The notes beneath the pieces are model-generated. The model saw only the letters and a program-made list of their open reading frames with translations, did no database searches and was not told the origin of the DNA. From an uncultured Actinomycetota bacterium (GTDB taxonomy: Bacteria > Actinomycetota > Thermoleophilia > RBG-16-64-13): 64,000 nt of DNA. The translations under genes were made by a program, and so were the position numbers. The stretch spans positions 194,815 through 258,814 of the forward strand of contig CAVZSN010000010.1 of assembly GCA_963777945.1 (NCBI GenBank). Reading direction: 5' to 3'. Of this stretch, positions 1-64,000 are shown piece after piece (the first letter of the stretch is position 1; each line of letters opens with the position of its first letter).

Positions 1-1175
1 GTGCAGACCCGCCGCGTTCTCGACGTAGAGGCCCGTCCCGACCCGGCCGAGCAGCTCCTCCAGCGTGCCCGAGCCCGGGTCGACCACCAGGTTGCTCGCG
101 GCCACCCGAGGGACCGCCCGGTACGAGCCCCGCTCCGCGTTGCCGGTGGAAGCGGACGTCTTCTCCTGCTTTGCGGGCCGTATAGCTGCTGTGTAGATAC
201 GCCTGCAGCACGCCGCCTGCAGCAGCAGCGGTGCGTCTGCTGAGGCACGCCTTCACCGTCGAACGGACTGGTGGCCATGCCACCCGGGGCCAGACCGTCG
301 TCCACCAGGGTCAGCGAGCGCGGAGCCCACCGTCTGCGCCCAGCTTGCCGGCGAACACCGAGCGCCCCTTCTGCACCGCGTCGGCGCTCAGCCCCTGAGC
401 CACGTAGGAGAGCAGCGCGGCCGCCACCTCGCGGTCGAGGACCGACGGTGTAGCTCCCGGTCGCTGCAGGGCCGCGCACCCAGAAGGGCCGCGGCCTTCT
501 GCGCCGGCCTCCGCTCCCGCCGCTTCGGCATCCAGTTCTCCGGGGTCCCGGGCGGCGCTGAAGCCCAGACCCGATTGCCGGTCGTCCGTCGCGCCCGGCG
601 TGGGCCTGAGCGTAGACGAAGCAGAACGACTGCTCGGCCTCGGCCTCCACCCCGGTGCTCGAGCAGATGGCGATGCGGCTCTCTTCGTCCGAGTAGACGC
701 TCTCTTCGACCGTCTCGACGTCCGGGACAGGCCAGCGCCGCCGCTTCGACCGCCAGAGCCAGCCCGATCTTGTCCTCCAGACTCATCGTGCGCCACACCC
801 GGCCGCCACAGACCCGGGACCGACGGGTAGGCCGGCCGCGCCGACGCAGGCAGACCCGCGTAGCGGATCGGGGTCGGCGACCTCCACGTTGGCCACCGCC
901 CCGGCCAGGACCGCGTCCACCCCGGCGTCGGAGAGGTCGGCGGTGAACGCGTAGCCCACCTGGCCCTTCGCGGACCGCCCTGACCCCCAGCCCCCGCGGC
1001 TCGGCCACCGTGATCGACTCCACCTCGCCGCCGATAGACCTTGATGCCGACCGTGCGCCCGACCTGGACGTAGACCTCCAGGTCGGCGCCCAGACGGCGT
1101 CCCGCGGTCGAGGGCCCGGCGGGCGATCTCCAGAGGCGATGTGCGGCTCGCTCGTGCCGCGTGCGCGGATCTCAT
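1..1175 (-). pseudogene. pmbA: PmbA/TldE-family protease (N-terminal ~390 codons; C-terminus runs off the left edge); frame broken several times
   Basis: Fragments ADLEVYVQVGRTVGIKVY / VESITVAEPRGLGVRAVR / GQVGYAFTADLSDAGVDAVLAGAVANVEVADPDPL / LLSYVAQGLSADAVQKGRSVFAGKLG lie in different minus frames. ATG at 1175 overlaps the tldD stop (ATGA). Confidence 0.7.
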
Positions 1176-2629
1176 CCCAGGCTCGTCCCCCCGACCGTGA
1201 GTTCCCGGATGCGCACGGTCGGCTGGCCGCTGCCCACGGGCACGTGCTGCCCCTCTTTGCCGCAGGTGCCGGCCTTGACCTCCAGGTCGTCGGCGATGGC
1301 GTCGATGTTCGAGCAGGACCTCCAGCCCGTTGCCGATGAGCGTGGCGCCGCGGACCGGAGTCGCGATCTTGCCGCCCTCGATGAGATAGCCCTCCTCCAC
1401 CCCGAACACGAAGTCACCGGTGGCCGGATTGACCTCGCCGCCGGAGAGCGACTTGGCGTAGAGGCCCTCGGGCGTGTCGGCGATGATCTGCTCCGGCGTG
1501 TACTCTCCCGGGCCGAAGTAGGTGTTGGTCATGCGCGGATAGGGCAGGTGCGGTAGTCCTGCCTCCGGCCGTTGCCGGTCAGCGGCAGCCCGAGGTGCTC
1601 CCCCCGCAGCCGGTCGGTGAGATAGCCGGTGAGCACGCCGGCCTCGATGACGGTGGTGCGCTGACAGGGCGTGCCTTCGTCGTCGCAGCCGCCGCTGCCC
1701 CACATGCCCGCGCTGACCCCGTCGTCGTAGGCGAACACGTGCTCGCCCGCCACCCTCTGCCCCTGCTTGCCCTCCCAGACGCTGCTCTTCTTGAGGATGT
1801 AGTCGGCCTCCAGCCCGTGGCCGCAGGCCTCGTGGAACAGCACGCCGCCGAACCCGTTGGCCAGCACCACCGGCATGCGCCCGGCCGGCGCCGGGATCGA
1901 GTCGAGCAGGACGAGCGCCTTCTGGGCCGCCGTCGACGCCAGCGCGGCGACCGCGCTCCTCGTCGAAGCTCGAAACCCCCGTGGAGCGCAAGCGTCTCGT
2001 GCCCATCTGGATGAGACCGTCCCGCTGGGCCATGACGGTGACGGCGAACATCATCCGGGTCCGCTCGTCGGAGTGCCGCGTCCCGTCCGAGCCGGCGATC
2101 CATACCCGCTGCCTCGTCTCGCCGTAGACGGCGACGACCTGACGGATCTCTCCGGACAGCCCGCGCGCGCGTCTCGTCGGCCAGATGCAGCAGAGCGGCG
2201 TTCTTGGCGACGCGCTCGCGATCGCGGCCGGACGCTCCTGCGTCCGACCCGGTGGCCGGCCGCCGCCGGCCTCAGCCTGAGCCGCACGCCCCTCCGGCAG
2301 CCGAGACGTCGACGCGGCTTCCGAGCGCGGCTGCGTCGGAGCCCGACGAGCGGCAAGTCTCCTGGGCCAGACCCAGGAGAGAGCCTTCGTCCACGGCGTC
2401 CACATACCCGAACACGGTGGACACACCGCGGATGACCCGGACGGAGCCGCCCCGGTCGACACCCGACACCACATTCTCGATCTTGCCGTCCTCCAGACGC
2501 AGGGACAGGGACGCGCGGTCCTCCACGAAGAGGTCGGCCCGTCGTCCGCCGCCCCGCAGCAGCCATGGCGACGACGGCGTCGAGCAGCCCGGCAGTCGGG
2601 CCCGCGTGAAGTCGCCTCCGCTCGGTCAT
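1172..2629 (-). pseudogene. tldD: TldD-family metalloprotease, frameshifted
   Basis: Pieces in 3 minus frames: MEDRASLSLRLEDGKIENVVSGVDRGGSVRVI, GFGGVLFHEACGHGLEADYILKK (HExxxH), YFGPGEYTPEQIIADTPEGLYAKSLSGGEVNPATGDFVFGVEEGYLIEGGKIATPVRGATLIGNG, DDLEVKAGTCGKEGQHVPVGSGQPTVRIRELTVGG. Confidence 0.8.
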
Positions 2630-2643
2630 GTCGGCGCGACGGA

Positions 2644-2862
2644 TCAGTGCGGCGACGCGGGCTCTGCGTCGAGCATCTCGCCGGCCGCGGCCATGAACGG
2701 AGCCGCCTCGTCGGTGTCGCCGGGGAAAGCCAGCATGGACCCGTCGTCGAAGTACAGCTCCACCTGCGGGTTGCGCGAGCGCACGAAGAGGAAGTAGTAG
2801 GCCCCGGCGACGAGCTCCCGACGAGGGCGAAGATCCCGAAGATCTTGAAGAACGCGCTTCAT
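2644..2862 (-). CDS. small hypothetical protein (72 aa as written; the N-terminus may hide a TM helix in another frame)
   Basis: ORF directly after the stop of the upstream gene, with a GGAGAGGAGG Shine-Dalgarno. No family recognised. Confidence 0.4.
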   Translation of the reverse strand: MKRVLQDLRDLRPRRELVAGAYYFLFVRSRNPQVELYFDDGSMLAFPGDTDEAAPFMAAAGEMLDAEPASPH

Positions 2863-3268
2863 CTACGCCTCCTCTCCCTGCGCGATCTCGCCCTGCGACC
2901 CCGGCCGCTTCCCGCGCGTCGCGCAGGCAGGTCTTCAGGTCGTACAGACGCCAGGCCCACCCGGCTGCCCTTCTTGCCGGTGGCCATCGCCGTCATCCCG
3001 TCCGCGGCCAGTCTCGCGCACCAGGAAGACGAGACCCGCCGGACGTCTCGACCACCAGCTGGGTGAACGGCTGCGAGCCCATCTCCGCGCGCTCGCCTGG
3101 CCCAGACTGACCAGACTCTTGCGCCTGCGCCACGGCGACCGCGTGCGCCTGCTCGCTCATGTTCGAGGCCAGGACTCCGTCCGGTCCGAACACGACCGCC
3201 TTGTCGATGTCGGTGGAGATGTCCATCATCTCCTCGAATGCGGCTTCAACCTCTTGCTTCACCAGCAC
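2863..3268 (-). pseudogene. Roadblock/LC7 (MglB-like) domain protein, frameshifted
   Basis: MLVKQEVEAAFEEMMDISTDIDKAVVFGPDGVLASN ... FTQLVVETSGGSVFLVRE ... AMATGKKGSRVGL ... YDLKTCLRDA, reconstructed from 3 frames. Assignment from motif memory. Confidence 0.45.
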
Positions 3269-3343
3269 CTCCTCCCAGAGATCGGCAACTCTCCGCCTGC
3301 TCTCGCCAGTTTACCACCCGGGTCCGGACCGCTCAAACGAGAC

Positions 3344-3395
3344 GGGGCCACCGCGGCCGCCGCGCCTCGAAGGCGCGCTCGGCCGCGGTGGCCCC
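3344..3395 (-). terminator. long GC hairpin after groEL (16-bp outer stem GGGGCCACCGCGGCCG/CGGCCGCGGTGGCCCC plus inner GCGCCT/AGGCGC stem)
   Basis: Perfect inverted repeat 48 nt downstream of the groEL stop. On the minus strand it is followed by GTCTCGTTTG (weak U-tract). Confidence 0.5.
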
Positions 3396-3442
3396 GGACC
3401 GGCTGGACGCCTCGCGGCGCCGGCCGGTCGTTGTCGCTCGTC

Positions 3443-5140
<1,698 letters not shown>

Positions 5141-5438
5141 CTATCCCTTGGGCAGGACGCCGATGATGTCGTGAGGCCCGCAGGACCAGGTACTCTTCGC
5201 CGTCGAGCTTGATCTCGGTGCCGGCGTACTTGGCGAACACCACCATGTCGCCCCTCTTGACCGGCATGGGGATGCAGCTGTCGCCGTTCTCGTCGTACTT
5301 GCCCGGACCGACCGCGACGACGCTCCCCTTCGACGGCTTCTCTTTGGCCGTGTCCGGAAGGACGATACCGCTGCTGGTCTTCTCTTCCTGCTCGATGACC
5401 TTGACAACGACCCTGTCCTCGAGTGGCACTAGTTTCAT
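5141..5438 (-). pseudogene. groES: co-chaperonin GroES with one apparent 1-nt insertion near 5172
   Basis: [52 protein letters not shown] ... EEYLVLRA, then the frame must shift to read DIIGVLPKG-stop. Confidence 0.9.
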
Positions 5439-5519
5439 GCACAACCCTCCTATCTCTCGCTTGTTTCGCCTTTGCTACTCTGCGCCTGCGAACAGGCAGT
5501 TGAAACCTGTCTCGCAGAA

Positions 5520-5546
5520 TTGGCACTCTCGGCCCACGAGTGCCAA
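5520..5546 (-). promoter_or_regulatory. CIRCE (HrcA operator) upstream of groES
   Basis: TTGGCACTC-N9-GAGTGCCAA versus consensus TTAGCACTC-N9-GAGTGCTAA, 82 nt upstream of the groES ATG. Confidence 0.8.
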
Positions 5547-5555
5547 CCGGCGCAT

Positions 5556-5584
5556 ATGTTATGCGCAGACTGAGGATTTGTCAA
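5556..5584 (-). promoter_or_regulatory. sigma-70-type promoter of groESL (TTGACA-17 nt-TAACAT)
   Basis: Minus strand reads TTGACAAATCCTCAGTCTGCGCATAACAT immediately upstream of CIRCE. A 7-3-7 palindrome GCGCATA-N3-TATGCGC (5550-5566) overlaps the -10. Confidence 0.6.
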
Positions 5585-5598
5585 ACGCTGCAACGAGA

Positions 5599-6692
5599 CT
5601 AGCAGTCTGCCGCATCCGGACCCGCTGCGGCTAGAGCTCCCGATGCGGGCATCCACTGCCCCAGCGGCAGCGACGCGGAGGCGTCGACGTCCAGGTAGCC
5701 CGGGATACGCCAGCGGGGCCCGGCCAGCGCGGCCGCCCCGATCATGGCGGCGTTGTCGGTGCAGTAGGCGAACGGCGGGACGACCACGTGCAGCCCGGCG
5801 CTTCTCGCCCTCCTCGCGCAGCCGCCGGCGCAGCAGCGAGTTGGCCGCCACTCCACCGGCCACCGCCAGCGTCTGCGCCCCTTCCGTCTGCGCGGCCCGC
5901 ACCGTCTTGCTCACCAGCGCCTCGACGATCGCCTCCCGGTACGAGGCGGCCACGTCGGCCGCGCGCCCTGCCCGCTCCTCGGCGCGTCATGTCCGCGCAG
6001 CAGGTAGTAGAGCGCCGTCTTGACCCCCGAGAAGGAGAAGTCGGGCCGGGCCGACCGCTTCAGTCCCACCGGGAAGCGAGAACGCCTCGGGTCTCCCCTC
6101 TCGGCCAGCTCGTCGAGCTCCCGTCCCCCCGGATAGCCCAAGCCCGAGCAGCCGCGCGCCCTTGTCGAACGCCTCTCCGGCGGCGTCGTCCAGGGTCTGG
6201 CCCAGCAGCCTGAAGGTCGTCCGGTCGTCGACCGCGACCAGCATGGTGTGCCCGCCGGAGGCCACCAGGGTGACCATGGGAAGAGGCGCCTGCGGATCCG
6301 CCAGCCAGACGGCGGCCAGATGGCCGTGGAGATGGTTGACCGGGAAGAGAGGCAGCCGTCGTGCTCCAGGCGATGGCCTTGGCCGTCTGCACCCCCACCA
6401 GCAGCGCCCCGATGAGTCCCGGGCCCACGGTGACGGCCACCCCGCCCAGATCGTCCACGCCGCACGCCGCGCTTGGTCGAGCGCCTCGCGCACCACGGCG
6501 CTCATCCGCTCCACGTGCGCCCGGCTGGCCACCTCGGGCACCACGCCTCCGTACCGCTCGTGGATGGCGTCCTGGGAGTGGCACGACGGAGGAGAGCACC
6601 TCCCCGGCCGGCGCGACAGCACGGCCGCCGCCGAGTCGTCGCACGACGACTCGATGGCAAGGATGGGGCCCCGGAGAACGTCCGGCCCTCAT
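5599..6692 (-). pseudogene. tsaD: tRNA N6-adenosine threonylcarbamoyltransferase TsaD, frameshifted
   Basis: [84 protein letters not shown], spread over several minus frames. Confidence 0.85.
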
Positions 6693-6699
6693 CCCGGGT

Positions 6700-7200
6700 T
6701 CAAGCCGGGCATCAAGCTCCGCAGCCGGCGCGGCCTTGTCCGCGGACCCGAGGGCTACCGGTCGCATCATCACCAGCGCGTCCTCACCCGTGTCGGAGTA
6801 GTAGTTCTTGCGCGTGCCCACCGGTGGTGAAGCCCCACCCTTCGTAGAGAGCCAGCGCCTCGACGTTCCGGGGCCGCACCTCGAGGAACACGGGAAGTCC
6901 GGCCGCATCGGCAGCCCGGAGGAAGTCGCCCAGCAGTCGGGTGGCTACGCCCCTCCTGCGCCCCCACGACGCGACGGCCAGATCCATGAGATGCCAGGCA
7001 TCGGGATAGATCCGTCCGATCAGAAAGCCGACCACCTCCCGCCGCTCGCTCTCCGCGACCCGGTGCCAGCTCAGGCCCTGGCGGAGCTCTTCCTCGAACA
7101 TCTGCCGGGTCCAGGGCAGGGAGAAGCTCTCTCGCTCTATCGCAAGCACCGCCGGAACATCTTCGGCGCTCATCTTCCTGCTACGAAGGCTTTCCACCAT
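6700..7200 (-). pseudogene. rimI: ribosomal-protein-alanine N-acetyltransferase RimI (3' end and stop unclear, frameshifted)
   Basis: MSAEDVPAVLAIERESFSLPWTRQMFEEEL ... VVGFLIGRIYPDAWHLMDLAVASWGRRRGVATRLL ... FLEVRPRNVEALALYEGWGF, then another frame gives VGTRKNYYSDTGEDALVM. Confidence 0.7.
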
Positions 7201-7217
7201 GAGAGACCCGACTCGCC

Positions 7218-8196
7218 CTAGCCGCCCGTGGGTCCGTCGGCCCACGGGTCTTTCATCTTGGTGATGTGGATGTCGGCGTCGGGTGAGCGCACGTAGATGG
7301 GCTTGACCGCCTCTGGAGTCCCGGGCGCACCGGCTGCAGGATCCCAGCCGACCATCTCACCCCTCGGGGACGGCCCGGCTTCGGGCCGAACGGCCCGCGG
7401 CGGCCAGGGCGACTCAGTCAGCCGGGCCGTGAGCCAGGGGGCCAGCCGCCTGCCCTCTATCCCGCTGCCAGGTTCGTCCAGCAGGTCCTGCCCGACCACC
7501 AGAGCGGCGGCTTGGACCTGCGCAGAGACGGAGGTCGCGTCCGCCGGCTTCCTCGCCACCGAAGGACAGGGTCTCACCCACCACCAAGGCAATCGCATCC
7601 GGAGCCGCCCTGGCCACCCGAGAGGCAAGCTCCCCTCGATCGCAGACCGACAAAGGCTCCGTCCTTGCGAACAGAGGCGTCGCCGCGGCAGCCTGCGTCC
7701 CGGTCTCGCATCGTACTGCCCGATATAGCCCGAAGAACACCTGGCCGCGACGCGCATCGACCACCGGGACGACCAGATCCGGGCGGCCGATCGTTGCGCC
7801 GGCACTTGCTCTCTCCACAAGGTGTTTCACTGCCTCGGCGGCCAGCACACTCAGCGTGCTCACGCCCAAAACCGGGACCTCGAGAGACAGGGCCAGTGCC
7901 CGCGCCGTGGCCACCGCGATCCGTACACCCGTGAACGTCCCCGGCCCCGTCCCCACGACGATCGCGCCGATATCCCCGGGAACAGCACCGATCTCGATCG
8001 AGCATCTCGTCTACCGAACGCAGGAGCACCCGAGCCTGCCCCCGCCCGTCGACTTCAGTCCGCTCGGCGGCGACCCGCCACGATCCCGCCCTCCGGCTCT
8101 CGACCTGCTTCCCAGCCTGACGAGGTCGCCCGTGAGTAGAGCCGTGGTGCAGGCCCGCGTGGACCCGTCCATCGCCAGGACCAGTCGCTCAGTCAT
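7218..8196 (-). pseudogene. tsaB: tRNA threonylcarbamoyladenosine biosynthesis protein TsaB, frameshifted
   Basis: MTERLVLAMDGSTRACTTALL (8196 downwards) and GTGPGTFTGVRIAVATARALALSLEVPVLGVSTL in another frame. Confidence 0.8.
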
Positions 8197-8655
8197 GGTG
8201 GCGGGCCTCCTCCCAGCGCACCCTGGCCTCGTCGGTCATCGCCTCGATCTCGACCGATCGCTTGCGAAGGGACTCGTGAGCGAGACGCACCGTCCACGTC
8301 GGCGGCCCCAGCCGACCCAGGCCGGCCTGCGGCCACTCCACCAGGGTCACGGCGTCGCCTTCGACGTACTCCTCTAGCGCGAGCGCATCGTCATCGTCGA
8401 TCGTCCTCCAGCCGGTACAGATCGAGATGCTGGACGAGCAGTCGTGCCTGAATAGATGTTGGCCAGCGTGAACGAGGGACTGCGCACCGGGTCGGTCACC
8501 TCCAGGGCTTCGGCGATCGCCCGGACGAGAGTGGTCTTGCCGGCACCAAGCGGACCGTAGAGCAGAACGAGATCGCCCCCTCTCAGCGCACCTGCCAGCC
8601 GGCGCCCGATCCTTCTCAGCTCGCCCAGGCCCACACCGCCGCGACTCAACACCAC
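8189..8655 (-). pseudogene. tsaE: tRNA t6A ATPase TsaE, frameshifted
   Basis: [42 protein letters not shown], then LVQHLDLYRLED ... EEYVEGDAVTLVEWP in other frames. The stop overlaps the tsaB start region. Confidence 0.75.
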
Positions 8656-8782
8656 GTGGTCCCGTCTACCACAGAGGCAGTTGCTCCACCCGGCCGGCAG
8701 CCGGCTCCCGGCCACCGCCCCGGGCACTGCTCGACTTCGGCGTATCCGCAGGACCCGAGCGGCTGGGACTCGCATCATCGCC

Positions 8783-9411
8783 TCAGCCGCGTCGGGACTC
8801 CAGCGCTTCCAGGCCATTAGTGAGCAGGTAACGCAGCTTCGCGAAGTCCTGCTGCAAGCACCTGGCGGTTCGCGGGGGTGTACAGCGCGGCCGCGGGATG
8901 GAAGACCGGGAAGACGATGACACTCGACGCCGGCGATCTCCCGCTGCTTGGCCTTGCCGTGGATGGCCGTCATGCTGAGTTCGGTCTCGGCCAGGAGCTT
9001 GGTGGCGAAACGGCCCAGCGTGCAGATGACCCGTGGCCTGATGATGCCTATCTGCTCCATGAGGTGCGGACTGCAGGCCTCGATCTCGTCGGGAGCGGGG
9101 TCACGGTTCTCTGGAGGTCGGCACTTGACCACGTTGGCGATGTAGACGTCGGCGCGACCAAGGCCGATATCTCCCAGCAGCTCGGTGAGCAGCTTGCCCG
9201 CAGCGCCGACGAACGGCTCGCCCTGTTTGTCCTCGTGAAAGCCGGGACCCTCGCCCACGAACATGAGGTCAGCGTCGGGGTCTCCTACCCCGAACACCAC
9301 CTGGGTGCGCCCGCTGCAGAGCCCACAGCCGCGGCAATCGCGCAGTGACTGCTCGAGCGCGCGCAAGGCCTCCGCCCCGCTGTTCACGCCGTCCTTCTCA
9401 CTCTGACCCAT
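8783..9411 (-). pseudogene. udg: family-4 uracil-DNA glycosylase, one frameshift near 8930
   Basis: CRGCGLCSGRTQVVFGVGDPDADLMFVGEGPGFHEDKQGEPFVGAAGKLL ... YIANVVKCRPPENRDP; C-terminus VIVFPVFHPAAALYTPANRQVLQQDFAKL in another frame. Confidence 0.8.
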
Positions 9412-9682
9412 GGTGTCAGAGTAGCAGAAGAGCCGTCCCTTGAGGCACCGGCGGGTGCCGACGCCGGGGCGTTCGTTGTTCCCGTCAAGAGAGCCTGTTA
9501 TCCTACCCGCGCATCGAGCGAGGCGCCGGGCTTCGGCTCATCGTCCGGACCGCCTACCATCGGAGGCGTAGCCAGGACGTACGTTCCCCGCCTCCTCGCC
9601 GTCGAGGGACCAACCGAGCCACGTCTGGTATCTCCGGTAGAACTGGAACAGGCAGGTATCCATCGAAGCCTCAGCGACATCA

Positions 9683-10628
9683 CTACGCTTCGCCGTCATC
9701 GGCGCCGGCCGCCTCGGCGCCAGTCTGGCTCTTGCCCTTCGCACCCGAGGACAGGTCCTTGCGGGGTTCACCGCCGGCTCCCTAGCCGGTCGAGCTCGCG
9801 CCCAAGCCTGGCTCGGGATGCCGGGCAGCACCCGGTCTCGCGGACCTGGTCGCGACGCGCCCCGATCTGTACCTCATCTGCGTGCCCGACGGCGCCGTCG
9901 CCGGCGCAGCCACCGCTCTGGCCGCCGAACTTGCTGCCGGCGACGCGGTCGCTGCCGACACCGTCGTGGCGCACACCAGCGGCGCCACCTCTGTCGCCGC
10001 GCTCCGGGCCTGCGAGGAGGCGGGAACGGCTACCCTCGTGTTCCACCCCCTGCAGACCTTCCCCGAACCGGTCACCGGCTCCGCGCGCTTCGCCGGAGCG
10101 GGGGTCGCGCTCACTCCCGGCCCTCTCCGTCCTGACGCGGCCGGAGACGCCGGGATGCGACTTGCGGAGACCCTCGGCATGCGCCCGTTCTTTCTTGCCG
10201 ACGACAAGCGCGCCCTCTATCACGCGGCGGCGACTGTCGCCTGCAACTACCTCGTGACGCTCGAGCACGCGGCGGACGAGCTGTTCGTGGAAGCAGGAGT
10301 GCCGGAGCGAGTCTCCTTCTCTCTCTTCCTGCCCCTGGTGGTGGCGACCCTCGAAAACCTCGCCGCCCGTGGGCCCTTGGATGCGCTCACGGGGCCGCTC
10401 AGCCGAGGTGACGTCACGACGATCGCCGCCCACCTCCAGGCACTCGCCGCCGAGGCCCCCCGCCTTCTGCCCGTCTATCGCGCCCTGGGCGAAGCCACTT
10501 TGCTGCTAGTGGAAGCCAGAGGCGACGTTGCCCCGCAGACCCTGCGCCGCCTGCGAGAGCTGCTGGCCACCTCCCCGCACGTGCCCTCCGCGGCACAAGG
10601 TCCGAAACTCGCTCCGGCCGACAAGTGA
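9683..10628 (+). pseudogene. Rossmann-fold DUF2520-type protein (start codon not identifiable; frameshift near 9835)
   Basis: LRFAVIGAGRLGASLALAL, then PDLYLICVPDGAVAGAA ... VVAHTSGA ... FHPLQTF ... ALYHAAATVACNYLVTL ... LTGPLSRGD. This family sits near panC in actinobacteria (memory). Confidence 0.65.
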
Positions 10629-10668
10629 GACTATGCTGGACCAAGACCACAACAAAGGAAGGACTCCG

Positions 10669-11124
10669 ATGTCAGCAGAGCCTGAAGTGTCAGGTCCGGT
10701 GACGGTCGTGACCGCCGCCGTCCACTTCGACACAAAGGGAAACGCGGATATGGTCAACCTCACCGAGGACGTCCGCCGTCTCGTCAGCCGAGACCGGCCT
10801 TCGGGCCGGAACGGTGACGATCTTCGTTCCCGGAGCCACCGGAGCGGTCACCACCCTGGAGTTCGAACCGGGCGTGGTGCAGGATTTCCAGGAGCTTTTC
10901 GACCGGATTGCCTCCCCTGGGTGAGCACTACCACCACAACGACACGCACCCTGACGTCAATGGTCACGCTCACGTGCGCGCCGGGCTGCTGGGCCCCTCG
11001 CTGGTAGTGCCCTTCGACGACGGTAAGCCCTGCCTTGGCCGCTGGCAGGAGATCTGCTTCGTGTGCTTCGACAATCGCCCCCGGGAGCGCACCGTGATCG
11101 TGCAGACTCTCGGAGTCCGTCTAG
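10669..11124 (+). pseudogene. yjbQ: YjbQ/UPF0047 family protein (secondary thiamine-phosphate synthase-like), frameshifted
   Basis: VTVVTAAVHFDTKGNADMVNLTEDVRRLV ... GEHYHHNDTHPDVNGHAHVRAGLLGPSLVVPFDDGKPCLGRWQEICFVCFDNRPRERTVIV. Confidence 0.7.
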
Positions 11125-11144
11125 CCCCTCGGGAGGAAGAGATC

Positions 11145-12435
11145 ATGAAACCCGTTCTGCAGGTTGGCCCTGGACTTCGTCGACCTACCTCGCGCGCTTG
11201 CGGTGGCAGAGGAAGCCGTGGCGGGCGGCGTGGACTGGCTGGAGGCCGGGACTCCCCTGATCAAGAGCGAAGGCCTGCAGGCCGTGCGCGAGCTCAAGGC
11301 ACGCTGGCCCGACCCACATCATCGTCGCCGACATGAAGACCATGGACGCCGGCCGGGCGGAGGTGGAATACGCCGCCAAGGCCGGGGCCAAGGTGGTGGG
11401 CGTGCTGGGCGCCGCCTCGGATGCCACCATCAAGGAGTGCATCGAGGCCGCCCGCAACTATGGAGCCGAGATCATCGTGGACATGATCCAGGTCGACGGA
11501 CGTCGTCGCCCGAGCCAAGAGAAGCGGAGGAGATGGGCGCCAGCTACGTGGGCATCCACGTGGCCATCGACGAGCAGATGCAGGGCAAGACCCCCTGGGA
11601 CACGCTGCGCGCGGTAGCACAGGCAGTGTCGATCCCGGTCGCGGTCGCGGGCGGCATCAACTCCGAGACCGCGCCGCTGGCCGTGGAGGCCGGAGCCTCC
11701 ATCGTCGTGGTCGGAGGCGCCATCACGAAGGCAGTGGACGCGACCGCGTCAACCCGAGCCATAAGGACGGCCATCGAGACCATGGCGCCCGCCAAGTCGG
11801 AGTTCTTCGTCCGCGCCACCGGGCCTGACCTCCGCGACACGCTGATGCGGGTGTCGGCGGCCAACGTCTCCGACGCGCTGCACCGTACCGGCGATATCCC
11901 GGGACTACGACCCGTCGCTCCCGGACTCAAAGCGGTGGGTCCGGCACTGACGGTGCGGACCTACGCCGGCGACTGGGCCAAGCCGGTCGAGGCCATCGAC
12001 CACGCGGAGCCCGGCGACGTCATCGTCATCGATGCCGGCGGCATCCCCCCCGCGGTCTGGGGCGAGTTGGCGACGAACTCGGCCATCCAGCGAGGAGTGG
12101 CGGGCGTGGTCATCTTCGGCGGGGCCAGGGACACGGGCGATATCGCGGCCCTGCGGTTTCCTCTCTTCTGCTCCGTCGTCACCCCGACGGCGGGCGAGCC
12201 CAAGGGATTCGGGGAGATAGGCGCGCCCATCCGGATCTCGGGCGTCCGCGTTTCGCCCGGAGACTGGATCATCGCCGATGACGACGGGGTCTGCGTCATC
12301 CCCCGCGACAAGGCTGTGGAGACCGCGAACCGGGCGATGGACGTGCTCGAGCGCGAGAATCGGCTACGTACCGAGATCCAGGCCGGAAGCACCCTCAGCC
12401 AGGTGGGGTATCTCCTGCGCTGGGAGAAACGCTGA
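11145..12435 (+). pseudogene. bifunctional 3-hexulose-6-phosphate synthase (OMPDC-fold) / RraA-like aldolase fusion; N-terminal half frameshifted
   Basis: MKPVLQVALDFVDLPRALAVAEEAVAGGVDWLEAGTPLIKSEGLQAVRELK, VADMKTMDAGRAEVEYAAKAGAKVVGVLGAASDATIKECIEAARNYGAEIIVDMI, GASYVGIHVAIDEQMQG, IPVAVAGGIN. C-terminal half: VSDALHRTGDIPGLRPV ... GDVIVIDAGG ... AVWGELATNSAIQRGVAGVVIFGGARD. Confidence 0.7.
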
Positions 12436-12466
12436 CCGGCCGGAAGCCGGGGAGAGACAAACCGCC

Positions 12467-13060
12467 ATGTCGGTCTTCCGCTGGACTGCTCCCCTCTTCA
12501 AGTGGAGCCGGCGTCGCTGGACCGGATCTGACTTCGAGAGGATAGCGGGGCACCTACGGCCCTACGTTCCTCCGGGAGGGACACTTCTCGACCTCGGGGG
12601 CGGAACGGGCGACCTCGGTCTTGGAGTTGCGCGCGCCCTGGCGGCCGAAGTCATAGTCGCGGATATAACCGCCGAGATGCTCTACCGAGTCTCGCCTCAC
12701 CCGTCGGTGTCGGTCCGACTGGCCGCAGCCGAGACCCTGCCCTTTCCTGCAGGCCACTTCGACGCGCTTCTCTGCTTCGATGCCTTTCATCACTTTCGCG
12801 ATCAGGACGCAGCTGTGCGAGAGATGGCGCGGGTTGTGCGTCCTGGCGGGGGGATCCTCATACTCGAGATCTCACCCACCGGCTGGGGTAGACTGGTGGC
12901 CGTCGGAGAGCGGATGATCGGAGAGCCTGCGGCGTTCCACGGACCTGAGGAGCTCCAGCGACTGCTACGCGTGCACGGAATCAGCGGGAAGACGGTCGAG
13001 CAGGGCCGTCTCGGCTATCTGCTCCTGGGATCGAACAAGAAGGGTGACGACAGTGAGTGA
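12467..13060 (+). CDS. class I SAM-dependent methyltransferase
   Basis: GGTLLDLGGGTGDLG motif I, FDALLCFDAFHHF, VVRPGGGILILE. Start at ATG 12467 inside the longer listed ORF. Confidence 0.7.
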   Translation: MSVFRWTAPLFKWSRRRWTGSDFERIAGHLRPYVPPGGTLLDLGGGTGDLGLGVARALAAEVIVADITAEMLYRVSPHPSVSVRLAAAETLPFPAGHFDALLCFDAFHHFRDQDAAVREMARVVRPGGGILILEISPTGWGRLVAVGERMIGEPAAFHGPEELQRLLRVHGISGKTVEQGRLGYLLLGSNKKGDDSE

Positions 13061-13862
13061 TCCACGAGGCCTCTTCGGCGACGGCGCGGCACTTCGCGGA
13101 CAGACCGCGCTGGTCACCGGGGCCGGAAGCGCCGACGGTATCGGGTTTGCCACCGCTCGACTTCTGGGTCGGGCAGGAGCCTCCGTGGCCATCACGTCCA
13201 CCACGGAGCGCATACACGACCGGTGCGCTGAACTGCGCGACGATGGCATAGACGCCCTTGCCGGCGTCGCCGACCTCACCGATCCGGCTCAGGTAGCGGC
13301 TCTGGCGGGTGAAGTCCGCGTTTGGCGCCCACATGTGGACATCCTCATCAACAACGCAGGCATGGTGTCGCTCGTCTCCGGCTGGGACGCCGAGAAACCC
13401 TTTGAAGAACTCACCTTCGCGGAGTGGCAGGCCGCCCTCGCTCGCAATCTGAACACGGCCTTCCTTGTGACCCGGGAGTTTCTGCCGGCGATGAAGGCCC
13501 GGCGATACGGCCGTATCATCATGGTAGCGTCCACCACGGGGCCCGTCGTAGCCATGCCTCTCCAGACCACCTATGCCACCCCCAAGGCAGCGATGGTGGG
13601 CCTGACGAGAAGCCTCGCCCTGGAGGTGGTGCGCTCGGGGATCACGGTGAACGCGGTCGCCCCGGGATGGGTCGCTACCGGTTCGTCGACCGCCGCCGAG
13701 ACCCAGGCGGCTCTCGGGTCGCCGGCCGGCCGCGCGGGCACCCCCGACGAGATCGCTGCTCTCATCGCCTTTCTCGCTTGCCCGGAGGCTTCTTTTGTGA
13801 CGGGCCAGCTGCTCGTCATCGACGGAGGGACGTCGATCCTTGAAGACAAGTCCGGCGCCTGA
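13044..13862 (+). CDS. SDR-family oxidoreductase (FabG-like)
   Basis: ALVTGAGSADGIGFATA (TGxxxGxG), NNAG, YATPKAAMVGLTRSLALEV (YxxxK), ITVNAVAPGWV. Intact. Confidence 0.85.
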   Translation: MTTVSDPRGLFGDGAALRGQTALVTGAGSADGIGFATARLLGRAGASVAITSTTERIHDRCAELRDDGIDALAGVADLTDPAQVAALAGEVRVWRPHVDILINNAGMVSLVSGWDAEKPFEELTFAEWQAALARNLNTAFLVTREFLPAMKARRYGRIIMVASTTGPVVAMPLQTTYATPKAAMVGLTRSLALEVVRSGITVNAVAPGWVATGSSTAAETQAALGSPAGRAGTPDEIAALIAFLACPEASFVTGQLLVIDGGTSILEDKSGA

Positions 13863-13879
13863 GACGGCGCCGGAGTGAC

Positions 13880-14770
13880 TCACACCTCGACCGTGAGGTT
13901 GTCGATCAGCCTCGTATCGCCGAACCACGCAGCGACCGCGATCAAGCACGCACCGTCGAGTACCTCCACGGGGGCCAGATTCGTAGCGTCGACGATCGCC
14001 ACGTAGTCGATGGTGGCCCGACTCGCGCCGGTCAGGACGGCACGTATCTCGCTCTCCAGCCGAGAGACGTCCCGCTCCCCGTTCTCCACCAGGGTGAGCG
14101 CGGCCGAGAGGGCGCGGAAGATCGCAGGAGCTTCCGCCCGCTCCTCCGTGGAAAGGCGGATGTTTCGCGAGCTCAGGGCCAGCCCGTCCGCTTCGCGGAC
14201 GGTGGGGCAGGACACCACTTCCACCGGGGTGTTCAGGTCGCGGACCATGTGCTTGATCACGGCGAGTTGCTGCGCGTCCTTCTCCCCAAAGTAGGCGCGA
14301 TCGGGCCCACAGATGGCGAGGAGCTTGGCGACCACGGTGCACACGCCCCGGAAATGACCCGGTCGTGAAGCCCCGCACAGACCTTCGGTGAGGCTCTCCA
14401 CGTCCACCCAGGTGGAATACCCGGGCGGATACATCTGCGCCACCGAGGGAGCGAACACGAGATCGGCACCCGCCCCTTCTGCGAGCCGCAGGTCGCGCTG
14501 CAAGTCACGGGGATATCTATCAAGATCCTCCCCCGCCCCAAACTGCGCGGGGTTGACGAAGATGGACACCACGATCAGGTCGTTGTCCGCGCGGGCCCGG
14601 CGGATGAGGGAGAGATGGCCCTCGTGCAGAGCTCCCATGGTGGGAACGAGGCCGATTGTGCGCCCTTCCCGTCGAGCCTCCTTCAGCACGGCCCTCACGC
14701 CCGCGACGCTGTCAAAGCAGGGAATGGCTTGGCTCAACGCTGATCCCGGACTACATCGCGTGAATGCCAT
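13880..14770 (-). CDS. panC: pantoate--beta-alanine ligase
   Basis: IGLVPTMGALHEGHLSLIRRAR ... VVSIFVNPAQFG ... RPGHFRGVCTVVAKLL ... YFGEKDAQQL ... GLALSSRN. Start chosen at the internal ATG 14770. Confidence 0.9.
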   Translation of the reverse strand: MAFTRCSPGSALSQAIPCFDSVAGVRAVLKEARREGRTIGLVPTMGALHEGHLSLIRRARADNDLIVVSIFVNPAQFGAGEDLDRYPRDLQRDLRLAEGAGADLVFAPSVAQMYPPGYSTWVDVESLTEGLCGASRPGHFRGVCTVVAKLLAICGPDRAYFGEKDAQQLAVIKHMVRDLNTPVEVVSCPTVREADGLALSSRNIRLSTEERAEAPAIFRALSAALTLVENGERDVSRLESEIRAVLTGASRATIDYVAIVDATNLAPVEVLDGACLIAVAAWFGDTRLIDNLTVEV

Positions 14771-15709
14771 TCGGCCATCGACGGAGCTCCTCCCAGACTC
14801 CGGGCAGCACGCACTCCCCTGCGGATGCTGGCTTCGACGGCCACGGCCGCTGCGACCCCCACCTGGAAGACGTTGCTCGACCGGAGGCCCGTCGCGAGCG
14901 CGAAGACGCAGTCCCCATCGCGCGGTGTGTGGACCGGGTCGACGGCCCGGGCCATGCCGTCGTGAGCCATCCGGGCCACCAGCGAACACTGCAGTTTGTC
15001 GAGCACGGCATCCGTCATCACTACCGAGAGCGTCGTGCTCTCGATGGCGCTGAAGACCGGCGCCGAGGTCATCGCGAGCAGCGAAGCCGTGCTGCCTGCG
15101 AACCCCTCACCGCTGCGGGCCCCGGCCATTATCTGCCCTCGTTCATCGAGGATGTCTCCCAGCGCGTTCACCACGCTGAGCGCAGAGACGGTCACCCCTC
15201 CACCGACTTCCACGGAAGCCAGACCCACCCCGCCCTTCATGAGCTCCCGAGAAGTTCAGCAGTTTGCCCACCGTCGCGCCGGTGCCGGCTCCCACGGAGC
15301 CCTCTTCCACGGAGACACCGGCCGTCGCGGCGGCACGAAGAGCATCCTCCGCCAGCGGACAGGCCTGAGCGCTACCCAATCCCAGGTCGTAGATCACCGC
15401 GGCTGCGACCAGGGGGATCCTGGCGTACGGGGTCTGATATCCCGCCCCACCCTCCTTGAGGAAGGTGGTCACCCCCGCGGCCGCCGTCAGGCCGGGCGCG
15501 CTGCCTCCGGTGAGCAGGACGGCGTGCAATTCGCTCACCGAGGCGTAGGGCGAAAGCAGAGCCGTCTCGAGTGTCCCCGGAGCTCCTCCGCGGATGTCGA
15601 CCGAAGCGACGACGCCTTGGGGCGCAAGGATCACGGTGCAGCCGGTGAGACCCTCGTAGTCGGAGTAGTGCCCGACGGAGATGCCTTCAAGCGGAAGCTC
15701 GGCCGTCAT
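14734..15709 (-). pseudogene. P1/S58 family peptidase (DmpA / L-aminopeptidase-D-esterase-like), one frameshift near 15240
   Basis: ISVGHYSDYEGLTGCTVILAP ... VDIRGGAPGT ... LLTGGSAPGL ... GSVGAGTGATVGK, then MKGGVGLAS ... NALGDI ... TTLSVVMTDA ... MAHDGMARAV. Confidence 0.75.
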
Positions 15710-15774
15710 TCGCCTTTCCTGCTCCCCATCGCCCCTCGCTGCGTCCCGCCAGCCCAGGTCGTTCCGGGAGGCTA

Positions 15775-17071
15775 CTAGCGGGAGTTCTTCCTCATCTGGT
15801 CGAGGAACTCCGTGTTGGACTTGGTCTCCTTGAGCTTCTGGATGAGCAACTCTATGGCGGCGTTGGGGTCGAGCGCATGCAGCACCGAGCGCAGCTTCCA
15901 GACCATCTTGGCCTCGGCGCCGTCCATGAGTAGTTCTTCCTTACGCGTCCCGGAGTTCTCGATGTCGATGGCCGGGAAGATGCGCTTGTTGGCCAGCTGC
16001 CGGGTGAGCCGCACCTCCCAGTTGCCGGTGCCCTTGAATTCCTCGAAGATGACCTCGTCCATGCGCGACCCCGTCTCGACGAGGGCCGTGGCCAGTATCG
16101 TCAGCGACCCGCCCTCCTCGATGTTCCGGGCAGCGCCGAAAAACTTCTTCGGCGGGTACAACGCGGTCGAATCGACCCCGCCGGAGAGGATGCGGCCGCT
16201 TGCCGGAGCCTGCAGGTTGTAAGCCCGGGCCATGCGCGTGATGGAATCGAGCAGCACCACGACGTCCTTGCCTACTTCCACCAGCCGCTTCACCCGTTCG
16301 AGCACCAATTCGGTGACCTGCACGTGGTTCTCGCCCGGCTGGTCGAAGGTGGAACTCACCACCTCGCCTGTGACCGTGCGCTCCATGTCGGTGACCTCTT
16401 CCGGCCGCTCGTCCACGAGCAGCACCATCAGATGCACCTCAGGATTGTTGGTGGCGATGGCATGCGCGAGGTCCTTGAGGATGGTGGTCTTTCCCGCCTT
16501 GGGCGGCGATACGATCAGACCGCGCTGGCCTTTGCCGAGAGGGCTCATGATGTCCATGACCCGCGCCGAGAGCCGGTCGGGAGTGGTCTCCAGACCGTAG
16601 CCGCTCATCCGGGAATAGAGGGGTCAGCGAGTCGAAGGTGGGGCGATGCCGCGCCTGCTCTGGGTCCATGCCGTTGACCGTCTGGATCTTGAGCAGGGCG
16701 TGATACTTCTCGTTATCGCGCGGAGTCCTCACCTGACCGGTGATCTCGTCGCCACGACGCAGTTTGAACCGTCTGATCTGGGATAAAGACACATAAATGT
16801 CGGAATCGGACTGGGTATAGCCCTGCGTGCGCAGGAAGCCGTAGCCGTCGGGAAGGATATCCAGCAGGCCGGTACGGAAGTGCAGACCTCGGTCCTGAGA
16901 CTGTTCGTTGAGGATCTTCATGATGAGATCCTGCTTGGAATACTTGCGGAAGTTCTTGATACCGAGCTCCCCGGAGATCAAGTGCAGGTCGGAGAGGAGC
17001 TTCGGTTCGATCTCGGCGAGCGAGGTCGTCTTCGTCGTGGCTCGGACCGGCTGTTCGTCGTTCTCGTTCAT
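15775..17071 (-). pseudogene. rho: transcription termination factor Rho, one apparent 1-nt insertion near 16594
   Basis: LSDLHLISGELGIKNFRKYSKQDLI ... GYGFLR ... IYVSLSQIRRFKLRRGDEITG ... PLFPDERL / [39 protein letters not shown] ... [10 protein letters not shown] ... RIFPAIDI. Confidence 0.9.
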
Positions 17072-17141
17072 CAGTTGCGTTCTCTTCTTTCGTTCGTCTT
17101 GTCGTTCGCCATTGTGTTCGTTCTCCGGCTGCGCTCGAGCC

Positions 17142-18170
17142 TCATCTGATCCCGAGCGCTACTGATGGACCCCCGTTCTGGGTCCGGTGGATAGTCTTGA
17201 TGGTGCGGACGGCGTGGCAGCTGGAACACATAACCAGCGTCTCGGTCTGCACTCCGTAGGGACGCGCGTCGACGCCCCTGAGGAACCGGCCCCCGGTCAC
17301 CGCCGTGGCCGAGAAGAGCACGCCGTCGCCCGCCATGTCCGCCGTCGAGAGCACGGCTTCCACATCGTCCAGACCGGCGGCCCTCACCTGCTCCACCTGA
17401 TGCCGCGACACGGGCCAGAAACGCGCCCGCAACTCTCCCCCCAGACAGCGCAGCGCCGCTGCCGCAAGCACCCCCTCGATAGAACCCCCTATCCCTATGG
17501 TCATCTCCACGCCGCTTTCGCGCGAAGCGGCCGCGATGCCGGCGGATATGTCGCCGTCGTCGATGAGCTTGAGACGCGCGCCGGCGGCCCTCACCTGAGC
17601 AGCCAACTCGTCGTGTCGCGGCCTGTCAAGGATCACCACGCTGAGATCGCCGGGCCTTCGTCCGAGCGCAGACGCGACGTTTCGGATGTTGTCACCCACC
17701 GGCGCGTCGATGTCGATGGCCGCGGCCGCCTGCTCGCCCACGATGATCTTCTGCATGTACATCTCGGGGACGGCCATGAGGCTGCCCTCGGGTCCGGCGG
17801 CTATCATCGCCAGCGCCCCTTCGGCGCCGCGGGCCAGAGCGTTGCGGGCTTCGAGCGGCTGGACCACGATATCCCACACCCGGTCTGGTCCTGGCCCTTC
17901 GCCCGAGGCCGCGACGCCACCCAGCCACTCCGCCGGGGCTCCTCCCAGCTCCTCGCCTACCTGCAACGCCGCGGTCCCGGAGCCGCCCCTGCGGCTCGCC
18001 ACCACCCTTACCTTGAGCTGCAGTTCGGCCAAAGCCTCGGCCATCGCGGCGCGGGCGGCCGCTTCACCGGCCATGCCGTCATCCCGCCCGATCCACTCAG
18101 CAGCCCCCAGCGCTGCCGCCTCAGTGACGATCGCGAAGCGGCCGCATATGCACCTACCCTCTGCGTTCAC
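17142..18170 (-). CDS. GlpX-like (class II fructose-1,6-bisphosphatase fold) protein with non-canonical metal-ligand positions
   Basis: Collinear with GlpX over its full length (MYMQKIIVG, VILDRPRHDEL, LIDDGDISAGI, IGIGGSIEGVLAAAALRCLGG, VLFSATAVTGG). However GEGExDxAPML reads ASRRGGSGTAAL and DPI(D/E)GT reads QPLEAR. Intact frame. Confidence 0.8.
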   Translation of the reverse strand: MNAEGRCICGRFAIVTEAAALGAAEWIGRDDGMAGEAAARAAMAEALAELQLKVRVVASRRGGSGTAALQVGEELGGAPAEWLGGVAASGEGPGPDRVWDIVVQPLEARNALARGAEGALAMIAAGPEGSLMAVPEMYMQKIIVGEQAAAAIDIDAPVGDNIRNVASALGRRPGDLSVVILDRPRHDELAAQVRAAGARLKLIDDGDISAGIAAASRESGVEMTIGIGGSIEGVLAAAALRCLGGELRARFWPVSRHQVEQVRAAGLDDVEAVLSTADMAGDGVLFSATAVTGGRFLRGVDARPYGVQTETLVMCSSCHAVRTIKTIHRTQNGGPSVALGIR

Positions 18171-19132
18171 GACCGAACCTCTGCCTCTTCGATGACTCCG
18201 TAGAGCGCGTCAACCACCATGCCAACCGTGTCGTCGATGCTCACGTTGTCGACGACGAGAGTGCCCTCCGATACTGCGCGTCCCAGGATGAAGTCCTGGA
18301 TCTTCCTGATGTCCGCGAAACTATGCAAGTACCGCTCCAGCGCTCTCTTGCCTGAGGTCTGCTGCTCGCGCACCAGAAAGTGGCTTCGATGCAACTCGGC
18401 ATCTTGGACCGATACGATCAGCGGCAAGAGCAACACCCGCGCGTCCAGTAAGCCCGCCGTCCCGAGGGCCAACATCCCGGGGACTATATGCACTCCTTCG
18501 ACCACCAGGCTCGTATGCTCCTTGATAGCCCGATCGATTATGGCCAATATGCCCACATTGACCATCTCCACCTGCTCCATGAACCCCAACACCCCGGCAT
18601 CGAGACCCGGCCCCACCGGCATGCGGACCGCTCCTGCTGCCTCGTACGACGAGTAGTGGATGGACGGCATGAGCGTCGGGGAGAAAAACGCCCGCATCGC
18701 CTCCCGGACGGAGTCCGTGGAGATGATCCTGACGATACCCAGACGGTCCGCCACCTGAGCCGCGATGGTGCTCTTCCCCACTCCGGTCGCGCCCCCGATA
18801 AGGACGATCACCGCCCTATCCTCGGCCGCCAGCCGGTTCCAGATGCGATAGCGCTGCAGATACCGCTGCTCGCCGCTCTCGGCCAGGACCGCTTCCACCA
18901 GGCGCCGCAGGTCGTCGACACCGACCTCGCGCTCCGTCCCCTGCAGCAGTCTCCATTCCACGTCCAGCGCCACCGCGTACGCCCGCTGGGGGGGAAGACC
19001 GGTGGAGGTGAGCGCCGTCGCGAGCAGGCCTTTGGAGAACGGCACTTTGTGCCCTTCGTTGACCAGCTGGATCGGCGGGCCCTCAGGCTTGCTCGCGCCC
19101 TCGCGCGCCCAATTCTCAGCAGCGCTGCTCAC
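18167..19132 (-). CDS. 2-phosphoglycerate kinase-like P-loop kinase (COG2074 type)
   Basis: VPFSKGLLATALTSTGLPPQRAYAVALDVEWRL (ATP-cone-like N-terminus), VIVLIGGATGVGKSTIAAQVADRLGIVRIISTDSVREAMR ... PSIHYSSYEA ... SLVVEGVHIVPG. 4-nt overlap with the next gene. Confidence 0.7.
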   Translation of the reverse strand: MSSAAENWAREGASKPEGPPIQLVNEGHKVPFSKGLLATALTSTGLPPQRAYAVALDVEWRLLQGTEREVGVDDLRRLVEAVLAESGEQRYLQRYRIWNRLAAEDRAVIVLIGGATGVGKSTIAAQVADRLGIVRIISTDSVREAMRAFFSPTLMPSIHYSSYEAAGAVRMPVGPGLDAGVLGFMEQVEMVNVGILAIIDRAIKEHTSLVVEGVHIVPGMLALGTAGLLDARVLLLPLIVSVQDAELHRSHFLVREQQTSGKRALERYLHSFADIRKIQDFILGRAVSEGTLVVDNVSIDDTVGMVVDALYGVIEEAEVRS

Positions 19133-19133
19133 G

Positions 19134-20534
19134 TCATCCCGTCCGCTGTCCGAACCTCTCTGCCGCCTTGGCGGCCAGTGTATGTGCCAATCCTTCCAGA
19201 GCGCCCCCGGTCTCCCCTTGGGCCCCGCCGGCGACTTCCATCGGTATGTTGTCCACGAACACCACCGGCAGTCCCCTTGCGTCCGCCTCCTCGACCACTA
19301 CATCGATGGCGGCCGCCTTGATCTCGGTGAGAACGGTATCGACACCGCTCATCTGTCGGCTCCTGAGATCCTTCCTAAGCGCCTCGCGATCGGCGAGGTG
19401 GCTGGAAAAGAGCTCGACGCGACACCCCCACCGCTCCTCCAGGTATCCGAGAAGCACACCTTGCTGCTCCGCCGGAGCGGTGGTGAAGAACGCCACCCTC
19501 CTACCCTCCACATCCTCCGCTGGGCGCGGGCGGAAGACCACCGGAACCACCGGGATGCCCGGGTGCAGCCTCTCGATCGCCTCCCTGACGGCGAACACCT
19601 TGCCCAATGACGCCAGCGGCTCCTCAGCCATCGTCAGCACCACAGCGTCGCTGATGAGCACCCGATAAGCGCCCAGGTATCCGACGATGTCGTCCACGGG
19701 CTGCTGCGCCCCCGCCACGAGCAGCCTGGCATCGGCAGCCACCGGGGGCTGAGCGGCACCACTGCCCTCCAGGATGATCAGCTCCGGCCCCAGGCCGTTC
19801 GCCAACCCGACCCCCTGGGCGACATTGGCGACGAACGGACTCCCCGCCATGCCTCCCCCGCAGCGCCGACATCCAACGGTCACGACCCCGCTGAGGGCCG
19901 CATCCTCGAAGTAGTCCGACGCCGCGTGACGCCCCTGCCTGCTCCACGCCACCAGGTCCGCGGCCCCCAAGGGCCGCCGGCTCCCATCCACGACTTCGGG
20001 CTCGGCCGGCCCGCCTCGCCCCATGGCCACCACGACGATCCCCGGGCGTCCCTCCCGTCCTGGGATAGCCGTACGGAGGATCCGGGCAACGTACCCGCTG
20101 ATCGCGGTCTTGCCCACCCGTTTGCCCGTACCGATGATGGCGAGAGAAGGGGCAGTGCAAAGACGTTCGGAGACCGCGGGGCTGAAGTGGAAATCGGGAC
20201 CGACGTAGCCCGCCCCGCGAGCCAGAACCCTGCTCGCCAGGTGGAAACGTTCTACGTATCCTAGCACCGGTTCGTCGCTCAGGTCAACGACCACCTGCGG
20301 CCGATACCGCTCGATCGCGGTGTCCAGGGCCCTTGACCAGTCTTCGTCGAAAATCACCGGGAGCCCGTAGATACCATCCGCCTCCCGCTGCAGTCGGCCG
20401 CGATCTATCTTTTCCGATCCTCCCAAGAACACGGCGGCCCGGAAGTCGAAGCGGTCCGCCACCCGCTGCAATGCCTCCGCGACCACCGGAGGATAGTGCT
20501 CGCCATCGATGAGGGCCACTGCGGTCGGCTTCAT
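19134..20534 (-). CDS. cpgS: cyclic 2,3-diphosphoglycerate synthetase-like protein
   Basis: MKPTAVALIDGEHYPPVV ... IIGTGKRVGKTAISGYVARIL ... VVAMGRGGPAEPEVV ... LIILEGSGAA. Resembles the methanogen cDPG synthetase as I remember it. Start at the internal ATG 20534. Confidence 0.65.
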   Translation of the reverse strand: MKPTAVALIDGEHYPPVVAEALQRVADRFDFRAAVFLGGSEKIDRGRLQREADGIYGLPVIFDEDWSRALDTAIERYRPQVVVDLSDEPVLGYVERFHLASRVLARGAGYVGPDFHFSPAVSERLCTAPSLAIIGTGKRVGKTAISGYVARILRTAIPGREGRPGIVVVAMGRGGPAEPEVVDGSRRPLGAADLVAWSRQGRHAASDYFEDAALSGVVTVGCRRCGGGMAGSPFVANVAQGVGLANGLGPELIILEGSGAAQPPVAADARLLVAGAQQPVDDIVGYLGAYRVLISDAVVLTMAEEPLASLGKVFAVREAIERLHPGIPVVPVVFRPRPAEDVEGRRVAFFTTAPAEQQGVLLGYLEERWGCRVELFSSHLADREALRKDLRSRQMSGVDTVLTEIKAAAIDVVVEEADARGLPVVFVDNIPMEVAGGAQGETGGALEGLAHTLAAKAAERFGQRTG

Positions 20535-20550
20535 CGGGCGCGGGCGTTCA

Positions 20551-21306
20551 TCAGAGGTGGACCCGGTCGAACTCCACGATGGTCTCGCCACCGTGAAACG
20601 GGTAGCGGCGGGATACGGTCACGTGATCGCCTCTGATCTCCACGACGTTGTAGCAGGGCTTGGTGTCTCCGCGCAGACGCAACGTGGCGACCGTGCCGGC
20701 GTTGACCACGTACATGTTCTCCAAACGCCACGCGTACGGCACGTGCTTGTGTCCCGAAAGGACCAGGTCCACCCCGCACTCCACGAGTACCTCGAGCACA
20801 TCGCCGGCATCGTTGACGATGTTGCGCTCCCGCCCGGTGCCAGGGATCGGCAGGAGATGATGGTGCAGCATGAAGATCTTGACGTCGTCCGGTCTCTCCA
20901 TGAACGCTTCGCGGATCCACTGGTACCGGTGCCTGCCGATACGCCCGTAGTCGAGGTCGGGCTCGGTCGAGTCGACACCCAGGAGAGTGACCCCCGGTTT
21001 ACGCACCATCGCCTGCCTGGCGGCGAAGAGCCGCTCGAAGTGGGCGTATCCCACGTTCCGGCTGTCGTGGTTGCCGGGCACCACGAGCACATCCGGACAG
21101 GCGAGACGGTCCAGGTATTCGCGCGCCTCCCTGAATTCCTGGCGATATCCCATATTGGTGAGGTCTCCGGTCACCACGACGACGTCCGGAGCCAGATCGT
21201 TGACTTCTACCAGGGTCCGGTCGAGCAGGTTCGGCACGAAGTACTGGGAGCCCAGATGCAGGTCGGACAAGTGAGCGATGACGCAAGAGCGGGTGGGCTC
21301 TCCCAT
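20551..21306 (-). CDS. metallophosphoesterase (calcineurin-like)
   Basis: IAHLSDLHLG, VVVTGDLTN, VVPGNHD, MLHHHLLP, LVLSGHKH: the full set of phosphoesterase motifs. Intact. Confidence 0.85.
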   Translation of the reverse strand: MGEPTRSCVIAHLSDLHLGSQYFVPNLLDRTLVEVNDLAPDVVVVTGDLTNMGYRQEFREAREYLDRLACPDVLVVPGNHDSRNVGYAHFERLFAARQAMVRKPGVTLLGVDSTEPDLDYGRIGRHRYQWIREAFMERPDDVKIFMLHHHLLPIPGTGRERNIVNDAGDVLEVLVECGVDLVLSGHKHVPYAWRLENMYVVNAGTVATLRLRGDTKPCYNVVEIRGDHVTVSRRYPFHGGETIVEFDRVHL

Positions 21307-21311
21307 GGTGG

Positions 21312-22379
21312 CTACTGAAACGCGTCCGTGGCTATGATCTCCTCGACGGCGGCGAGGTCCGCGGGGCAGTGGATGATGGGCCGGGATTGGTCGATCGCCG
21401 TCTGAGGATCCTTGAGGCCGTGACCCGTCAGCACGCAGACGAGGGTGTCGCCCTTGGGCAGCCCCTCGGCCCCGTACTTGAGCAATCCCGCCACGCTCGC
21501 CGCGGAAGCCGGCTCGCAGAAGACCCCTTCCTTCTGGGCTAGAAGGCGTTGCGCGGCGAGGATCTCCTCGTCGGTGACGTCTCGGATGACGCCCCCGGAG
21601 TCACGCGCAGCAGCGAGTGCCTCGTCGCCCCGCGCAGGGTTGCCGATACGGATGGCGGTGGCGATGGTCTCGGGCTTTTCCACCACGCACCCGCGTACGA
21701 GCGGGTTGGCTCCTTCGGCCTGGAACCCCCAGACCACGGGCAGTCTCTCGGCCAAGCCCCGGTCCCGATACTCGCGGAAGCCCTTCCAGTACGAGGTGAT
21801 GTTGCCGGCATTGCCCACGGGGATCGACAGCATGGCGGGAGCATCGCCGAGAGTGTCGACGATCTCGAAGGCGGCGGTCTTCTGCCCTTCGATCCGGTAG
21901 GGGTTGAGCGAGTTGACCAGGGTGATCCGCTGTCTCTCGGACAATTCCTTGACATACTCCAGAGCCAGATCGAAGTTGCCCTCGATGGCGATAGCGACCG
22001 CGCCGTGCATCAGGGCCTGCGAAAGCTTGCCCATGGCGATCTTGCCCTCGGGGATGAGCACCACGCATCTCAGCCCAGCACGAGCCGCGTATGCCGCTGC
22101 CGAGGCCGACGTGTTGCCGGTGGAAGCGCAGATGACGGCGGTGGCCTTTTCTTCCAGGGCCTTGGTGATGGCCACGGTCATCCCTCGGTCCTTGAAAGAC
22201 CCGGTGGGATTGGCCGCCTCGTACTTGAGGAAGACCCGGCAGCCCAGTTCCGCGCTCAACCACGGCGCGGGCACGAGCGGAGTACTGCCTTCGCCGAGAG
22301 TGGCCGGCACCGTGTCGGGTCTCAGAGGCAGAAAGTCGCGATATCTCTCGATCACGCCGAAGGGTGCCCCCGTGCCCAT
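21312..22379 (-). CDS. thrC: threonine synthase
   Basis: [11 protein letters not shown] ... [22 protein letters not shown] ... [19 protein letters not shown] ... [13 protein letters not shown] ... SIPVGNAGN. Confidence 0.93.
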
Positions 22380-23657
22380 CTAGAGCACCCTCAGCGTCAT
22401 GGCCGAGCTGCGGCAGCACGGGAGCGCATCGGTCTCGGCAATGGCCCCGAAGACGTTCTTCTCTTTGGTGGGGTGGGTGATCAGCACCAGCTCGGCCTCC
22501 GCCCCTCTCCCCTTCTGGATCATGCTGGCTATGGAGACCTCGTGCTCCCCGAACACCGACGCGATTTGCGCCAGTACGCCCGACCTGTCTTCGACGTTCA
22601 TCTTGATGAAGAAGGCCGACTCCACCTCGTCGGCCGGGAAGAAACCCAGCTCCCGATAGCAGGAGCAGCTCTGTAGGAAGCCCACGTCCTTGGTATTGGC
22701 GACCGACACGATATCGCTGACAACGGCCGTCGCGGTGGGTACCCCTCCCGCTCCCGGGCCCATGAGCATGATCTCCCCGATCTCGTCCCCCTGGAGGAAG
22801 ACGGCATTGTTGGAGCCGCTGATGGCCGCGAGCGGATGGGCTTCCGGCACCAAGGCGGGAAAGACACGCACGCTCACCCGGTTGTCGATAAGGCGTGCAG
22901 CGCCGACAAGCTTGACCGCAAACCCAAGATCCCTCGCGTAGCGCACATCGTCAAGGGTGATGTTCTGGATGCCCTCGTAGGCTACGTCGGTCAAGGTCAC
23001 GCGGGAATGGAAGGCGATCGAACCCAGGATGGCCATCTTCGCCGCCGCATCGGCGCCGCCGACATCCGCGGTGGGATCGGCCTCGGCATAGCCGAGCTCC
23101 TGGGCTTTGGCCAGGATGTCGGCGTAGTCGCCCTCCCCGTTGTACATCCGGGTGAGAATGTAGTTGGTGGTGCCGTTGACGATGCCGTAGACGGTCTTGA
23201 GCCCGGCGGCGATCATGCTCTCGCGCATCACCTTGATGATGGGGATGGCTCCCGCGACCGCGGCCTCGAACCGGAGGTGGCGCCGTTCGTTGCGGGCCAG
23301 AGTGAAGAGCGCCTCTCCCCGGGTGGCCAGCAGCTGCTTGTTGGCTGTGACCACGCTCTTGCCCGCACGCATCGCCGTGTCGACGAATTCGAAGGCGGCG
23401 CCGGTACCCCCGATGACTTCGACCACGATGTCGATGGAGGGATCGTTCACGATGTCGCCGAAATCGGCGGTGAACAAGCCCTGGGGAGCGTCGGCCGGCT
23501 TCTTGGCCGGGTCGATCTCCAGCACCCTGGTCACCTGAAGGTCCACTCCAGTGCCCTCCAGTATCCGGTCGTGCTCCTTCTGGATCAGCCGGTACACGCT
23601 CGACCCGATCGTGCCGAAACCCAGCAGACCAATACGCACGGCCCTATCCCGGCTCAT
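22380..23657 (-). CDS. hom: homoserine dehydrogenase (with C-terminal ACT domain)
   Basis: VRIGLLGFGTIGSSVYRLI ... VVTANKQLLA ... FEAAVAGAIPII ... GIVNGTTNYILT ... AQELGYAEADPTADVGGADAA ... MGPGAGG. Confidence 0.93.
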   Translation of the reverse strand: MSRDRAVRIGLLGFGTIGSSVYRLIQKEHDRILEGTGVDLQVTRVLEIDPAKKPADAPQGLFTADFGDIVNDPSIDIVVEVIGGTGAAFEFVDTAMRAGKSVVTANKQLLATRGEALFTLARNERRHLRFEAAVAGAIPIIKVMRESMIAAGLKTVYGIVNGTTNYILTRMYNGEGDYADILAKAQELGYAEADPTADVGGADAAAKMAILGSIAFHSRVTLTDVAYEGIQNITLDDVRYARDLGFAVKLVGAARLIDNRVSVRVFPALVPEAHPLAAISGSNNAVFLQGDEIGEIMLMGPGAGGVPTATAVVSDIVSVANTKDVGFLQSCSCYRELGFFPADEVESAFFIKMNVEDRSGVLAQIASVFGEHEVSIASMIQKGRGAEAELVLITHPTKEKNVFGAIAETDALPCCRSSAMTLRVL

Positions 23658-23675
23658 GCCGTCCCTCGCCTTTCG

Positions 23676-25001
23676 CTAGACTCTGTCGTGCAGCGGCTGG
23701 TGTTTGGCCACCAGATCCGAATAGCTCTCGCGCTCGATGATCACCCGGGCGCGCCCCTCGGTCACGAGGATTACCGCCGGCCGGGGGCTGCCGTTGTAGT
23801 TGGAGGCCATCGCAAAACAATAGGCGCCGGTGGCCGGCATCACGAAGATGTCCCCCGGCTCGGGCCTCGCGAGAACCGCGTCACGGATGAGGATATCCCC
23901 ACTCTCGCAATGCTTGCCCGCCACCGTGACCCTGGTCTCGGCAGGCATCCCGGCTTTGTTGGCAAGCATCCCTTCGTAACGCGCATCGTAGAGCATGGGC
24001 CGGATGTTGTCGCTCATGCCCCCGTCGACACTCACGTACGTGCGGACTCCGGGGATCTCCTTGATAGTGCCAACGGTGTAGGCCGTGATGCCGGCCTTGC
24101 CCACGATGGAGCGTCCGGGCTCTATCAGCACGCGCGGCATCGGAAGACCCCGCGCCGCCATCTCCTCGCGTACGCCTTCGACCTTGACCGCTGCGTAATC
24201 ACTGATGGATGAAGGGACATCTTCCTCTGTATAGCGGATACCGAGACCGCCGCCCACGTTCAGATAGCGGCAGTCGAACCCCAGATCCGCCTTGGCCTGG
24301 GCGATGAGACCCACGAGGATATCGATGGCCTTGCGGAACGCCTCCAGCTCGAATATCTGGCTGCCTATGTGCGCATGCAGACCGATCAGCTCCAGATGGG
24401 GCGCCGCCATGGCCTGTCTGATGGCGTCCAGAGCCACGCCGTCCGCCAGTCCGAAGCCGAACTTGGAATCGACCTGCCCCGTCTGCACGTAGGAATGCGT
24501 GTGGGCTTCGATGCCCGGGGTGATGCGGAGCAGCACTTTCTGGCGCACCCCGCGCTCAGCCACCAATTCCTCGAGGAGCCGCAGCTCCTGGAGACTGTCG
24601 ATCACGACGAAGCCGACTCCGCCCGAAAGAGCATAGTCGAGCTCCTGCCGGGTCTTGTTGTTGCCGTGGAAGAAGATCTTCTCGGGCGGATATCCTGCCA
24701 CCCTGGCCACGTGATACTCGCCGCCCGACGAGACGTCGATGGACAGGCCCTCTTCGCGGACCAGCTCGGCAATCGCCACACACGAAAAGGCCTTGCTCGC
24801 ATAGATGATCTCGAAATCCCGGGTGTGCTCGCCGAAGGCGCTCGTGTAACGCCGACACTGGTCGCGGATGGACTTCTCCTCGTAGACGAGTAGTGGCGTC
24901 CCGTACCGTCCGGCCAGGTCCACGACGTCGCAGCCGTCGATCTCGAGATGTCCGGCAGCGTTGTGAGACGCGGTGATGGGATAGACGAGCGTGTGGGTCA
25001 A
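23676..25001 (-). CDS. lysA: diaminopimelate decarboxylase
   Basis: GTPLLVYEE ... IYASKAFSCVAIAELV ... VSSGGE ... FHGNNK ... HAHIGSQI ... NVGGGLGI ... EPGRSIV ... GKHCESGD ... PATGAYCFAMASNYN. Confidence 0.93.
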   Translation of the reverse strand: MTHTLVYPITASHNAAGHLEIDGCDVVDLAGRYGTPLLVYEEKSIRDQCRRYTSAFGEHTRDFEIIYASKAFSCVAIAELVREEGLSIDVSSGGEYHVARVAGYPPEKIFFHGNNKTRQELDYALSGGVGFVVIDSLQELRLLEELVAERGVRQKVLLRITPGIEAHTHSYVQTGQVDSKFGFGLADGVALDAIRQAMAAPHLELIGLHAHIGSQIFELEAFRKAIDILVGLIAQAKADLGFDCRYLNVGGGLGIRYTEEDVPSSISDYAAVKVEGVREEMAARGLPMPRVLIEPGRSIVGKAGITAYTVGTIKEIPGVRTYVSVDGGMSDNIRPMLYDARYEGMLANKAGMPAETRVTVAGKHCESGDILIRDAVLARPEPGDIFVMPATGAYCFAMASNYNGSPRPAVILVTEGRARVIIERESYSDLVAKHQPLHDRV

Positions 25002-25070
25002 GACGGCCTCCAGACAGGAACCACGGGTACGTTACCACACAAGAGCAGGCTGGTAGAATGAGTATCCAGC

Positions 25071-25427
25071 ATGACCGAGCAGTCTCCCATCTTCTCCTAC
25101 TACCGGGGCACAAAAGATCCGAGTTTCGCCACCCGCACGGAGCTGGAAGCGGCCAAGCTGTTCGACTACCATCGCATCGCTTGGGAGTACGAGCCCCGCA
25201 CGTTCATTCTGGAGCAGGACGAGACGGGCAACATCCTCGAAGCCTTCTCCCCAGACTTCTACCTGCCGGATCTCGAGCTGTTCGTCGAGGTCACCGAGAT
25301 GAAGCAATCCCTGGTCACAGTGAAGAACCGCAAGGTCCGCAAGTTGCGTGAGAAGTATCCGGAGATCCGCATCAAGCTCTTGTACCGGAAGGACTTCGTC
25401 CGCATGGCGCAAAAGTACGGCCTATGA
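25071..25427 (+). CDS. small conserved-looking protein with a PD-(D/E)XK nuclease-like core (TnsA-N/DUF1064-like)
   Basis: 118-aa ORF, lower GC than its neighbours. TELEAAKLFD ... EAFSPDFYLPDLELFVEVTEMKQS fits an E...PD...E-x-K pattern. TGGTAGAAT extended -10 lies 11 nt before the ATG. Confidence 0.5.
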   Translation: MTEQSPIFSYYRGTKDPSFATRTELEAAKLFDYHRIAWEYEPRTFILEQDETGNILEAFSPDFYLPDLELFVEVTEMKQSLVTVKNRKVRKLREKYPEIRIKLLYRKDFVRMAQKYGL

Positions 25428-25434
25428 GGTCTTG

Positions 25435-25989
25435 ATGGCCGGCGCGATAGGCCCCATGTTCTTGAGTGCCGACGCCATCGCCCAGCGGGTGAAGGAGTTG
25501 GGCGCCGAGATAACTCGTGACTACGAGGGTCAGGAGCTGCTGCTCATCTCCATCCTCAAAGGTGCCGTGTTCTTCCTGGCCGACTTAGCGAGAGCTATCG
25601 AAGTGCCCCTGGAGATCGACTTCCTCAGCATCAGCTCTTACACGAAGGAGCACCACCAGACCGGTACGAAAGCCATCCGCTTTCTCAAGGATCTGGATCG
25701 ACCGGTCAAGGACAAGAACATCATCCTCGTGGAAGACATGATCGACTCCGGACTGACGCTTCACTACATCACCCGCTCGCTCGCGCTGCGAAAGCCGCAC
25801 TCCCTCGACGTCTGCACCCTCTTCGATCGCCCGGATCTCCGCCTCGTCGACATCGACGTGCGCTATCGCGGCTTCGAAGCGCCCGATGATTTCCTTGTGG
25901 GTTACGGGTTCGACTACGGCCAATCGTTTCGCAATCTTCCCTATGTTGCGTATCTCAAGGCCGACAACTACCAGCCCTCCCTCTTCTGA
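25435..25989 (+). CDS. hpt: hypoxanthine phosphoribosyltransferase
   Basis: LLISILKGAVFFLADLARAI ... IDFLSISSY ... NIILVEDMIDSGLTL (PRPP motif) ... DFLVGYGFDY. Confidence 0.9.
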   Translation: MAGAIGPMFLSADAIAQRVKELGAEITRDYEGQELLLISILKGAVFFLADLARAIEVPLEIDFLSISSYTKEHHQTGTKAIRFLKDLDRPVKDKNIILVEDMIDSGLTLHYITRSLALRKPHSLDVCTLFDRPDLRLVDIDVRYRGFEAPDDFLVGYGFDYGQSFRNLPYVAYLKADNYQPSLF

Positions 25990-26014
25990 CCGGCTTGGAA
26001 TGAGTTCTTAGAGC

Positions 26015-26812
26015 GTGCTCACCACCGACGTCCGCTTGCTGTCGGCTCGGACCCCCGGGCTTCCGCCCGATCTGGAGCTCGCGGCCACCCTTTACCTACC
26101 TCACGACATCTGCCCCGCGCCTGTGCCGGGACTCATCGTCGGCCACGGAGCGGGGAGCCACAGGCTCAGACATGACACGTTCTGTCGCGAGGCCTGCCTG
26201 CGCGGATTCGCCGTGCTCGCCCTCGACTTCAGAGGCCATGGGGACAGCACAGGAGCCGCCGACGGTCCACTGGAAGAGGATATCCTCGCTGCGGCCCGCT
26301 TCCTCCGCCGATACCCGGGGATCGACGACGCCCACATCTGCTACCGCGGATCGAGCATGGGCGGCTTCTACGGGCTGAAGGCGGCTTCCGAGGCACGCTT
26401 CACCGCCATGGTCCTCCTCTGCCCGGCCGGCGAGACAGTGATGCTCGCAGCTATCGACGACGCGGAGACGACGACCTGCGACACCGAACTCCCTAGCGCG
26501 GCCGCCGAGTCACAGACCGCTGCTTCCGCCCGCTGGGACGTCGCCGCGCTTCGCGCCTACTTTCAGCGGCAGGACAGCCGCCGACTGGCAGCTCGGGTCG
26601 GCTGCCCGACCTTGCTCGTTCACGTCCGGGACGATCCCGTGGTGCCTCTCGAACACTCACTCATGCTTGCCGCGGGACTTCGCGGAGATGCGACCTTGCT
26701 TGCCCTGGCCACAGGCACGCACACCACCGCCCAGCACGACCCGGCCGTCCACGCGCTGACTGCGTCGTGGTTGCTTGCTCAGATCAAGACCGCATGCACT
26801 GGACGTACTTGA
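26015..26812 (+). CDS. alpha/beta hydrolase (dienelactone-hydrolase-like)
   Basis: GLIVGHGAGSH ... LALDFRGHGDS ... YRGSSMGGFYGL (GxSxG nucleophile elbow) ... VHVRDDPVVP ... GTHTTA. Confidence 0.75.
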   Translation: MLTTDVRLLSARTPGLPPDLELAATLYLPHDICPAPVPGLIVGHGAGSHRLRHDTFCREACLRGFAVLALDFRGHGDSTGAADGPLEEDILAAARFLRRYPGIDDAHICYRGSSMGGFYGLKAASEARFTAMVLLCPAGETVMLAAIDDAETTTCDTELPSAAAESQTAASARWDVAALRAYFQRQDSRRLAARVGCPTLLVHVRDDPVVPLEHSLMLAAGLRGDATLLALATGTHTTAQHDPAVHALTASWLLAQIKTACTGRT

Positions 26813-27092
26813 AGAAGACGTCAAAGGCCTTCTCCAGCGCGACCGGGTCGAGTTCGACGCCCATCTCGTCTTCAAGACAGTCCTTCATGTGATGGCTGAT
26901 GAGATGAGTCCCCACCCTGTCGAGCGCCGACTTCGCGGCGGCCAACTGCGCGAGGATGTCCTCGCAATCCTTGCCCTCTTCGATCATCCGCTGTAGGCCA
27001 CGTACCTGGCCCTCGATCCGCGCGAGCCGATTGAGTATGCGCGCGTCGTCCTCGGTCATGGCCCGCTTGCCATCCGCTGCTTCAGCCGACAT
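26784..27092 (-). CDS. csoR: CsoR/RcnR/FrmR-family metal-sensing repressor
   Basis: ILNRLARIEGQVRGLQRMIEEGKDCEDILAQLAAAKSALDRVGTHLISHHMKDC: the W-x-y-z type C...H...C ligand pattern of the family. Confidence 0.85.
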   Translation of the reverse strand: MSAEAADGKRAMTEDDARILNRLARIEGQVRGLQRMIEEGKDCEDILAQLAAAKSALDRVGTHLISHHMKDCLEDEMGVELDPVALEKAFDVFFKYVQCMRS

Positions 27093-27148
27093 CCCCAGTC
27101 CTCCTCGGCCGCACGACCGATATCCGACGATTGCAGACAGTGCCGATG

Positions 27149-27164
27149 ATACTCACGGGGGTAC
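27149..27164. promoter_or_regulatory. possible CsoR operator upstream of csoR
   Basis: ATACTCACGGGGGTAC resembles the G-tract pseudo-palindrome ATACCC-N-GGGGGTAT of characterised CsoR boxes (memory). It lies ~57 nt upstream of the csoR ATG. Confidence 0.4.
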
Positions 27165-27202
27165 CCAGGAAGCAAGGGGACGCAAGAAGCGCGAAGGATA
27201 GA

Positions 27203-27278
27203 TGGAGCGGAGTACGGGGGTCGAACCCGCGACATCCAGCTTGGGAAGCTGGCACTCTACCAACTGAGTTAACTCCGC
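27203..27278 (-). tRNA. tRNA-Gly (anticodon CCC), CCA encoded
   Basis: Minus strand GCGGAGTTAACTCAGTTGGTAGAGTGCCAGCTTCCCAAGCTGGATGTCGCGGGTTCGACCCCCGTACTCCGCTCCA folds as a 7/4/5/5-bp cloverleaf. Anticodon loop TTCCCAA, T-loop TTCGACC. Confidence 0.93.
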
Positions 27279-27328
27279 CCGCCCCAGAGACCCTCGGAGG
27301 ATCACCGCACCGACTCTCGGGGGGCTAG

Positions 27329-27337
27329 ATTCTAGCA
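27329..27337 (-). promoter_or_regulatory. extended -10 (TGCTAGAAT), candidate promoter for tRNA-Gly
   Basis: Minus strand GTGCTAGAAT ~50 nt upstream of the mature tRNA 5' end. No good -35. Confidence 0.35.
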
Positions 27338-27472
27338 CAGCCGGTCCGAAGCCCGACCCGAGAGCTGCCCCGCTGGACCCGAGGCGATACGTACGCTTCG
27401 AGCGGACGCTGTATCCGCTCCCATCACCCGCAGCGACCGGTATATTTGGCGCCTGAGATGGGGCCGAAGGGG

Positions 27473-27660
27473 TTGACGAGACCGGCAGGCCGAGTACAAT
27501 ACTGTGCAGAGTCCCGAGAGCCCAGACGCAGCACCTGAGGAGCTTACAAGGGGACCCGCGGAGGAAACGCGAAGTTAAATGATCGCGGAGTACAGAGAAG
27601 CGGGGACGAAGTAAGAGCCGGTGAAAGGTGAAAAGCGAGTCCACTCGGGGCTCGTTTTTT
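27473..27660 (+). ncRNA. candidate ~150-nt purine-rich small RNA (promoter to intrinsic terminator); family not recognised
   Basis: TTGACG-16 nt-TACAAT (27473-27500), then a hairpin CGAGTCC-ACTCG-GGGCTCG (27636-27654) followed by TTTTTT (27655-27660). No plus-strand gene downstream. Confidence 0.35.
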
Positions 27661-27710
27661 GTCTGTTTCCGAGACTGCGCGCCCCCTCGGACTTGGCCCC
27701 TACGTCCTCG

Positions 27711-28550
27711 TCACCTCTGGCATTCCGGACAGTAGGCCGTCCCCCTCCCCCCGATCACGGTCCTCGCCAAAACCCCGCCACAGCGCCCACAGGGCAGTCC
27801 CTGTCTACCGTAGGCCTGCAGCCAATCCTGGAAGCTCCCCGCCCGTCCCTCGGTGTCGACGAAATCCGACAGCGAACAGCCAAGTAGTCTCACCCCCTCC
27901 GCCAGCCTGCGTCGTATCTCCTCGGCCAGACAGCACACCTGCTCTTCGACGAGAGACCCGGCCGGTCGAAGCGGCGAGAGCGCGGTCCACCACAGGATCT
28001 CGTCGGCGTAGATGTTGCCGATGCCTGCCAGATGACGCTGGTCCAGCAGGAAGGCCTTGAGGGGTGCAGTGCGCCGACCGAGCCGCCGACCGAGGTACTC
28101 CGCATCCCAGGCGCCCTTCCAAGCGTCCGGACCCAGAAGGGCCAGCCGAGGAGCAGCCGCGGCGGAGGTCAAGTGAAACCTGCCGAACTTCCGCGCATCG
28201 CGGAACTCGAGGCGCAGGAAGCCGGAGTCACCCGAGTGCCCGCCTTCGGACCTCGACAGCACGAACGCAAAACGCGTGTGGGTCCCACGATCTTCTGGGT
28301 CGATAAGTAGCTGGCCGGTCATACCGAGGTGGAGGGTGAGGAACAGGTCGTCGTCCAACACGACGATCAGAAACTTGCCCAGTCTGTCCACCCTCACTAT
28401 CCGACGGCCGGGAAGCAGCGAGGACACGTCCTCCGGACCGCAATCCCGAAGCATGAAGGGCTCGATCTGCTCAACCGTCGCAAAGGTCGCGCCCATCAGC
28501 CCCGCCTCGAGCTGACACCTTACCGTCTCGACTTCAGGCAGCTCCGGCAC
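27711..28550 (-). CDS. mutM: formamidopyrimidine-DNA glycosylase (Fpg/Nei family)
   Basis: MPELPEVETVR ... HLGMTG ... LLDQRHLAGIGNIYADEILW ... C-terminal zinc finger CGRCGG ... CPECQ. Confidence 0.9.
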   Translation of the reverse strand: MPELPEVETVRCQLEAGLMGATFATVEQIEPFMLRDCGPEDVSSLLPGRRIVRVDRLGKFLIVVLDDDLFLTLHLGMTGQLLIDPEDRGTHTRFAFVLSRSEGGHSGDSGFLRLEFRDARKFGRFHLTSAAAAPRLALLGPDAWKGAWDAEYLGRRLGRRTAPLKAFLLDQRHLAGIGNIYADEILWWTALSPLRPAGSLVEEQVCCLAEEIRRRLAEGVRLLGCSLSDFVDTEGRAGSFQDWLQAYGRQGLPCGRCGGVLARTVIGGRGTAYCPECQR

Positions 28551-28559
28551 GCGGCCGCT

Positions 28560-30339
28560 CTACATGCTCTCCGGCGTACTCACGCCCAGCAGATGGAGGC
28601 AGCGGGCGATGACCGTCTTCGTGACAAGGCAGAGCGCCAGTCTCGACGACGCCTCAGCGGGGGGAACGCCGATCACCCGACAATGCTTGTAGAAGACATG
28701 GAAGTCCCCTGCCAGATCTTGGGCGAAGGCTGCGATGCGGTGTGGAGCCCGCCTCTCGGCCGAATCCTGGACCACCCAGGCGAAGCTTTCCAGCCGCTTG
28801 ATCAGGTCGCGCTCGTAGGGCGAGGCGAACACGGCAGGGTCGGCGGGTACACCGGCCTCGGAGCCGACGGACAGGTTGCGCAGGATGCTCGCGATGCGGG
28901 CGTGGGCGTACTGGACGTAGTACACGGGGTTTTCCTGCGACTGCTGCGCGCGCAAGCCCAATATCGAGGTCGAGGGTCTGGTCGTGCGAGCGCATGACCA
29001 GGAAGAACCGAGCGGCATCGACCCCGATGGCCTCGATGAGTTCCGCTAGGGTCACCATCTCCCCCCGCCGGGTCGACATCTGCCGCAACTCGCCCTGCTC
29101 CAGCAGGTTCACCAGCTGTCCGATGATGACCTCCAACACCCCAGGACGGCCCGCGAGGATCTCCACTGCGGCGTTCATGCGGGGTACGTAGCCGTGGTGG
29201 TCGGCGCCCCAGATGTTGATGAGGTGCTCGAACCCGCGCTCGAGCTTGTTCTCGTGGTACGCGATGTCGGCGGCGAAATAGGTGGGCCTGCCGTTGCCCC
29301 GGATGAGGACGCGGTCCTTGTCGTCACCGCGAGATGTGGTCCTCAGCCAGACGGCCCCACCATCCCGATAGGCTTCTCCTCGCTCGAGCAGCGCGGAGAT
29401 GATCCTGTCCAGGTCGCCCCCCGTGTGCAGCGTGGTCTCGCTGAACCAGCAGTCGAACTCCACTCCGAACGTGGCCAGTTCCTGTCGCATCTCCTCCAGC
29501 ATCAGGGCACACCCACGCTGGCGGAAGAACAACACCGCTTCATCGACGGCAGGGTCGGGCGGCCACTCGGACTGGGCTTCGCTCTCCTCCTCGTCGTCCA
29601 TATCGACAACCGCTCCGTCCGCCGCGCCCGGCTCGAGCCGGGCGCCGCCCGCGGCGAGGCCGGCGGCGGCGATGGACAGCGCCGGCGCGAACCGGTCCCC
29701 ACACTCGCCCCCGATGGTGGCGGCGATGTCTTTGACATATTCACCCTGGTAGCCATCGCTCGGCACCGGAAGATCCAGGCCCAGCGACTGAGCATAGCGA
29801 GCGGCGACGCTCCGCCCGAACCGATCCATCTGCCGGCCGTGGTCATTGATATAGAACTCGGTGGAGACGCGGGAGCCGCTGAAGCTCAGGAGACGATACA
29901 GGGCATCTCCGTAGGCCGCGTACCTGCCGTGGCCCACGTGGAGCGGCCCGTTGGGATTGACGCTCACGAACTCCAGGTTCACCCTGGGGTGAGCCTTCTC
30001 TTCGCCGCGCCCTATGCCCTCCCCTTCGGCGAGCATCCCCCGCATTACCTGGGCATAGGCGGTCCCGGCCAGGGCGAAGTTCAGGAAGCCCGGGCCGGCG
30101 ATCTCGATGCGGTCCACCAGGAGCGAGATCTCAGGGTCGGCCAGCAGACGCATGCGCAGTTCTTCGGCGAGAAGTCCTGGACCCCGCTTGGCCGTCTTGG
30201 CGAGCTGCATGCAGAGCGGAGTGGCGTAGTCGCCGTGCGCGGGGTCGGCGGGGCGCTCGAGACGGACGTCCGGCAGTTCCTGCCAGCCGTGCTCCGCAGC
30301 CCACTGCGTCACTACCCTCTGCACCAGTTCGGTTATCAA
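28560..30339 (-). pseudogene. argS: arginine--tRNA ligase, one frameshift near 28990 (TTG start behind GAGAGGA)
   Basis: EFVSVNPNGPLHVGHGRYAAYGDAL ... INDHGRQM ... TYFAADIAYHENK ... NIWGADHHGYV ... MSTRRGEMV, then NPVYYVQYAHARIASILRN ... in a second frame. Confidence 0.9.
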
Positions 30340-30356
30340 GGCGGCTCTTGTCCTCT

Positions 30357-31379
30357 CTATGAAGCGGTCGGGGCAGGAGTGACCATCAGCTCCTCCAATC
30401 TCGTGATCTGCACCGGCGTCCCGATGGCCACCACCCTGTCGCCGGTGCTGAGAACGGAGTCCGGGGCAGGGTTGGTGTCGAAGACTCCGGTGGCCGCACG
30501 GCGGACGGCCAGGATGGTCGCACCGGTCCGGGTGCGCACCTCGAGTTCCCCGATGGAACGTCCGATGGCGCAGCATTCGCCCGCCAGTTCCAGTTCTTCC
30601 ACCCGGAATTCCAGCTCGCCGCCACCGGTCACCACTTCCAGGTAGTCGCTCACCAGCGGCTTGAGCATCAGTGTGGCCATCCTTTTGCCCCCGATGTCAT
30701 ACGGGGTCACCACATGGTCAGCGCCGGCGCGCTCGAGCTTGCTGACGATGTCGTCCGAGCCGGCCCGAGACACGATGAGGACTTTTGGGTTGAGCACCCG
30801 CGCCGAGAGCGTGAGAAAGATGTTGCCGGCGTCCGACCCCAGTGCCGCGACCAGGCCCTTCGCCCTGTCTATCCCGGCCACGTGAAGCACCTCGTCGGCA
30901 GTGGCGTCACCCCTCACGGCCAGTAGACCCTCGGTCTCGGCCAGCTCCACCCGCTGGGGATCGTTGTCGATGACGACGAACGGAGCCTTGTGCGCCGAAA
31001 AATGTTGGGCTACGGACCCACCTACCCGGCCGTAGCCGCAGATGATGACATGCCCGTGCAGTCTATTCACCTGTCGCCTCACCGCCCTTCTGCGAAACAC
31101 CCCTGTGAGCTGCCCGCCGATCACAAACTCCACCATCCGCCCGATACCGTAGAGGATGGTGCCGACACCACCGATGATCAGCAGCACCGTGAATACCTGC
31201 CCTGCCCGCGAAAGCGGGTGCACCTCGCCGAAGCCCACCGTGAAGATGGTGGTCACGGTCATGTAGAGGGAGTCTAGCAGCCCCCAGCCCTCGATCAGCA
31301 TGTAGCCGATGGTGCCCACGACCACGATCGCCACGATCGCCGCGATAACGATCAGACCTGCTTTTAGTTCCTCACGCAT
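30357..31379 (-). CDS. MthK-like potassium channel (2-TM pore plus RCK/TrkA-N and TrkA-C)
   Basis: Selectivity filter TVTTIFTVGFGE, Rossmann motif HVIICGYGRVGGSVA, C-terminal TrkA-C-like ELEFRVEELELAGE ... GDRVVAIG. Confidence 0.85.
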   Translation of the reverse strand: MREELKAGLIVIAAIVAIVVVGTIGYMLIEGWGLLDSLYMTVTTIFTVGFGEVHPLSRAGQVFTVLLIIGGVGTILYGIGRMVEFVIGGQLTGVFRRRAVRRQVNRLHGHVIICGYGRVGGSVAQHFSAHKAPFVVIDNDPQRVELAETEGLLAVRGDATADEVLHVAGIDRAKGLVAALGSDAGNIFLTLSARVLNPKVLIVSRAGSDDIVSKLERAGADHVVTPYDIGGKRMATLMLKPLVSDYLEVVTGGGELEFRVEELELAGECCAIGRSIGELEVRTRTGATILAVRRAATGVFDTNPAPDSVLSTGDRVVAIGTPVQITRLEELMVTPAPTAS

Positions 31380-31392
31380 GACGCCTCGAGCA

Positions 31393-31854
31393 CTAGTGGT
31401 GATAGGGCTCGCCTCTCTCGATGCGGATAGCCCTGTAGAGCTGCTCCAGAACGATACACCGTGCCATCTGATGAGGGAACGTCAACTCCGATAGCGACCA
31501 GCGAAGATCGGCCGCAGCGAGAACACGGTCGTCCAGACCGGAGGCGCCCCCCACGACGAACTGGAAATGGCTTTGCCCGCGGACCTTCTGCGCGGCCAGC
31601 AAGGCGCTCCACTCCTCAGAGGAGTACTGCCGTCCACGCATGTCCAAGGCGACGGTGAACGCGCCCTTCCGCAGAAGAGCCACCAGAGCTGCCCCCTCTT
31701 TCGTCCGAGCCAGATCCTCGCCCGCCCGCAGCGGGGTCTCAGGTGCCTCGAAGACCTCCAAGTCGGCATAGGGTCGGAGAAGTTGCTCGTAGTGGCGCCA
31801 TACCGGCTGGTAGTGGCGCGAGAGCCTGCCGACGCAGATGAGGGTCAGACGCAC
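31393..31854 (-). CDS. rlmH: 23S rRNA (pseudouridine1915-N3)-methyltransferase RlmH
   Basis: MRLTLICVGRL ... VALDMRGRQYSSEEWSALL ... FVVGGASGL ... LSLSELTFPHQMARCIVLEQLYRA. Confidence 0.9.
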   Translation of the reverse strand: MRLTLICVGRLSRHYQPVWRHYEQLLRPYADLEVFEAPETPLRAGEDLARTKEGAALVALLRKGAFTVALDMRGRQYSSEEWSALLAAQKVRGQSHFQFVVGGASGLDDRVLAAADLRWSLSELTFPHQMARCIVLEQLYRAIRIERGEPYHH

Positions 31855-31878
31855 GGACCCTCCGCGCAGGCCCAGAGA

Positions 31879-32571
31879 CTAGATGAAGGCGAGGTCTCCC
31901 GGATCGTCATCCTCGACCGAGCGTTTCTTCTTACGTCCATGGAAACGCGAGTCCTTGAGAATGCTGGGCATGTTTCGCCACAGGCAGACGTCGGGCTTCA
32001 GATACCTGGTCTTGATCTTGGGGGTGCACTCCAGACTGCAGCTCATGCAAAGCTCTTCCTCCATCGAGACCTTCTCGCGCCGTGGCCTCTCGCCCTCATC
32101 CACCCGGCGGTAGGCCTCCAGCAGGAGGTTCTCTACATCGACCGACGGCACCACCGGGAATCGGATGGTCTCGGTAGGCATAGTAAACCGAAACGTCCCT
32201 GCGCTCCAGTACATCAACTGCATCACCTGGTCGGCCGTGTGACGATCGACGATCTTGACGAGAGCCGCGTGCTCGCTCCTGGCCGTGTCGAGGAGATGCG
32301 CAAGCAGCGGAAGCCCGGTTTCGCCGCCCGACCAGTTCATCCAGCATTCCTTCACCTGGTTCTCAGTCATGGCCCCAGCGACCACCAGTCGTTGTCCCAT
32401 CTCCTCGTCGGCCTGCGGCAGGCTGATGGCCTCGATGCGTCCTCGGGACATGTAGACGGCCCCGTATTCCTCGAAGTCCTGGATCTCCAGGATGCCCGTC
32501 CGCCGCTGGCTGGCCAGGAACTGCAGCACCGTGAACAGCGGGAACTCGCCGATGTTGCCCCAGAGGATCAA
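31879..32571 (-). CDS. DUF4388 (PatA-N-like) domain protein with a Cys-containing basic tail
   Basis: GNIGEFPLFTVLQFLASQRRTGILEIQDFEEYGAVYMSRGRIEA ... WSAGTFRF matches the DUF4388 pattern (memory). Tail CMSCSLECTPKIKTRYLKPDVCLW ... GRKKKRS. Confidence 0.6.
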   Translation of the reverse strand: MILWGNIGEFPLFTVLQFLASQRRTGILEIQDFEEYGAVYMSRGRIEAISLPQADEEMGQRLVVAGAMTENQVKECWMNWSGGETGLPLLAHLLDTARSEHAALVKIVDRHTADQVMQLMYWSAGTFRFTMPTETIRFPVVPSVDVENLLLEAYRRVDEGERPRREKVSMEEELCMSCSLECTPKIKTRYLKPDVCLWRNMPSILKDSRFHGRKKKRSVEDDDPGDLAFI

Positions 32572-32806
32572 TCCACTCCAATCCTTGCTCGTCTGTTCGA
32601 ATCGTCCACGATCTCGTACAAGTTATCGGCAGATAGTCAGCCGGGACCATAGCCCTTTTGGCAGTCGCGAGCGCCTGCTCACGGAATTCCGAGCCCCCCT
32701 TGACATGTACCGTCGCCAGCACCCAAAATACCGTGGGGCGTTTCCGCACCCGCGGAAACGTAAATGACAGGTGACCAGAACGGCCACCGTTCCTTCTAGG
32801 AGGGGG

Positions 32807-33097
32807 ATGCGAATGCTCCATGAGCCCGCACAGACCGCACACGGCGTCGACGAGGCGGCCGCGTACAAGAGGCGCCTCGGGTTGAAGATGCTGGCCGCCT
32901 ATAGTGTGCTGTACGTCATCTTCATCATCATCAACGTCGGCTGGCCCAAGACCATGGGCACCATCGTGGTCGGCGGCCTGAACCTCGCCATCGTCTACGG
33001 CTTCGCGCTGATAATCATCGCCTTCCTGCTGGCCATCGTCTACAACTGGCTCTGCACGAGGCACGAGAAGTCGTTCGAGACCGAGGGGACGGTCTGA
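32807..33097 (+). CDS. yjcH: DUF485 (YjcH-like) small membrane protein, usual partner of ActP
   Basis: Two TM helices (LAAYSVLYVIFIIINVGW, NLAIVYGFALIIIAFLLAIVYNW). Stop lies 1 nt before the actP ATG. Start could be 32771, 32807 or 32813. Confidence 0.75.
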   Translation: MRMLHEPAQTAHGVDEAAAYKRRLGLKMLAAYSVLYVIFIIINVGWPKTMGTIVVGGLNLAIVYGFALIIIAFLLAIVYNWLCTRHEKSFETEGTV

Positions 33098-33098
33098 G

Positions 33099-35072
33099 AT
33101 GGCAGAAGTCGAGACCCTCGCCATCGTCATCTTCGTGGTCATCGTCGGCCTGGTCCTGTTCGTATCGTTCTTTACCGCCCGCCGGGCGCGCTCGGCCAGC
33201 GGGTACTACGCGGCCGGGGGCCGCATACATTGGGGCGTCAACGGCATAGCCTTCGCCGGCGACTACCTCTCGGCGGCATCGTTCCTCGGTATCTGCGGAA
33301 TGATCGCCACCGCAGGCTACGATGGGTTCCTCTACTCGATCGGTTACCTGGCGGGCTGGGTGGTCGCGCTCTTCGTGGTAGCCGAGCCGATGCGCCGCCT
33401 GGGACGCTATACGTTCACCGACGCGCTGGACGCCAAGTTCAACAAGCGCAGCCTCAAGCTCATGGCGGCGATCGCCACCCTCATCGTGTCCATCTTCTAC
33501 CTGATCCCCCAGATGGTGGGAGCCGGGGTGCTCATCGAGCCCCTGCTGGGTTTCCCCTACTGGGTCGGCGTGGTCCTGGTCGGCGCGATCGTGATCACCA
33601 TCGTCGCCACCGCCGGGATGACCTCCACCACCTACGTGCAGTTCATCAAGGGCTCCTTGCTGATCGTCTTCTCGCTCGTGATCGTGATGGCCCTGCTGGC
33701 CCGCGGCCTCTCGACCGAACCGGACCAGGGTGGCAAGGTCCCCTTCTACGAATACAAGACCATCACCGCCACCCAGACCGGGGACGCCATCACCCCGGAC
33801 GACCCGACCTACACGGCCGTGGGGCAGGAGACGGTCAAGGAGCACCGTCTTTGTCAAACTCGAGCATGAGGGCGACGTCCACCTGGTGGAAGGCCGAAGT
33901 CGGCGACGCCGGCGCGACGCTGCACGAGACCCAAGAGGTCGTGATCCAGGAGGACGGCAGCAAGTGGATCAACGGCGCCCCTGAATCGGAGGACAACAAG
34001 CTGCGGCAGGTCGGTAACCTGAGCGAGATCGAGGGTGATCCGGAGGCGAAGACCGGAGGGATAAACCCCTTCTCGTTCCTCGCCAAGATCGGCGACCCGG
34101 ACACCACGGTGAACCTCTGGAAGAAGTCCACCTTCACGGACGGCGCCTCGTCGGTGACCGTGTACTACCAGGCACCGACTCCGGGCGACACCGTCACTCG
34201 GCCCGGCCAGATTGTTCAAGCTCGAGGGCTCGTGCGATCGACCGGATCGACTTCGTCTCGCTCATGATCGCCCTGTTCCTGGGAACGGCGGCCCTGCCGC
34301 ACATCCTCATCCGCTACTACACGGTCCCCAGCCAGAGGGCAGCACGTAAGTCGACCGTTGTGGCCATCGCCGCGATCGGTTTCTTCTACATCCTCACGTT
34401 GTTCATGGGCTTGGGCGCCATGTCGAGCAGCGTGATCAACCTGCTCGACAACAACATGTCGGCCCCGCTGCTGGCCCGTTCCTTCGGGACGTTCCTGTTT
34501 GCCATGATCTCAGCCATCGCCTTCGCGACGGTGCTGGGCACGGTCAGCGGTCTCATCATCGCCGCCTCGGGAGCCGTGGCTCACGACCTGATGGACCGCT
34601 TCGGCGGCCTCATCAAGTCTGAGCGCCAGAAGGTCGTCGCCGGACGCGTCGCCGCCTTCGTGGTGGGCGCCATAGCCATCCTTCTGGGCTTGCCTTCCAG
34701 GGCATCAACGTCTCGTTCCTTGTGGGTCTTGCCTTCGCAGTGGCGGCCTCGGCCAACCTCCCGTGCATCATCATGATGCTGTTCTGGAAGCGCACCACCT
34801 CCAAGGGCATGGTCGCCTCGATCATCGTGGGCATCGTTGCCTCTGTAGGCATCATCCTTTTCTCGCCCACTGCTTGGGAACTTTACGGGCTCGATCCCGC
34901 CAACGCCCCTATCCCGCTCAAGAACCCGGGCATCATCTCCATCCCGTTGAGCTTCATCGCCATATACCTGGTCTCCAAGCTCACGAAGCCGGACATGATG
35001 GACGAACATCGTTCCACTTCGCAGAAGACCATCCCTCAGGAGCCGGTGACCGGCGAGGCCGTCACCGAATAG
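33099..35072 (+). pseudogene. actP: cation/acetate symporter ActP (SSS family), about 4 frameshifts between 33.8 and 34.8 kb
   Basis: SGYYAAGGRIHWGVNGIAFAGDYLSAASFLGICGMIA, FTDALDAKF, LGTAALPHILIRYYTV, SGLIIAASGAVAHDL, NVSFLVGLAFAVAASANLPCIIMMLFWKRTT. Confidence 0.85.
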
Positions 35073-35097
35073 GGCTCGGCTCTTCGCCGCGAACGAA

Positions 35098-35142
35098 AAC
35101 GCCGCCGGATGCGATCCCGCATCCGGCGGCGTTCTGTTTCTC
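35098..35142. terminator. bidirectional intrinsic terminator between actP and the satP-type gene
   Basis: Perfect 16-bp stem AACGCCGCCGGATGCG-ATCC-CGCATCCGGCGGCGTT, flanked by GAAAA upstream and CTGTTTCTC downstream. Confidence 0.6.
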
Positions 35143-35179
35143 GTGAGAGAGGAGCGTGGCGCCCCGACGGGTCTTCCGT

Positions 35180-36235
35180 CTAGAAGACGTCCTTCGGCTT
35201 CAGCGGGTAACCGGTGTAGCCGGCGCTGGCGTAGTACACCGCACGGTCGAAGAAGCGGCCCAGTTCGCGGTTGAGGTCGACGGCCCGCTGCAGATCCATG
35301 GCGGACTCCCACACCCCGTGCGTGCGAGCCGACATCCACACCTCCCGCTTGAGGAGCAGGATGGCGCTGATGAGCTCGGGCAAGGGCAGACCCTGAGCGG
35401 CGCGAGTCGCTCCCAGTCTGTGGAAGAAGGAGCCGATATCCGCTTCGGAGGGCTTGCCGGTGAAGTACTCCTCCACCTGCGTGAGGGCGAACTCGCTCGC
35501 GGTGACGAGCTCTTCGTCGCTGACCACGCCGTAGGACGGCGTCTGGGGACTGATGCGCAACGCCTGCAACCACATGTCCGCGATCTCTTCGCCGTAGTCT
35601 TGGACGAAGCCCTTGGGCAGCTGGCTCACAGGACCCAGCGGAAGCAGCACCCTTCGGTAGGTCTCGTTGAGGATCTGGGCCATAGCCGCATAGACGGCTG
35701 CCAGACCGGTAAGGATGCCCTCGTAGCCGGCGATCTTGCCCCACACGGCGCCGCCGCCGAAGTCCCGGATGGCCAGCAGGAAGAACAGGATGGTCAGGAG
35801 TCCGAACACCACCTGCAGAGCGCGGTTGAGCTTCAGCGTCCCCACGAACATGTAGGCGGTGAAAATACCCCAGAACACGAAGTACCAGGCCATAGCGGTC
35901 TCGCTGGTCTTGGCCGCGGCGCCAGCACCCTCGAACATGGTCGGGAAGAGCCAGATGCCGGCCAACGTGAGCCAGAAGAGCCCGTACGACGTGAAGGCCA
36001 AGGTGCCGAAGGTGTTGTTCTTCCTCCACTCCATGATGCCGGCGATGATCTGGGCGATGCCGCCGTAGAAGATGCCCATGGCGAGGATCATGGAGTTGAG
36101 TTCGTAGAAGCCGGCGTTATGGATATTGAGAAGGACGGTGGTTAGACCGAACCCCATGAGCCCCAGCGGGGCGGGGTTGGCGTTGGTGTCGAGCAGTTTG
36201 GTGACTGTCTCGTTTGAAGCTAATGACTTTGCCAT
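35180..36235 (-). CDS. satP: SatP/YaaH (GPR1/FUN34) acetate channel continuous with a ~150-aa helical RsbRD_N-like domain (fusion, or two GTGA-coupled genes merged by an indel)
   Basis: ANPAPLGLMGFGLTTVLLNIHNAG ... ILAMGIFYGGIAQIIAGIMEW ... FTSYGLFWL ... NETYRRVLLPLG, then with no stop VSQLPKGFVQDYGEEIADMWLQAL ... LGATRAAQGLPLPELISAILLLKREVW. Confidence 0.8.
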   Translation of the reverse strand: MAKSLASNETVTKLLDTNANPAPLGLMGFGLTTVLLNIHNAGFYELNSMILAMGIFYGGIAQIIAGIMEWRKNNTFGTLAFTSYGLFWLTLAGIWLFPTMFEGAGAAAKTSETAMAWYFVFWGIFTAYMFVGTLKLNRALQVVFGLLTILFFLLAIRDFGGGAVWGKIAGYEGILTGLAAVYAAMAQILNETYRRVLLPLGPVSQLPKGFVQDYGEEIADMWLQALRISPQTPSYGVVSDEELVTASEFALTQVEEYFTGKPSEADIGSFFHRLGATRAAQGLPLPELISAILLLKREVWMSARTHGVWESAMDLQRAVDLNRELGRFFDRAVYYASAGYTGYPLKPKDVF

Positions 36236-36454
36236 GTACCTATCTCCACTCCTTTGCTCACGCGGATCCGCAATGCTCGCGCCGGCCGCTTCCGCCCACC
36301 CCCCCGTCTGGGTGCGCGTCCGAGCAGCGGGACAATATACTTTCAGGATGCCGGCTTGTCCACCTGGCGGCCCGATTCTTGTAAAATGTCGGGGATTCTG
36401 GCGAGCTACGCCGAAGGTCTGGGGAAACATGAGGGAAGGGGAATCTCTTTTCAC

Positions 36455-37228
36455 ATGGCAGATACGATCCGCATCGATTTGCACTGCCATTCGTCGGCCA
36501 GCGACGGCGACCATTCCCCTGCCAATGTCGCCAGACGTCTCGCCGATATCGGGGTCGCTTGGGCCTCTCTGACCGATCACAACACGGTAGGCGGGCAGGA
36601 CGAGTTTCGGACCGCCCTTGAGCGCCATGGTATCGGTTATGTCCCGGGCGTAGAGATCGACGCGCGCTCGGCCTTCGGCCCTCTGCATCTGCTGGCATAC
36701 CAGATCGATCTCCAGGACGAGCACCTCCTGGCGATACTGCACACGGTGCGTCGGCCCTGGCGGTCATCGCTGCGCCGTTTCCTCTCCCAGATACGGTTGG
36801 TCCGGGAGCCCCCTCCGCTCTCGCCCACCCCATGTGCGGTCGATGGCGACGCCGGTGCGCTCAAGGCACCGTTCACCACGGCGGACGCCATCTGCGTGAT
36901 CCATCAGGCCGGCGGCCTGGCCTTCCTTGCCCACCCGCTCGAGAGCCTGAGGAGTTTCAAGAGGATCGAGGAGGCGCTCGACCAGCTGCAGCCCGAAGGT
37001 CTGGACGGCATCGAAGTCTTCCACAAGTCCTACCCCGAAGGCGTGCAGTTCGCGCTCCTCGCCCTGGCCGTCCGGCGCGGACTCGTACCCACGGGAGGAA
37101 GCGACTTCCACGGGCTGCATCACTCCGACGGAGCCAGCTTGGGGGTGGACGTACCCCGTGGCGAATGGAACAAGATGCTCAAACACATCGGCGCAACACC
37201 GCGGTCCCTACCGTCTGCGGCATCATAG
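36455..37228 (+). CDS. PHP-domain phosphoesterase (TrpH/YciV-like)
   Basis: IRIDLHCHSSASDGDHSP ... ASLTDHNTVGG ... VPGVEID ... HLLAY ... LAFLAHPL ... GIEVFH ... TGGSDFHG. Intact, 30 nt upstream of the next gene. Confidence 0.8.
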   Translation: MADTIRIDLHCHSSASDGDHSPANVARRLADIGVAWASLTDHNTVGGQDEFRTALERHGIGYVPGVEIDARSAFGPLHLLAYQIDLQDEHLLAILHTVRRPWRSSLRRFLSQIRLVREPPPLSPTPCAVDGDAGALKAPFTTADAICVIHQAGGLAFLAHPLESLRSFKRIEEALDQLQPEGLDGIEVFHKSYPEGVQFALLALAVRRGLVPTGGSDFHGLHHSDGASLGVDVPRGEWNKMLKHIGATPRSLPSAAS

Positions 37229-37258
37229 GACTCACGACAAGCGAACTGAGGAGGGGGT

Positions 37259-40201
37259 TTGGACACCACTGAAAGATCTAGGAGTGACGCCTCGAGGGCC
37301 AGGCGCAGCTTCATCCTGAGGGTCGTGCTGCCTGCTGTCTTCGCGGTCATCCTGTTCATCCTCGCCACCTTCTTGCTCCTAATCCCAGCCGTCGAGAATC
37401 AGATGCTCGAGGGGAAGAAGGAGACCACGCAGGAGCTCACCCGGTCGGCCATCAGCATCATCGACGAGTACTACCAGGAAGAGTCGGCCGGCACGATGAC
37501 CCGCGAGCAGGCCCAAGCCGAGGCCGCGGTCCGCATCGAGCAACTCAGGTGGGGTGACGAAGGTAAGGACTACTTCTGGATCACCGACATGAACCCCACC
37601 ATGGTCATGCACCCCTACCTCCCGGAGCTCAACGGCCAAGACCTGACGACCTACCAGGATGAGGCCGGCAACTACCTGTTCGTCGACATGGTCGATGTGG
37701 TTCAGGAGAGCGGATCCGGATACGTCGAGTACTACTGGCAGTACAAGGATGATCCTTCCCGCATCGTCCAGAAGCTGTCGTACGTGGAGGAGTTCGCCCC
37801 CTGGCAGTGGGTGGTCGGCACAGGCATCTACCTGGACGATGTCGATGCTGCCATCGCGGCGGTCCGGCGCAACCTCATCTACGTCTCCCTGGCCATTGCC
37901 ATCGTAGTTGCCTTGCTCCTGCTCTACAGCGGGCGCCAGAGCCTGAAGATCGAGAAACGCAGAGCGGCGGCCGAGAAAGGCCTGCAAGAGTCACACGAGA
38001 AGTACCGGGCCCTCGTGGAGGCTGCCACTCAGGGTCTTATCATGGTCTCCGGGGGCAGGACGACGTACTCCAACAAACCTCTCGCGGATATGTTGGGCTA
38101 CTCGGAGACCGCGCTGGCCGACATGGAGGTAAGCCGGTTGTTCATGGCCGAGGGCACCAACGAGCGGGCCTTCGAATCGCTCCGCTCGGGCGCTGCCGAG
38201 GACATGCCCGGTGATTTCGACGCTCGTCTGCGAACCAAAGACGGCTCCGCCATCGATGCTCTCGTCGCCGCCACACCCATCAACCTGGCAGGTAAGGAAG
38301 GTTTCATCCTGCTCATCAAGAGTCTGGCCAGCAAGCAGACTCTGGACGCGGCTCTGGACGAGACACGGCGCCAGTTCAAGAGCATGTCCGATGCCCTCAC
38401 TCTCGGGGTTTTCCGCAGCACGTGGGGACGCAAGGCCGCGCTCATCGAGGTGAACCCGGCCATGCGATCCATCCTGGGCCTCCCCGTCGCAACTGACATG
38501 GTGGGCTCCGACTGGCTGGAATTGATCCTCGACCGCACCCAGCGCGACGCGCTGGTGACCACTCTCGCGCGCGACAAGGCGGTGCAGAATTATCACCTCG
38601 GTATGCGCCGGGAGGATGGAGGACGGGTAGACGTCTCCCTGTTCGCCGTCTTGGTCGAAGGCGAGAGCGGCCAGCCTGTCTATGTCGATGGTCTGATCGA
38701 GGACATCTCCAAGCAAACGAAGCATGAGGAGGAGCGGGAAGCCCTCATATCCCGCTTGCAGACCTCGCTCTTCTTCCTGCGCGAGCCCATCAGTCAGGCT
38801 GTCAGCGACGCCCTTTCCGTCGACACGAACGAGACGATCGCCCGCACGGCCACCCTCATGAAGAAGCACCGGACGACCGCGGCCTTCGTCACCGGTCCCG
38901 ACAGCGTCCTCATGGGCATTGTGACCGACCATGACTTCCGCGAGCGCGTCGTCGGCGAGGGACTCGACCAGCAGAGTCCGATACGGTCCATCATGAGCGC
39001 ACCAGTAGCCTCTGTCGAGGTCAGCGCCCCCATCTACGAGGCGTTGCTGAGGATGCAGGAAAGGGATTGCGATCATCTCGCCGTCCTCGATGACTCCGGC
39101 AAGCTCGTAGGGGCCGTCCAACTCCGCGATCTGGCCCGCTCTCAGCAATCTTCGTCCGTGATAGTCACCGACTCGGTTCGCCGCGCGCGGACCGTCGGCC
39201 AGATAGTCGATGCCCACGACCGCCTGCCCGGACTCATCAAGGCCGTGGTCGACTCGGGAGCCGAGACCAGGTACGTCAACCGCATCGTCTCAGGCGTGTC
39301 CGATGCTGTGGTCCAGAGGCTTGTGGACATGGCGATCGAGAAGTTGGGTCCGCCGCCGGTGCGCTTCGCCTTCCTCACAGCGGGGAGCGAGGGTCGCGAG
39401 GAGCAGACCCTGCTGACCGACCAGGACAACGCCCTTCTCTACGACGATCCCGATCCCGAGCAGTCCAAGGAGACGGCTGACTACTTCCTCGAGTTGGGCA
39501 CGCTCGTATGCGACTGGCTGGATCAGGTCGGATATGCCTACTGCGATGGCGGCATCATGGCCAAGAACCCGCGATGGAACCTCCCGCGGGCCATCTGGCG
39601 GCAGCAGTTCTCCCACTGGATCCACAACGCCGAGGCCCAGGAGTTGCTCGAGCTCAACATGCTGTTCGACTTCCGTTGCGTGGTCGGGGAGCAGCAGTTC
39701 GCCCGCGATCTGCGCTCCTGGGTGTTCGACCAGATGGAGGAGTACCCGCTCTTCTTCCTCCACTTCGCGCAGAACGCTCTGCTCTACAAGCCACCCCTGA
39801 CCATGTTCGGAAACCTGCAGACCACGTCTTCCGGGGACGGAGCCAAGACCCTCAGCCTCAAGGAAGCGACGATGCCCATCGTCAACTTCGCCCGGCTCTA
39901 CGCCTTGCGCCATCGCATCGACTCGACCAACACCCTCGACCGGCTTGCCGAGCTCTATCAGAAGGGGGTTCTAAGCCGGGACTCATTCGAGGAGATGGTG
40001 CCCGATTACGAGACGCTCATGCGCATCCGCCTGCGCAGGCAGGCCGTCGCCGTCGAGCACGGTCTTGCACCCAACAATCTGATCACGCCCGAGGAGCTCA
40101 CCTCGGCGGAAGAAGCGAGGCTCAAGAGACTGTTCTCGCTCTCGGCCGATCTCCGCAAGAAGATCAGCTACGACTTCCTCGGAGGGATCGCCGGGTTCTA
40201 A
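37259..40201 (+). CDS. membrane sensor nucleotidyltransferase: TM-sCache-TM-PAS-PAS-CBS pair-DUF294 (GlnD-like NTase)-DUF294_C
   Basis: 980 aa, intact. Cache: DYFWITDMNPTMVMHPY ... YVEYYWQYKDD ... PWQWVVGTGIYLDDV. CBS: IMSAPVASVEVSAPIYEALLRMQERDCDHLAVLDDSGKLVGAV. NTase: FAFLTAGSEGREEQTLLTDQDNALLYDD. Tail: LNMLFDFRCVVGE ... SLKEATMPIVNFARLYAL. Confidence 0.8.
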   Translation: MDTTERSRSDASRARRSFILRVVLPAVFAVILFILATFLLLIPAVENQMLEGKKETTQELTRSAISIIDEYYQEESAGTMTREQAQAEAAVRIEQLRWGDEGKDYFWITDMNPTMVMHPYLPELNGQDLTTYQDEAGNYLFVDMVDVVQESGSGYVEYYWQYKDDPSRIVQKLSYVEEFAPWQWVVGTGIYLDDVDAAIAAVRRNLIYVSLAIAIVVALLLLYSGRQSLKIEKRRAAAEKGLQESHEKYRALVEAATQGLIMVSGGRTTYSNKPLADMLGYSETALADMEVSRLFMAEGTNERAFESLRSGAAEDMPGDFDARLRTKDGSAIDALVAATPINLAGKEGFILLIKSLASKQTLDAALDETRRQFKSMSDALTLGVFRSTWGRKAALIEVNPAMRSILGLPVATDMVGSDWLELILDRTQRDALVTTLARDKAVQNYHLGMRREDGGRVDVSLFAVLVEGESGQPVYVDGLIEDISKQTKHEEEREALISRLQTSLFFLREPISQAVSDALSVDTNETIARTATLMKKHRTTAAFVTGPDSVLMGIVTDHDFRERVVGEGLDQQSPIRSIMSAPVASVEVSAPIYEALLRMQERDCDHLAVLDDSGKLVGAVQLRDLARSQQSSSVIVTDSVRRARTVGQIVDAHDRLPGLIKAVVDSGAETRYVNRIVSGVSDAVVQRLVDMAIEKLGPPPVRFAFLTAGSEGREEQTLLTDQDNALLYDDPDPEQSKETADYFLELGTLVCDWLDQVGYAYCDGGIMAKNPRWNLPRAIWRQQFSHWIHNAEAQELLELNMLFDFRCVVGEQQFARDLRSWVFDQMEEYPLFFLHFAQNALLYKPPLTMFGNLQTTSSGDGAKTLSLKEATMPIVNFARLYALRHRIDSTNTLDRLAELYQKGVLSRDSFEEMVPDYETLMRIRLRRQAVAVEHGLAPNNLITPEELTSAEEARLKRLFSLSADLRKKISYDFLGGIAGF

Positions 40202-40230
40202 GGACCGGACCGCCACGCTGTAGACACGAA

Positions 40231-40262
40231 CGGCCGGCGCTCGAGCGCCGGCCGTTTCCTTC
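40231..40262. terminator. GC hairpin between the convergent sensor gene and the ABC permease
   Basis: ACGGCCGGCGC-TCGA-GCGCCGGCCGT (11-bp perfect stem) followed by TTTCCTT. Confidence 0.5.
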
Positions 40263-40317
40263 CGGGCACCTGCCACGATAGCCACCCCGCACCCAGGGCG
40301 CCGCCCGCTCCTGCGTC

Positions 40318-41175
40318 CTAGCGGGCCGGCGCTCGGCGGCGCCTCGAGAGTCGAGTGACGACTCCCCCTCGAGGTGCGAACAGGAAGACCAGGACGAAGA
40401 TGAGCGCTGCCACCAGCACGATCGCCCCCCCGGTCGACACGCCGGCGTAGTAACTCACGTATAACCCCGCAACCGAGGGCACCACCCCCAACAACGCCGA
40501 GAGCGCCATCATCGCCGGCAGGCGTCGGGTGAGCAGATACGCCGTGGCCGGTGGGATCACCAGCATCGCCGTGACCAGCGCCACTCCCACTGTCTGCAGC
40601 GCCACCACGATGGTGACGGCCAGCATCACAAACAGACCGGTACGCAGCGCATGGGTCCTCAGGCCCAGGGTCTTGCCCAGGACAGGGTCGAAGGACACGA
40701 CAAGCAGCTGCTTGTAGAGGACGAGCACGGCCACCAAGACCGCCAGCGCGAGCAGGCCGCTGATCCAGAGGTCGGTGGCCGTTACCCCGAGCACGTTGCC
40801 GAAGAGGACGTGGGTCAGGTCCACGGCGTAGGCCTGCATGGTGCTGATCAGCACCACCCCCAGCGCGAGGGCGGCCGCAAAGAAGATGCCGATTGCCGTG
40901 TCTTCTCTTACGGCACCGGCTCTGGACACGAAACTGATGCCCACCGCCACGAGCAGACCGGCGACAAGAGCCCCGGCGAGCAGGTTCGCACCCAGCAGGT
41001 AGGCGACGGCGATGCCAGGCAGTATGGCGTGCGCCAGAGCGTCGCCGAGAAAAGCCATCGACCGCAGGACGACGTAGCACCCGATCACGGCGCAGACGAC
41101 CCCCACGATCAAGGAGGCCAAGAGGGCCTTCTGCATGAACGCGAACGTGAGCGGCTCGACCAGCCAGTCGATCAT
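40318..41175 (-). CDS. metal (Zn/Mn/Fe) ABC transporter permease (TroC/ZnuB/MntB family)
   Basis: MIDWLVEPLTFAFMQKALLASLIVG ... MAFLGDALAHAILPGIAVAYL ... multiple TM helices. Intact. Confidence 0.85.
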   Translation of the reverse strand: MIDWLVEPLTFAFMQKALLASLIVGVVCAVIGCYVVLRSMAFLGDALAHAILPGIAVAYLLGANLLAGALVAGLLVAVGISFVSRAGAVREDTAIGIFFAAALALGVVLISTMQAYAVDLTHVLFGNVLGVTATDLWISGLLALAVLVAVLVLYKQLLVVSFDPVLGKTLGLRTHALRTGLFVMLAVTIVVALQTVGVALVTAMLVIPPATAYLLTRRLPAMMALSALLGVVPSVAGLYVSYYAGVSTGGAIVLVAALIFVLVFLFAPRGGVVTRLSRRRRAPAR

Positions 41176-41968
41176 GGCCGTCACCCCCGCTACGGTCGCC
41201 ACCGCAGCACTGATCGACGACAATCACCTTGCCATCCACCACCACCATCTGTCCCCCGAACGCGGCATGAAGATTCGTCCTCGGTGAACACTTCCGCTGG
41301 GGGGCCTACGCGATCAGCCGGCGACTGAGGAGGACCACCTGATCGAAGCGGTCGGCGGCGAGATCGAGATCGTGGGTCGAGACCAGGACCGTCACAGACT
41401 CGCCCCGAAGCCCGGCGAGCACGTCAAGGGTCGCCTCTCGGGTCGCCACATCGACGCCCGTGAAGGGCTCATCGAGCAGGAGTACGCGAGGCTGCTGGGC
41501 ACAGCGCGCGGGCCAGGAAGACGCGCTGCTGCTGTCCTCCGGAAAGCTCCCCGATGGAGCGCTGGGCCAGGTCGCTCACTCCAAGTAGATCCATGCTCCG
41601 AGCGACGATCTCGCGGTCACCCCGTGTCAGCCGCCTGAACCATCTCCCCCGCCCGTAGCGGCCCATGGAGACGACGTCGAGCACGTTGACGGGGAAGCGC
41701 CAGTCGACTTCCTCTCGCTGGGGCACGTACGCGACCTCCCTGATACTCTGCCGAAAGGTCGCCCGTCCACCGACATCTCCCCCGCGGCGAGCGGCAACAA
41801 CCCTACCATCGCCTTGAACAGCGTCGACTTGCCTGCTCCATTGGGTCCGACCACCGCCACCTGGGCGCCGCGGTCCACACTGAGGGAGACCGATTCCAGC
41901 GCCCGGGTCTGTCCGTACAGCACCGTCACCTCGCGCAGGCTGATGAGCTGTTCCCGAGGGTCGCTCAC
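41176..41968 (-). pseudogene. metal ABC transporter ATP-binding protein, frameshifted (3' end approximate)
   Basis: VAVVGPNGAGKSTLFKAMVGLL (Walker A), ELSGGQQQRVFLARAL (signature), LLDEPFTGVD (Walker B), VLVSTHDL, in three or more frames. Confidence 0.8.
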
Positions 41969-42904
41969 CTGAGCGCCTCCACGATGGTGGTGACGTTCGA
42001 GCGCATCATGTCCAAGTAGGTGGGAGCGTCTTCGCCCAACGAATGCGTGTAGAGATCGGACACCACCTTCACCCCGGTCTCGCGAGCCACTTGGTCGGCC
42101 AAGTCCGCATTGCTACCCGTCTCCAGGAAGATGGCCGGCGCTCCGGTAGCGCGGATCTGCTCGATCAGAGCCCCCAGATCCTGAGCCGAAGGCACCCCTT
42201 CCGCGTCCGGTGAGGGGAACACGCTACCCACCACAGTGAAGCCGTAGCGCTCCGCGAAGTGACCGAAGCTCTCATGATTGGTGACCAACAGCCGCCGCGG
42301 AGCGGGGATGGTCTCCACCTGTCCGAGGATCCAGGAGTCGAGCTCCTGCAGGCTCTGCCGATATGCGGCCGCGTTCGCCTCGAACTCGCCGGCGCCTGCC
42401 GGGTCGATCGCAGTGAGTCCGGCCCGGATATTGTCCACGTAGGTGACCACTTTGCTCGGGTCCAACCAGAAATGTGGATCGACGTCGGCTCCCGGCAGTC
42501 CGGCGGACGCGTCGATGATCACCAGGTCGTCGCTTCCGGCTCCGCCTATGAGATCGTCCACCGGAGGTTGGAAGCCGGGACTGTTGATGACTACCGCCCG
42601 GGCCTTGGCGATCGCGGCGGCGTCCCGCGGAGTGGGATCGAAGCTGTGCGGGTCCATCCCCTCGGGAAGCAATGAGGTGACGACAAGCCGATCCCCGGCC
42701 ACCGTTCTGAGCTATGTCGGCGAGATAGCTGGTCTCCGCGACCACGCGAGGTGCGTCGAGGACGGTCGAGGTGGGGATGGATGAGCTTGGCGAGTCACCG
42801 GCACACCCCATGACTGTGATCGTCGCCACCAGCATGTGGACGACGACTACGGCCATCAACGGCGACAACCGAGAACGCGGATGTGCGCCCCTGACAGTCC
42901 TCAC
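41965..42904 (-). pseudogene. metal ABC transporter substrate-binding lipoprotein (ZnuA/TroA family), frameshift near 42700
   Basis: Signal/lipobox MLVATITVMGCAGD, then VVAETSYLADIAQ ... DPHSFDPTPRD ... DPHFWLDP ... LVTNHESFGHFAERYG ... PSAQDLGALIEQIR. GTG start overlaps the upstream stop (GTGA). Confidence 0.8.
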
Positions 42905-43669
42905 TGCCGCGCCCGCGCCACTCGCTCGAGAAGAGCCTGGTCTTTGATCACTACCCGTCGCCCCTTTGTCTCGACCGCGCCGGCACGAGTGAGCTGCTGG
43001 AAAGCGCGAGAGAGGGTCTCGGGCACGGTCCCCACGGCGGCCGCCAGCTCGCCTTTGGAGACCTCCAGTTCAAGGGCTCCCTCTCCCATCCGTCCTGGCC
43101 GCTAAGGCGAGAAGATACGCAGCCAGCCTCTCGGCGACGCCCTTGAGGGACAGATCCTCGATAAGCGAAGCGAAGGCCTTCAGTCGTGTGGACAGAGCAG
43201 CGAGAAGCCGAAGCGCGACTTCCGGCTGGCTGCGGATGAGATCGACGAAGGCCTGCCGGGGGATATAGAAGGTCTCGGTGGTCTCGAGGGTCTCGGCCGT
43301 AGCCGGGTAGTCCTCGCCCGAAAGCGCAGCCACCTCCCCCACCGGCTCGCCCGGTCCCATGATCATGAGCGTCTGCGCGCGTCCGCGGGCAGATGTCTTG
43401 AACACCTTGATGCGTCCGTGGACGACCACATGGAGCCCTTGGGCAAGGTCTCCCTGGTGAAACACGCTTTGGCCCTCCGCGAAGAGCCGCAATCTGCCTC
43501 GGCGTACCAGTTCCAGAAGGGTGGGGTCGTCCAAGCCCGAGAAGAGGGCTCCCCTGCGCAGGACCCCGATCAACTCCTCCTGCAACGGCGTGGCCGAGCG
43601 TCTTCCGTGCTGTTCCGTCTCTCCACTCCCTCCATCGGCCCCAAGACGCGCCGTGCGTTCCTTTGACAT
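42901..43669 (-). pseudogene. Crp/Fnr-family regulator (HcpR-like by context), frameshift near 43085
   Basis: cNMP-binding fold LFSGLDDPTLLELV ... GDLAQGLHVVVHGRIKV ... GEPVGEVAALSG. HTH: SKGELAAAVGTVPETLSRAFQQLTRAG in a second frame. Confidence 0.8.
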
Positions 43670-43676
43670 AGGTCAA
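43663..43676. promoter_or_regulatory. FNR/CRP-type palindrome TTGAC-N4-GTCAA in the regulator/hcp divergent region
   Basis: TTGACATAGGTCAA, perfect dyad. It overlaps the regulator's start codon and is centred ~111 nt upstream of the hcp ATG. Confidence 0.55.
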
Positions 43677-43780
43677 TGGAAGGCACAGGGGATTATGTTA
43701 GCTTCTTCCTCGCGCAGAGGGGACGATGCTTGCCGCCAGAGGGGTGGCCGGGCGTTCCAGAACCAACAAGGAGGACGTGA

Positions 43781-45432
43781 ATGTTCTGTTATCAGTGCGA
43801 GCAGACCGCGAAGTCGGTAGCCTGTACCAGGAGAGGCGTCTGCGGCAAGACCGCCGAGGTCGCGGCCGTCCAGGACGCCCTTGTCCACGCGCTCAAAGGG
43901 CTCGCGCTTGTGGCTGAGAAAGGTGCCGACGCCGGTGTGGTACCGGACGACACTTATCCGTTCATCGAGCAGGGTCTCTTCGCGACCCTCACCAACGTCA
44001 ATTTCGATGCCGACGCGCTGACCGCTTGGGTACACGCCGCCGTCGAGCGACGCGAGGCTATCAAGTCGGCCCTCGCCACCGAGCAGCCACAGGTCACCTT
44101 CCCGAAAGGACCGGCGACGTTCACGCCGGGGCACACCACCACGGAGGTCGCTGAGCGAGGGCGCGCGCACGGCATCAACGCCGAGGCAGCCGCCGACGAG
44201 AACGTCCGGTCCCTCCAACATACCGTCCTCTACGGACTCAAAGGGGTCGCCGCGTACGCTCACCACGCTCACGTGCTCGGCTACGCCGATGAGGCCATCG
44301 ACGCCTACCACGTGGAAGCACTGGCCGACCTCGCCCGATTCGACGTCGGTGATCTGAACGACTGGTTGAGCAAGGCCATGCGCTGCGGCGAGATGAACTA
44401 CAAGACCATGGAACTGCTCGACAGGGCGAACACGGAGACGCTTCGGCACGCCCGTGCCCACCGAGGTGCCCCTGGGCGTCAAGGCAGGCAAGGCCATCCT
44501 GGTCTCGGGCCACGACCTGCTCGATCTCGACGGCTCTGCTCAAGCAGACGGAGGGGAAAGGCATCACCGTCTACACCCATGGCGAGATGCTGCCGGCGCA
44601 CGCCTATCCGAAACTCAAGGCGTACGCGCATCTCTACGGCAACTTCGGCAGCGCCTGGTAGAACCAGAAGAAGGAGTTCCCGCAGTTCCCAGGGGCCATC
44701 CTCATGACCACCAACTGCATCCAGATACCTGAAGACACCTACTTCGACAACATCTTCACCCGCGCGGTGGTCGGGCTGCCGGGCGTCGGTCCACCTCGAG
44801 GGCCGCGACTTCAGCCCGGTCATCGAGCGGGCGCTCGCGCTTCCCGGCTTCCCAGCCGACGTGCCCGCCAAGACGGTGCAGCGTAGGCTTCATGCGGAAT
44901 GCGGTGCTCGCTCACGCCGAGAGGATCATCGAACTGGTGAAGGCCGGCAAGATCCGCCACTTCTTCTTGGTGGGCGGCTGCGACGGAGCCAAGCCCGGCC
45001 GCGACTACTACACCAGGTTCGTCGAACAGGCCCCCGCCGACACGGTCATCCTCACCCTCGCCTGCGGCAAGTACCGCTTCTACGACCAGGACCTGGGCGC
45101 CATCGACGGCCTGCCGCGGCTGCTGGACATGGGCCAGTGCAACGACGCCTACTCGGCCATCCAGGTGGCCCTGGCCCTGGCCGACGCGTTCCAGGTGGGC
45201 GTCAACGACCTACCGCTGTCGCTGATGCTGTCCTGGTACGAGCAGAAGGCGGTGGCCATCCTGCTGACCCTGCTCTATCTGGGTATCAAGGACGTCCGGC
45301 TCGGCCCCACACTGCCGGCCTTCCTGACTCCGGACGTGCGCCAGTACCTCGTCGATACCTACGACCTGCAAGCCCATCACCACGCCCGAGGAGGACCTGG
45401 CGGCGATCTCCTGGGCAGCCGGTTGCTCTGAT
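43781..45432 (+). pseudogene. hcp: hybrid-cluster protein / hydroxylamine reductase, many frameshifts plus an in-frame TAG at 44659
   Basis: MFCYQCEQTAKSVACTRRGVCGK ..., [90 protein letters not shown]. Confidence 0.85.
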
Positions 45433-45435
45433 GAC

Positions 45436-45468
45436 GTCGCCCGGGGGGCGCTACGCCCCCCGGGCGAC
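45436..45468. terminator. 15-bp perfect GC hairpin between convergent hcp and hisG
   Basis: GTCGCCCGGGGGGCG-CTA-CGCCCCCCGGGCGAC. No clear U-tract on either side. Confidence 0.45.
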
Positions 45469-45518
45469 GATCTCTGCCCCGTCTCGACGAACCGCGGGCG
45501 CACAGGCGCCGCGCGAGC

Positions 45519-46392
45519 CTACATCACGATCTTGTTGAGCGGATACTCGACGATGCCCTGAGCCCCGGCCTTCTTGAGCCGCGGGATGATCACCCGCACG
45601 GTGGACTCGTCGACGATGGTGTTGACGGCCAGCCACTCGTCGTCGCTGAGAGTGGAGATGGTGGGCTTGCGCAGCGCGGGCAGCACGCTCCAGCACGGTC
45701 GGCAGGTCGTCTCGGCGCACATTGAGCATGAGCCCCACCTTGCCCAGCGCGGCGATGGCGCCCTCGAAGCAGCATGGTCATGTCCTCGAGCTTGCGCCGC
45801 TTCTCCGGGTCGCTTCCAGGAGTCGAGGTTGGCGATGAGCTGGGTGTTCGACTCGAGCACGGTCTCGACGATGCGCAGCTTGTTCGCACGCAGCGAGCTG
45901 CCCGTCTCGGTGACCTCGACGATGGCGTCGGCCAGTTCCGGGGGCTTGACCTCGGTGGCTCCCCAGCTGAACTCCACTTTGGCCTTGACGCCCTTCTCGG
46001 CCAGGTAGCGCTTGGTGGTGGCCACCAGTTCGGTGGCGATGATCTTGCCCTCCAGGTCGCGCGACCGTACGGACCGGCGACGCCTCGGGCACGGCCAGCA
46101 CCCAGCGCACCTTGCCGAAGCTCTGCTTGGCGTAGACCAGGTCGCACACCGTCTGCACGTCGGCCTCGTTCTCCCGGACCCAGTCGAGACCGGTGATGCC
46201 GGCGTCCAGGATGCCGTTCTCCACGTAGCGCGCCATCTCCTGGGCGCGGATCAGCAGGCACTCCAGTTCGGGGTCGTCGACCACCGGGAAGTACGAGCGG
46301 CTGCTGGTGGTCAGGTTGAAGCCCGCCCGCCGGAACAGGTCGATGGTGGCGCTCTCTAGGCTGCCCTTGGGTATTCCAAGCTTGAGGATCAT
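45519..46392 (-). pseudogene. hisG: ATP phosphoribosyltransferase, long form (with HisG_C), frameshifted
   Basis: [25 protein letters not shown] ... [26 protein letters not shown] ..., [18 protein letters not shown] ... [18 protein letters not shown] ..., [26 protein letters not shown]. Confidence 0.85.
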
Positions 46393-46451
46393 TTTCGGTC
46401 TCCGAGGCTGATAGGTAGACGGCCATGCGCCAGCGCATTATAGCGCCGTCG

Positions 46452-47627
46452 TCATACCAGACCGGCCTCGGCGTGCTTCGCGGCGATCGCATCCGCCAGG
46501 GCGTCGACCTTCGCCAGGTCCGCCTCCGTGGGAAGCCCCTTCACCACCACCGGCTCGATGAGTTCGGCCTTGAGGTTGCCGGTGAGACTCCCGATGCGCT
46601 CGACGGCGTTGGTCGCCCAGCCGTAGGTCACCAGGGCCGAGAGGAACCGCGCCTTCGGTTTGAGAGCATTCGCAAGATGCAGGGCGAACACCATGAATGG
46701 GTGCGGGTCGGTGATCACGGTCGGAGTGGCGGCGACGATGGTGGCCGCGTCCACCAGCATGGTCGCCAACCGCCCCAGGTCGACGTCCTGCAGGTCGATA
46801 CGCTCCACCTTGATGCCGCGATCGATCAGCGCCCCGGTCAGCCGGTCCACCATGATGGTGGTGCTCCCGTGCATGGTGACGTGAGGTATGAGCACCACAT
46901 TGTGCGGCGGTCCCCCCACCCACTCCCTATAGGCCTCGATGATGAACCGGGGGCGGGGATAGGCCGGCCCGTGACTCGGCGCGATCAGCCGGGCGTCGAG
47001 CGGCTCCACCTTGTCCAGGTTCTTCGCGATCATCGAACGGAACGGCATCATGATCTCGGCGAAATAGCGTTTGGCGGCGGGATAGACCTCTTGCTCTCTG
47101 CCCAAGAGCTCGCTGGTGGCCAGATGCGAACCAAAGAGGTCGCAGCTGAAGAGGATGGCCTCTTCCTCGAGGAAGGTCGACATCGTCTCGGGCCAGTGTG
47201 CCCACGGCGTCGAGAGAAACCGGAGCGTCTTGCCGCCAAGCTGCAGCGTCTCCCCGTCCGCGACCACTCGTATGAGGTCGCCCGCGATATGTAGATGAGT
47301 GGCCACCAGATCCACGGCCCGCGCGCTGCAAAGCACCTGGGCCTCGGGGAAGCGCTCCAGGATCACGGCGAGCGAGCCGGAGTGATCCTGCTCCACATGC
47401 TGGACGATCACATAGTCGAGCCGCTCCACCTCGCGCAGGTACTCCATCAGCACCGGGGTCTTGCTGGGATCCACGGTCTCGATCAGCGCGGTCTTCTCCG
47501 TCCCCTCGATGAGGTACGCGTTGTAGCTCGTCCCTTCGGGCAGTGGGATCAAGGCATCAAAAAGCCGCCGGTCCCAGTCGACCGCACCCACGAAATACAC
47601 GCCCGCGCTTAACTCACGTGGTTTCAT
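46452..47627 (-). CDS. flavodiiron protein (FprA-type O2/NO reductase: metallo-beta-lactamase-like plus flavodoxin-like domains)
   Basis: VYFVGAVDWDRRLFD ... TSYNAYLI ... VIVQHVEQDHSGS (HxExDH diiron motif) ... LFSCDLFGSH. Flavodoxin-like C-terminal half. Start at the internal ATG 47627. Confidence 0.85.
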   Translation of the reverse strand: MKPRELSAGVYFVGAVDWDRRLFDALIPLPEGTSYNAYLIEGTEKTALIETVDPSKTPVLMEYLREVERLDYVIVQHVEQDHSGSLAVILERFPEAQVLCSARAVDLVATHLHIAGDLIRVVADGETLQLGGKTLRFLSTPWAHWPETMSTFLEEEAILFSCDLFGSHLATSELLGREQEVYPAAKRYFAEIMMPFRSMIAKNLDKVEPLDARLIAPSHGPAYPRPRFIIEAYREWVGGPPHNVVLIPHVTMHGSTTIMVDRLTGALIDRGIKVERIDLQDVDLGRLATMLVDAATIVAATPTVITDPHPFMVFALHLANALKPKARFLSALVTYGWATNAVERIGSLTGNLKAELIEPVVVKGLPTEADLAKVDALADAIAAKHAEAGLV

Positions 47628-47771
47628 CCGCGCCCGTCCTCCTCGACCTAGCCGAATGCGCACCCTTGACAGTATATGTACCCCGCGGCCAAACGCCTGC
47701 CTCGTATCTGCCGCCCCCAGGCAGAATGCCGTTGATAGCGGAGTCGTACTGAGCCAATATGGCTCCTTGCC

Positions 47772-49104
47772 ATGTCTGACTCCCGACGTCCACTTCCTAT
47801 GCGCCAGATACTTCGCACCTGGTGGCCTCTGGCCGCCAGTTGGGTACTCATGGGTTTCGAAGGGCCGGCCGTAGCGGCGGTGGTGTCCCGCATGGCCGAG
47901 CCCAAGATCAACCTGGCCGCGTGGGGAGGCGTCGTCTTCCCCCTGGCGCTGATGGTGGAGGCGCCTATCATCATGATGCTGGCGGCCTCCACGGCTCTCT
48001 GTCGGGATTGGACCTCGTATCTGAAGCTGCGCCGCTTCATGATGGGCCTGGGCGCCGCCATGACGGGGGTCCACGTCCTCATGGTCGCCACCCCGCTCTA
48101 CTACGTGATAGTCCGCGACATCATGCACGCCCCCGAGGCAATCGTAGGACCTGCCCGGATCGGCCTGTTCATCATGATCCCGTGGACCTGGTCGATCGCC
48201 TACCGCCGCTTCCACCAGGGGATCCTCATCCGCTTCGGACACTCGCTCAAGATCGGCCTGGGAACAGCGGTGCGGTTCTTCGCGGATGCCACCGTGCTCG
48301 CGATCGGCTACTTCACCGCCGGACTACCCGGTATCGCCGTCGCCGGCTGCGGCATGATCGCAGGAGTGGTGACCGAAGCCTTCTACGTGCACATGGCCGT
48401 CCGTCCCACTCTGCGCGACCAGCTCAAGCCCGCCCCGCCGGTCGCCGTCCCTCTCACGACGCGGGCCATGCTCGATTTCTACATCCCCCTGTCGCTCACC
48501 CAGGTGCTCATGCTCGTGGCCAACCCTATCGGCGCCGCCGCCATGGGTCGCATGCCCCTGCCGTTGGAGTCGCTGGCCGCCTGGCAGGTGGTGGGAGCGG
48601 TCCGCTATGTCACGGGCAGCTTCGGCGGCTCCTACAACGAGGTGATGGTGGCCCTCGTGGAACGCGAAGCGGTCTCTGCGGCCGTTGCGCCGCTTCGCTG
48701 TAGGCATCGGGGTCTTCGCCACCGCCCTGCTGGCGCTACTCATGATCCCCTCCGTCTCGGAGGCCATCTTCGCAGATCTGATGGACCTCGCCGCGCCGCT
48801 GCCCGCGATGGTCTACACCAGCCTCTTCCTCCTGCTGCCCATGCCGGCCGTGGCCGTCTATCAAAGCTACTTCCAAGGTGTCATCCTGCACAGCCGCCGC
48901 ACCCGCAGCATCACCGAGTCGGTGGCGATATTCCTCGGGGTGGCCACGGTCGCTCTCATCGCAGGAGTCATGTGGGGCGGCGCCGCCGGCCTCTACGTCG
49001 CGCTGGGTGCCTTCGTGATCGGCGAACTGGTGCGGACCACGTGGCTGTGGCTACGCAGCCGCCCGGCCCGCCTAGAACTCCGCGCCCGGGACAACGCGCC
49101 CTAG
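47772..49104 (+). pseudogene. polytopic membrane protein, MATE/MOP-superfamily-like, frameshift near 48680
   Basis: About 12 hydrophobic segments (WPLAASWVLMGFEGPAVAAVVS ..., MLVANPIGAAAMG ..., VAIFLGVATVALIAGVMWG). Family call is weak. Confidence 0.45.
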
Positions 49105-49165
49105 CCCGCCGGCGGTCGCGCCGCGCCCACGAACAGGAGCGGCGGCGGCCACGTTCGGCCCTTCC

Positions 49166-49664
49166 CTATGCGGTCCGCTCCTCGACCACCCGCTTGCGGA
49201 TGTAGGGGATGAAGCCGCCAGCATCGACGATGGCCTGCCGGGCAGGCGGCAGCGGCTCTACCGGGTAGCTCCTGCCGGTTGTCACGTTGAAGACCGCCCC
49301 GTCCCTGACTTCGAGTTCGTCGCCCTCGGAAGCCTCTACGGTCGGGACAGATGACCAGACGCAGACCGAGATTCACGGCGTTCTGCAGGAAGATGCGGGA
49401 GTAGTTGTTGGCGACGATCACCAGGTCCCAGCCCTTGAGGCACGACGCGGCCTGTTCGCGCGACGAGCCCGTACCGAAGTTGCGGTCGGCCACCACCACG
49501 CTGCCCGGCGGGACCGCTCCGTCCTTGAGCCTCTTGTTGAAATCGGTGAGATCGGCAAAGCAATACTGCGGAGTCTCGGTGGGGAGCACTGTGGCCATGA
49601 ACCTGCCGGGATAGATGGCATCGGTCGAGACGTCGTCGCCGAGCCGGAGGACCACCTTCGCCAT
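49166..49664 (-). pseudogene. aconitase-family small subunit (LeuD/HacB type), frameshifted
   Basis: MAKVVLRLGDDVSTDAIYPGRF ... VVVADRNFGTGSSREQAASCLKGWDLVIVANNYSRIFLQNAVNLGL, then VEASEGDELEV ... in another frame. Confidence 0.75.
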
Positions 49665-49665
49665 C

Positions 49666-50956
49666 TCAGGCTCCTTTCCGCGGGTCTGTGATCGCACCCC
49701 GCAACGCGCTCACGGCGGCCGTGACCGGCGAGGCCAGATACACGGAGGCGTTCGGGTTCCCCATCCTGCCCTTGAAGTTGCGATTCGTCGTGGCGAGAGC
49801 CACTTCTCCGTCTCCCAGAGCTCCCTGATGGACCCCCAGACAGCAGCCGCAACCTGGGTTCATGATCACCGCCCCGGCGTCGGCCAGGTCGCTCAGATAC
49901 CCCTTGCGCATCGCCTCGGTCCAGATCCGCCACGAGGCCGGGAAGACCAGCATGCGCGTGCCCTTGGCCAGCTTCTTGCCCTTGACGATGGCGGCCGCCG
50001 CCTCGAGATCGTCGAGCCGCCCGTTGGTGCAGGAGCCGATGACCACCTGGTCGATCTTCACTCCCTCGACCTCGCCTACGGGCACCACGTTGTCGACCGT
50101 GTGCGGCCTGGCCACCTGCGGTTCCAGCCGGGTCACGTCGATCTCGACGACCTTCTCGTAGACGGCGTCGTCGTCGGGTGACACCGCAGTGAACGGGCTC
50201 CGTCACCCCGGCCTCCTCGCGCAGGTAGCGGAAAGTCTCCTCGTCGGCCGGGACGATGCCGCACGTGGCCCCAGCCTCCACCGACATGTTGCAGAGCACC
50301 AGACGCCCGGATACCGACATGTGCCTGATGGCCCGACCGTGGAACTCGATCACCCGGAAGTTCGCCCCCTCCGCGGAGATCATCCCGATCAGGTAGAGGA
50401 TCAGGTCCTTGGGACCCACCGCAGGGTCGGAACTCGCCATCGGCCACCACCTTGATGGTCGGCGGCACTTCGACGTTGACCAGCGCGGCCGAGGGCCCAC
50501 ACGCCGGCCATATCGGTCGCCCCCAGGCCGATGGCCATTGCTCCCAGGGCCCCGTGGCTGCTGGTGTGGCTGTCCGTGCCGACCACCACCGTGCCCGGGC
50601 AGTACGTAGCCGTTCTCCGGCAAGGATCTGGTGGCAGATGCCGCCCTCGTCGCCGCGGATGTCGTGGAACTTGGTGATCCCCTGTGCGGCCACGAACTCA
50701 CGGATCTTCTTCTGGTTGGTGGCGGTCTTGGCAGTCTCCGCCGGCACCCGATGGTCGAAGACGATGGCGATCTTCGCCGGGTCCCACACGCGTCGGCTCG
50801 AGACCCGTGCCCTCGAAGATCTCGAAGAACTGGTTCATGACCAGAGCCGCGTTCTCGTGCGACATGGCCAGGTCGACCGCCGGCTCCACCACCGTCGCCG
50901 GCCGACACCTCGGCCAGGCCGGCCGCCCGGGCCAGGATCTTCTCAGCGACGGTCAT
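49666..50956 (-). pseudogene. aconitase-family large subunit (archaeal-type LeuC/HacA), heavily frameshifted
   Basis: [105 protein letters not shown]. Confidence 0.8.
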
Positions 50957-50975
50957 TCCCACAGGCGTCCTCCTC

Positions 50976-51924
50976 TCAGGCGTCAGCCCGACGATCTTCT
51001 GTCAGCGTCGCCGTACTTGCTCTCCATGCGCTGCCTGGGCAGGTACTCGTCCTCCAGCGCCTTGTAGTCCTTCGAGCCCGACGAAGTCGGTGTATTCCTC
51101 GAACGAGCTCACCCACTGCGTCTGTCCGGGCAGGGTCCCGGTGGGCGACGCCTTGAGCGCGGTGAAGAACTCCATCGAGCGCCTTGTGCGCCACCATGAT
51201 CGACGCCACCGGGATCGAGACCCGGCCCACGCCCATGGCCGCCAGCTCGGGGATGGGGATCAGCTCGGTCTTCATGCCGCTGATGGCGTCCATGAGGTTC
51301 ACCGAGAGCGGGCCCTTCGACCTCCTTGACCGCCCGCTCCACGTCGGCCCGCGTCTTGATGCCGTCGATGAAGGCCAGGTCGGCGCCGGCCTCCAGATAC
51401 AGGTTGCAGCGGCGGATGGCCTCGTCGAGGCCCGAGCACCGCGAACGACGTCGGTGCGGGCGTTGATGATGAAGTCCGGGTCCAGCCGGTCGCGCACGTC
51501 GGCGCAGGCCCGCACCTTGCCGGCCATCTCGTCGGCGTCGATGACCTCCTTGCCGGCCATGTGGCCGCAGCGCTTGGGGAAGACCTGGTCCTCGATGTTC
51601 ATGCCGGCCACGCCCATGGCGATGAGCCGCTCGGTGATCCAGGCGGCGTTGACGGCGTTGCCGCCGCCGGTGTCCACGTCGGCCATCACCGGGATGTCGA
51701 CCGCCTGCGCGATGTTCCAGGTGACGTCGAGCACGTCCTTCATCTGCACCAGGCCCACGTCCGGCTTGCCCAGCAGCGAGCCGGCCACCCCGTAGCCCGA
51801 GACCTGGATGGCTTCGAAGCCGCACTTCTCGATCACCTTGGCGCTCAGGGCGTCGTGCGCGCCCGGGCACCACCACCGCGCGCCGCTCCATGATGGCCTT
51901 CCGCAGCACTGTCGACTTCTTCAC
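50976..51924 (-). pseudogene. isocitrate lyase/PEP mutase superfamily lyase (PrpB / dimethylmalate-lyase-like), frameshifted
   Basis: GTG start behind GGAGGAGG; [28 protein letters not shown] ... [16 protein letters not shown] ... [24 protein letters not shown] (KRCGH lyase motif) ... FIINARTD. Confidence 0.75.
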
Positions 51925-51973
51925 TTGTCGCCTCCTCCCCGCGATGCGGGCGTCCGGTTTCTCCCCGGGCGGC

Positions 51974-53099
51974 TCACAGCTTCGCCGCGATCGCCTCGGC
52001 CATCTCCATGGTGGTGTCGTCGCCGCCCATGTCGTAGGTGCGCACCCGCCCTCGGCGATGACCGCGGCCACCGCGCGCTTCCAGGCGCTGCGGCCTTGTC
52101 CCTCTCGCCCAGCCAGTCGAGCATCATCTTGGCGGCCAGGATGGTCGCGATGCGGGTTCACCTTGTTCTGCCCCGCGTACTTGGGCGCCGAGCCGTGGGT
52201 GGGCTCGAACACGGCCAGGTGCTGTCCCGATGTTGCCCGAGCAGCCGAAGCCCAGCCCGCCCACCATCTGCGCGCAGAGGTCGGAGATGATGTCGCCGTA
52301 GAGGTTCGGGGCGACCAGGACGTCGTAGTCGAACGGGTTCTTGAGCAGCCACATGCACATGGCATCGATGTTGGCGTCGTCCACCTGGATGTCCGGGATA
52401 GTCCTTGGCCACTCGACCGCGCAGCCTCCAGGAAGAGCCCGTCGGTGGCCCGCACCACGTTGGCCTTGTGCACGATGGTCACCTTCTTGCGCCCGTAGGT
52501 CCGGGCGAACTCGAAGGCGGCCCGGGCGATGCGCTCGGAGCCGCTCCGGGTGTTGATCTTGCAGGAGACCGCGTACTCGTCGCCCGGGTAGTGTCCGGAA
52601 GGGCGCGAAGTTCTTGGAGAGCCGCCCCAACGCGTCCGACGAGCTCCTCGGGCACGGGGCTGAACTCCACGCCGGCGTAGAGGTCCTCGGTGTTCTCCCG
52701 GAACACGACCAGATCGATGCCCTCTTTGAAGTTGAGCGGGTTGCCCGGATAGGCCTTGCACGGTCGCAGACACACGTAGAGGTCGAACAGCTGCCGCATC
52801 CGCACGATGGGAGACCGGTACACCAGGCCCTTGCCCTGGAGAGCCGGGGCCAACTCGGCCTCCGCCGCCTTGACCGGCTTGGAGGTTATGGCCCCGAACA
52901 GGGCCGCGTCCACGTTCTTGAGCAGGTCGACGGTCCGCTGCGGAAAGGCGTCGCCTTCTTGGCGCCAGCACTCCCAGCCGATGTCGCCCTCCACATAGTC
53001 GGCCTCAAAGCCCAGCCGATCGAGCACCACCCTCGCAGCCGCGCAGACCTCGATGCCGATGCCGTCTCCCGGCAGCCAGCCGATCCTGTGCTTCGTCAC
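51974..53099 (-). pseudogene. isocitrate/isopropylmalate dehydrogenase-family protein, frameshifted
   Basis: IGWLPGDGIGIEV ... [11 protein letters not shown] ... [20 protein letters not shown] ... [13 protein letters not shown] ..., [49 protein letters not shown]. Confidence 0.8.
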
Positions 53100-53202
53100 T
53101 CGCTAGTCCTCCTTGAGCGAAAGGGGGTCACCGCAGCATATGGGCCCGCACACGTACACGTCGCCTTCTCGCGTCTCGTCGCGGCGCGTCAGGTCGACCC
53201 CT

Positions 53203-53742
53203 TTATGCAGACCGTGCATCAACCATACCACCGGGATGCTCCAGGAGTTCCTTCCAGCGGGCGATGTGACCGTACTCGTCGGCCCGGTCCTTCTCGATGA
53301 AGACGCGGGTCTCCGTCGTCCCATTCGGCTCCGTCCAGCAGCTCCCCGTAGTGATGGACGGCCTTGGTCTCCACCCATATGCCGGTCTTGAGCATGCGCT
53401 CGCTTCCCAAGCATGCGCGAGCCCAGTCCGAACACGTACCCGACCATCCAGTAGCGCACCCGCGAGCTTGTCGGCTTGAACCCGTACTCGTAGAGCTTGG
53501 TCTGAAAGTCCTGCATGTGCGTCATCTCGTTGCACATGGCCGCTGTGAGGGCGGTGTTGAGCTCGCGACGGCTCCGAGGTGATCTGGCACTTGTAGATCT
53601 TCGTGGCCATGATCTCGAGCGAGTGCAGCGCACGCAGACCCTTCTTCAAGGCCTTCCTCTTGGCCTTGTCGAGGTCGCGACCCCTGGGCCGAACGGCCTC
53701 CATCTTCATCTCCGGGCGGATGATGGTTATGTCGTATGCCAT
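53203..53742 (-). pseudogene. ferritin-like diiron protein (COQ7/demethoxyubiquinone-hydroxylase-like), frameshifted
   Basis: LRALHSLEIMATKIY ... CNEMTHMQDF (ExxH) ... VETKAVHHYGELL ... DRADEYGHIARW (ExxH), across two or three frames. Confidence 0.55.
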
Positions 53743-53916
53743 GTCTGAGCCTCCATTCCGCACAGTGCCTTGCGCTACCTGCAAGCCTCCCTCGCCGTGT
53801 CCTTCTCGTCAAGCCGTCGCGCGCTTTCGGGTTGCCGTACCGCCGGTGTCGCGAGTATCCTCAAGGGCACGACCCATCGCACATGCTCTCTCAGCATCAA
53901 GGAGGACTCCTCAGGC

Positions 53917-54613
53917 ATGGAATGCCCACATTGCCGCGCGGAAGTGAGCGCGACGCCCCATACCTTCGCACTCGGCGATCGACCAGGATGGCACCTGGCA
54001 GATCTCGAACGTCAGGTGCTCCACCTGCGACCGGCTGATCGTGTCGGTCTGCACCAAGGAAGGCAAGAACTACCCCGCCTGGCCGCCGGTCTCGGGATGG
54101 GCGCGGCTCAGTGCCGATGTCCCCGAGGAACTCGCCGGCCAGTACCTCACGGCCGTCCAGATCCTTCCTTACAGCGAGGAAGCATCCGCGGCCATCTCAC
54201 GGCGCCTTCTGCATCGCGTGCTCGCCTCCCAGGCGGATGTCGGCTACGGCGGTCTGGCCGATCAGGTCCGCCGCGCGCTCGCGTCGCCGGCCATGCCCCC
54301 CTATCTCAAGGAAGCCCTGGGGACCTTGGTGCGTATCGCCGGCCTGGAACCCGACTCCGTGAAGAGCTACCGCCCGGATGCGCTGATCCCCATTGCCGAC
54401 GGTGAGGCGGAATGGCTTCTGGACGTCGTCCAGCATCTGGTCGACTTCTACTACGTCCAGCCGGCCCGTCTGCGACGCAAGCGCTATGCCATCGAGGAGA
54501 GACTGACCCCAGAGGCGCCGGCGTCGGGGCAGGAGCCGGATGAAGACGGCAGCGCGGGCTGGGCCGTCGTGGAGGAGGCTGCCCCGAGCGAGGGAGACAC
54601 GAATGGGTGCTGA
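53917..54613 (+). pseudogene. zinc-ribbon plus DUF4145-like protein, frameshift near 53985
   Basis: MECPHCRAEV ... DGTWQISNVRCSTCDRLIVSVC (CxxC ... CxxC), then ARLSADVPEELAGQYLTAVQILPYSEEASAAISRRLLHRVL ... ALIPIADGEAEWLLDVVQHLVDFYYV. Confidence 0.5.
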
Positions 54614-54614
54614 T

Positions 54615-55917
54615 ATGGACCGTGCCAGGATGAACCGGGTTCGAGCCGAAGCGCTGCCCCGTGGGGTGGTCACGGCCACCACTTCGCTTGTAGGCACTGC
54701 GAAGAACGCCATCATCACCGACACGGACGGCCGCGAGTTCATCGACTTCGCCGGCGGTATCGGCGTGCTCAACGTCGGGCACTCGCACCCCAAGGTCGTG
54801 GCTGCGGCCAGGGAGCAGGTGGAGCGCTTCGCTCACACCTCCATCAGCGTTTTCGCCTGGGAGTCGTACATCGAGCTGGCCGCGAAGCTGAACGAGAAGG
54901 CGCCCGGGGACTCCCCCAAACGGAGCTTCTTTGTCAACTCGGGGGCGGAAGCGGTGGAGAACGCCGTCAAGATCGCCCGCTGCGCGACCGGCCGTCCCGG
55001 GATCGTGTGCTTCACCAACAGCTTCCACGGACGGACGAACCTCACCATGGGGCTGACCTCCAAGATAGTCCCCTACAAGAAGGACTTCGGGCCCTTCCCG
55101 GCCGACATCTACCGGATCCCGTACGCGTACTGCTACCGGTGCCCCCTCAACCTGGAGTATCCGGCCTGCGGGGTGGCGTGCGCCGAGTTGCTTCGGGAAG
55201 GCTTCGAGAACCAGTTCCAGGCCGACAGGATCGCGGCGCTCATCGTCGAGCCGGTGCAGGGTGAGGGCGGCTTCGTCGTGCCGCCACCCGAGTACCACGC
55301 CAAGCTCAAGGCGATCTGCGAGGAGCAGGGCATCGTCTTCATCGCCGACGAGGTGCAGACCGGCTTCGGACGCACCGGCACGCTCTTCGCCATGGAGCAC
55401 TACGGCGTCGAAGCCGACATCATGACCACCGCCAAGTCTATCGGAGCGGGCTACCCGATCGCCGGCATCACGGGCAAGGCCGAGATCATGGACGTACCCG
55501 GTCCCGGCAGCATCGGCGGCACGTACGGCGGTAATCCGCTGGCCTGCGAGGTCGCTCTTGCGGTGTTCGACATCATGGAGGAGGAGGACCTCCCCGAGCG
55601 CGCCAAGGAGATCGGGCGCCGCGTGAGGGAGCGCTTCACGCGCGATGCAGCAGCGGTTCCCGCAGATCGGCGATGTCCGCGGACTCGGCGCCATGATGGC
55701 CATGGAACTGGTCGAGGACCGCGACACCAAGAAGCCGGCCACCGCGCTCACCAAGGCCTACCGGGTGAAGCTCTACGAGAACGGCCTGGTGAACGTCATC
55801 GCCGGCACGTACGACAACGTGGTCCGCACCTTGATGCCCCTCACCATCGAGTGGGAGACGCTCGACCGGGGTCTCGACATCATGGAGGAGACGCTGGCGC
55901 AGGTCGTGGCGTCGTAG
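54615..55917 (+). pseudogene. gabT: 4-aminobutyrate aminotransferase (class III PLP aminotransferase), frameshift near 55640
   Basis: ITDTDGREFIDFAGGIGVLNVGHSHPKVV ... NSGAEAVENAVKIAR ... SFHGRT ... EPVQGEGGF ... ADEVQTGFGRTG ... TTAKSIG ... GTYGGNP ... IGDVRGLGAM. Confidence 0.85.
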
Positions 55918-56027
55918 TGCCGGCGAGGGCACACAGCGAGCCGGGGACGGCGCCGCCGCCGCAGGCCGCGGGCGCATCGCGCCTGGCCCCGGGTGACGCC
56001 CAGGACCTGGAGCGCAAGTCCTCGGCG

Positions 56028-57728
56028 GTGACGCTCTCCGACATGGAGGTGTTCATCTTCCCCGAGTTGATGTACAGCCTGGTGCTGGCCAACATCATGT
56101 CGCCGCGCATCTGGAAGTGGCGCGACGACCCCTGGTTCGACGGCATCGAGACGATGACGCCCTACCGGCGCATCACCCGGCTCAAGCAGTACATCATGGA
56201 CCACTACGCCTTCAACCTGGACCTCGACACCTGGGGCCTCACCACCAAGCAGACCGAGATCGCCCGCTTCAAGGACTACGTGGGCGAGGAGGCGCTCGGC
56301 CCAGTCGAACGCGCTCTTCGGCTACGAAGGCGACAAGTACTACTTCGACATCGATATCCGCACCCACTTCGGCCTCGACAAGTACGAGGGCGACATCATC
56401 CCCTACTGGAAGACGGAGACCGTCGAGGCCATGGACGCCTTCCGCCACAAGCCGGACTACCCGGCCGGCGCCGGCGAATGCGTCTCCCTGGCGGCTCTCT
56501 ATGCCGCGGCCCTGTTCGTCGTGGGGAGGGTCCCGCTGCGCGACATCTTCCTCATGGCCACGCCGCTGCACTCCCAGAACTTCGTCGATACCGGCCACGG
56601 CATCCTCACGAACAACCGGCGACTGGTGACCAAGAACATGTGGTTCAACGGCACCGCCCTCTCGGCACAGGCGCGCCGGGCGCTCGAGAACGAGCGGGTC
56701 ACCGTGGTGGCGCACGAGACCGGCTGGATCCACATCCTGTTCCCCGAGGCCACGATCGACCCCGAGGCGTACGGCCGCTTCTCCGGCAAGTTGCGCCGCT
56801 TCCTCCAGACACCGCTCACCCCGGAGTTGCTGGGCAACTTCGTTCGCCACAGCCTCGGCCCTGCAGGGGTGCTTCCAGTCACGCTGGCGCAACTTCGGCG
56901 TGGACCACTACATCGCCATGGAGAAGCTGCTCGCCTACGAGCGGGACTGTCCCTTCCGCTTCAACGACGACACCCGCGAACGCCTGCTGATGGAGGTGGC
57001 CGGCGAGGACTTCGATTCCCGACCGCTGCCCGATCGCATCGTCATCGACGATCTCGAGCAGCTCGTGCGCGAGCATCGGGTGGACATCCGCACGCCCCAG
57101 GGCTTCGCCCTTCTCGTCGACCAGGTGGGGCGCTCCTGCCCCTCCGCCCAGGACGCCATCGAGCGACTCCGCACGTTCTGCTGGACCGAGCCGCGCCTCC
57201 CGGAAGCCGCGCACAAGACCTTCGACACGCGATCAGACCCCGCTCGATCTGCACGTCGGGATGGACCGGTCGCAGGTGATCGCGCGCCTCGAGGCCATCA
57301 GAGGACGTCAACGAGCTGGCGGAGTTGGCGTTCTACGCCTATCGCGATCTCAACCGCACCGAAGTGGAGCCCTTCCTCAGGCGGCCCTGCGAGCGCTGCC
57401 CGGTCTCCATCGCCGGAGCGGCGGACCTCGACCGAGGACGCCTTGATCCAGAAGGTCCAGGAGCTTGGTCGCGAGTCCATCTACGACGAGACCGGACGTC
57501 TGGCGCAACCCGACGAGGTGTGGAACTACGGCCGCGGAGACGGGGTCGAGAAGGCTCTTCTGCTGGCCAACATCATCCGCGCCCGAGACGCGAGCGGCGG
57601 CCGTCCGCATCGACGTGGCACCGGACGCAGCTGTGGCCCACCTGGGTCGGCGCACGGTGCAGGTTCGAGAGTTCGAAGAGCTTTGCGGTCCCAGACCTGG
57701 GAGTGGGGACCGTAGAACTGGTTGTTAG
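56028..57728 (+). pseudogene. large (~560 aa) hypothetical protein with a transglutaminase-like Cys core, multiple frameshifts; both ends approximate
   Basis: MEVFIFPELMYSLVLANIMSPRIWKWRDDPWF ..., PDYPAGAGECVSLAALYAAALFVVGRVPLRDIFLMATPLHSQNFVD ..., and a second degenerate copy, WNYGRGDGVEKALLLANIIRARD. Confidence 0.45.
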
Positions 57729-58066
57729 AGGCCGAGAGAGAGCCGCAGGGCTTCGTCTACCTGCGCCATCAGCGCGCGAGAGCATTCGGCCAGCGGAAAC
57801 GCGTCCACCCTGTCCAGGCTGATGGTGCGTACCTGCTCGCACAGGATGACGCCCGGCCTGCCCAACACCTCGGCCGGCAGCGGAACGTGGAACGGGAACA
57901 GCTGAGAGGGACTGATCGACGTAAGCGCGACGACGATGGTGGTGGCGCCGGCGCGGTTGCCCAGGTCGTTCTGCACCACGAGCACGGGACGCTTCTTGGG
58001 CTGGCCGGCGGAGTCCGACCCCAAGTCGGCGAGATAGATGCGTCCCCGCTTGATGGCCTCAGCCAT
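57725..58066 (-). CDS. mazF: type II toxin, MazF/PemK family endoribonuclease
   Basis: MAEAIKRGRIYLADLGSDSAGQPKKRPVLVVQNDLGNRAGATTIVVALTS ... GVILCEQVRTISLDRV ... MAQVDEALRLSLGL. Confidence 0.8.
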   Translation of the reverse strand: MAEAIKRGRIYLADLGSDSAGQPKKRPVLVVQNDLGNRAGATTIVVALTSISPSQLFPFHVPLPAEVLGRPGVILCEQVRTISLDRVDAFPLAECSRALMAQVDEALRLSLGL

Positions 58067-58273
58067 CACAGCGCCTTCCTCGGCCAGGATCCGGTCGATC
58101 TCTCGCATCTCCTCGTAGCCTTTGCGCATCAGCGCTTCCCTGTCCTGCACCTTGAGCGACCTCAAGGCCTCCAGCAGCACGTCAGTCTTGGTGGTGCCGC
58201 TGGCGCTGGCCCGGTCGTTGATGTACTGGAGGGCCCACTCCGGCAGCCGGACGTTGAAGGGTTTGGTGCTCAT
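58059..58273 (-). pseudogene. RHH (CopG/MazE-like) antitoxin, read through in-frame into mazF as written
   Basis: MSTKPFNVRLPEWALQYINDRASASGTTKTDVLLEALRSL ... KGYEEMREIDRILAEE. An alternative frame gives a TGA at 58059-58061, 4 nt after the mazF ATG (typical overlap). Confidence 0.6.
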
Positions 58274-58334
58274 CACAACAGCATTGTAGGAGGCAGGCGA
58301 CACATTGTAAAGCGGCTATGTATGTACGCGTCGG

Positions 58335-59698
58335 GCGCAGCGCCTCTAGCGCCAGAGCGCCGCGCACCACCTGGGCCACATCTTCGGCCCACGTTACTGT
58401 GATCTCGACCGTAGGACCCTCCACCATGACCCGGCACAAAGATTCGGTCCCCGAGTAGCGCACGAGGATCCGGCCCTGCGTCCCCAGAGCGGCCTCAGCA
58501 GCCGCGATGGCTTCCTGGATCTCAGGCACCGTCTCCAACTCCGGTTTGCGGGCCACAGGGATGTTGATCAGCTTCTGCGGAAAGACGTCCATCAGCGCGC
58601 TCAGCTCGGAGAGCGCCTTCCCTTCCTTCAGCATGGCCGCGACCAGCTGCAGCGCGGTGAGGATGCCATCGCCGGTGGTGTGGTGCTCGCGGAAGATGAC
58701 GTGCCCGGAGTCCTCGCCGCCGAGGACTGCGCCCAGGGCGATCATGTCTTCGAGGACGTTGCGGTCGCCTACCTTGGCGGCGTGATGCCTGACCCCGTAG
58801 CGCTCGCAGGCCACCCGCAGGCCAAGGTTGCTCATCACCGTCGAGACCAACAGGTCCTGGCTCAGACGACCCTCGGCCTGCAGCATCCGCGCGCAGATCA
58901 ACAGGATCTGGTCGCCGGTTATCTCGGCGCCCTTCTCGTCGACCGCGATCAGCCGGTCGCCGTCGCCGTCGAAGGCCAGTCCGATGGCCGCGCCGGTCTC
59001 CCTGACCGTCCGCTGCAGATCCTGGGTGTGCTGCGAGCCGCAGCCGTCGTTGATGTTGAAGCCGTCGGGAGTGTTGTGGATCACGGTGACATCGGCGCCC
59101 AACTCGACGAACGCCGCCGGCGCGACCTTGTAGGTCGCCCCGTTGGCCACGTCCATAGCCACCTTGAGACCTTCCATCGAGAGTCCGCGCGGGAAGGTGT
59201 TCTTGAGGAAGACCACGTAGCGCCCAGGGCATCGTCAAGCCGCTTGGCCCGCCCCATGCCGCGTGGCGGCGGCACCATCTCCGGCAGGCTTGCCGCCGAG
59301 GACCAGCGCCTCGATCTCGGCCTCCTGCTCGTCGGAGAGCTTGTACCCGGTGCCGGAGAACACCTTGATGCCCGTTGTCGTGGTAGGGGTTGTGCGACGC
59401 GGAGATGACCACCCCCGCATCGGCACGCATGCTCTCGGTGAGATAGGCCATGGCCGGGCGTAGGCATGACTCCGACCAGGTAGGTCATGCCTCCCATGGA
59501 CGTGACCCCCGACTCGAGCGCACTCTCCAGCATGTAGCCGGAGATCGCGGGTGTCCTTGCCGATGATGACCCCGGAGCATGCCCGTTGCGCTTGAGGACC
59601 TGGGTTATCGCCTGCCCGACGGCGAAGGCGGTGCTGGCGTCCATGGGATAGCGATTTGCCTCGCCCCGGATGCCGTCGGTCCCGAACAATCTGCCCAT
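58335..59698 (-). pseudogene. glmM: phosphoglucosamine mutase, frameshifted; 3' end approximate
   Basis: MGRLFGTDGIRGEANRYPM ..., [15 protein letters not shown] (active-site Ser), [39 protein letters not shown]. Confidence 0.85.
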
Positions 59699-59710
59699 CT
59701 GAACGATCTC

Positions 59711-60938
59711 CTAACGCTTGCCACCGGGGGCAGAAGAGGCCCAGTGCGGGGAACAGCGCGCCGGCCCGCAGCACAGAGAGCATCGACGGTCTGCCTCAGC
59801 CAGTCTACCCCTTGCGCGGATAAGGCCGGCGTCAGGGACTTGATGCTGGCGACGTATCCCTCGTGCACGTCGACCGCCTGCCAGAGTGCTTCGAGAAACG
59901 CCTCGCCCGACGAGGCCGCTGGCTATCGTCGCCGAACACTCGGCGCAGCGCCGCCACATTACCCTGCAGCTCCCGCAGAGGCCCGATTGGCGGCCGGGAC
60001 CTTGGCGGCCATGGCCGTCAGCCGTTTGAGCCGCTCCTCGATCGCTCCCATCGAGGACCTCCAAGGCACCGGCATAGACGAGGCCTCCGAACTCCTGCGC
60101 GGCGAAGAAGGGCTCTCTGACGTTCGTGTACCACAGCCTCAGCGCAGCGAGGTTGGCCAGGTATACGATGTTGTTGCGGACCACTCGCGCCAGGTTGCCG
60201 TAGGTACGTGGGATGTACCTCCGCTTGGCCTCCCGGTGAGCTCCGACGACGACCAGACGCCCGTCCTCGAGGATATCCTCGCGCAGGATGCAGCCGGCCG
60301 CCACCACCGTGCCGAAGCCCACCCGCACCGGCCCCGCCGCCCCTCCCTGGCCCCCCAGGAAGATCGGAGGCTGGTCGAGCATCACCCCGCGGGGCACGTC
60401 GCCGAAGAGCGACGGCGTGCGTCTTGTCGCCGTCGGGAGTGTAGTTGAAGTGGATGTAGGAACTGCCCACCTCGCTGTGGTCCTCGCGACTGGTGCCGCC
60501 GGCCATGAGGCAGTCGCAGAAGTTGACGAGGCTGCCGAGCGTCACGAACGGCAGGAGGATGGTCTGCTTGAGGCCCACGCAGTGAGCCCCGCTCGCCTCC
60601 TCCTCCAGCAGGCAGCCCTCTCTCACGTGGGCTCCCAGTCCCATGCTCGCCTTCTCCAGGAACACGGACTGCCGAACGTAGCCCCCCTTGAGCTCCACGC
60701 GAGGCACCGAGACAGCAGTCCTCGACGGTCACCGGGCCTTCGGCTCCCAGCCGACCCCGGCCGAGATCACGGTCTTGGAGCCGTAGATCCTGCAGCCCGG
60801 ATAGATGACCACGTCGCGGCCCGATATGCGGTCGAGATCGACGTCGTCTCCGATGTCGACGGTGAAGGGGGCGGGGATCCGGACCCCCTTCTCCAGCAGC
60901 CGGACTACTTTGTCGTGTCCTCTCCCGTTCAAGTCCAT
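59711..60938 (-). pseudogene. left-handed beta-helix (hexapeptide-repeat) transferase-like protein, frameshifted
   Basis: VVIYPGCRIYGSKTVISAG ..., LEEEASGAHCVGLKQTILLPFVTLGSLVNFCDCLMAGGTS ... SSYIHFNYTPDGDK ..., PIFLGGQGGAAGPVRVGFGTVVAAGCILRED. Confidence 0.5.
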
Positions 60939-61119
60939 GCCGCCAAGGGTCGCCTAGGCCGCCGCCTTGTCAAGCCGCCGCCCTCATCCGGTCCTCTCCC
61001 CGACGAAGCAACGGCGCGGTGCCCCTCCGCCCCGGCGCGACGCCTCGCCGCTTCTGCAGATTCTTGTATAATCTCGGCGCTATACCCCACCCCGTACTTC
61101 GTGGCAGGAGGATCAGTAC

Positions 61120-61663
61120 ATGAAATGGACATGCTCTGTCTGCGGTTACGTCTTCGAGGGTGACGCGCCGCCCGAGAACTGCCCGGACTGCAAGGCCCCT
61201 GCGTCGATGTTCAAGGCTGCGACCGCGACCACGGTCAACTGGGCAGCCGAGCATGTGATCGGGATCGCCAAGGACGTCGACCCCGGGTCATCGAAGGCCT
61301 GCGCATGAACTTCAACGGGGAGTGCAGCGAGGTGGGCATGTATCTCGCCATGTCTCGCGCCGCGGACCGCCAGGGCTATCCCGAAGTCGCCGAGGCCTAC
61401 AAGCGCATCGCCTTCGAGGAAGCCGATCACGCGTCCCGGTTCGCTGAACTGCTGGGCGAGGTCGTCGTCCGCCGAGTCCAAGGCGAACCTGCACGGCCCG
61501 CGTAGACGCCGAGTACGGGGCCACCGCCGGCAAGGTCGAGCTCGCCAAGCTGGCCAAGGAACTGGGCTACGACGCCATCCACGACACCGTCCACGAGATG
61601 GCAAGAGACGAAGCCCGGCACGGCAAGGCCTTCAAGGGCCTCCTGGACCGCTACTTCGCCTGA
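61120..61663 (+). pseudogene. reverse rubrerythrin (N-terminal rubredoxin-like CxxC...CxxC plus ferritin-like diiron domain), frameshifted
   Basis: [27 protein letters not shown], then [16 protein letters not shown] ... [15 protein letters not shown] ..., [23 protein letters not shown]. Confidence 0.8.
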
Positions 61664-63851
61664 TCCTCCGTGCTGCCGCGTAGCGGCCACTAGCTGAAGC
61701 CCGCGAAGGCCTCGGTCGGTCGCTTAGACCGGCCAGGGCTTCTTCCGTCAGCTGGCAGACGGGTCGACCCTGCCGACCGCGCGCGTCACCAGTGGTCAGC
61801 GACGCCTCGTCGAGCGCCTCCGCGAACTGGCTGTTGTAGAGGTCGTAGTAGAAGCCGCCGGCGGCCAGAGCAGCTCGTGGTGCGTGCCCTGCTCGACGAT
61901 GCTGCCCTCGTTCATCACCAGGATGACGTCGGCGTCGCGGATGGTCGACAGCCGGTGAGCGATGACGAAGCTCGTGCGGCCCTTGCAGCAGCCGGGCCAT
62001 GGCCCGCTGGATGAGCACCTCGGTCCGGGTGTCGACCGAACTGGTGGCCTCGTCCAGGATCAGGATCTGCGGGATCGGCCAGGAACGCCCGGGCGATGGT
62101 GAGCAGCTGCCGCTCTCCCTGGGAGATGTTGGTGGAGTCGTCCTCCACCTTGGTGTCGTAGCCCTCGGGCAGGGTGCGCACGAAGTGGTCCACGTGCGCC
62201 GCCTCGGCAGCCGCCTGGATCTCCTCCTCGGTGGCGCCCTCCCGCCCGTAGGCGATGTTCTCGCGGATGGTCCCGCAGAACAGCCAGGCGTCCTGCAGCA
62301 CCATGCCGAAGAGCCGGCGCAGGTCGTCGCGGGTCATCTTGCGGGTGTCGACGCCGTCGATGGCGATGCTGCCCTCGTCGATCTCGTAGAAGCGCATGAG
62401 CAGGTTGACCAGCGTGGTCTTGCCCGCGCCGGTCGGGCCCGACGATGGCCACCGTCTGCCCGGCTTGGACCTCGAGGTTCAGATGCTCGATGAGCGGCGT
62501 GTCGGGCAGGTAGCGGAACGAGACGTCGTCGAAACGATGTGCCCTGTCGACCTCCTTGAGCACGACCGGCTGCGCCGGGCTCGGCCGACTCCTCCGCCTC
62601 GTCCAGCATCTCGAACACCCGCTCGGCCGAGGCCACGGCCGACTGCAGCACGTTGGCCACGCTCGCGATCTGGGCGATGGGCTGGCCGAACTGCTGGACG
62701 TACTGGATGAAGGCCTGCACGTCGCCCAGCGACATGGTGCCGCTGGCCACCCGCAGCCCGCCCAGACACGCGACCGCCACGTAGTTGCAGGTTCGACACG
62801 AACATCATGACCGGCATGATGATGCCCGAGATGAACTGGGCCTTGAAGCTCGCCTCGTAGAGCCCCTCGTTCTGCTCGTCGAAGACGCTCGATGGCCTCC
62901 TTCTGGCGACCGAAGATCTTGACGATGTTGTGGCCGGTGAACATCTCCTCCACGTGCCCGTTGAGATCGCCCGTGCGCTCCCACTGCAGCGCGAACTGCT
63001 TCTGCGAGCGCTTGGCGATGACCATGGCGAGGACCGACCGAGACCGGCACGCGTGACCAGCGAGATCACCGCCAGCAGCGGGCTGATCCAGAACATCATG
63101 GCCAGCACGCCCGATCAGCGTGAGAATGCGACGTGATGATCTGGGTGAGGATCTGCTGCATGGTCTGCTGGATGTTGTCGATGTCGTTGGTCAGCCGGCT
63201 GAGGATGTCGCCGCGGGCGATGACCGTCGAAGTACTTGAGCGGCAGCCGGGCGATCTTGAGGTCGACCTCGCGCCGCAGACGGTAGACGGTCTCGTGCAC
63301 GACTGCCGGCCATGAGGTAGCCCTGCAGCCAGCCGAAGAGCGCGCTGAGCAGGTAGATGGCCGTCACGATGAGGAGGACCCTGCCCACGGCCGCGAAGTC
63401 GACGCCCTGCCCGGGACGATATCGGTCATGCCCGCCAGCATCTTGGCCTGTTGTCCTCCCCAGCCGCCTCGCAGCTGCGCGACGACCTGCTCCTTGGTCA
63501 CTCCCGCCGGCGATGTCTGCTTGCTCGACCAGCGCCCCGCGAAGATGTGGTTGGTGGCCTCGCGCCAGGATCTTGGGAGCCGCGACTGGTGCAGGCGACG
63601 CTGACCACGGCCAGCAGCACGACCAGCACGATGAGCCTGCCGCTCCGGCCGCAAGCGTCCCCACGAGGCGCTTGAAGGAGCCCTTGAAGTTCTTGGCCTT
63701 CTCCCCGTGCCGATCAGCCCCGGGGGGCCGAAGCCGGGGCCGTGCTGTCTGCGGCGGCGCGCCGCGCCGCGGCGGCGCCGGCCTCGCCGTCGCCGGGCGC
63801 CGCTCGCGCGGTCGCCGCGCCGGGCTGCTCGTTGCGCTCGTCGGCGCTCAC
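61632..63851 (-). pseudogene. ABC exporter, fused permease/ATPase (MdlB/MsbA-like), heavily frameshifted; 3' end uncertain
   Basis: [23 protein letters not shown] (from fragments), [44 protein letters not shown] start overlaps the upstream stop (GTGA at 63848-63851). Confidence 0.8.
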
Positions 63852-64000
63852 GCCGCTTCCTCCGCCGACAGCTGCGAGTACACGATCTCCTGGTAGGTCT
63901 CGCAGGTCTCCATGAGCTCCTCGTGGTGCCCAGCCGCACGATGGTGCCCTCGTCGAGCACGACGATCTGATCGGCGTGCATGATGCGTGCTGACCCGCTG
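63848..64000 (-). pseudogene. C-terminal end of a second ABC exporter subunit (partial; continues beyond the right edge)
   Basis: IMHADQIVVLDEGTIV ... GHHEELMETCETYQEIVYSQLSAEEAA-stop, with one frame break. A tandem pair suggests a heterodimeric exporter. Confidence 0.7.

Follow-up and report, generated by a model that had tools for sequence, protein, structure and literature searches.

Linkage of a transmembrane Cache-type nucleotidyltransferase and a PHP phosphoesterase to acetate-type transporters suggests a reversible switch on organic-acid uptake

The window, a 64,000-nucleotide stretch of DNA from an uncultured actinomycetote, carries a gene for a PHP-domain phosphoesterase followed, after 30 nt, by one for a 980-aa transmembrane sensor nucleotidyltransferase (NTase). 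This pair is flanked by DUF485 and ActP-like symporter genes and by a SatP gene (Table 1), in a wider context (Fpg-ArgS-TrkA-RlmH ... Znu-Hcp-HisG) that is syntenic with a related locus, L001. The ORF and domain positions in a preliminary description of this DNA were all borne out. Its operon picture had the right genes but overlooked frameshifts in the ActP-like gene, a C-terminal domain on SatP and the fusion of PHP and NTase that is usual in relatives. The divergent SatP/PHP intergenic region spans 219 bp and holds the SatP promoter match, and the hairpin lying where the ActP-like and SatP genes converge is probably a bidirectional terminator. An Rfam search of the locus found no RNA.

Table 1. 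Features of the PHP-NTase locus, in window positions
Feature	Position	Strand	Basis or detail
Sigma-70-like promoter match, 5' of DUF485/ActP-like operon	32700..32729	+	TTGACA-18-CAAAAT, 10/12 positions; consensus match only
DUF485 (YjcH-like) small membrane protein	32807..33097	+	Pfam PF04341, 3.1e-11
ActP/MctC-like SSF monocarboxylate symporter, about 660 aa	33099..35072	+	Pfam SSF on fragments
16-bp-stem hairpin between convergent ActP-like and SatP genes	35098..35133		16 pairs, 12 G-C, 4-nt loop
SatP/AceTr acetate channel with helical C-terminal domain	35180..36235	-	NCBIfam AceTr_1 265.8 bits, cut-off 50
Sigma-70-like promoter match upstream of SatP	36334..36362	-	TGGACA-17-TATATT, 10/12 positions; consensus match only
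PHP-domain metal-dependent phosphoesterase, TrpH/YciV-like, 257 aa	36455..37228	+	Pfam PHP
Shine-Dalgarno GGAGGGGG of NTase gene	37250..37257	+	Direct sequence reading; TTG start at 37259 next
Transmembrane sensor nucleotidyltransferase, 980 aa	37259..40201	+	Pfam; no frame break
TM1 of NTase protein	37310-37384	+	
sCache_2 of NTase protein	37409-37870	+	Residues 51-204, Pfam 7.9e-43
TM2 of NTase protein	about 37874-37936	+	
First PAS of NTase protein	37997-38317	+	Residues 247-353, Pfam PAS
Second PAS of NTase protein	38444-38695	+	Residues 396-479, Pfam PAS_3
CBS pair of NTase protein	about 38801-39142	+	Residues ~515-628, Pfam CBS x2
DUF294 of NTase protein	39221-39634	+	Residues 655-792, Pfam 5.5e-46
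GSxGR...DxD motif of NTase protein	39383-39427	+	
DUF294_C of NTase protein	39749-40177	+	Residues 831-973, Pfam 5e-38

Pfam searches confirmed an unbroken NTase reading frame ending in DUF294 and DUF294_C, with the domain order TM-sCache_2-TM-PAS-PAS-CBS2-DUF294-DUF294_C. The catalytic core, G709-S-x-G-R713 with D721-x-D723, is intact, as had been claimed, and invariant in an alignment of 30 homologues; the best homologues, 119 besides the protein itself, share 41-91% identity. No RNA-binding domain was detected in the 980-aa protein with Pfam and NCBIfam, and the NCBIfam models for GlnD and GlnE did not match it. The PHP domain also holds (33.9 bits against Pfam PHP, cut-off 26.4), and its nine metal ligands (H10, H12, D17, H42, E67, H78, H160, D217, and H219) are invariant across 46 orthologous domains. 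Because the GSxGR...DxD motif and all nine ligands are invariant, both enzymes look active on the strength of their residues. The 30-nt gap between the genes is real, since two in-frame stops (TAG 37226 and TGA 37247) precede GGAGGGGG, which lies directly 5' of the TTG start.

The best PDB relatives of the PHP protein are of the TrpH/YciV type: BAD_1165 (3e0f, 2.9e-26), the Cv1693 pAp phosphatase (2yb1), and RNase AM (7ug9). It shares their fold and all nine metal ligands but falls far under the equivalog cut-offs (109 vs 400 and 92 vs 375 bits), and its central insertion is shorter than that of 3e0f (30 vs 68 residues between two aligned blocks). Unlike those enzymes, it belongs to a subfamily of its own that is dedicated to DUF294 partners. 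NTase-linked PHPs form a group apart, with about 100 standalone orthologues at no less than 43% identity, below which scores fall to those of generic TrpH, no higher than 125 bits; for many standalone orthologues, the contig also carries a homologue of the 980-aa NTase.

Among the best 120 NTase homologues, 42 have PHP fused at the N terminus. We surveyed 55 non-redundant Cache-type loci from at least ten phyla, counting a partner when it was fused to the NTase or lay within 500 bp of it. A phosphoesterase was found in 49 loci (Metallophos a, 18; PHP, 17; Metallophos b, 7; AP_endonuc_2, 3; Metallophos c, 3; GAF-HD_5, 1), and beyond 500 bp the same 55 loci gave a single match to the partner seeds. 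The proposed PHP-DUF294 adjacency therefore recurs far above chance. Fusion is the commoner state (15 of 19 PHP-bearing loci, against 4 split), and the split form is confined to the window's clade; on our reading, the PHP and 980-aa genes encode two halves of a signaling enzyme that is one polypeptide in most relatives. Partner type tracks the NTase tree, with nested switches inside the PHP clade (AP_endonuc_2 in L006 and DEDD in L070), and cNMP-type relatives are accompanied by RNase_T exonucleases. This pattern is in-situ non-orthologous displacement. The earlier suggestion that PHP replaces a DEDD exonuclease was right about an occupied phosphoesterase slot but not about a simple swap, as at least five phosphoesterase superfamilies, PHP among them, are interchangeable here.

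On the input side, the NTase N terminus has MctS and CtpM as its best NCBIfam matches, and the Cache domain matches PscD-SD (2e-36) and acetate-bound Adeh_3718 (6e-33). The seven ligand residues of PscD (Y90, W92, H103, F126, Y143, W145, and K156; PMC5062169) correspond to Y105, W107, H118, F141, Y158, W160, and K172 of the NTase protein, identical in each case and all invariant in 30 homologues. The predicted pocket is that of C2/C3-carboxylate sensors, in keeping with the carboxylate-sensing role first proposed. Its closest known counterparts are the sCache_2 sensors PscD (5g4y), McpP/PP_2861, Adeh_3718 (4k08), and the MctS histidine kinase, whose outputs are an MCP signaling domain or a histidine kinase, whereas the output here is an NTase. 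McpP and a DUF294 gene belong to the same Pseudomonas regulon.

The transporters require some qualification. A DUF485 protein and an ActP/MctC-like symporter are present as described, but the symporter, with MctC and ActP as best NCBIfam matches, stays under every equivalog cut-off, including that of ActP, and three frameshifts (near 33840-33875, 34225, and 34690, by tblastn with the intact L008 and L001 orthologues) split its gene across four frames. These are assembly errors, because ArgS, ZnuC, Hcp, and HisG in the window are likewise frameshifted relative to intact orthologues and the 91%-identical relative L007 has its breaks at other positions; a pseudogene was rejected on these grounds. 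Relative to E. coli ActP, the symporter has an insert of ~150 aa between TM6 and TM7 that is kept in seven distant loci. SatP exceeds the AceTr_1 equivalog cut-off, with the channel at residues 18-197 and an extra C-terminal domain of ~150 aa (35183-35650) that is modeled by AF2 as five helices (pLDDT 61), resembles RsbRD_N weakly (22.6 bits, cut-off 24.3), and is closely matched by only 17 database sequences. L001 and L007-L009 share the whole 351-aa fusion; SatP does adjoin the pair as an added part, but apart from the window only in these four loci of its lineage. The wider acetate-transporter linkage recurs far above chance, as had been anticipated: DUF485 and an ActP-like symporter lie within 5 kb of the NTase in 29 of the 55 Cache-type loci, frequently in one operon with it (4-nt gap in L003), and DUF4212 with an SSF transporter occurs in 9 more. 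The order DUF485-symporter-[PHP-NTase] is found in unrelated contexts in L003, L014, L016, L021, L022, L025, L026, L042, L046, and L056.

An AF2 model of NTase residues 640-980 (DUF294 and DUF294_C; pLDDT 93.5) found protein adenylyltransferases as its only significant PDB matches: the DrrA/SidM AMPylation domain of Legionella (6yx5_B, E=1.4e-7, TM 0.63) and GlnE (1.4e-6 and 1e-5). Aminoglycoside NTases matched at E>0.03, and no polymerase, cGAS/CD-NTase, or OAS-type match was significant. The GlnE-like enzyme DrrA AMPylates a tyrosine of a protein. Unlike the NTase here, it is a secreted effector acting on host Rab GTPases without sensor domains; unlike in the PHP-NTase system, its eraser SidD is separately encoded and of unrelated fold.

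With a probability of about 0.5, we propose by analogy with GlnD that the NTase and the phosphoesterase form an antagonistic pair gated by carboxylate, which most likely acts by nucleotidylylation of a protein and controls the uptake of monocarboxylates. The periplasmic sCache_2 domain would take a C2/C3 carboxylate, e.g., acetate, glycolate, propionate, or pyruvate; the signal would cross the membrane and pass via the two PAS domains to be integrated with a cytoplasmic ligand, probably an adenylate, at the CBS pair. The combined inputs would set the activity of the GlnD/GlnE/DrrA-like NTase (DUF294 and DUF294_C), which would use an NTP to place an NMP on its target through a phosphodiester bond, most likely at a protein hydroxyl side chain, and the PHP phosphoesterase would cleave this bond again. 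The output may be control over monocarboxylate uptake or assimilation, the candidate targets being the ActP-like/DUF485 symporter encoded alongside, the tail of SatP, or an Acs encoded elsewhere. Every testable part of the original interpretation (adjacency, transporter linkage, and Cache pocket) found support. Several observations count against the proposal: a phosphoesterase next to the NTase is missing from four Cache-type loci whose flanks are complete (L019, L031, L063, and L064), about one-quarter of loci (e.g., L002 and L011) have no SSF transporter near the NTase, no conserved small PII-type target protein recurs among neighborhood genes of related loci, and the TM scores against DrrA and GlnE are moderate, at about 0.6. 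Moreover, PHP, DEDD, Metallophos, EndoIV-like, and HD enzymes are best known on nucleic acids or small nucleotides, and de-NMPylation of proteins is not known for these families except by the HD domain of GlnD.

The proposal is modeled on GlnD, in which a writer NTase, a metal-dependent phosphohydrolase, and ligand-sensing domains share one polypeptide and which ultimately gates the transporter AmtB via GlnK. The NTase and its helical acceptor-binding domain have the same fold as in GlnD and GlnE, the latter being the second- and third-best PDB match. In contrast to GlnD, with its UTase and HD domains, the eraser fold here is PHP, HD and ACT domains are absent, and no PII-like target gene lies nearby in related loci; the input is extracellular, unlike in either enzyme, and sequence identity to GlnE is ~13%.

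The pairing, noted at the outset, of cNMP-CBS-DUF294 proteins with exonucleases near acs and yjcH-actP is found in the literature: PA3233, PP_0354, and Pflu5625 are cNMP-CBS2-DUF294 proteins, PA3232 and PP_0353 are RNase_T-like exonucleases paired with such proteins, and such pairs either adjoin yjcH-actP and acs or share their regulation by MxtR/ErdR (CrbS/R) (PMC9927547, PMC5715377, PMC9765439, bioRxiv 10.64898/2026.09.07.749794). Our survey also recovered relatives of the cNMP type whose neighbors include PAS-fused RNase_T and Acs. The Pseudomonas pair shares with ours the CBS-DUF294-DUF294_C core, a dedicated phosphoesterase gene adjoining the NTase, and a tie to yjcH-actP or acs and C2/C3 acid use. 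It differs in having cytoplasmic cNMP-binding domains instead of transmembrane sCache_2 and two PAS as input, and a DEDD exonuclease instead of a usually fused PHP. The phyla with the Cache-type system include Actinomycetota, Chloroflexota, and Armatimonadota, among others, but not Proteobacteria, and no CrbS/R-type regulator is among its recurrent neighbors. On pyruvate, deletion of PP_0353 (nuclease), yjcH, or actP-I impairs growth and deletion of PP_0354 (NTase) does not, which fits a pair whose modification would inhibit uptake. On propionate, both the PP_0353 and PP_0354 mutants grow worse and actP and yjcH mutants do not, which a simple antagonistic pair acting on ActP alone does not predict; this counts against our proposal, as does the fact that the literature reports biochemical activity for no DUF294 protein.

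Fusion and displacement would suit equally well an NTase that makes a soluble nucleotide signal (e.g., an oligonucleotide, linear or cyclic, or some other nucleotide conjugate) on carboxylate and adenylate inputs, with the phosphoesterase degrading it. No conserved protein target was seen near the loci, the partners include messenger or nanoRNA phosphodiesterase families (HD-GYP-type HD_5 in L020, Metallophos, and RNase_T/Orn-like DEDD), and the TrpH/YciV-type PHP is related to pAp phosphatase 2yb1 and RNase AM 7ug9. However, significant fold matches are confined to protein adenylyltransferases, to the exclusion of cGAS/CD-NTase, OAS-type, and polymerase-type folds, no messenger receptor or effector gene recurs among the neighborhood genes of related loci, and DUF294_C is the counterpart of the GlnD/GlnE acceptor-binding domain (PMC3710099), so that we consider such a messenger rather unlikely. 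It is improbable that the NTase instead adds untemplated 3' nucleotides to RNA (e.g., a tRNA, an sRNA, or an acs/actP transcript) with a 3'-trimming exonuclease as its partner. Such a pair would tune transcript stability or function to acetate. Each partner superfamily serves polymerases as an exonuclease or in 3'-end processing (PHP in PolX and Pol III alpha, DEDD in epsilon, Metallophos in Mre11/PolD-DP1, and Endo IV), and RNase AM, a relative of the PHP protein, is a 5'-3' exoribonuclease. The Pseudomonas partner is of the RNase_T family, for which mRNA degradation has been speculated (PMC9927547). Set against this, poly(A) polymerase, CCA-adding, and TUTase structures are non-significant matches (best TUTase E=0.59, TM 0.22), the large NTase protein and the locus lack a detectable RNA-binding domain and an Rfam match, respectively, and the PHP protein has a short insertion region and lies far under the RNase RNM cut-off (the 92 vs 375 bits above).

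Mere proximity, with PHP as a housekeeping TrpH/pAp phosphatase and the transporters as neighbors by synteny in one actinobacterial lineage, would agree with the lineage-restricted SatP adjacency (L001 and L007-L009) and the gene context shared with L001. Yet PHP is covalently fused to the NTase in many phyla, in single ORFs without stops that are not gene-calling artefacts, another phosphoesterase fills the slot where PHP is absent, NTase-linked PHPs stand apart from generic TrpH, and the symporter operon recurs in unrelated contexts in ten loci. Because of the fusion and displacement data, chance adjacency is already contradicted, and we hold it to be extremely improbable.

Taken with our preferred reading of an antagonistic, protein-modifying pair, the fusion or adjacency of this NTase with a phosphoesterase across phyla, and its usual place beside acetate-type transporter genes, suggest a hitherto undescribed, reversible switch that acts on organic-acid uptake. 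The system is akin to the biochemically uncharacterized DUF294-exonuclease pair of Pseudomonas, with another input and another partner.

Six-frame ORF listing together with Pfam and NCBIfam scans bore out the gene map of the preliminary description (see table). The frame of the nucleotidyltransferase (NTase) is uninterrupted over its 980 codons, and Pfam recognizes in its product all of the modules proposed from the sequence, i.e., sCache_2, PAS, CBS, DUF294, and DUF294_C, the last two in the expected N-to-C order and above their gathering scores. The Pol-beta-type motif G-[GS]-x-G-R...D-x-D is also intact, with G709, S710, G712, R713, D721, and D723 invariant in 30 sequences; the DUF294/DUF294_C match and this core were the features on which the proposal had been staked, and both are present. 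The upstream gene specifies a PHP domain (33.9 bits; Pfam cut-off, 26.4). The Rfam scan of the 64-kb window retrieved one tRNA and no further element, and no Acs gene was found when looked for within the window. The ActP-like and SatP genes converge on a hairpin that probably terminates transcription in both directions.

Features of the window, domains of the NTase, and related symporters carrying the insert
Feature	Position	Strand	Basis or remark
tRNA gene, single	27206-27278	-	Rfam
ArgS gene, frameshifted	28560-30576		
DUF485 gene	32807-33097	+	Pfam/NCBIfam scans
SSF-family fragments (ActP-like gene, frameshifted)	33099-35072		Pfam/NCBIfam scans
Insert in ActP-like symporter	33840-34230		
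Hairpin	35098-35133		perfect 16-bp stem
SatP gene	35180-36235	-	AceTr_1 equivalog
SatP C-terminal domain	35183-35650	-	weak RsbRD_N match
PHP-domain gene	36455-37228	+	Pfam
NTase ORF	37259-40201	+	Pfam; 980 aa
ZnuC gene, frameshifted	41186-41950		
Hcp gene, frameshifted	43781-45431		
HisG gene, frameshifted	45519-46392		
NTase TM helices	one before sCache_2, second after		
NTase sCache_2	residues 51-204		Pfam 7.9e-43; 146.5 bits, cut-off 25
NTase PAS	residues 247-353		Pfam
NTase PAS_3	residues 396-479		Pfam
NTase CBS motifs, two	directly preceding DUF294		Pfam
NTase DUF294 (PF03445)	residues 655-792		5.5e-46; 156.3 bits, cut-off 21
NTase DUF294_C (PF10335)	residues 831-973		5e-38; 130.6 bits, cut-off 22.5
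Insert-bearing symporter, locus L001	6682-8664		
Insert-bearing symporter, locus L003	8074-9996		
Insert-bearing symporter, locus L006	14224-16146		
Insert-bearing symporters, loci L008, L017, L028, L031			

The window NTase has 119 further homologues of the same architecture (41 to 91% identity), among them L007 from an Actinomycetota MAG (91%) and others from Thermoleophilia and Gaiellales MAGs. Within the best 120 homologues, 42 are 1180 to 1274 aa long, and all 42 begin with a domain orthologous to the window PHP protein (33 to 53% identity over its full length). In L001, a Thermoleophilia MAG locus whose NTase is 66% identical, both proteins form a single 1222-aa polypeptide within the gene order of the window (Fpg-ArgS-TrkA-RlmH, DUF485-SSF, SatP with its C-terminal domain, and Znu-Hcp-HisG); in L003, the fusion (43% identical) follows DUF485-SSF after 4 nt, and the rest of the neighborhood is unrelated. 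PHP-bearing loci comprise 15 single ORFs and four split ones, the latter being the window and L007-L009, which form one clade. The window gap contains two in-frame stops (TAG 37226 and TGA 37247), and GGAGGGGG immediately precedes the TTG start. In view of these stops, the Shine-Dalgarno sequence, and the start codon, and of dozens of independent 980-aa homologues and ~100 standalone PHP orthologues, we rejected assembly error or read-through as the origin of the split. The latter show at least 43% identity, below which scores drop to generic TrpH, and many share contigs with 980-aa NTase homologues.

The closest structures to the PHP protein are BAD_1165 (3e0f), the pAp phosphatase Cv1693 (2yb1), and RNase AM (7ug9). 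Its nine metal ligands, a full trinuclear set, are invariant in 46 orthologous domains and align to those of all three structures. The central insertion is shortened, and the protein scores far below the NCBIfam equivalog cut-offs for TrpH/YciV-type enzymes (3',5'-nucleoside bisphosphate phosphatase and RNase RNM/AM), namely those of NF041577 (109.1 versus 400) and NF047791 (92 versus 375).

The search for related loci covered one genome per GTDB species. In the loci obtained, seed families were placed by tblastn, all flanking ORFs were clustered without prior assumptions, and recurrent clusters were named by Pfam. Among the best 80 loci of >600 matches, NTases with sCache_2 input (Cache-type) occur under MAG labels of Actinomycetota, Chloroflexota, Armatimonadetes, Sumerlaeota, Lentisphaerae, Kiritimatiellia, Planctomycetota, Spirochaetes, Calditrichaeota, Bacteroidetes/Ignavibacteria, Acidobacteria (Aminicenantes and Solibacter), delta-proteobacterial lineages, and a cyanobacterium; a shorter form lacking the Cache region is found in Verrucomicrobiota, SAR324, and most Desulfobacterales loci of this set. 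As anticipated from the single locus, the association recurs: of 55 nonredundant Cache-type loci, 49 have a phosphoesterase that is either part of the NTase polypeptide or encoded at most 500 bp away. It is Metallophos type a in 18 loci (upstream, same strand), PHP in 17, Metallophos type b in seven (immediately downstream), AP_endonuc_2 in three (convergent), Metallophos type c in three, and GAF-HD_5 in one. Flanks are truncated in two of the six remaining loci. Further out in the same ~20-kb loci there is only one partner-seed match, an internal control with a bias, as the partner genes themselves had supplied the seeds. The suggestion that PHP stands in for the DEDD exonuclease holds for the window, but the role can be filled by at least five phosphoesterase superfamilies.

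In a neighbor-joining tree of the NTase C terminus, partner type tracks NTase clades, with nested switches. The PHP clade contains L006, which has an AP_endonuc_2 partner, and L070, a Gaiellales protein that lacks the Cache domain and is partnered by DEDD; Metallophos type c is nested in the type a clade. Fusion and repeated in situ replacement by unrelated folds thus show, at the level of gene organization, that the NTase needs a phosphodiester-cleaving activity beside it, whatever its fold, and chance adjacency of the two genes is excluded.

Individual loci offer additional observations. In L070 (Gaiellales MAG; 6527-8683 and 8793-11090), the NTase is 72% identical to that of the window and no longer has the Cache domain; in place of PHP there is a 766-aa protein, encoded convergently, in which an RNase_T exonuclease is fused to a sensor, and its exonuclease domain is 64% identical to one in L055, a delta-proteobacterial MAG locus. 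It looks as if the partner was exchanged recently, perhaps through horizontal transfer. The AP_endonuc_2 partners (L006 13318-14130, L012 3736-4524, and L013 7701-8489) find their best NCBIfam match, below cut-off, in the cobamide-remodelling phosphodiesterase CbiR and are therefore more likely phosphodiesterases than sugar isomerases. In L017 (~6300-9800) and L023 (~13000-16500), a second sCache_2-motif protein followed by a response-regulator-type gene lies downstream of the NTase and Metallophos type b genes; these loci may thus also encode a paralogous two-component system that senses carboxylates.

The Cache domain matches the sensor domain of PscD (2e-36) and acetate-bound Adeh_3718 (6e-33). 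The ligands of PscD are glycolate, acetate, propionate, and pyruvate, and seven of its residues contact propionate (PMC5062169). All seven (Y90, W92, H103, F126, Y143, W145, and K156) are identical in the NTase (Y105, W107, H118, F141, Y158, W160, and K172) and invariant across the family. C2/C3 carboxylates are thus the predicted input ligands of this PscD-type pocket.

The catalytic region gave only chance matches in a PDB sequence search (E>0.5), hence the need for a fold search with an AF2 model of residues 640-980 (pLDDT 93.5, pTM 0.90). The only significant PDB matches were DrrA (1.4e-7) and the two halves of GlnE (1v4a, 1.4e-6; 3k7d, 1e-5), with TM scores of ~0.6; aminoglycoside NTases came next (E>0.03), and polymerases, TUTases, cGAS-like enzymes, and other NTases were not significantly matched. 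The model assigns the DUF294 NTase to the protein-AMPylating branch of the fold. Kinship with GlnD/GlnE is at the fold level only: in NCBIfam and Pfam scans, the window NTase matched neither the family models of these enzymes nor the HD, ACT, or duplicated NT domains.

The three acetate-transport genes originally proposed fared differently. SatP meets AceTr_1 (265.8 bits; cut-off, 50) and DUF485 is present, but the ActP-like gene is frameshifted and below the ActP/MctC cut-offs. Its intact L001 orthologue scores below MctC (434 versus 670), NF006903 of the ActP subfamily (409 versus 750), and TIGR02711 (330 versus 1099); the symporter is an ActP/MctC-like SSF protein with DUF485 upstream. The window gene is spread over four frames, implying three frameshifts. 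Alignment of intact L001 proteins revealed frameshifts also in ArgS, ZnuC, Hcp, and HisG, i.e., at least 11 apparent events within ~19 kb, with Fpg, TrkA, RlmH, DUF485, SatP, PHP, NTase, ZnuB, and ZnuA intact. We rejected a pseudogene because four other window genes are frameshifted and the same gene in L007 breaks at different sites. The pattern points to error-prone assembly, resembling that of a MAG built from long reads without polishing; it is therefore unsafe to call any one gene of this window a pseudogene.

DUF485 and an ActP-like symporter lie within 5 kb of the NTase in 29 of the 55 Cache-type loci, and DUF4212 with SSF in nine more. SatP does sit beside the pair in the window, as first described, but among the surveyed loci only those of the window's lineage share this adjacency. 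SatP carries ~150 extra C-terminal residues outside the AceTr_1 family, helical and weakly modeled by AF2 (pLDDT 61), with only 17 close database relatives, all within this lineage; they could form a regulatory tail of the channel. NTase-linked symporters lack the N-terminal extension of Escherichia coli ActP, and in seven distant loci they keep ~150 aa inserted between TM6 and TM7, for which the E. coli protein has no counterpart. By the positive-inside rule, this insert should be extracytoplasmic, out of reach of a cytoplasmic NTase, and was discarded as its target.

A DUF294 NTase plus nuclease beside acetate genes is already known, and the Pseudomonas arrangement next to actP is borne out by the literature (PMC9765439, PMC5715377, and related papers). 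PA3232-PA3235 and actP form one cluster (PMC9765439). Like the PA3233/PA3232 pair, the window has CBS motifs directly before DUF294 and yjcH-actP linkage; unlike it, the NTase begins with TM-sCache_2-TM-PAS-PAS and has no Pfam cNMP_binding match, confirming the proposed domain replacement, and its partner is PHP, with no DEDD seed match in the locus. The known arrangement reappears in 27 shorter relatives, which have cNMP-binding domains where Cache and PAS would be; an RNase_T exonuclease fused to PAS is encoded within 5 kb in 12, and Acs is nearby in 12. The searched literature yielded no description of transmembrane Cache/PAS input to a DUF294 NTase, a PHP-DUF294 NTase fusion, or partner interchangeability among at least five phosphoesterase superfamilies, and no assay of any DUF294 member.

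In Pseudomonas and Vibrio, few genes depend as strongly on the acetate regulator MxtR/ErdR (CrbS/R) as those for DUF294 NTases. PP_0354 and its exonuclease partner PP_0353 form an operon directly targeted by MxtR/ErdR, and the sCache_2 C2/C3-carboxylate chemoreceptor McpP belongs to the same regulon. Protein regulation by nucleotidylation was predicted for Pflu5625 in 2017 (PMC5715377), and in a preprint of September 2026 the function is still described as unknown (bioRxiv 10.64898/2026.09.07.749794). Growth on pyruvate is impaired by deletion of PP_0353, yjcH, or actP-I but not of PP_0354, as predicted if the NTase places an inhibitory mark on uptake and the nuclease removes it. On propionate, both PP_0353 and PP_0354 mutants grow worse and transporter mutants do not; therefore, ActP cannot be the sole target.

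The best model is a GlnD-like antagonistic pair, to which we give a probability of roughly 0.5. The Cache pocket would define the input, extracellular C2/C3 carboxylates, and the CBS ligand would act as a second gate; the NTase would write a mark that its phosphoesterase partner would erase, controlling monocarboxylate uptake or assimilation. A synthase/phosphodiesterase pair for a second messenger would equally join nucleotidyl transfer to phosphodiester cleavage; we consider it unlikely, and the modeled fold favors a protein acceptor. Less probable still is a pair that tails and trims RNA: the relationship of the PHP protein to RNase AM speaks for it, the lack of a significant TUTase match against it. 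The partner as a pyrophosphatase driving the NTase reaction was rejected since DEDD and AP_endonuc_2 enzymes are not known to hydrolyze PPi.

Extending the antagonistic pair to the whole family is more tentative. PHP-sCache_2-PAS-CBS-DUF294 might be a transmembrane bifunctional writer/eraser that turns the extracellular level of acetate or another C2/C3 carboxylate, together with the cytoplasmic adenylate state, into reversible nucleotidylylation. Taken jointly with this, and just as doubtful, its target could be the SSF symporter complex encoded alongside or a different protein of acetate assimilation, and its extent an unrecognized posttranslational control of uptake across at least 10 phyla with interchangeable eraser folds. 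By analogy, such writer/eraser logic would resemble GlnD-PII-AmtB, assembled from different parts.

DUF294 NTases are widespread, and this locus and its relatives make their study experimentally tractable: they provide a predicted ligand that is cheap and specific, a partner revealed by fusion and displacement, and a fold assigned to the protein-AMPylating branch. If true, the writer/eraser model would add a new posttranslational layer to the control of short-chain fatty acid uptake by bacteria of soils and sediments and by gut-associated ones, and a second example of GlnD logic, built from other parts.
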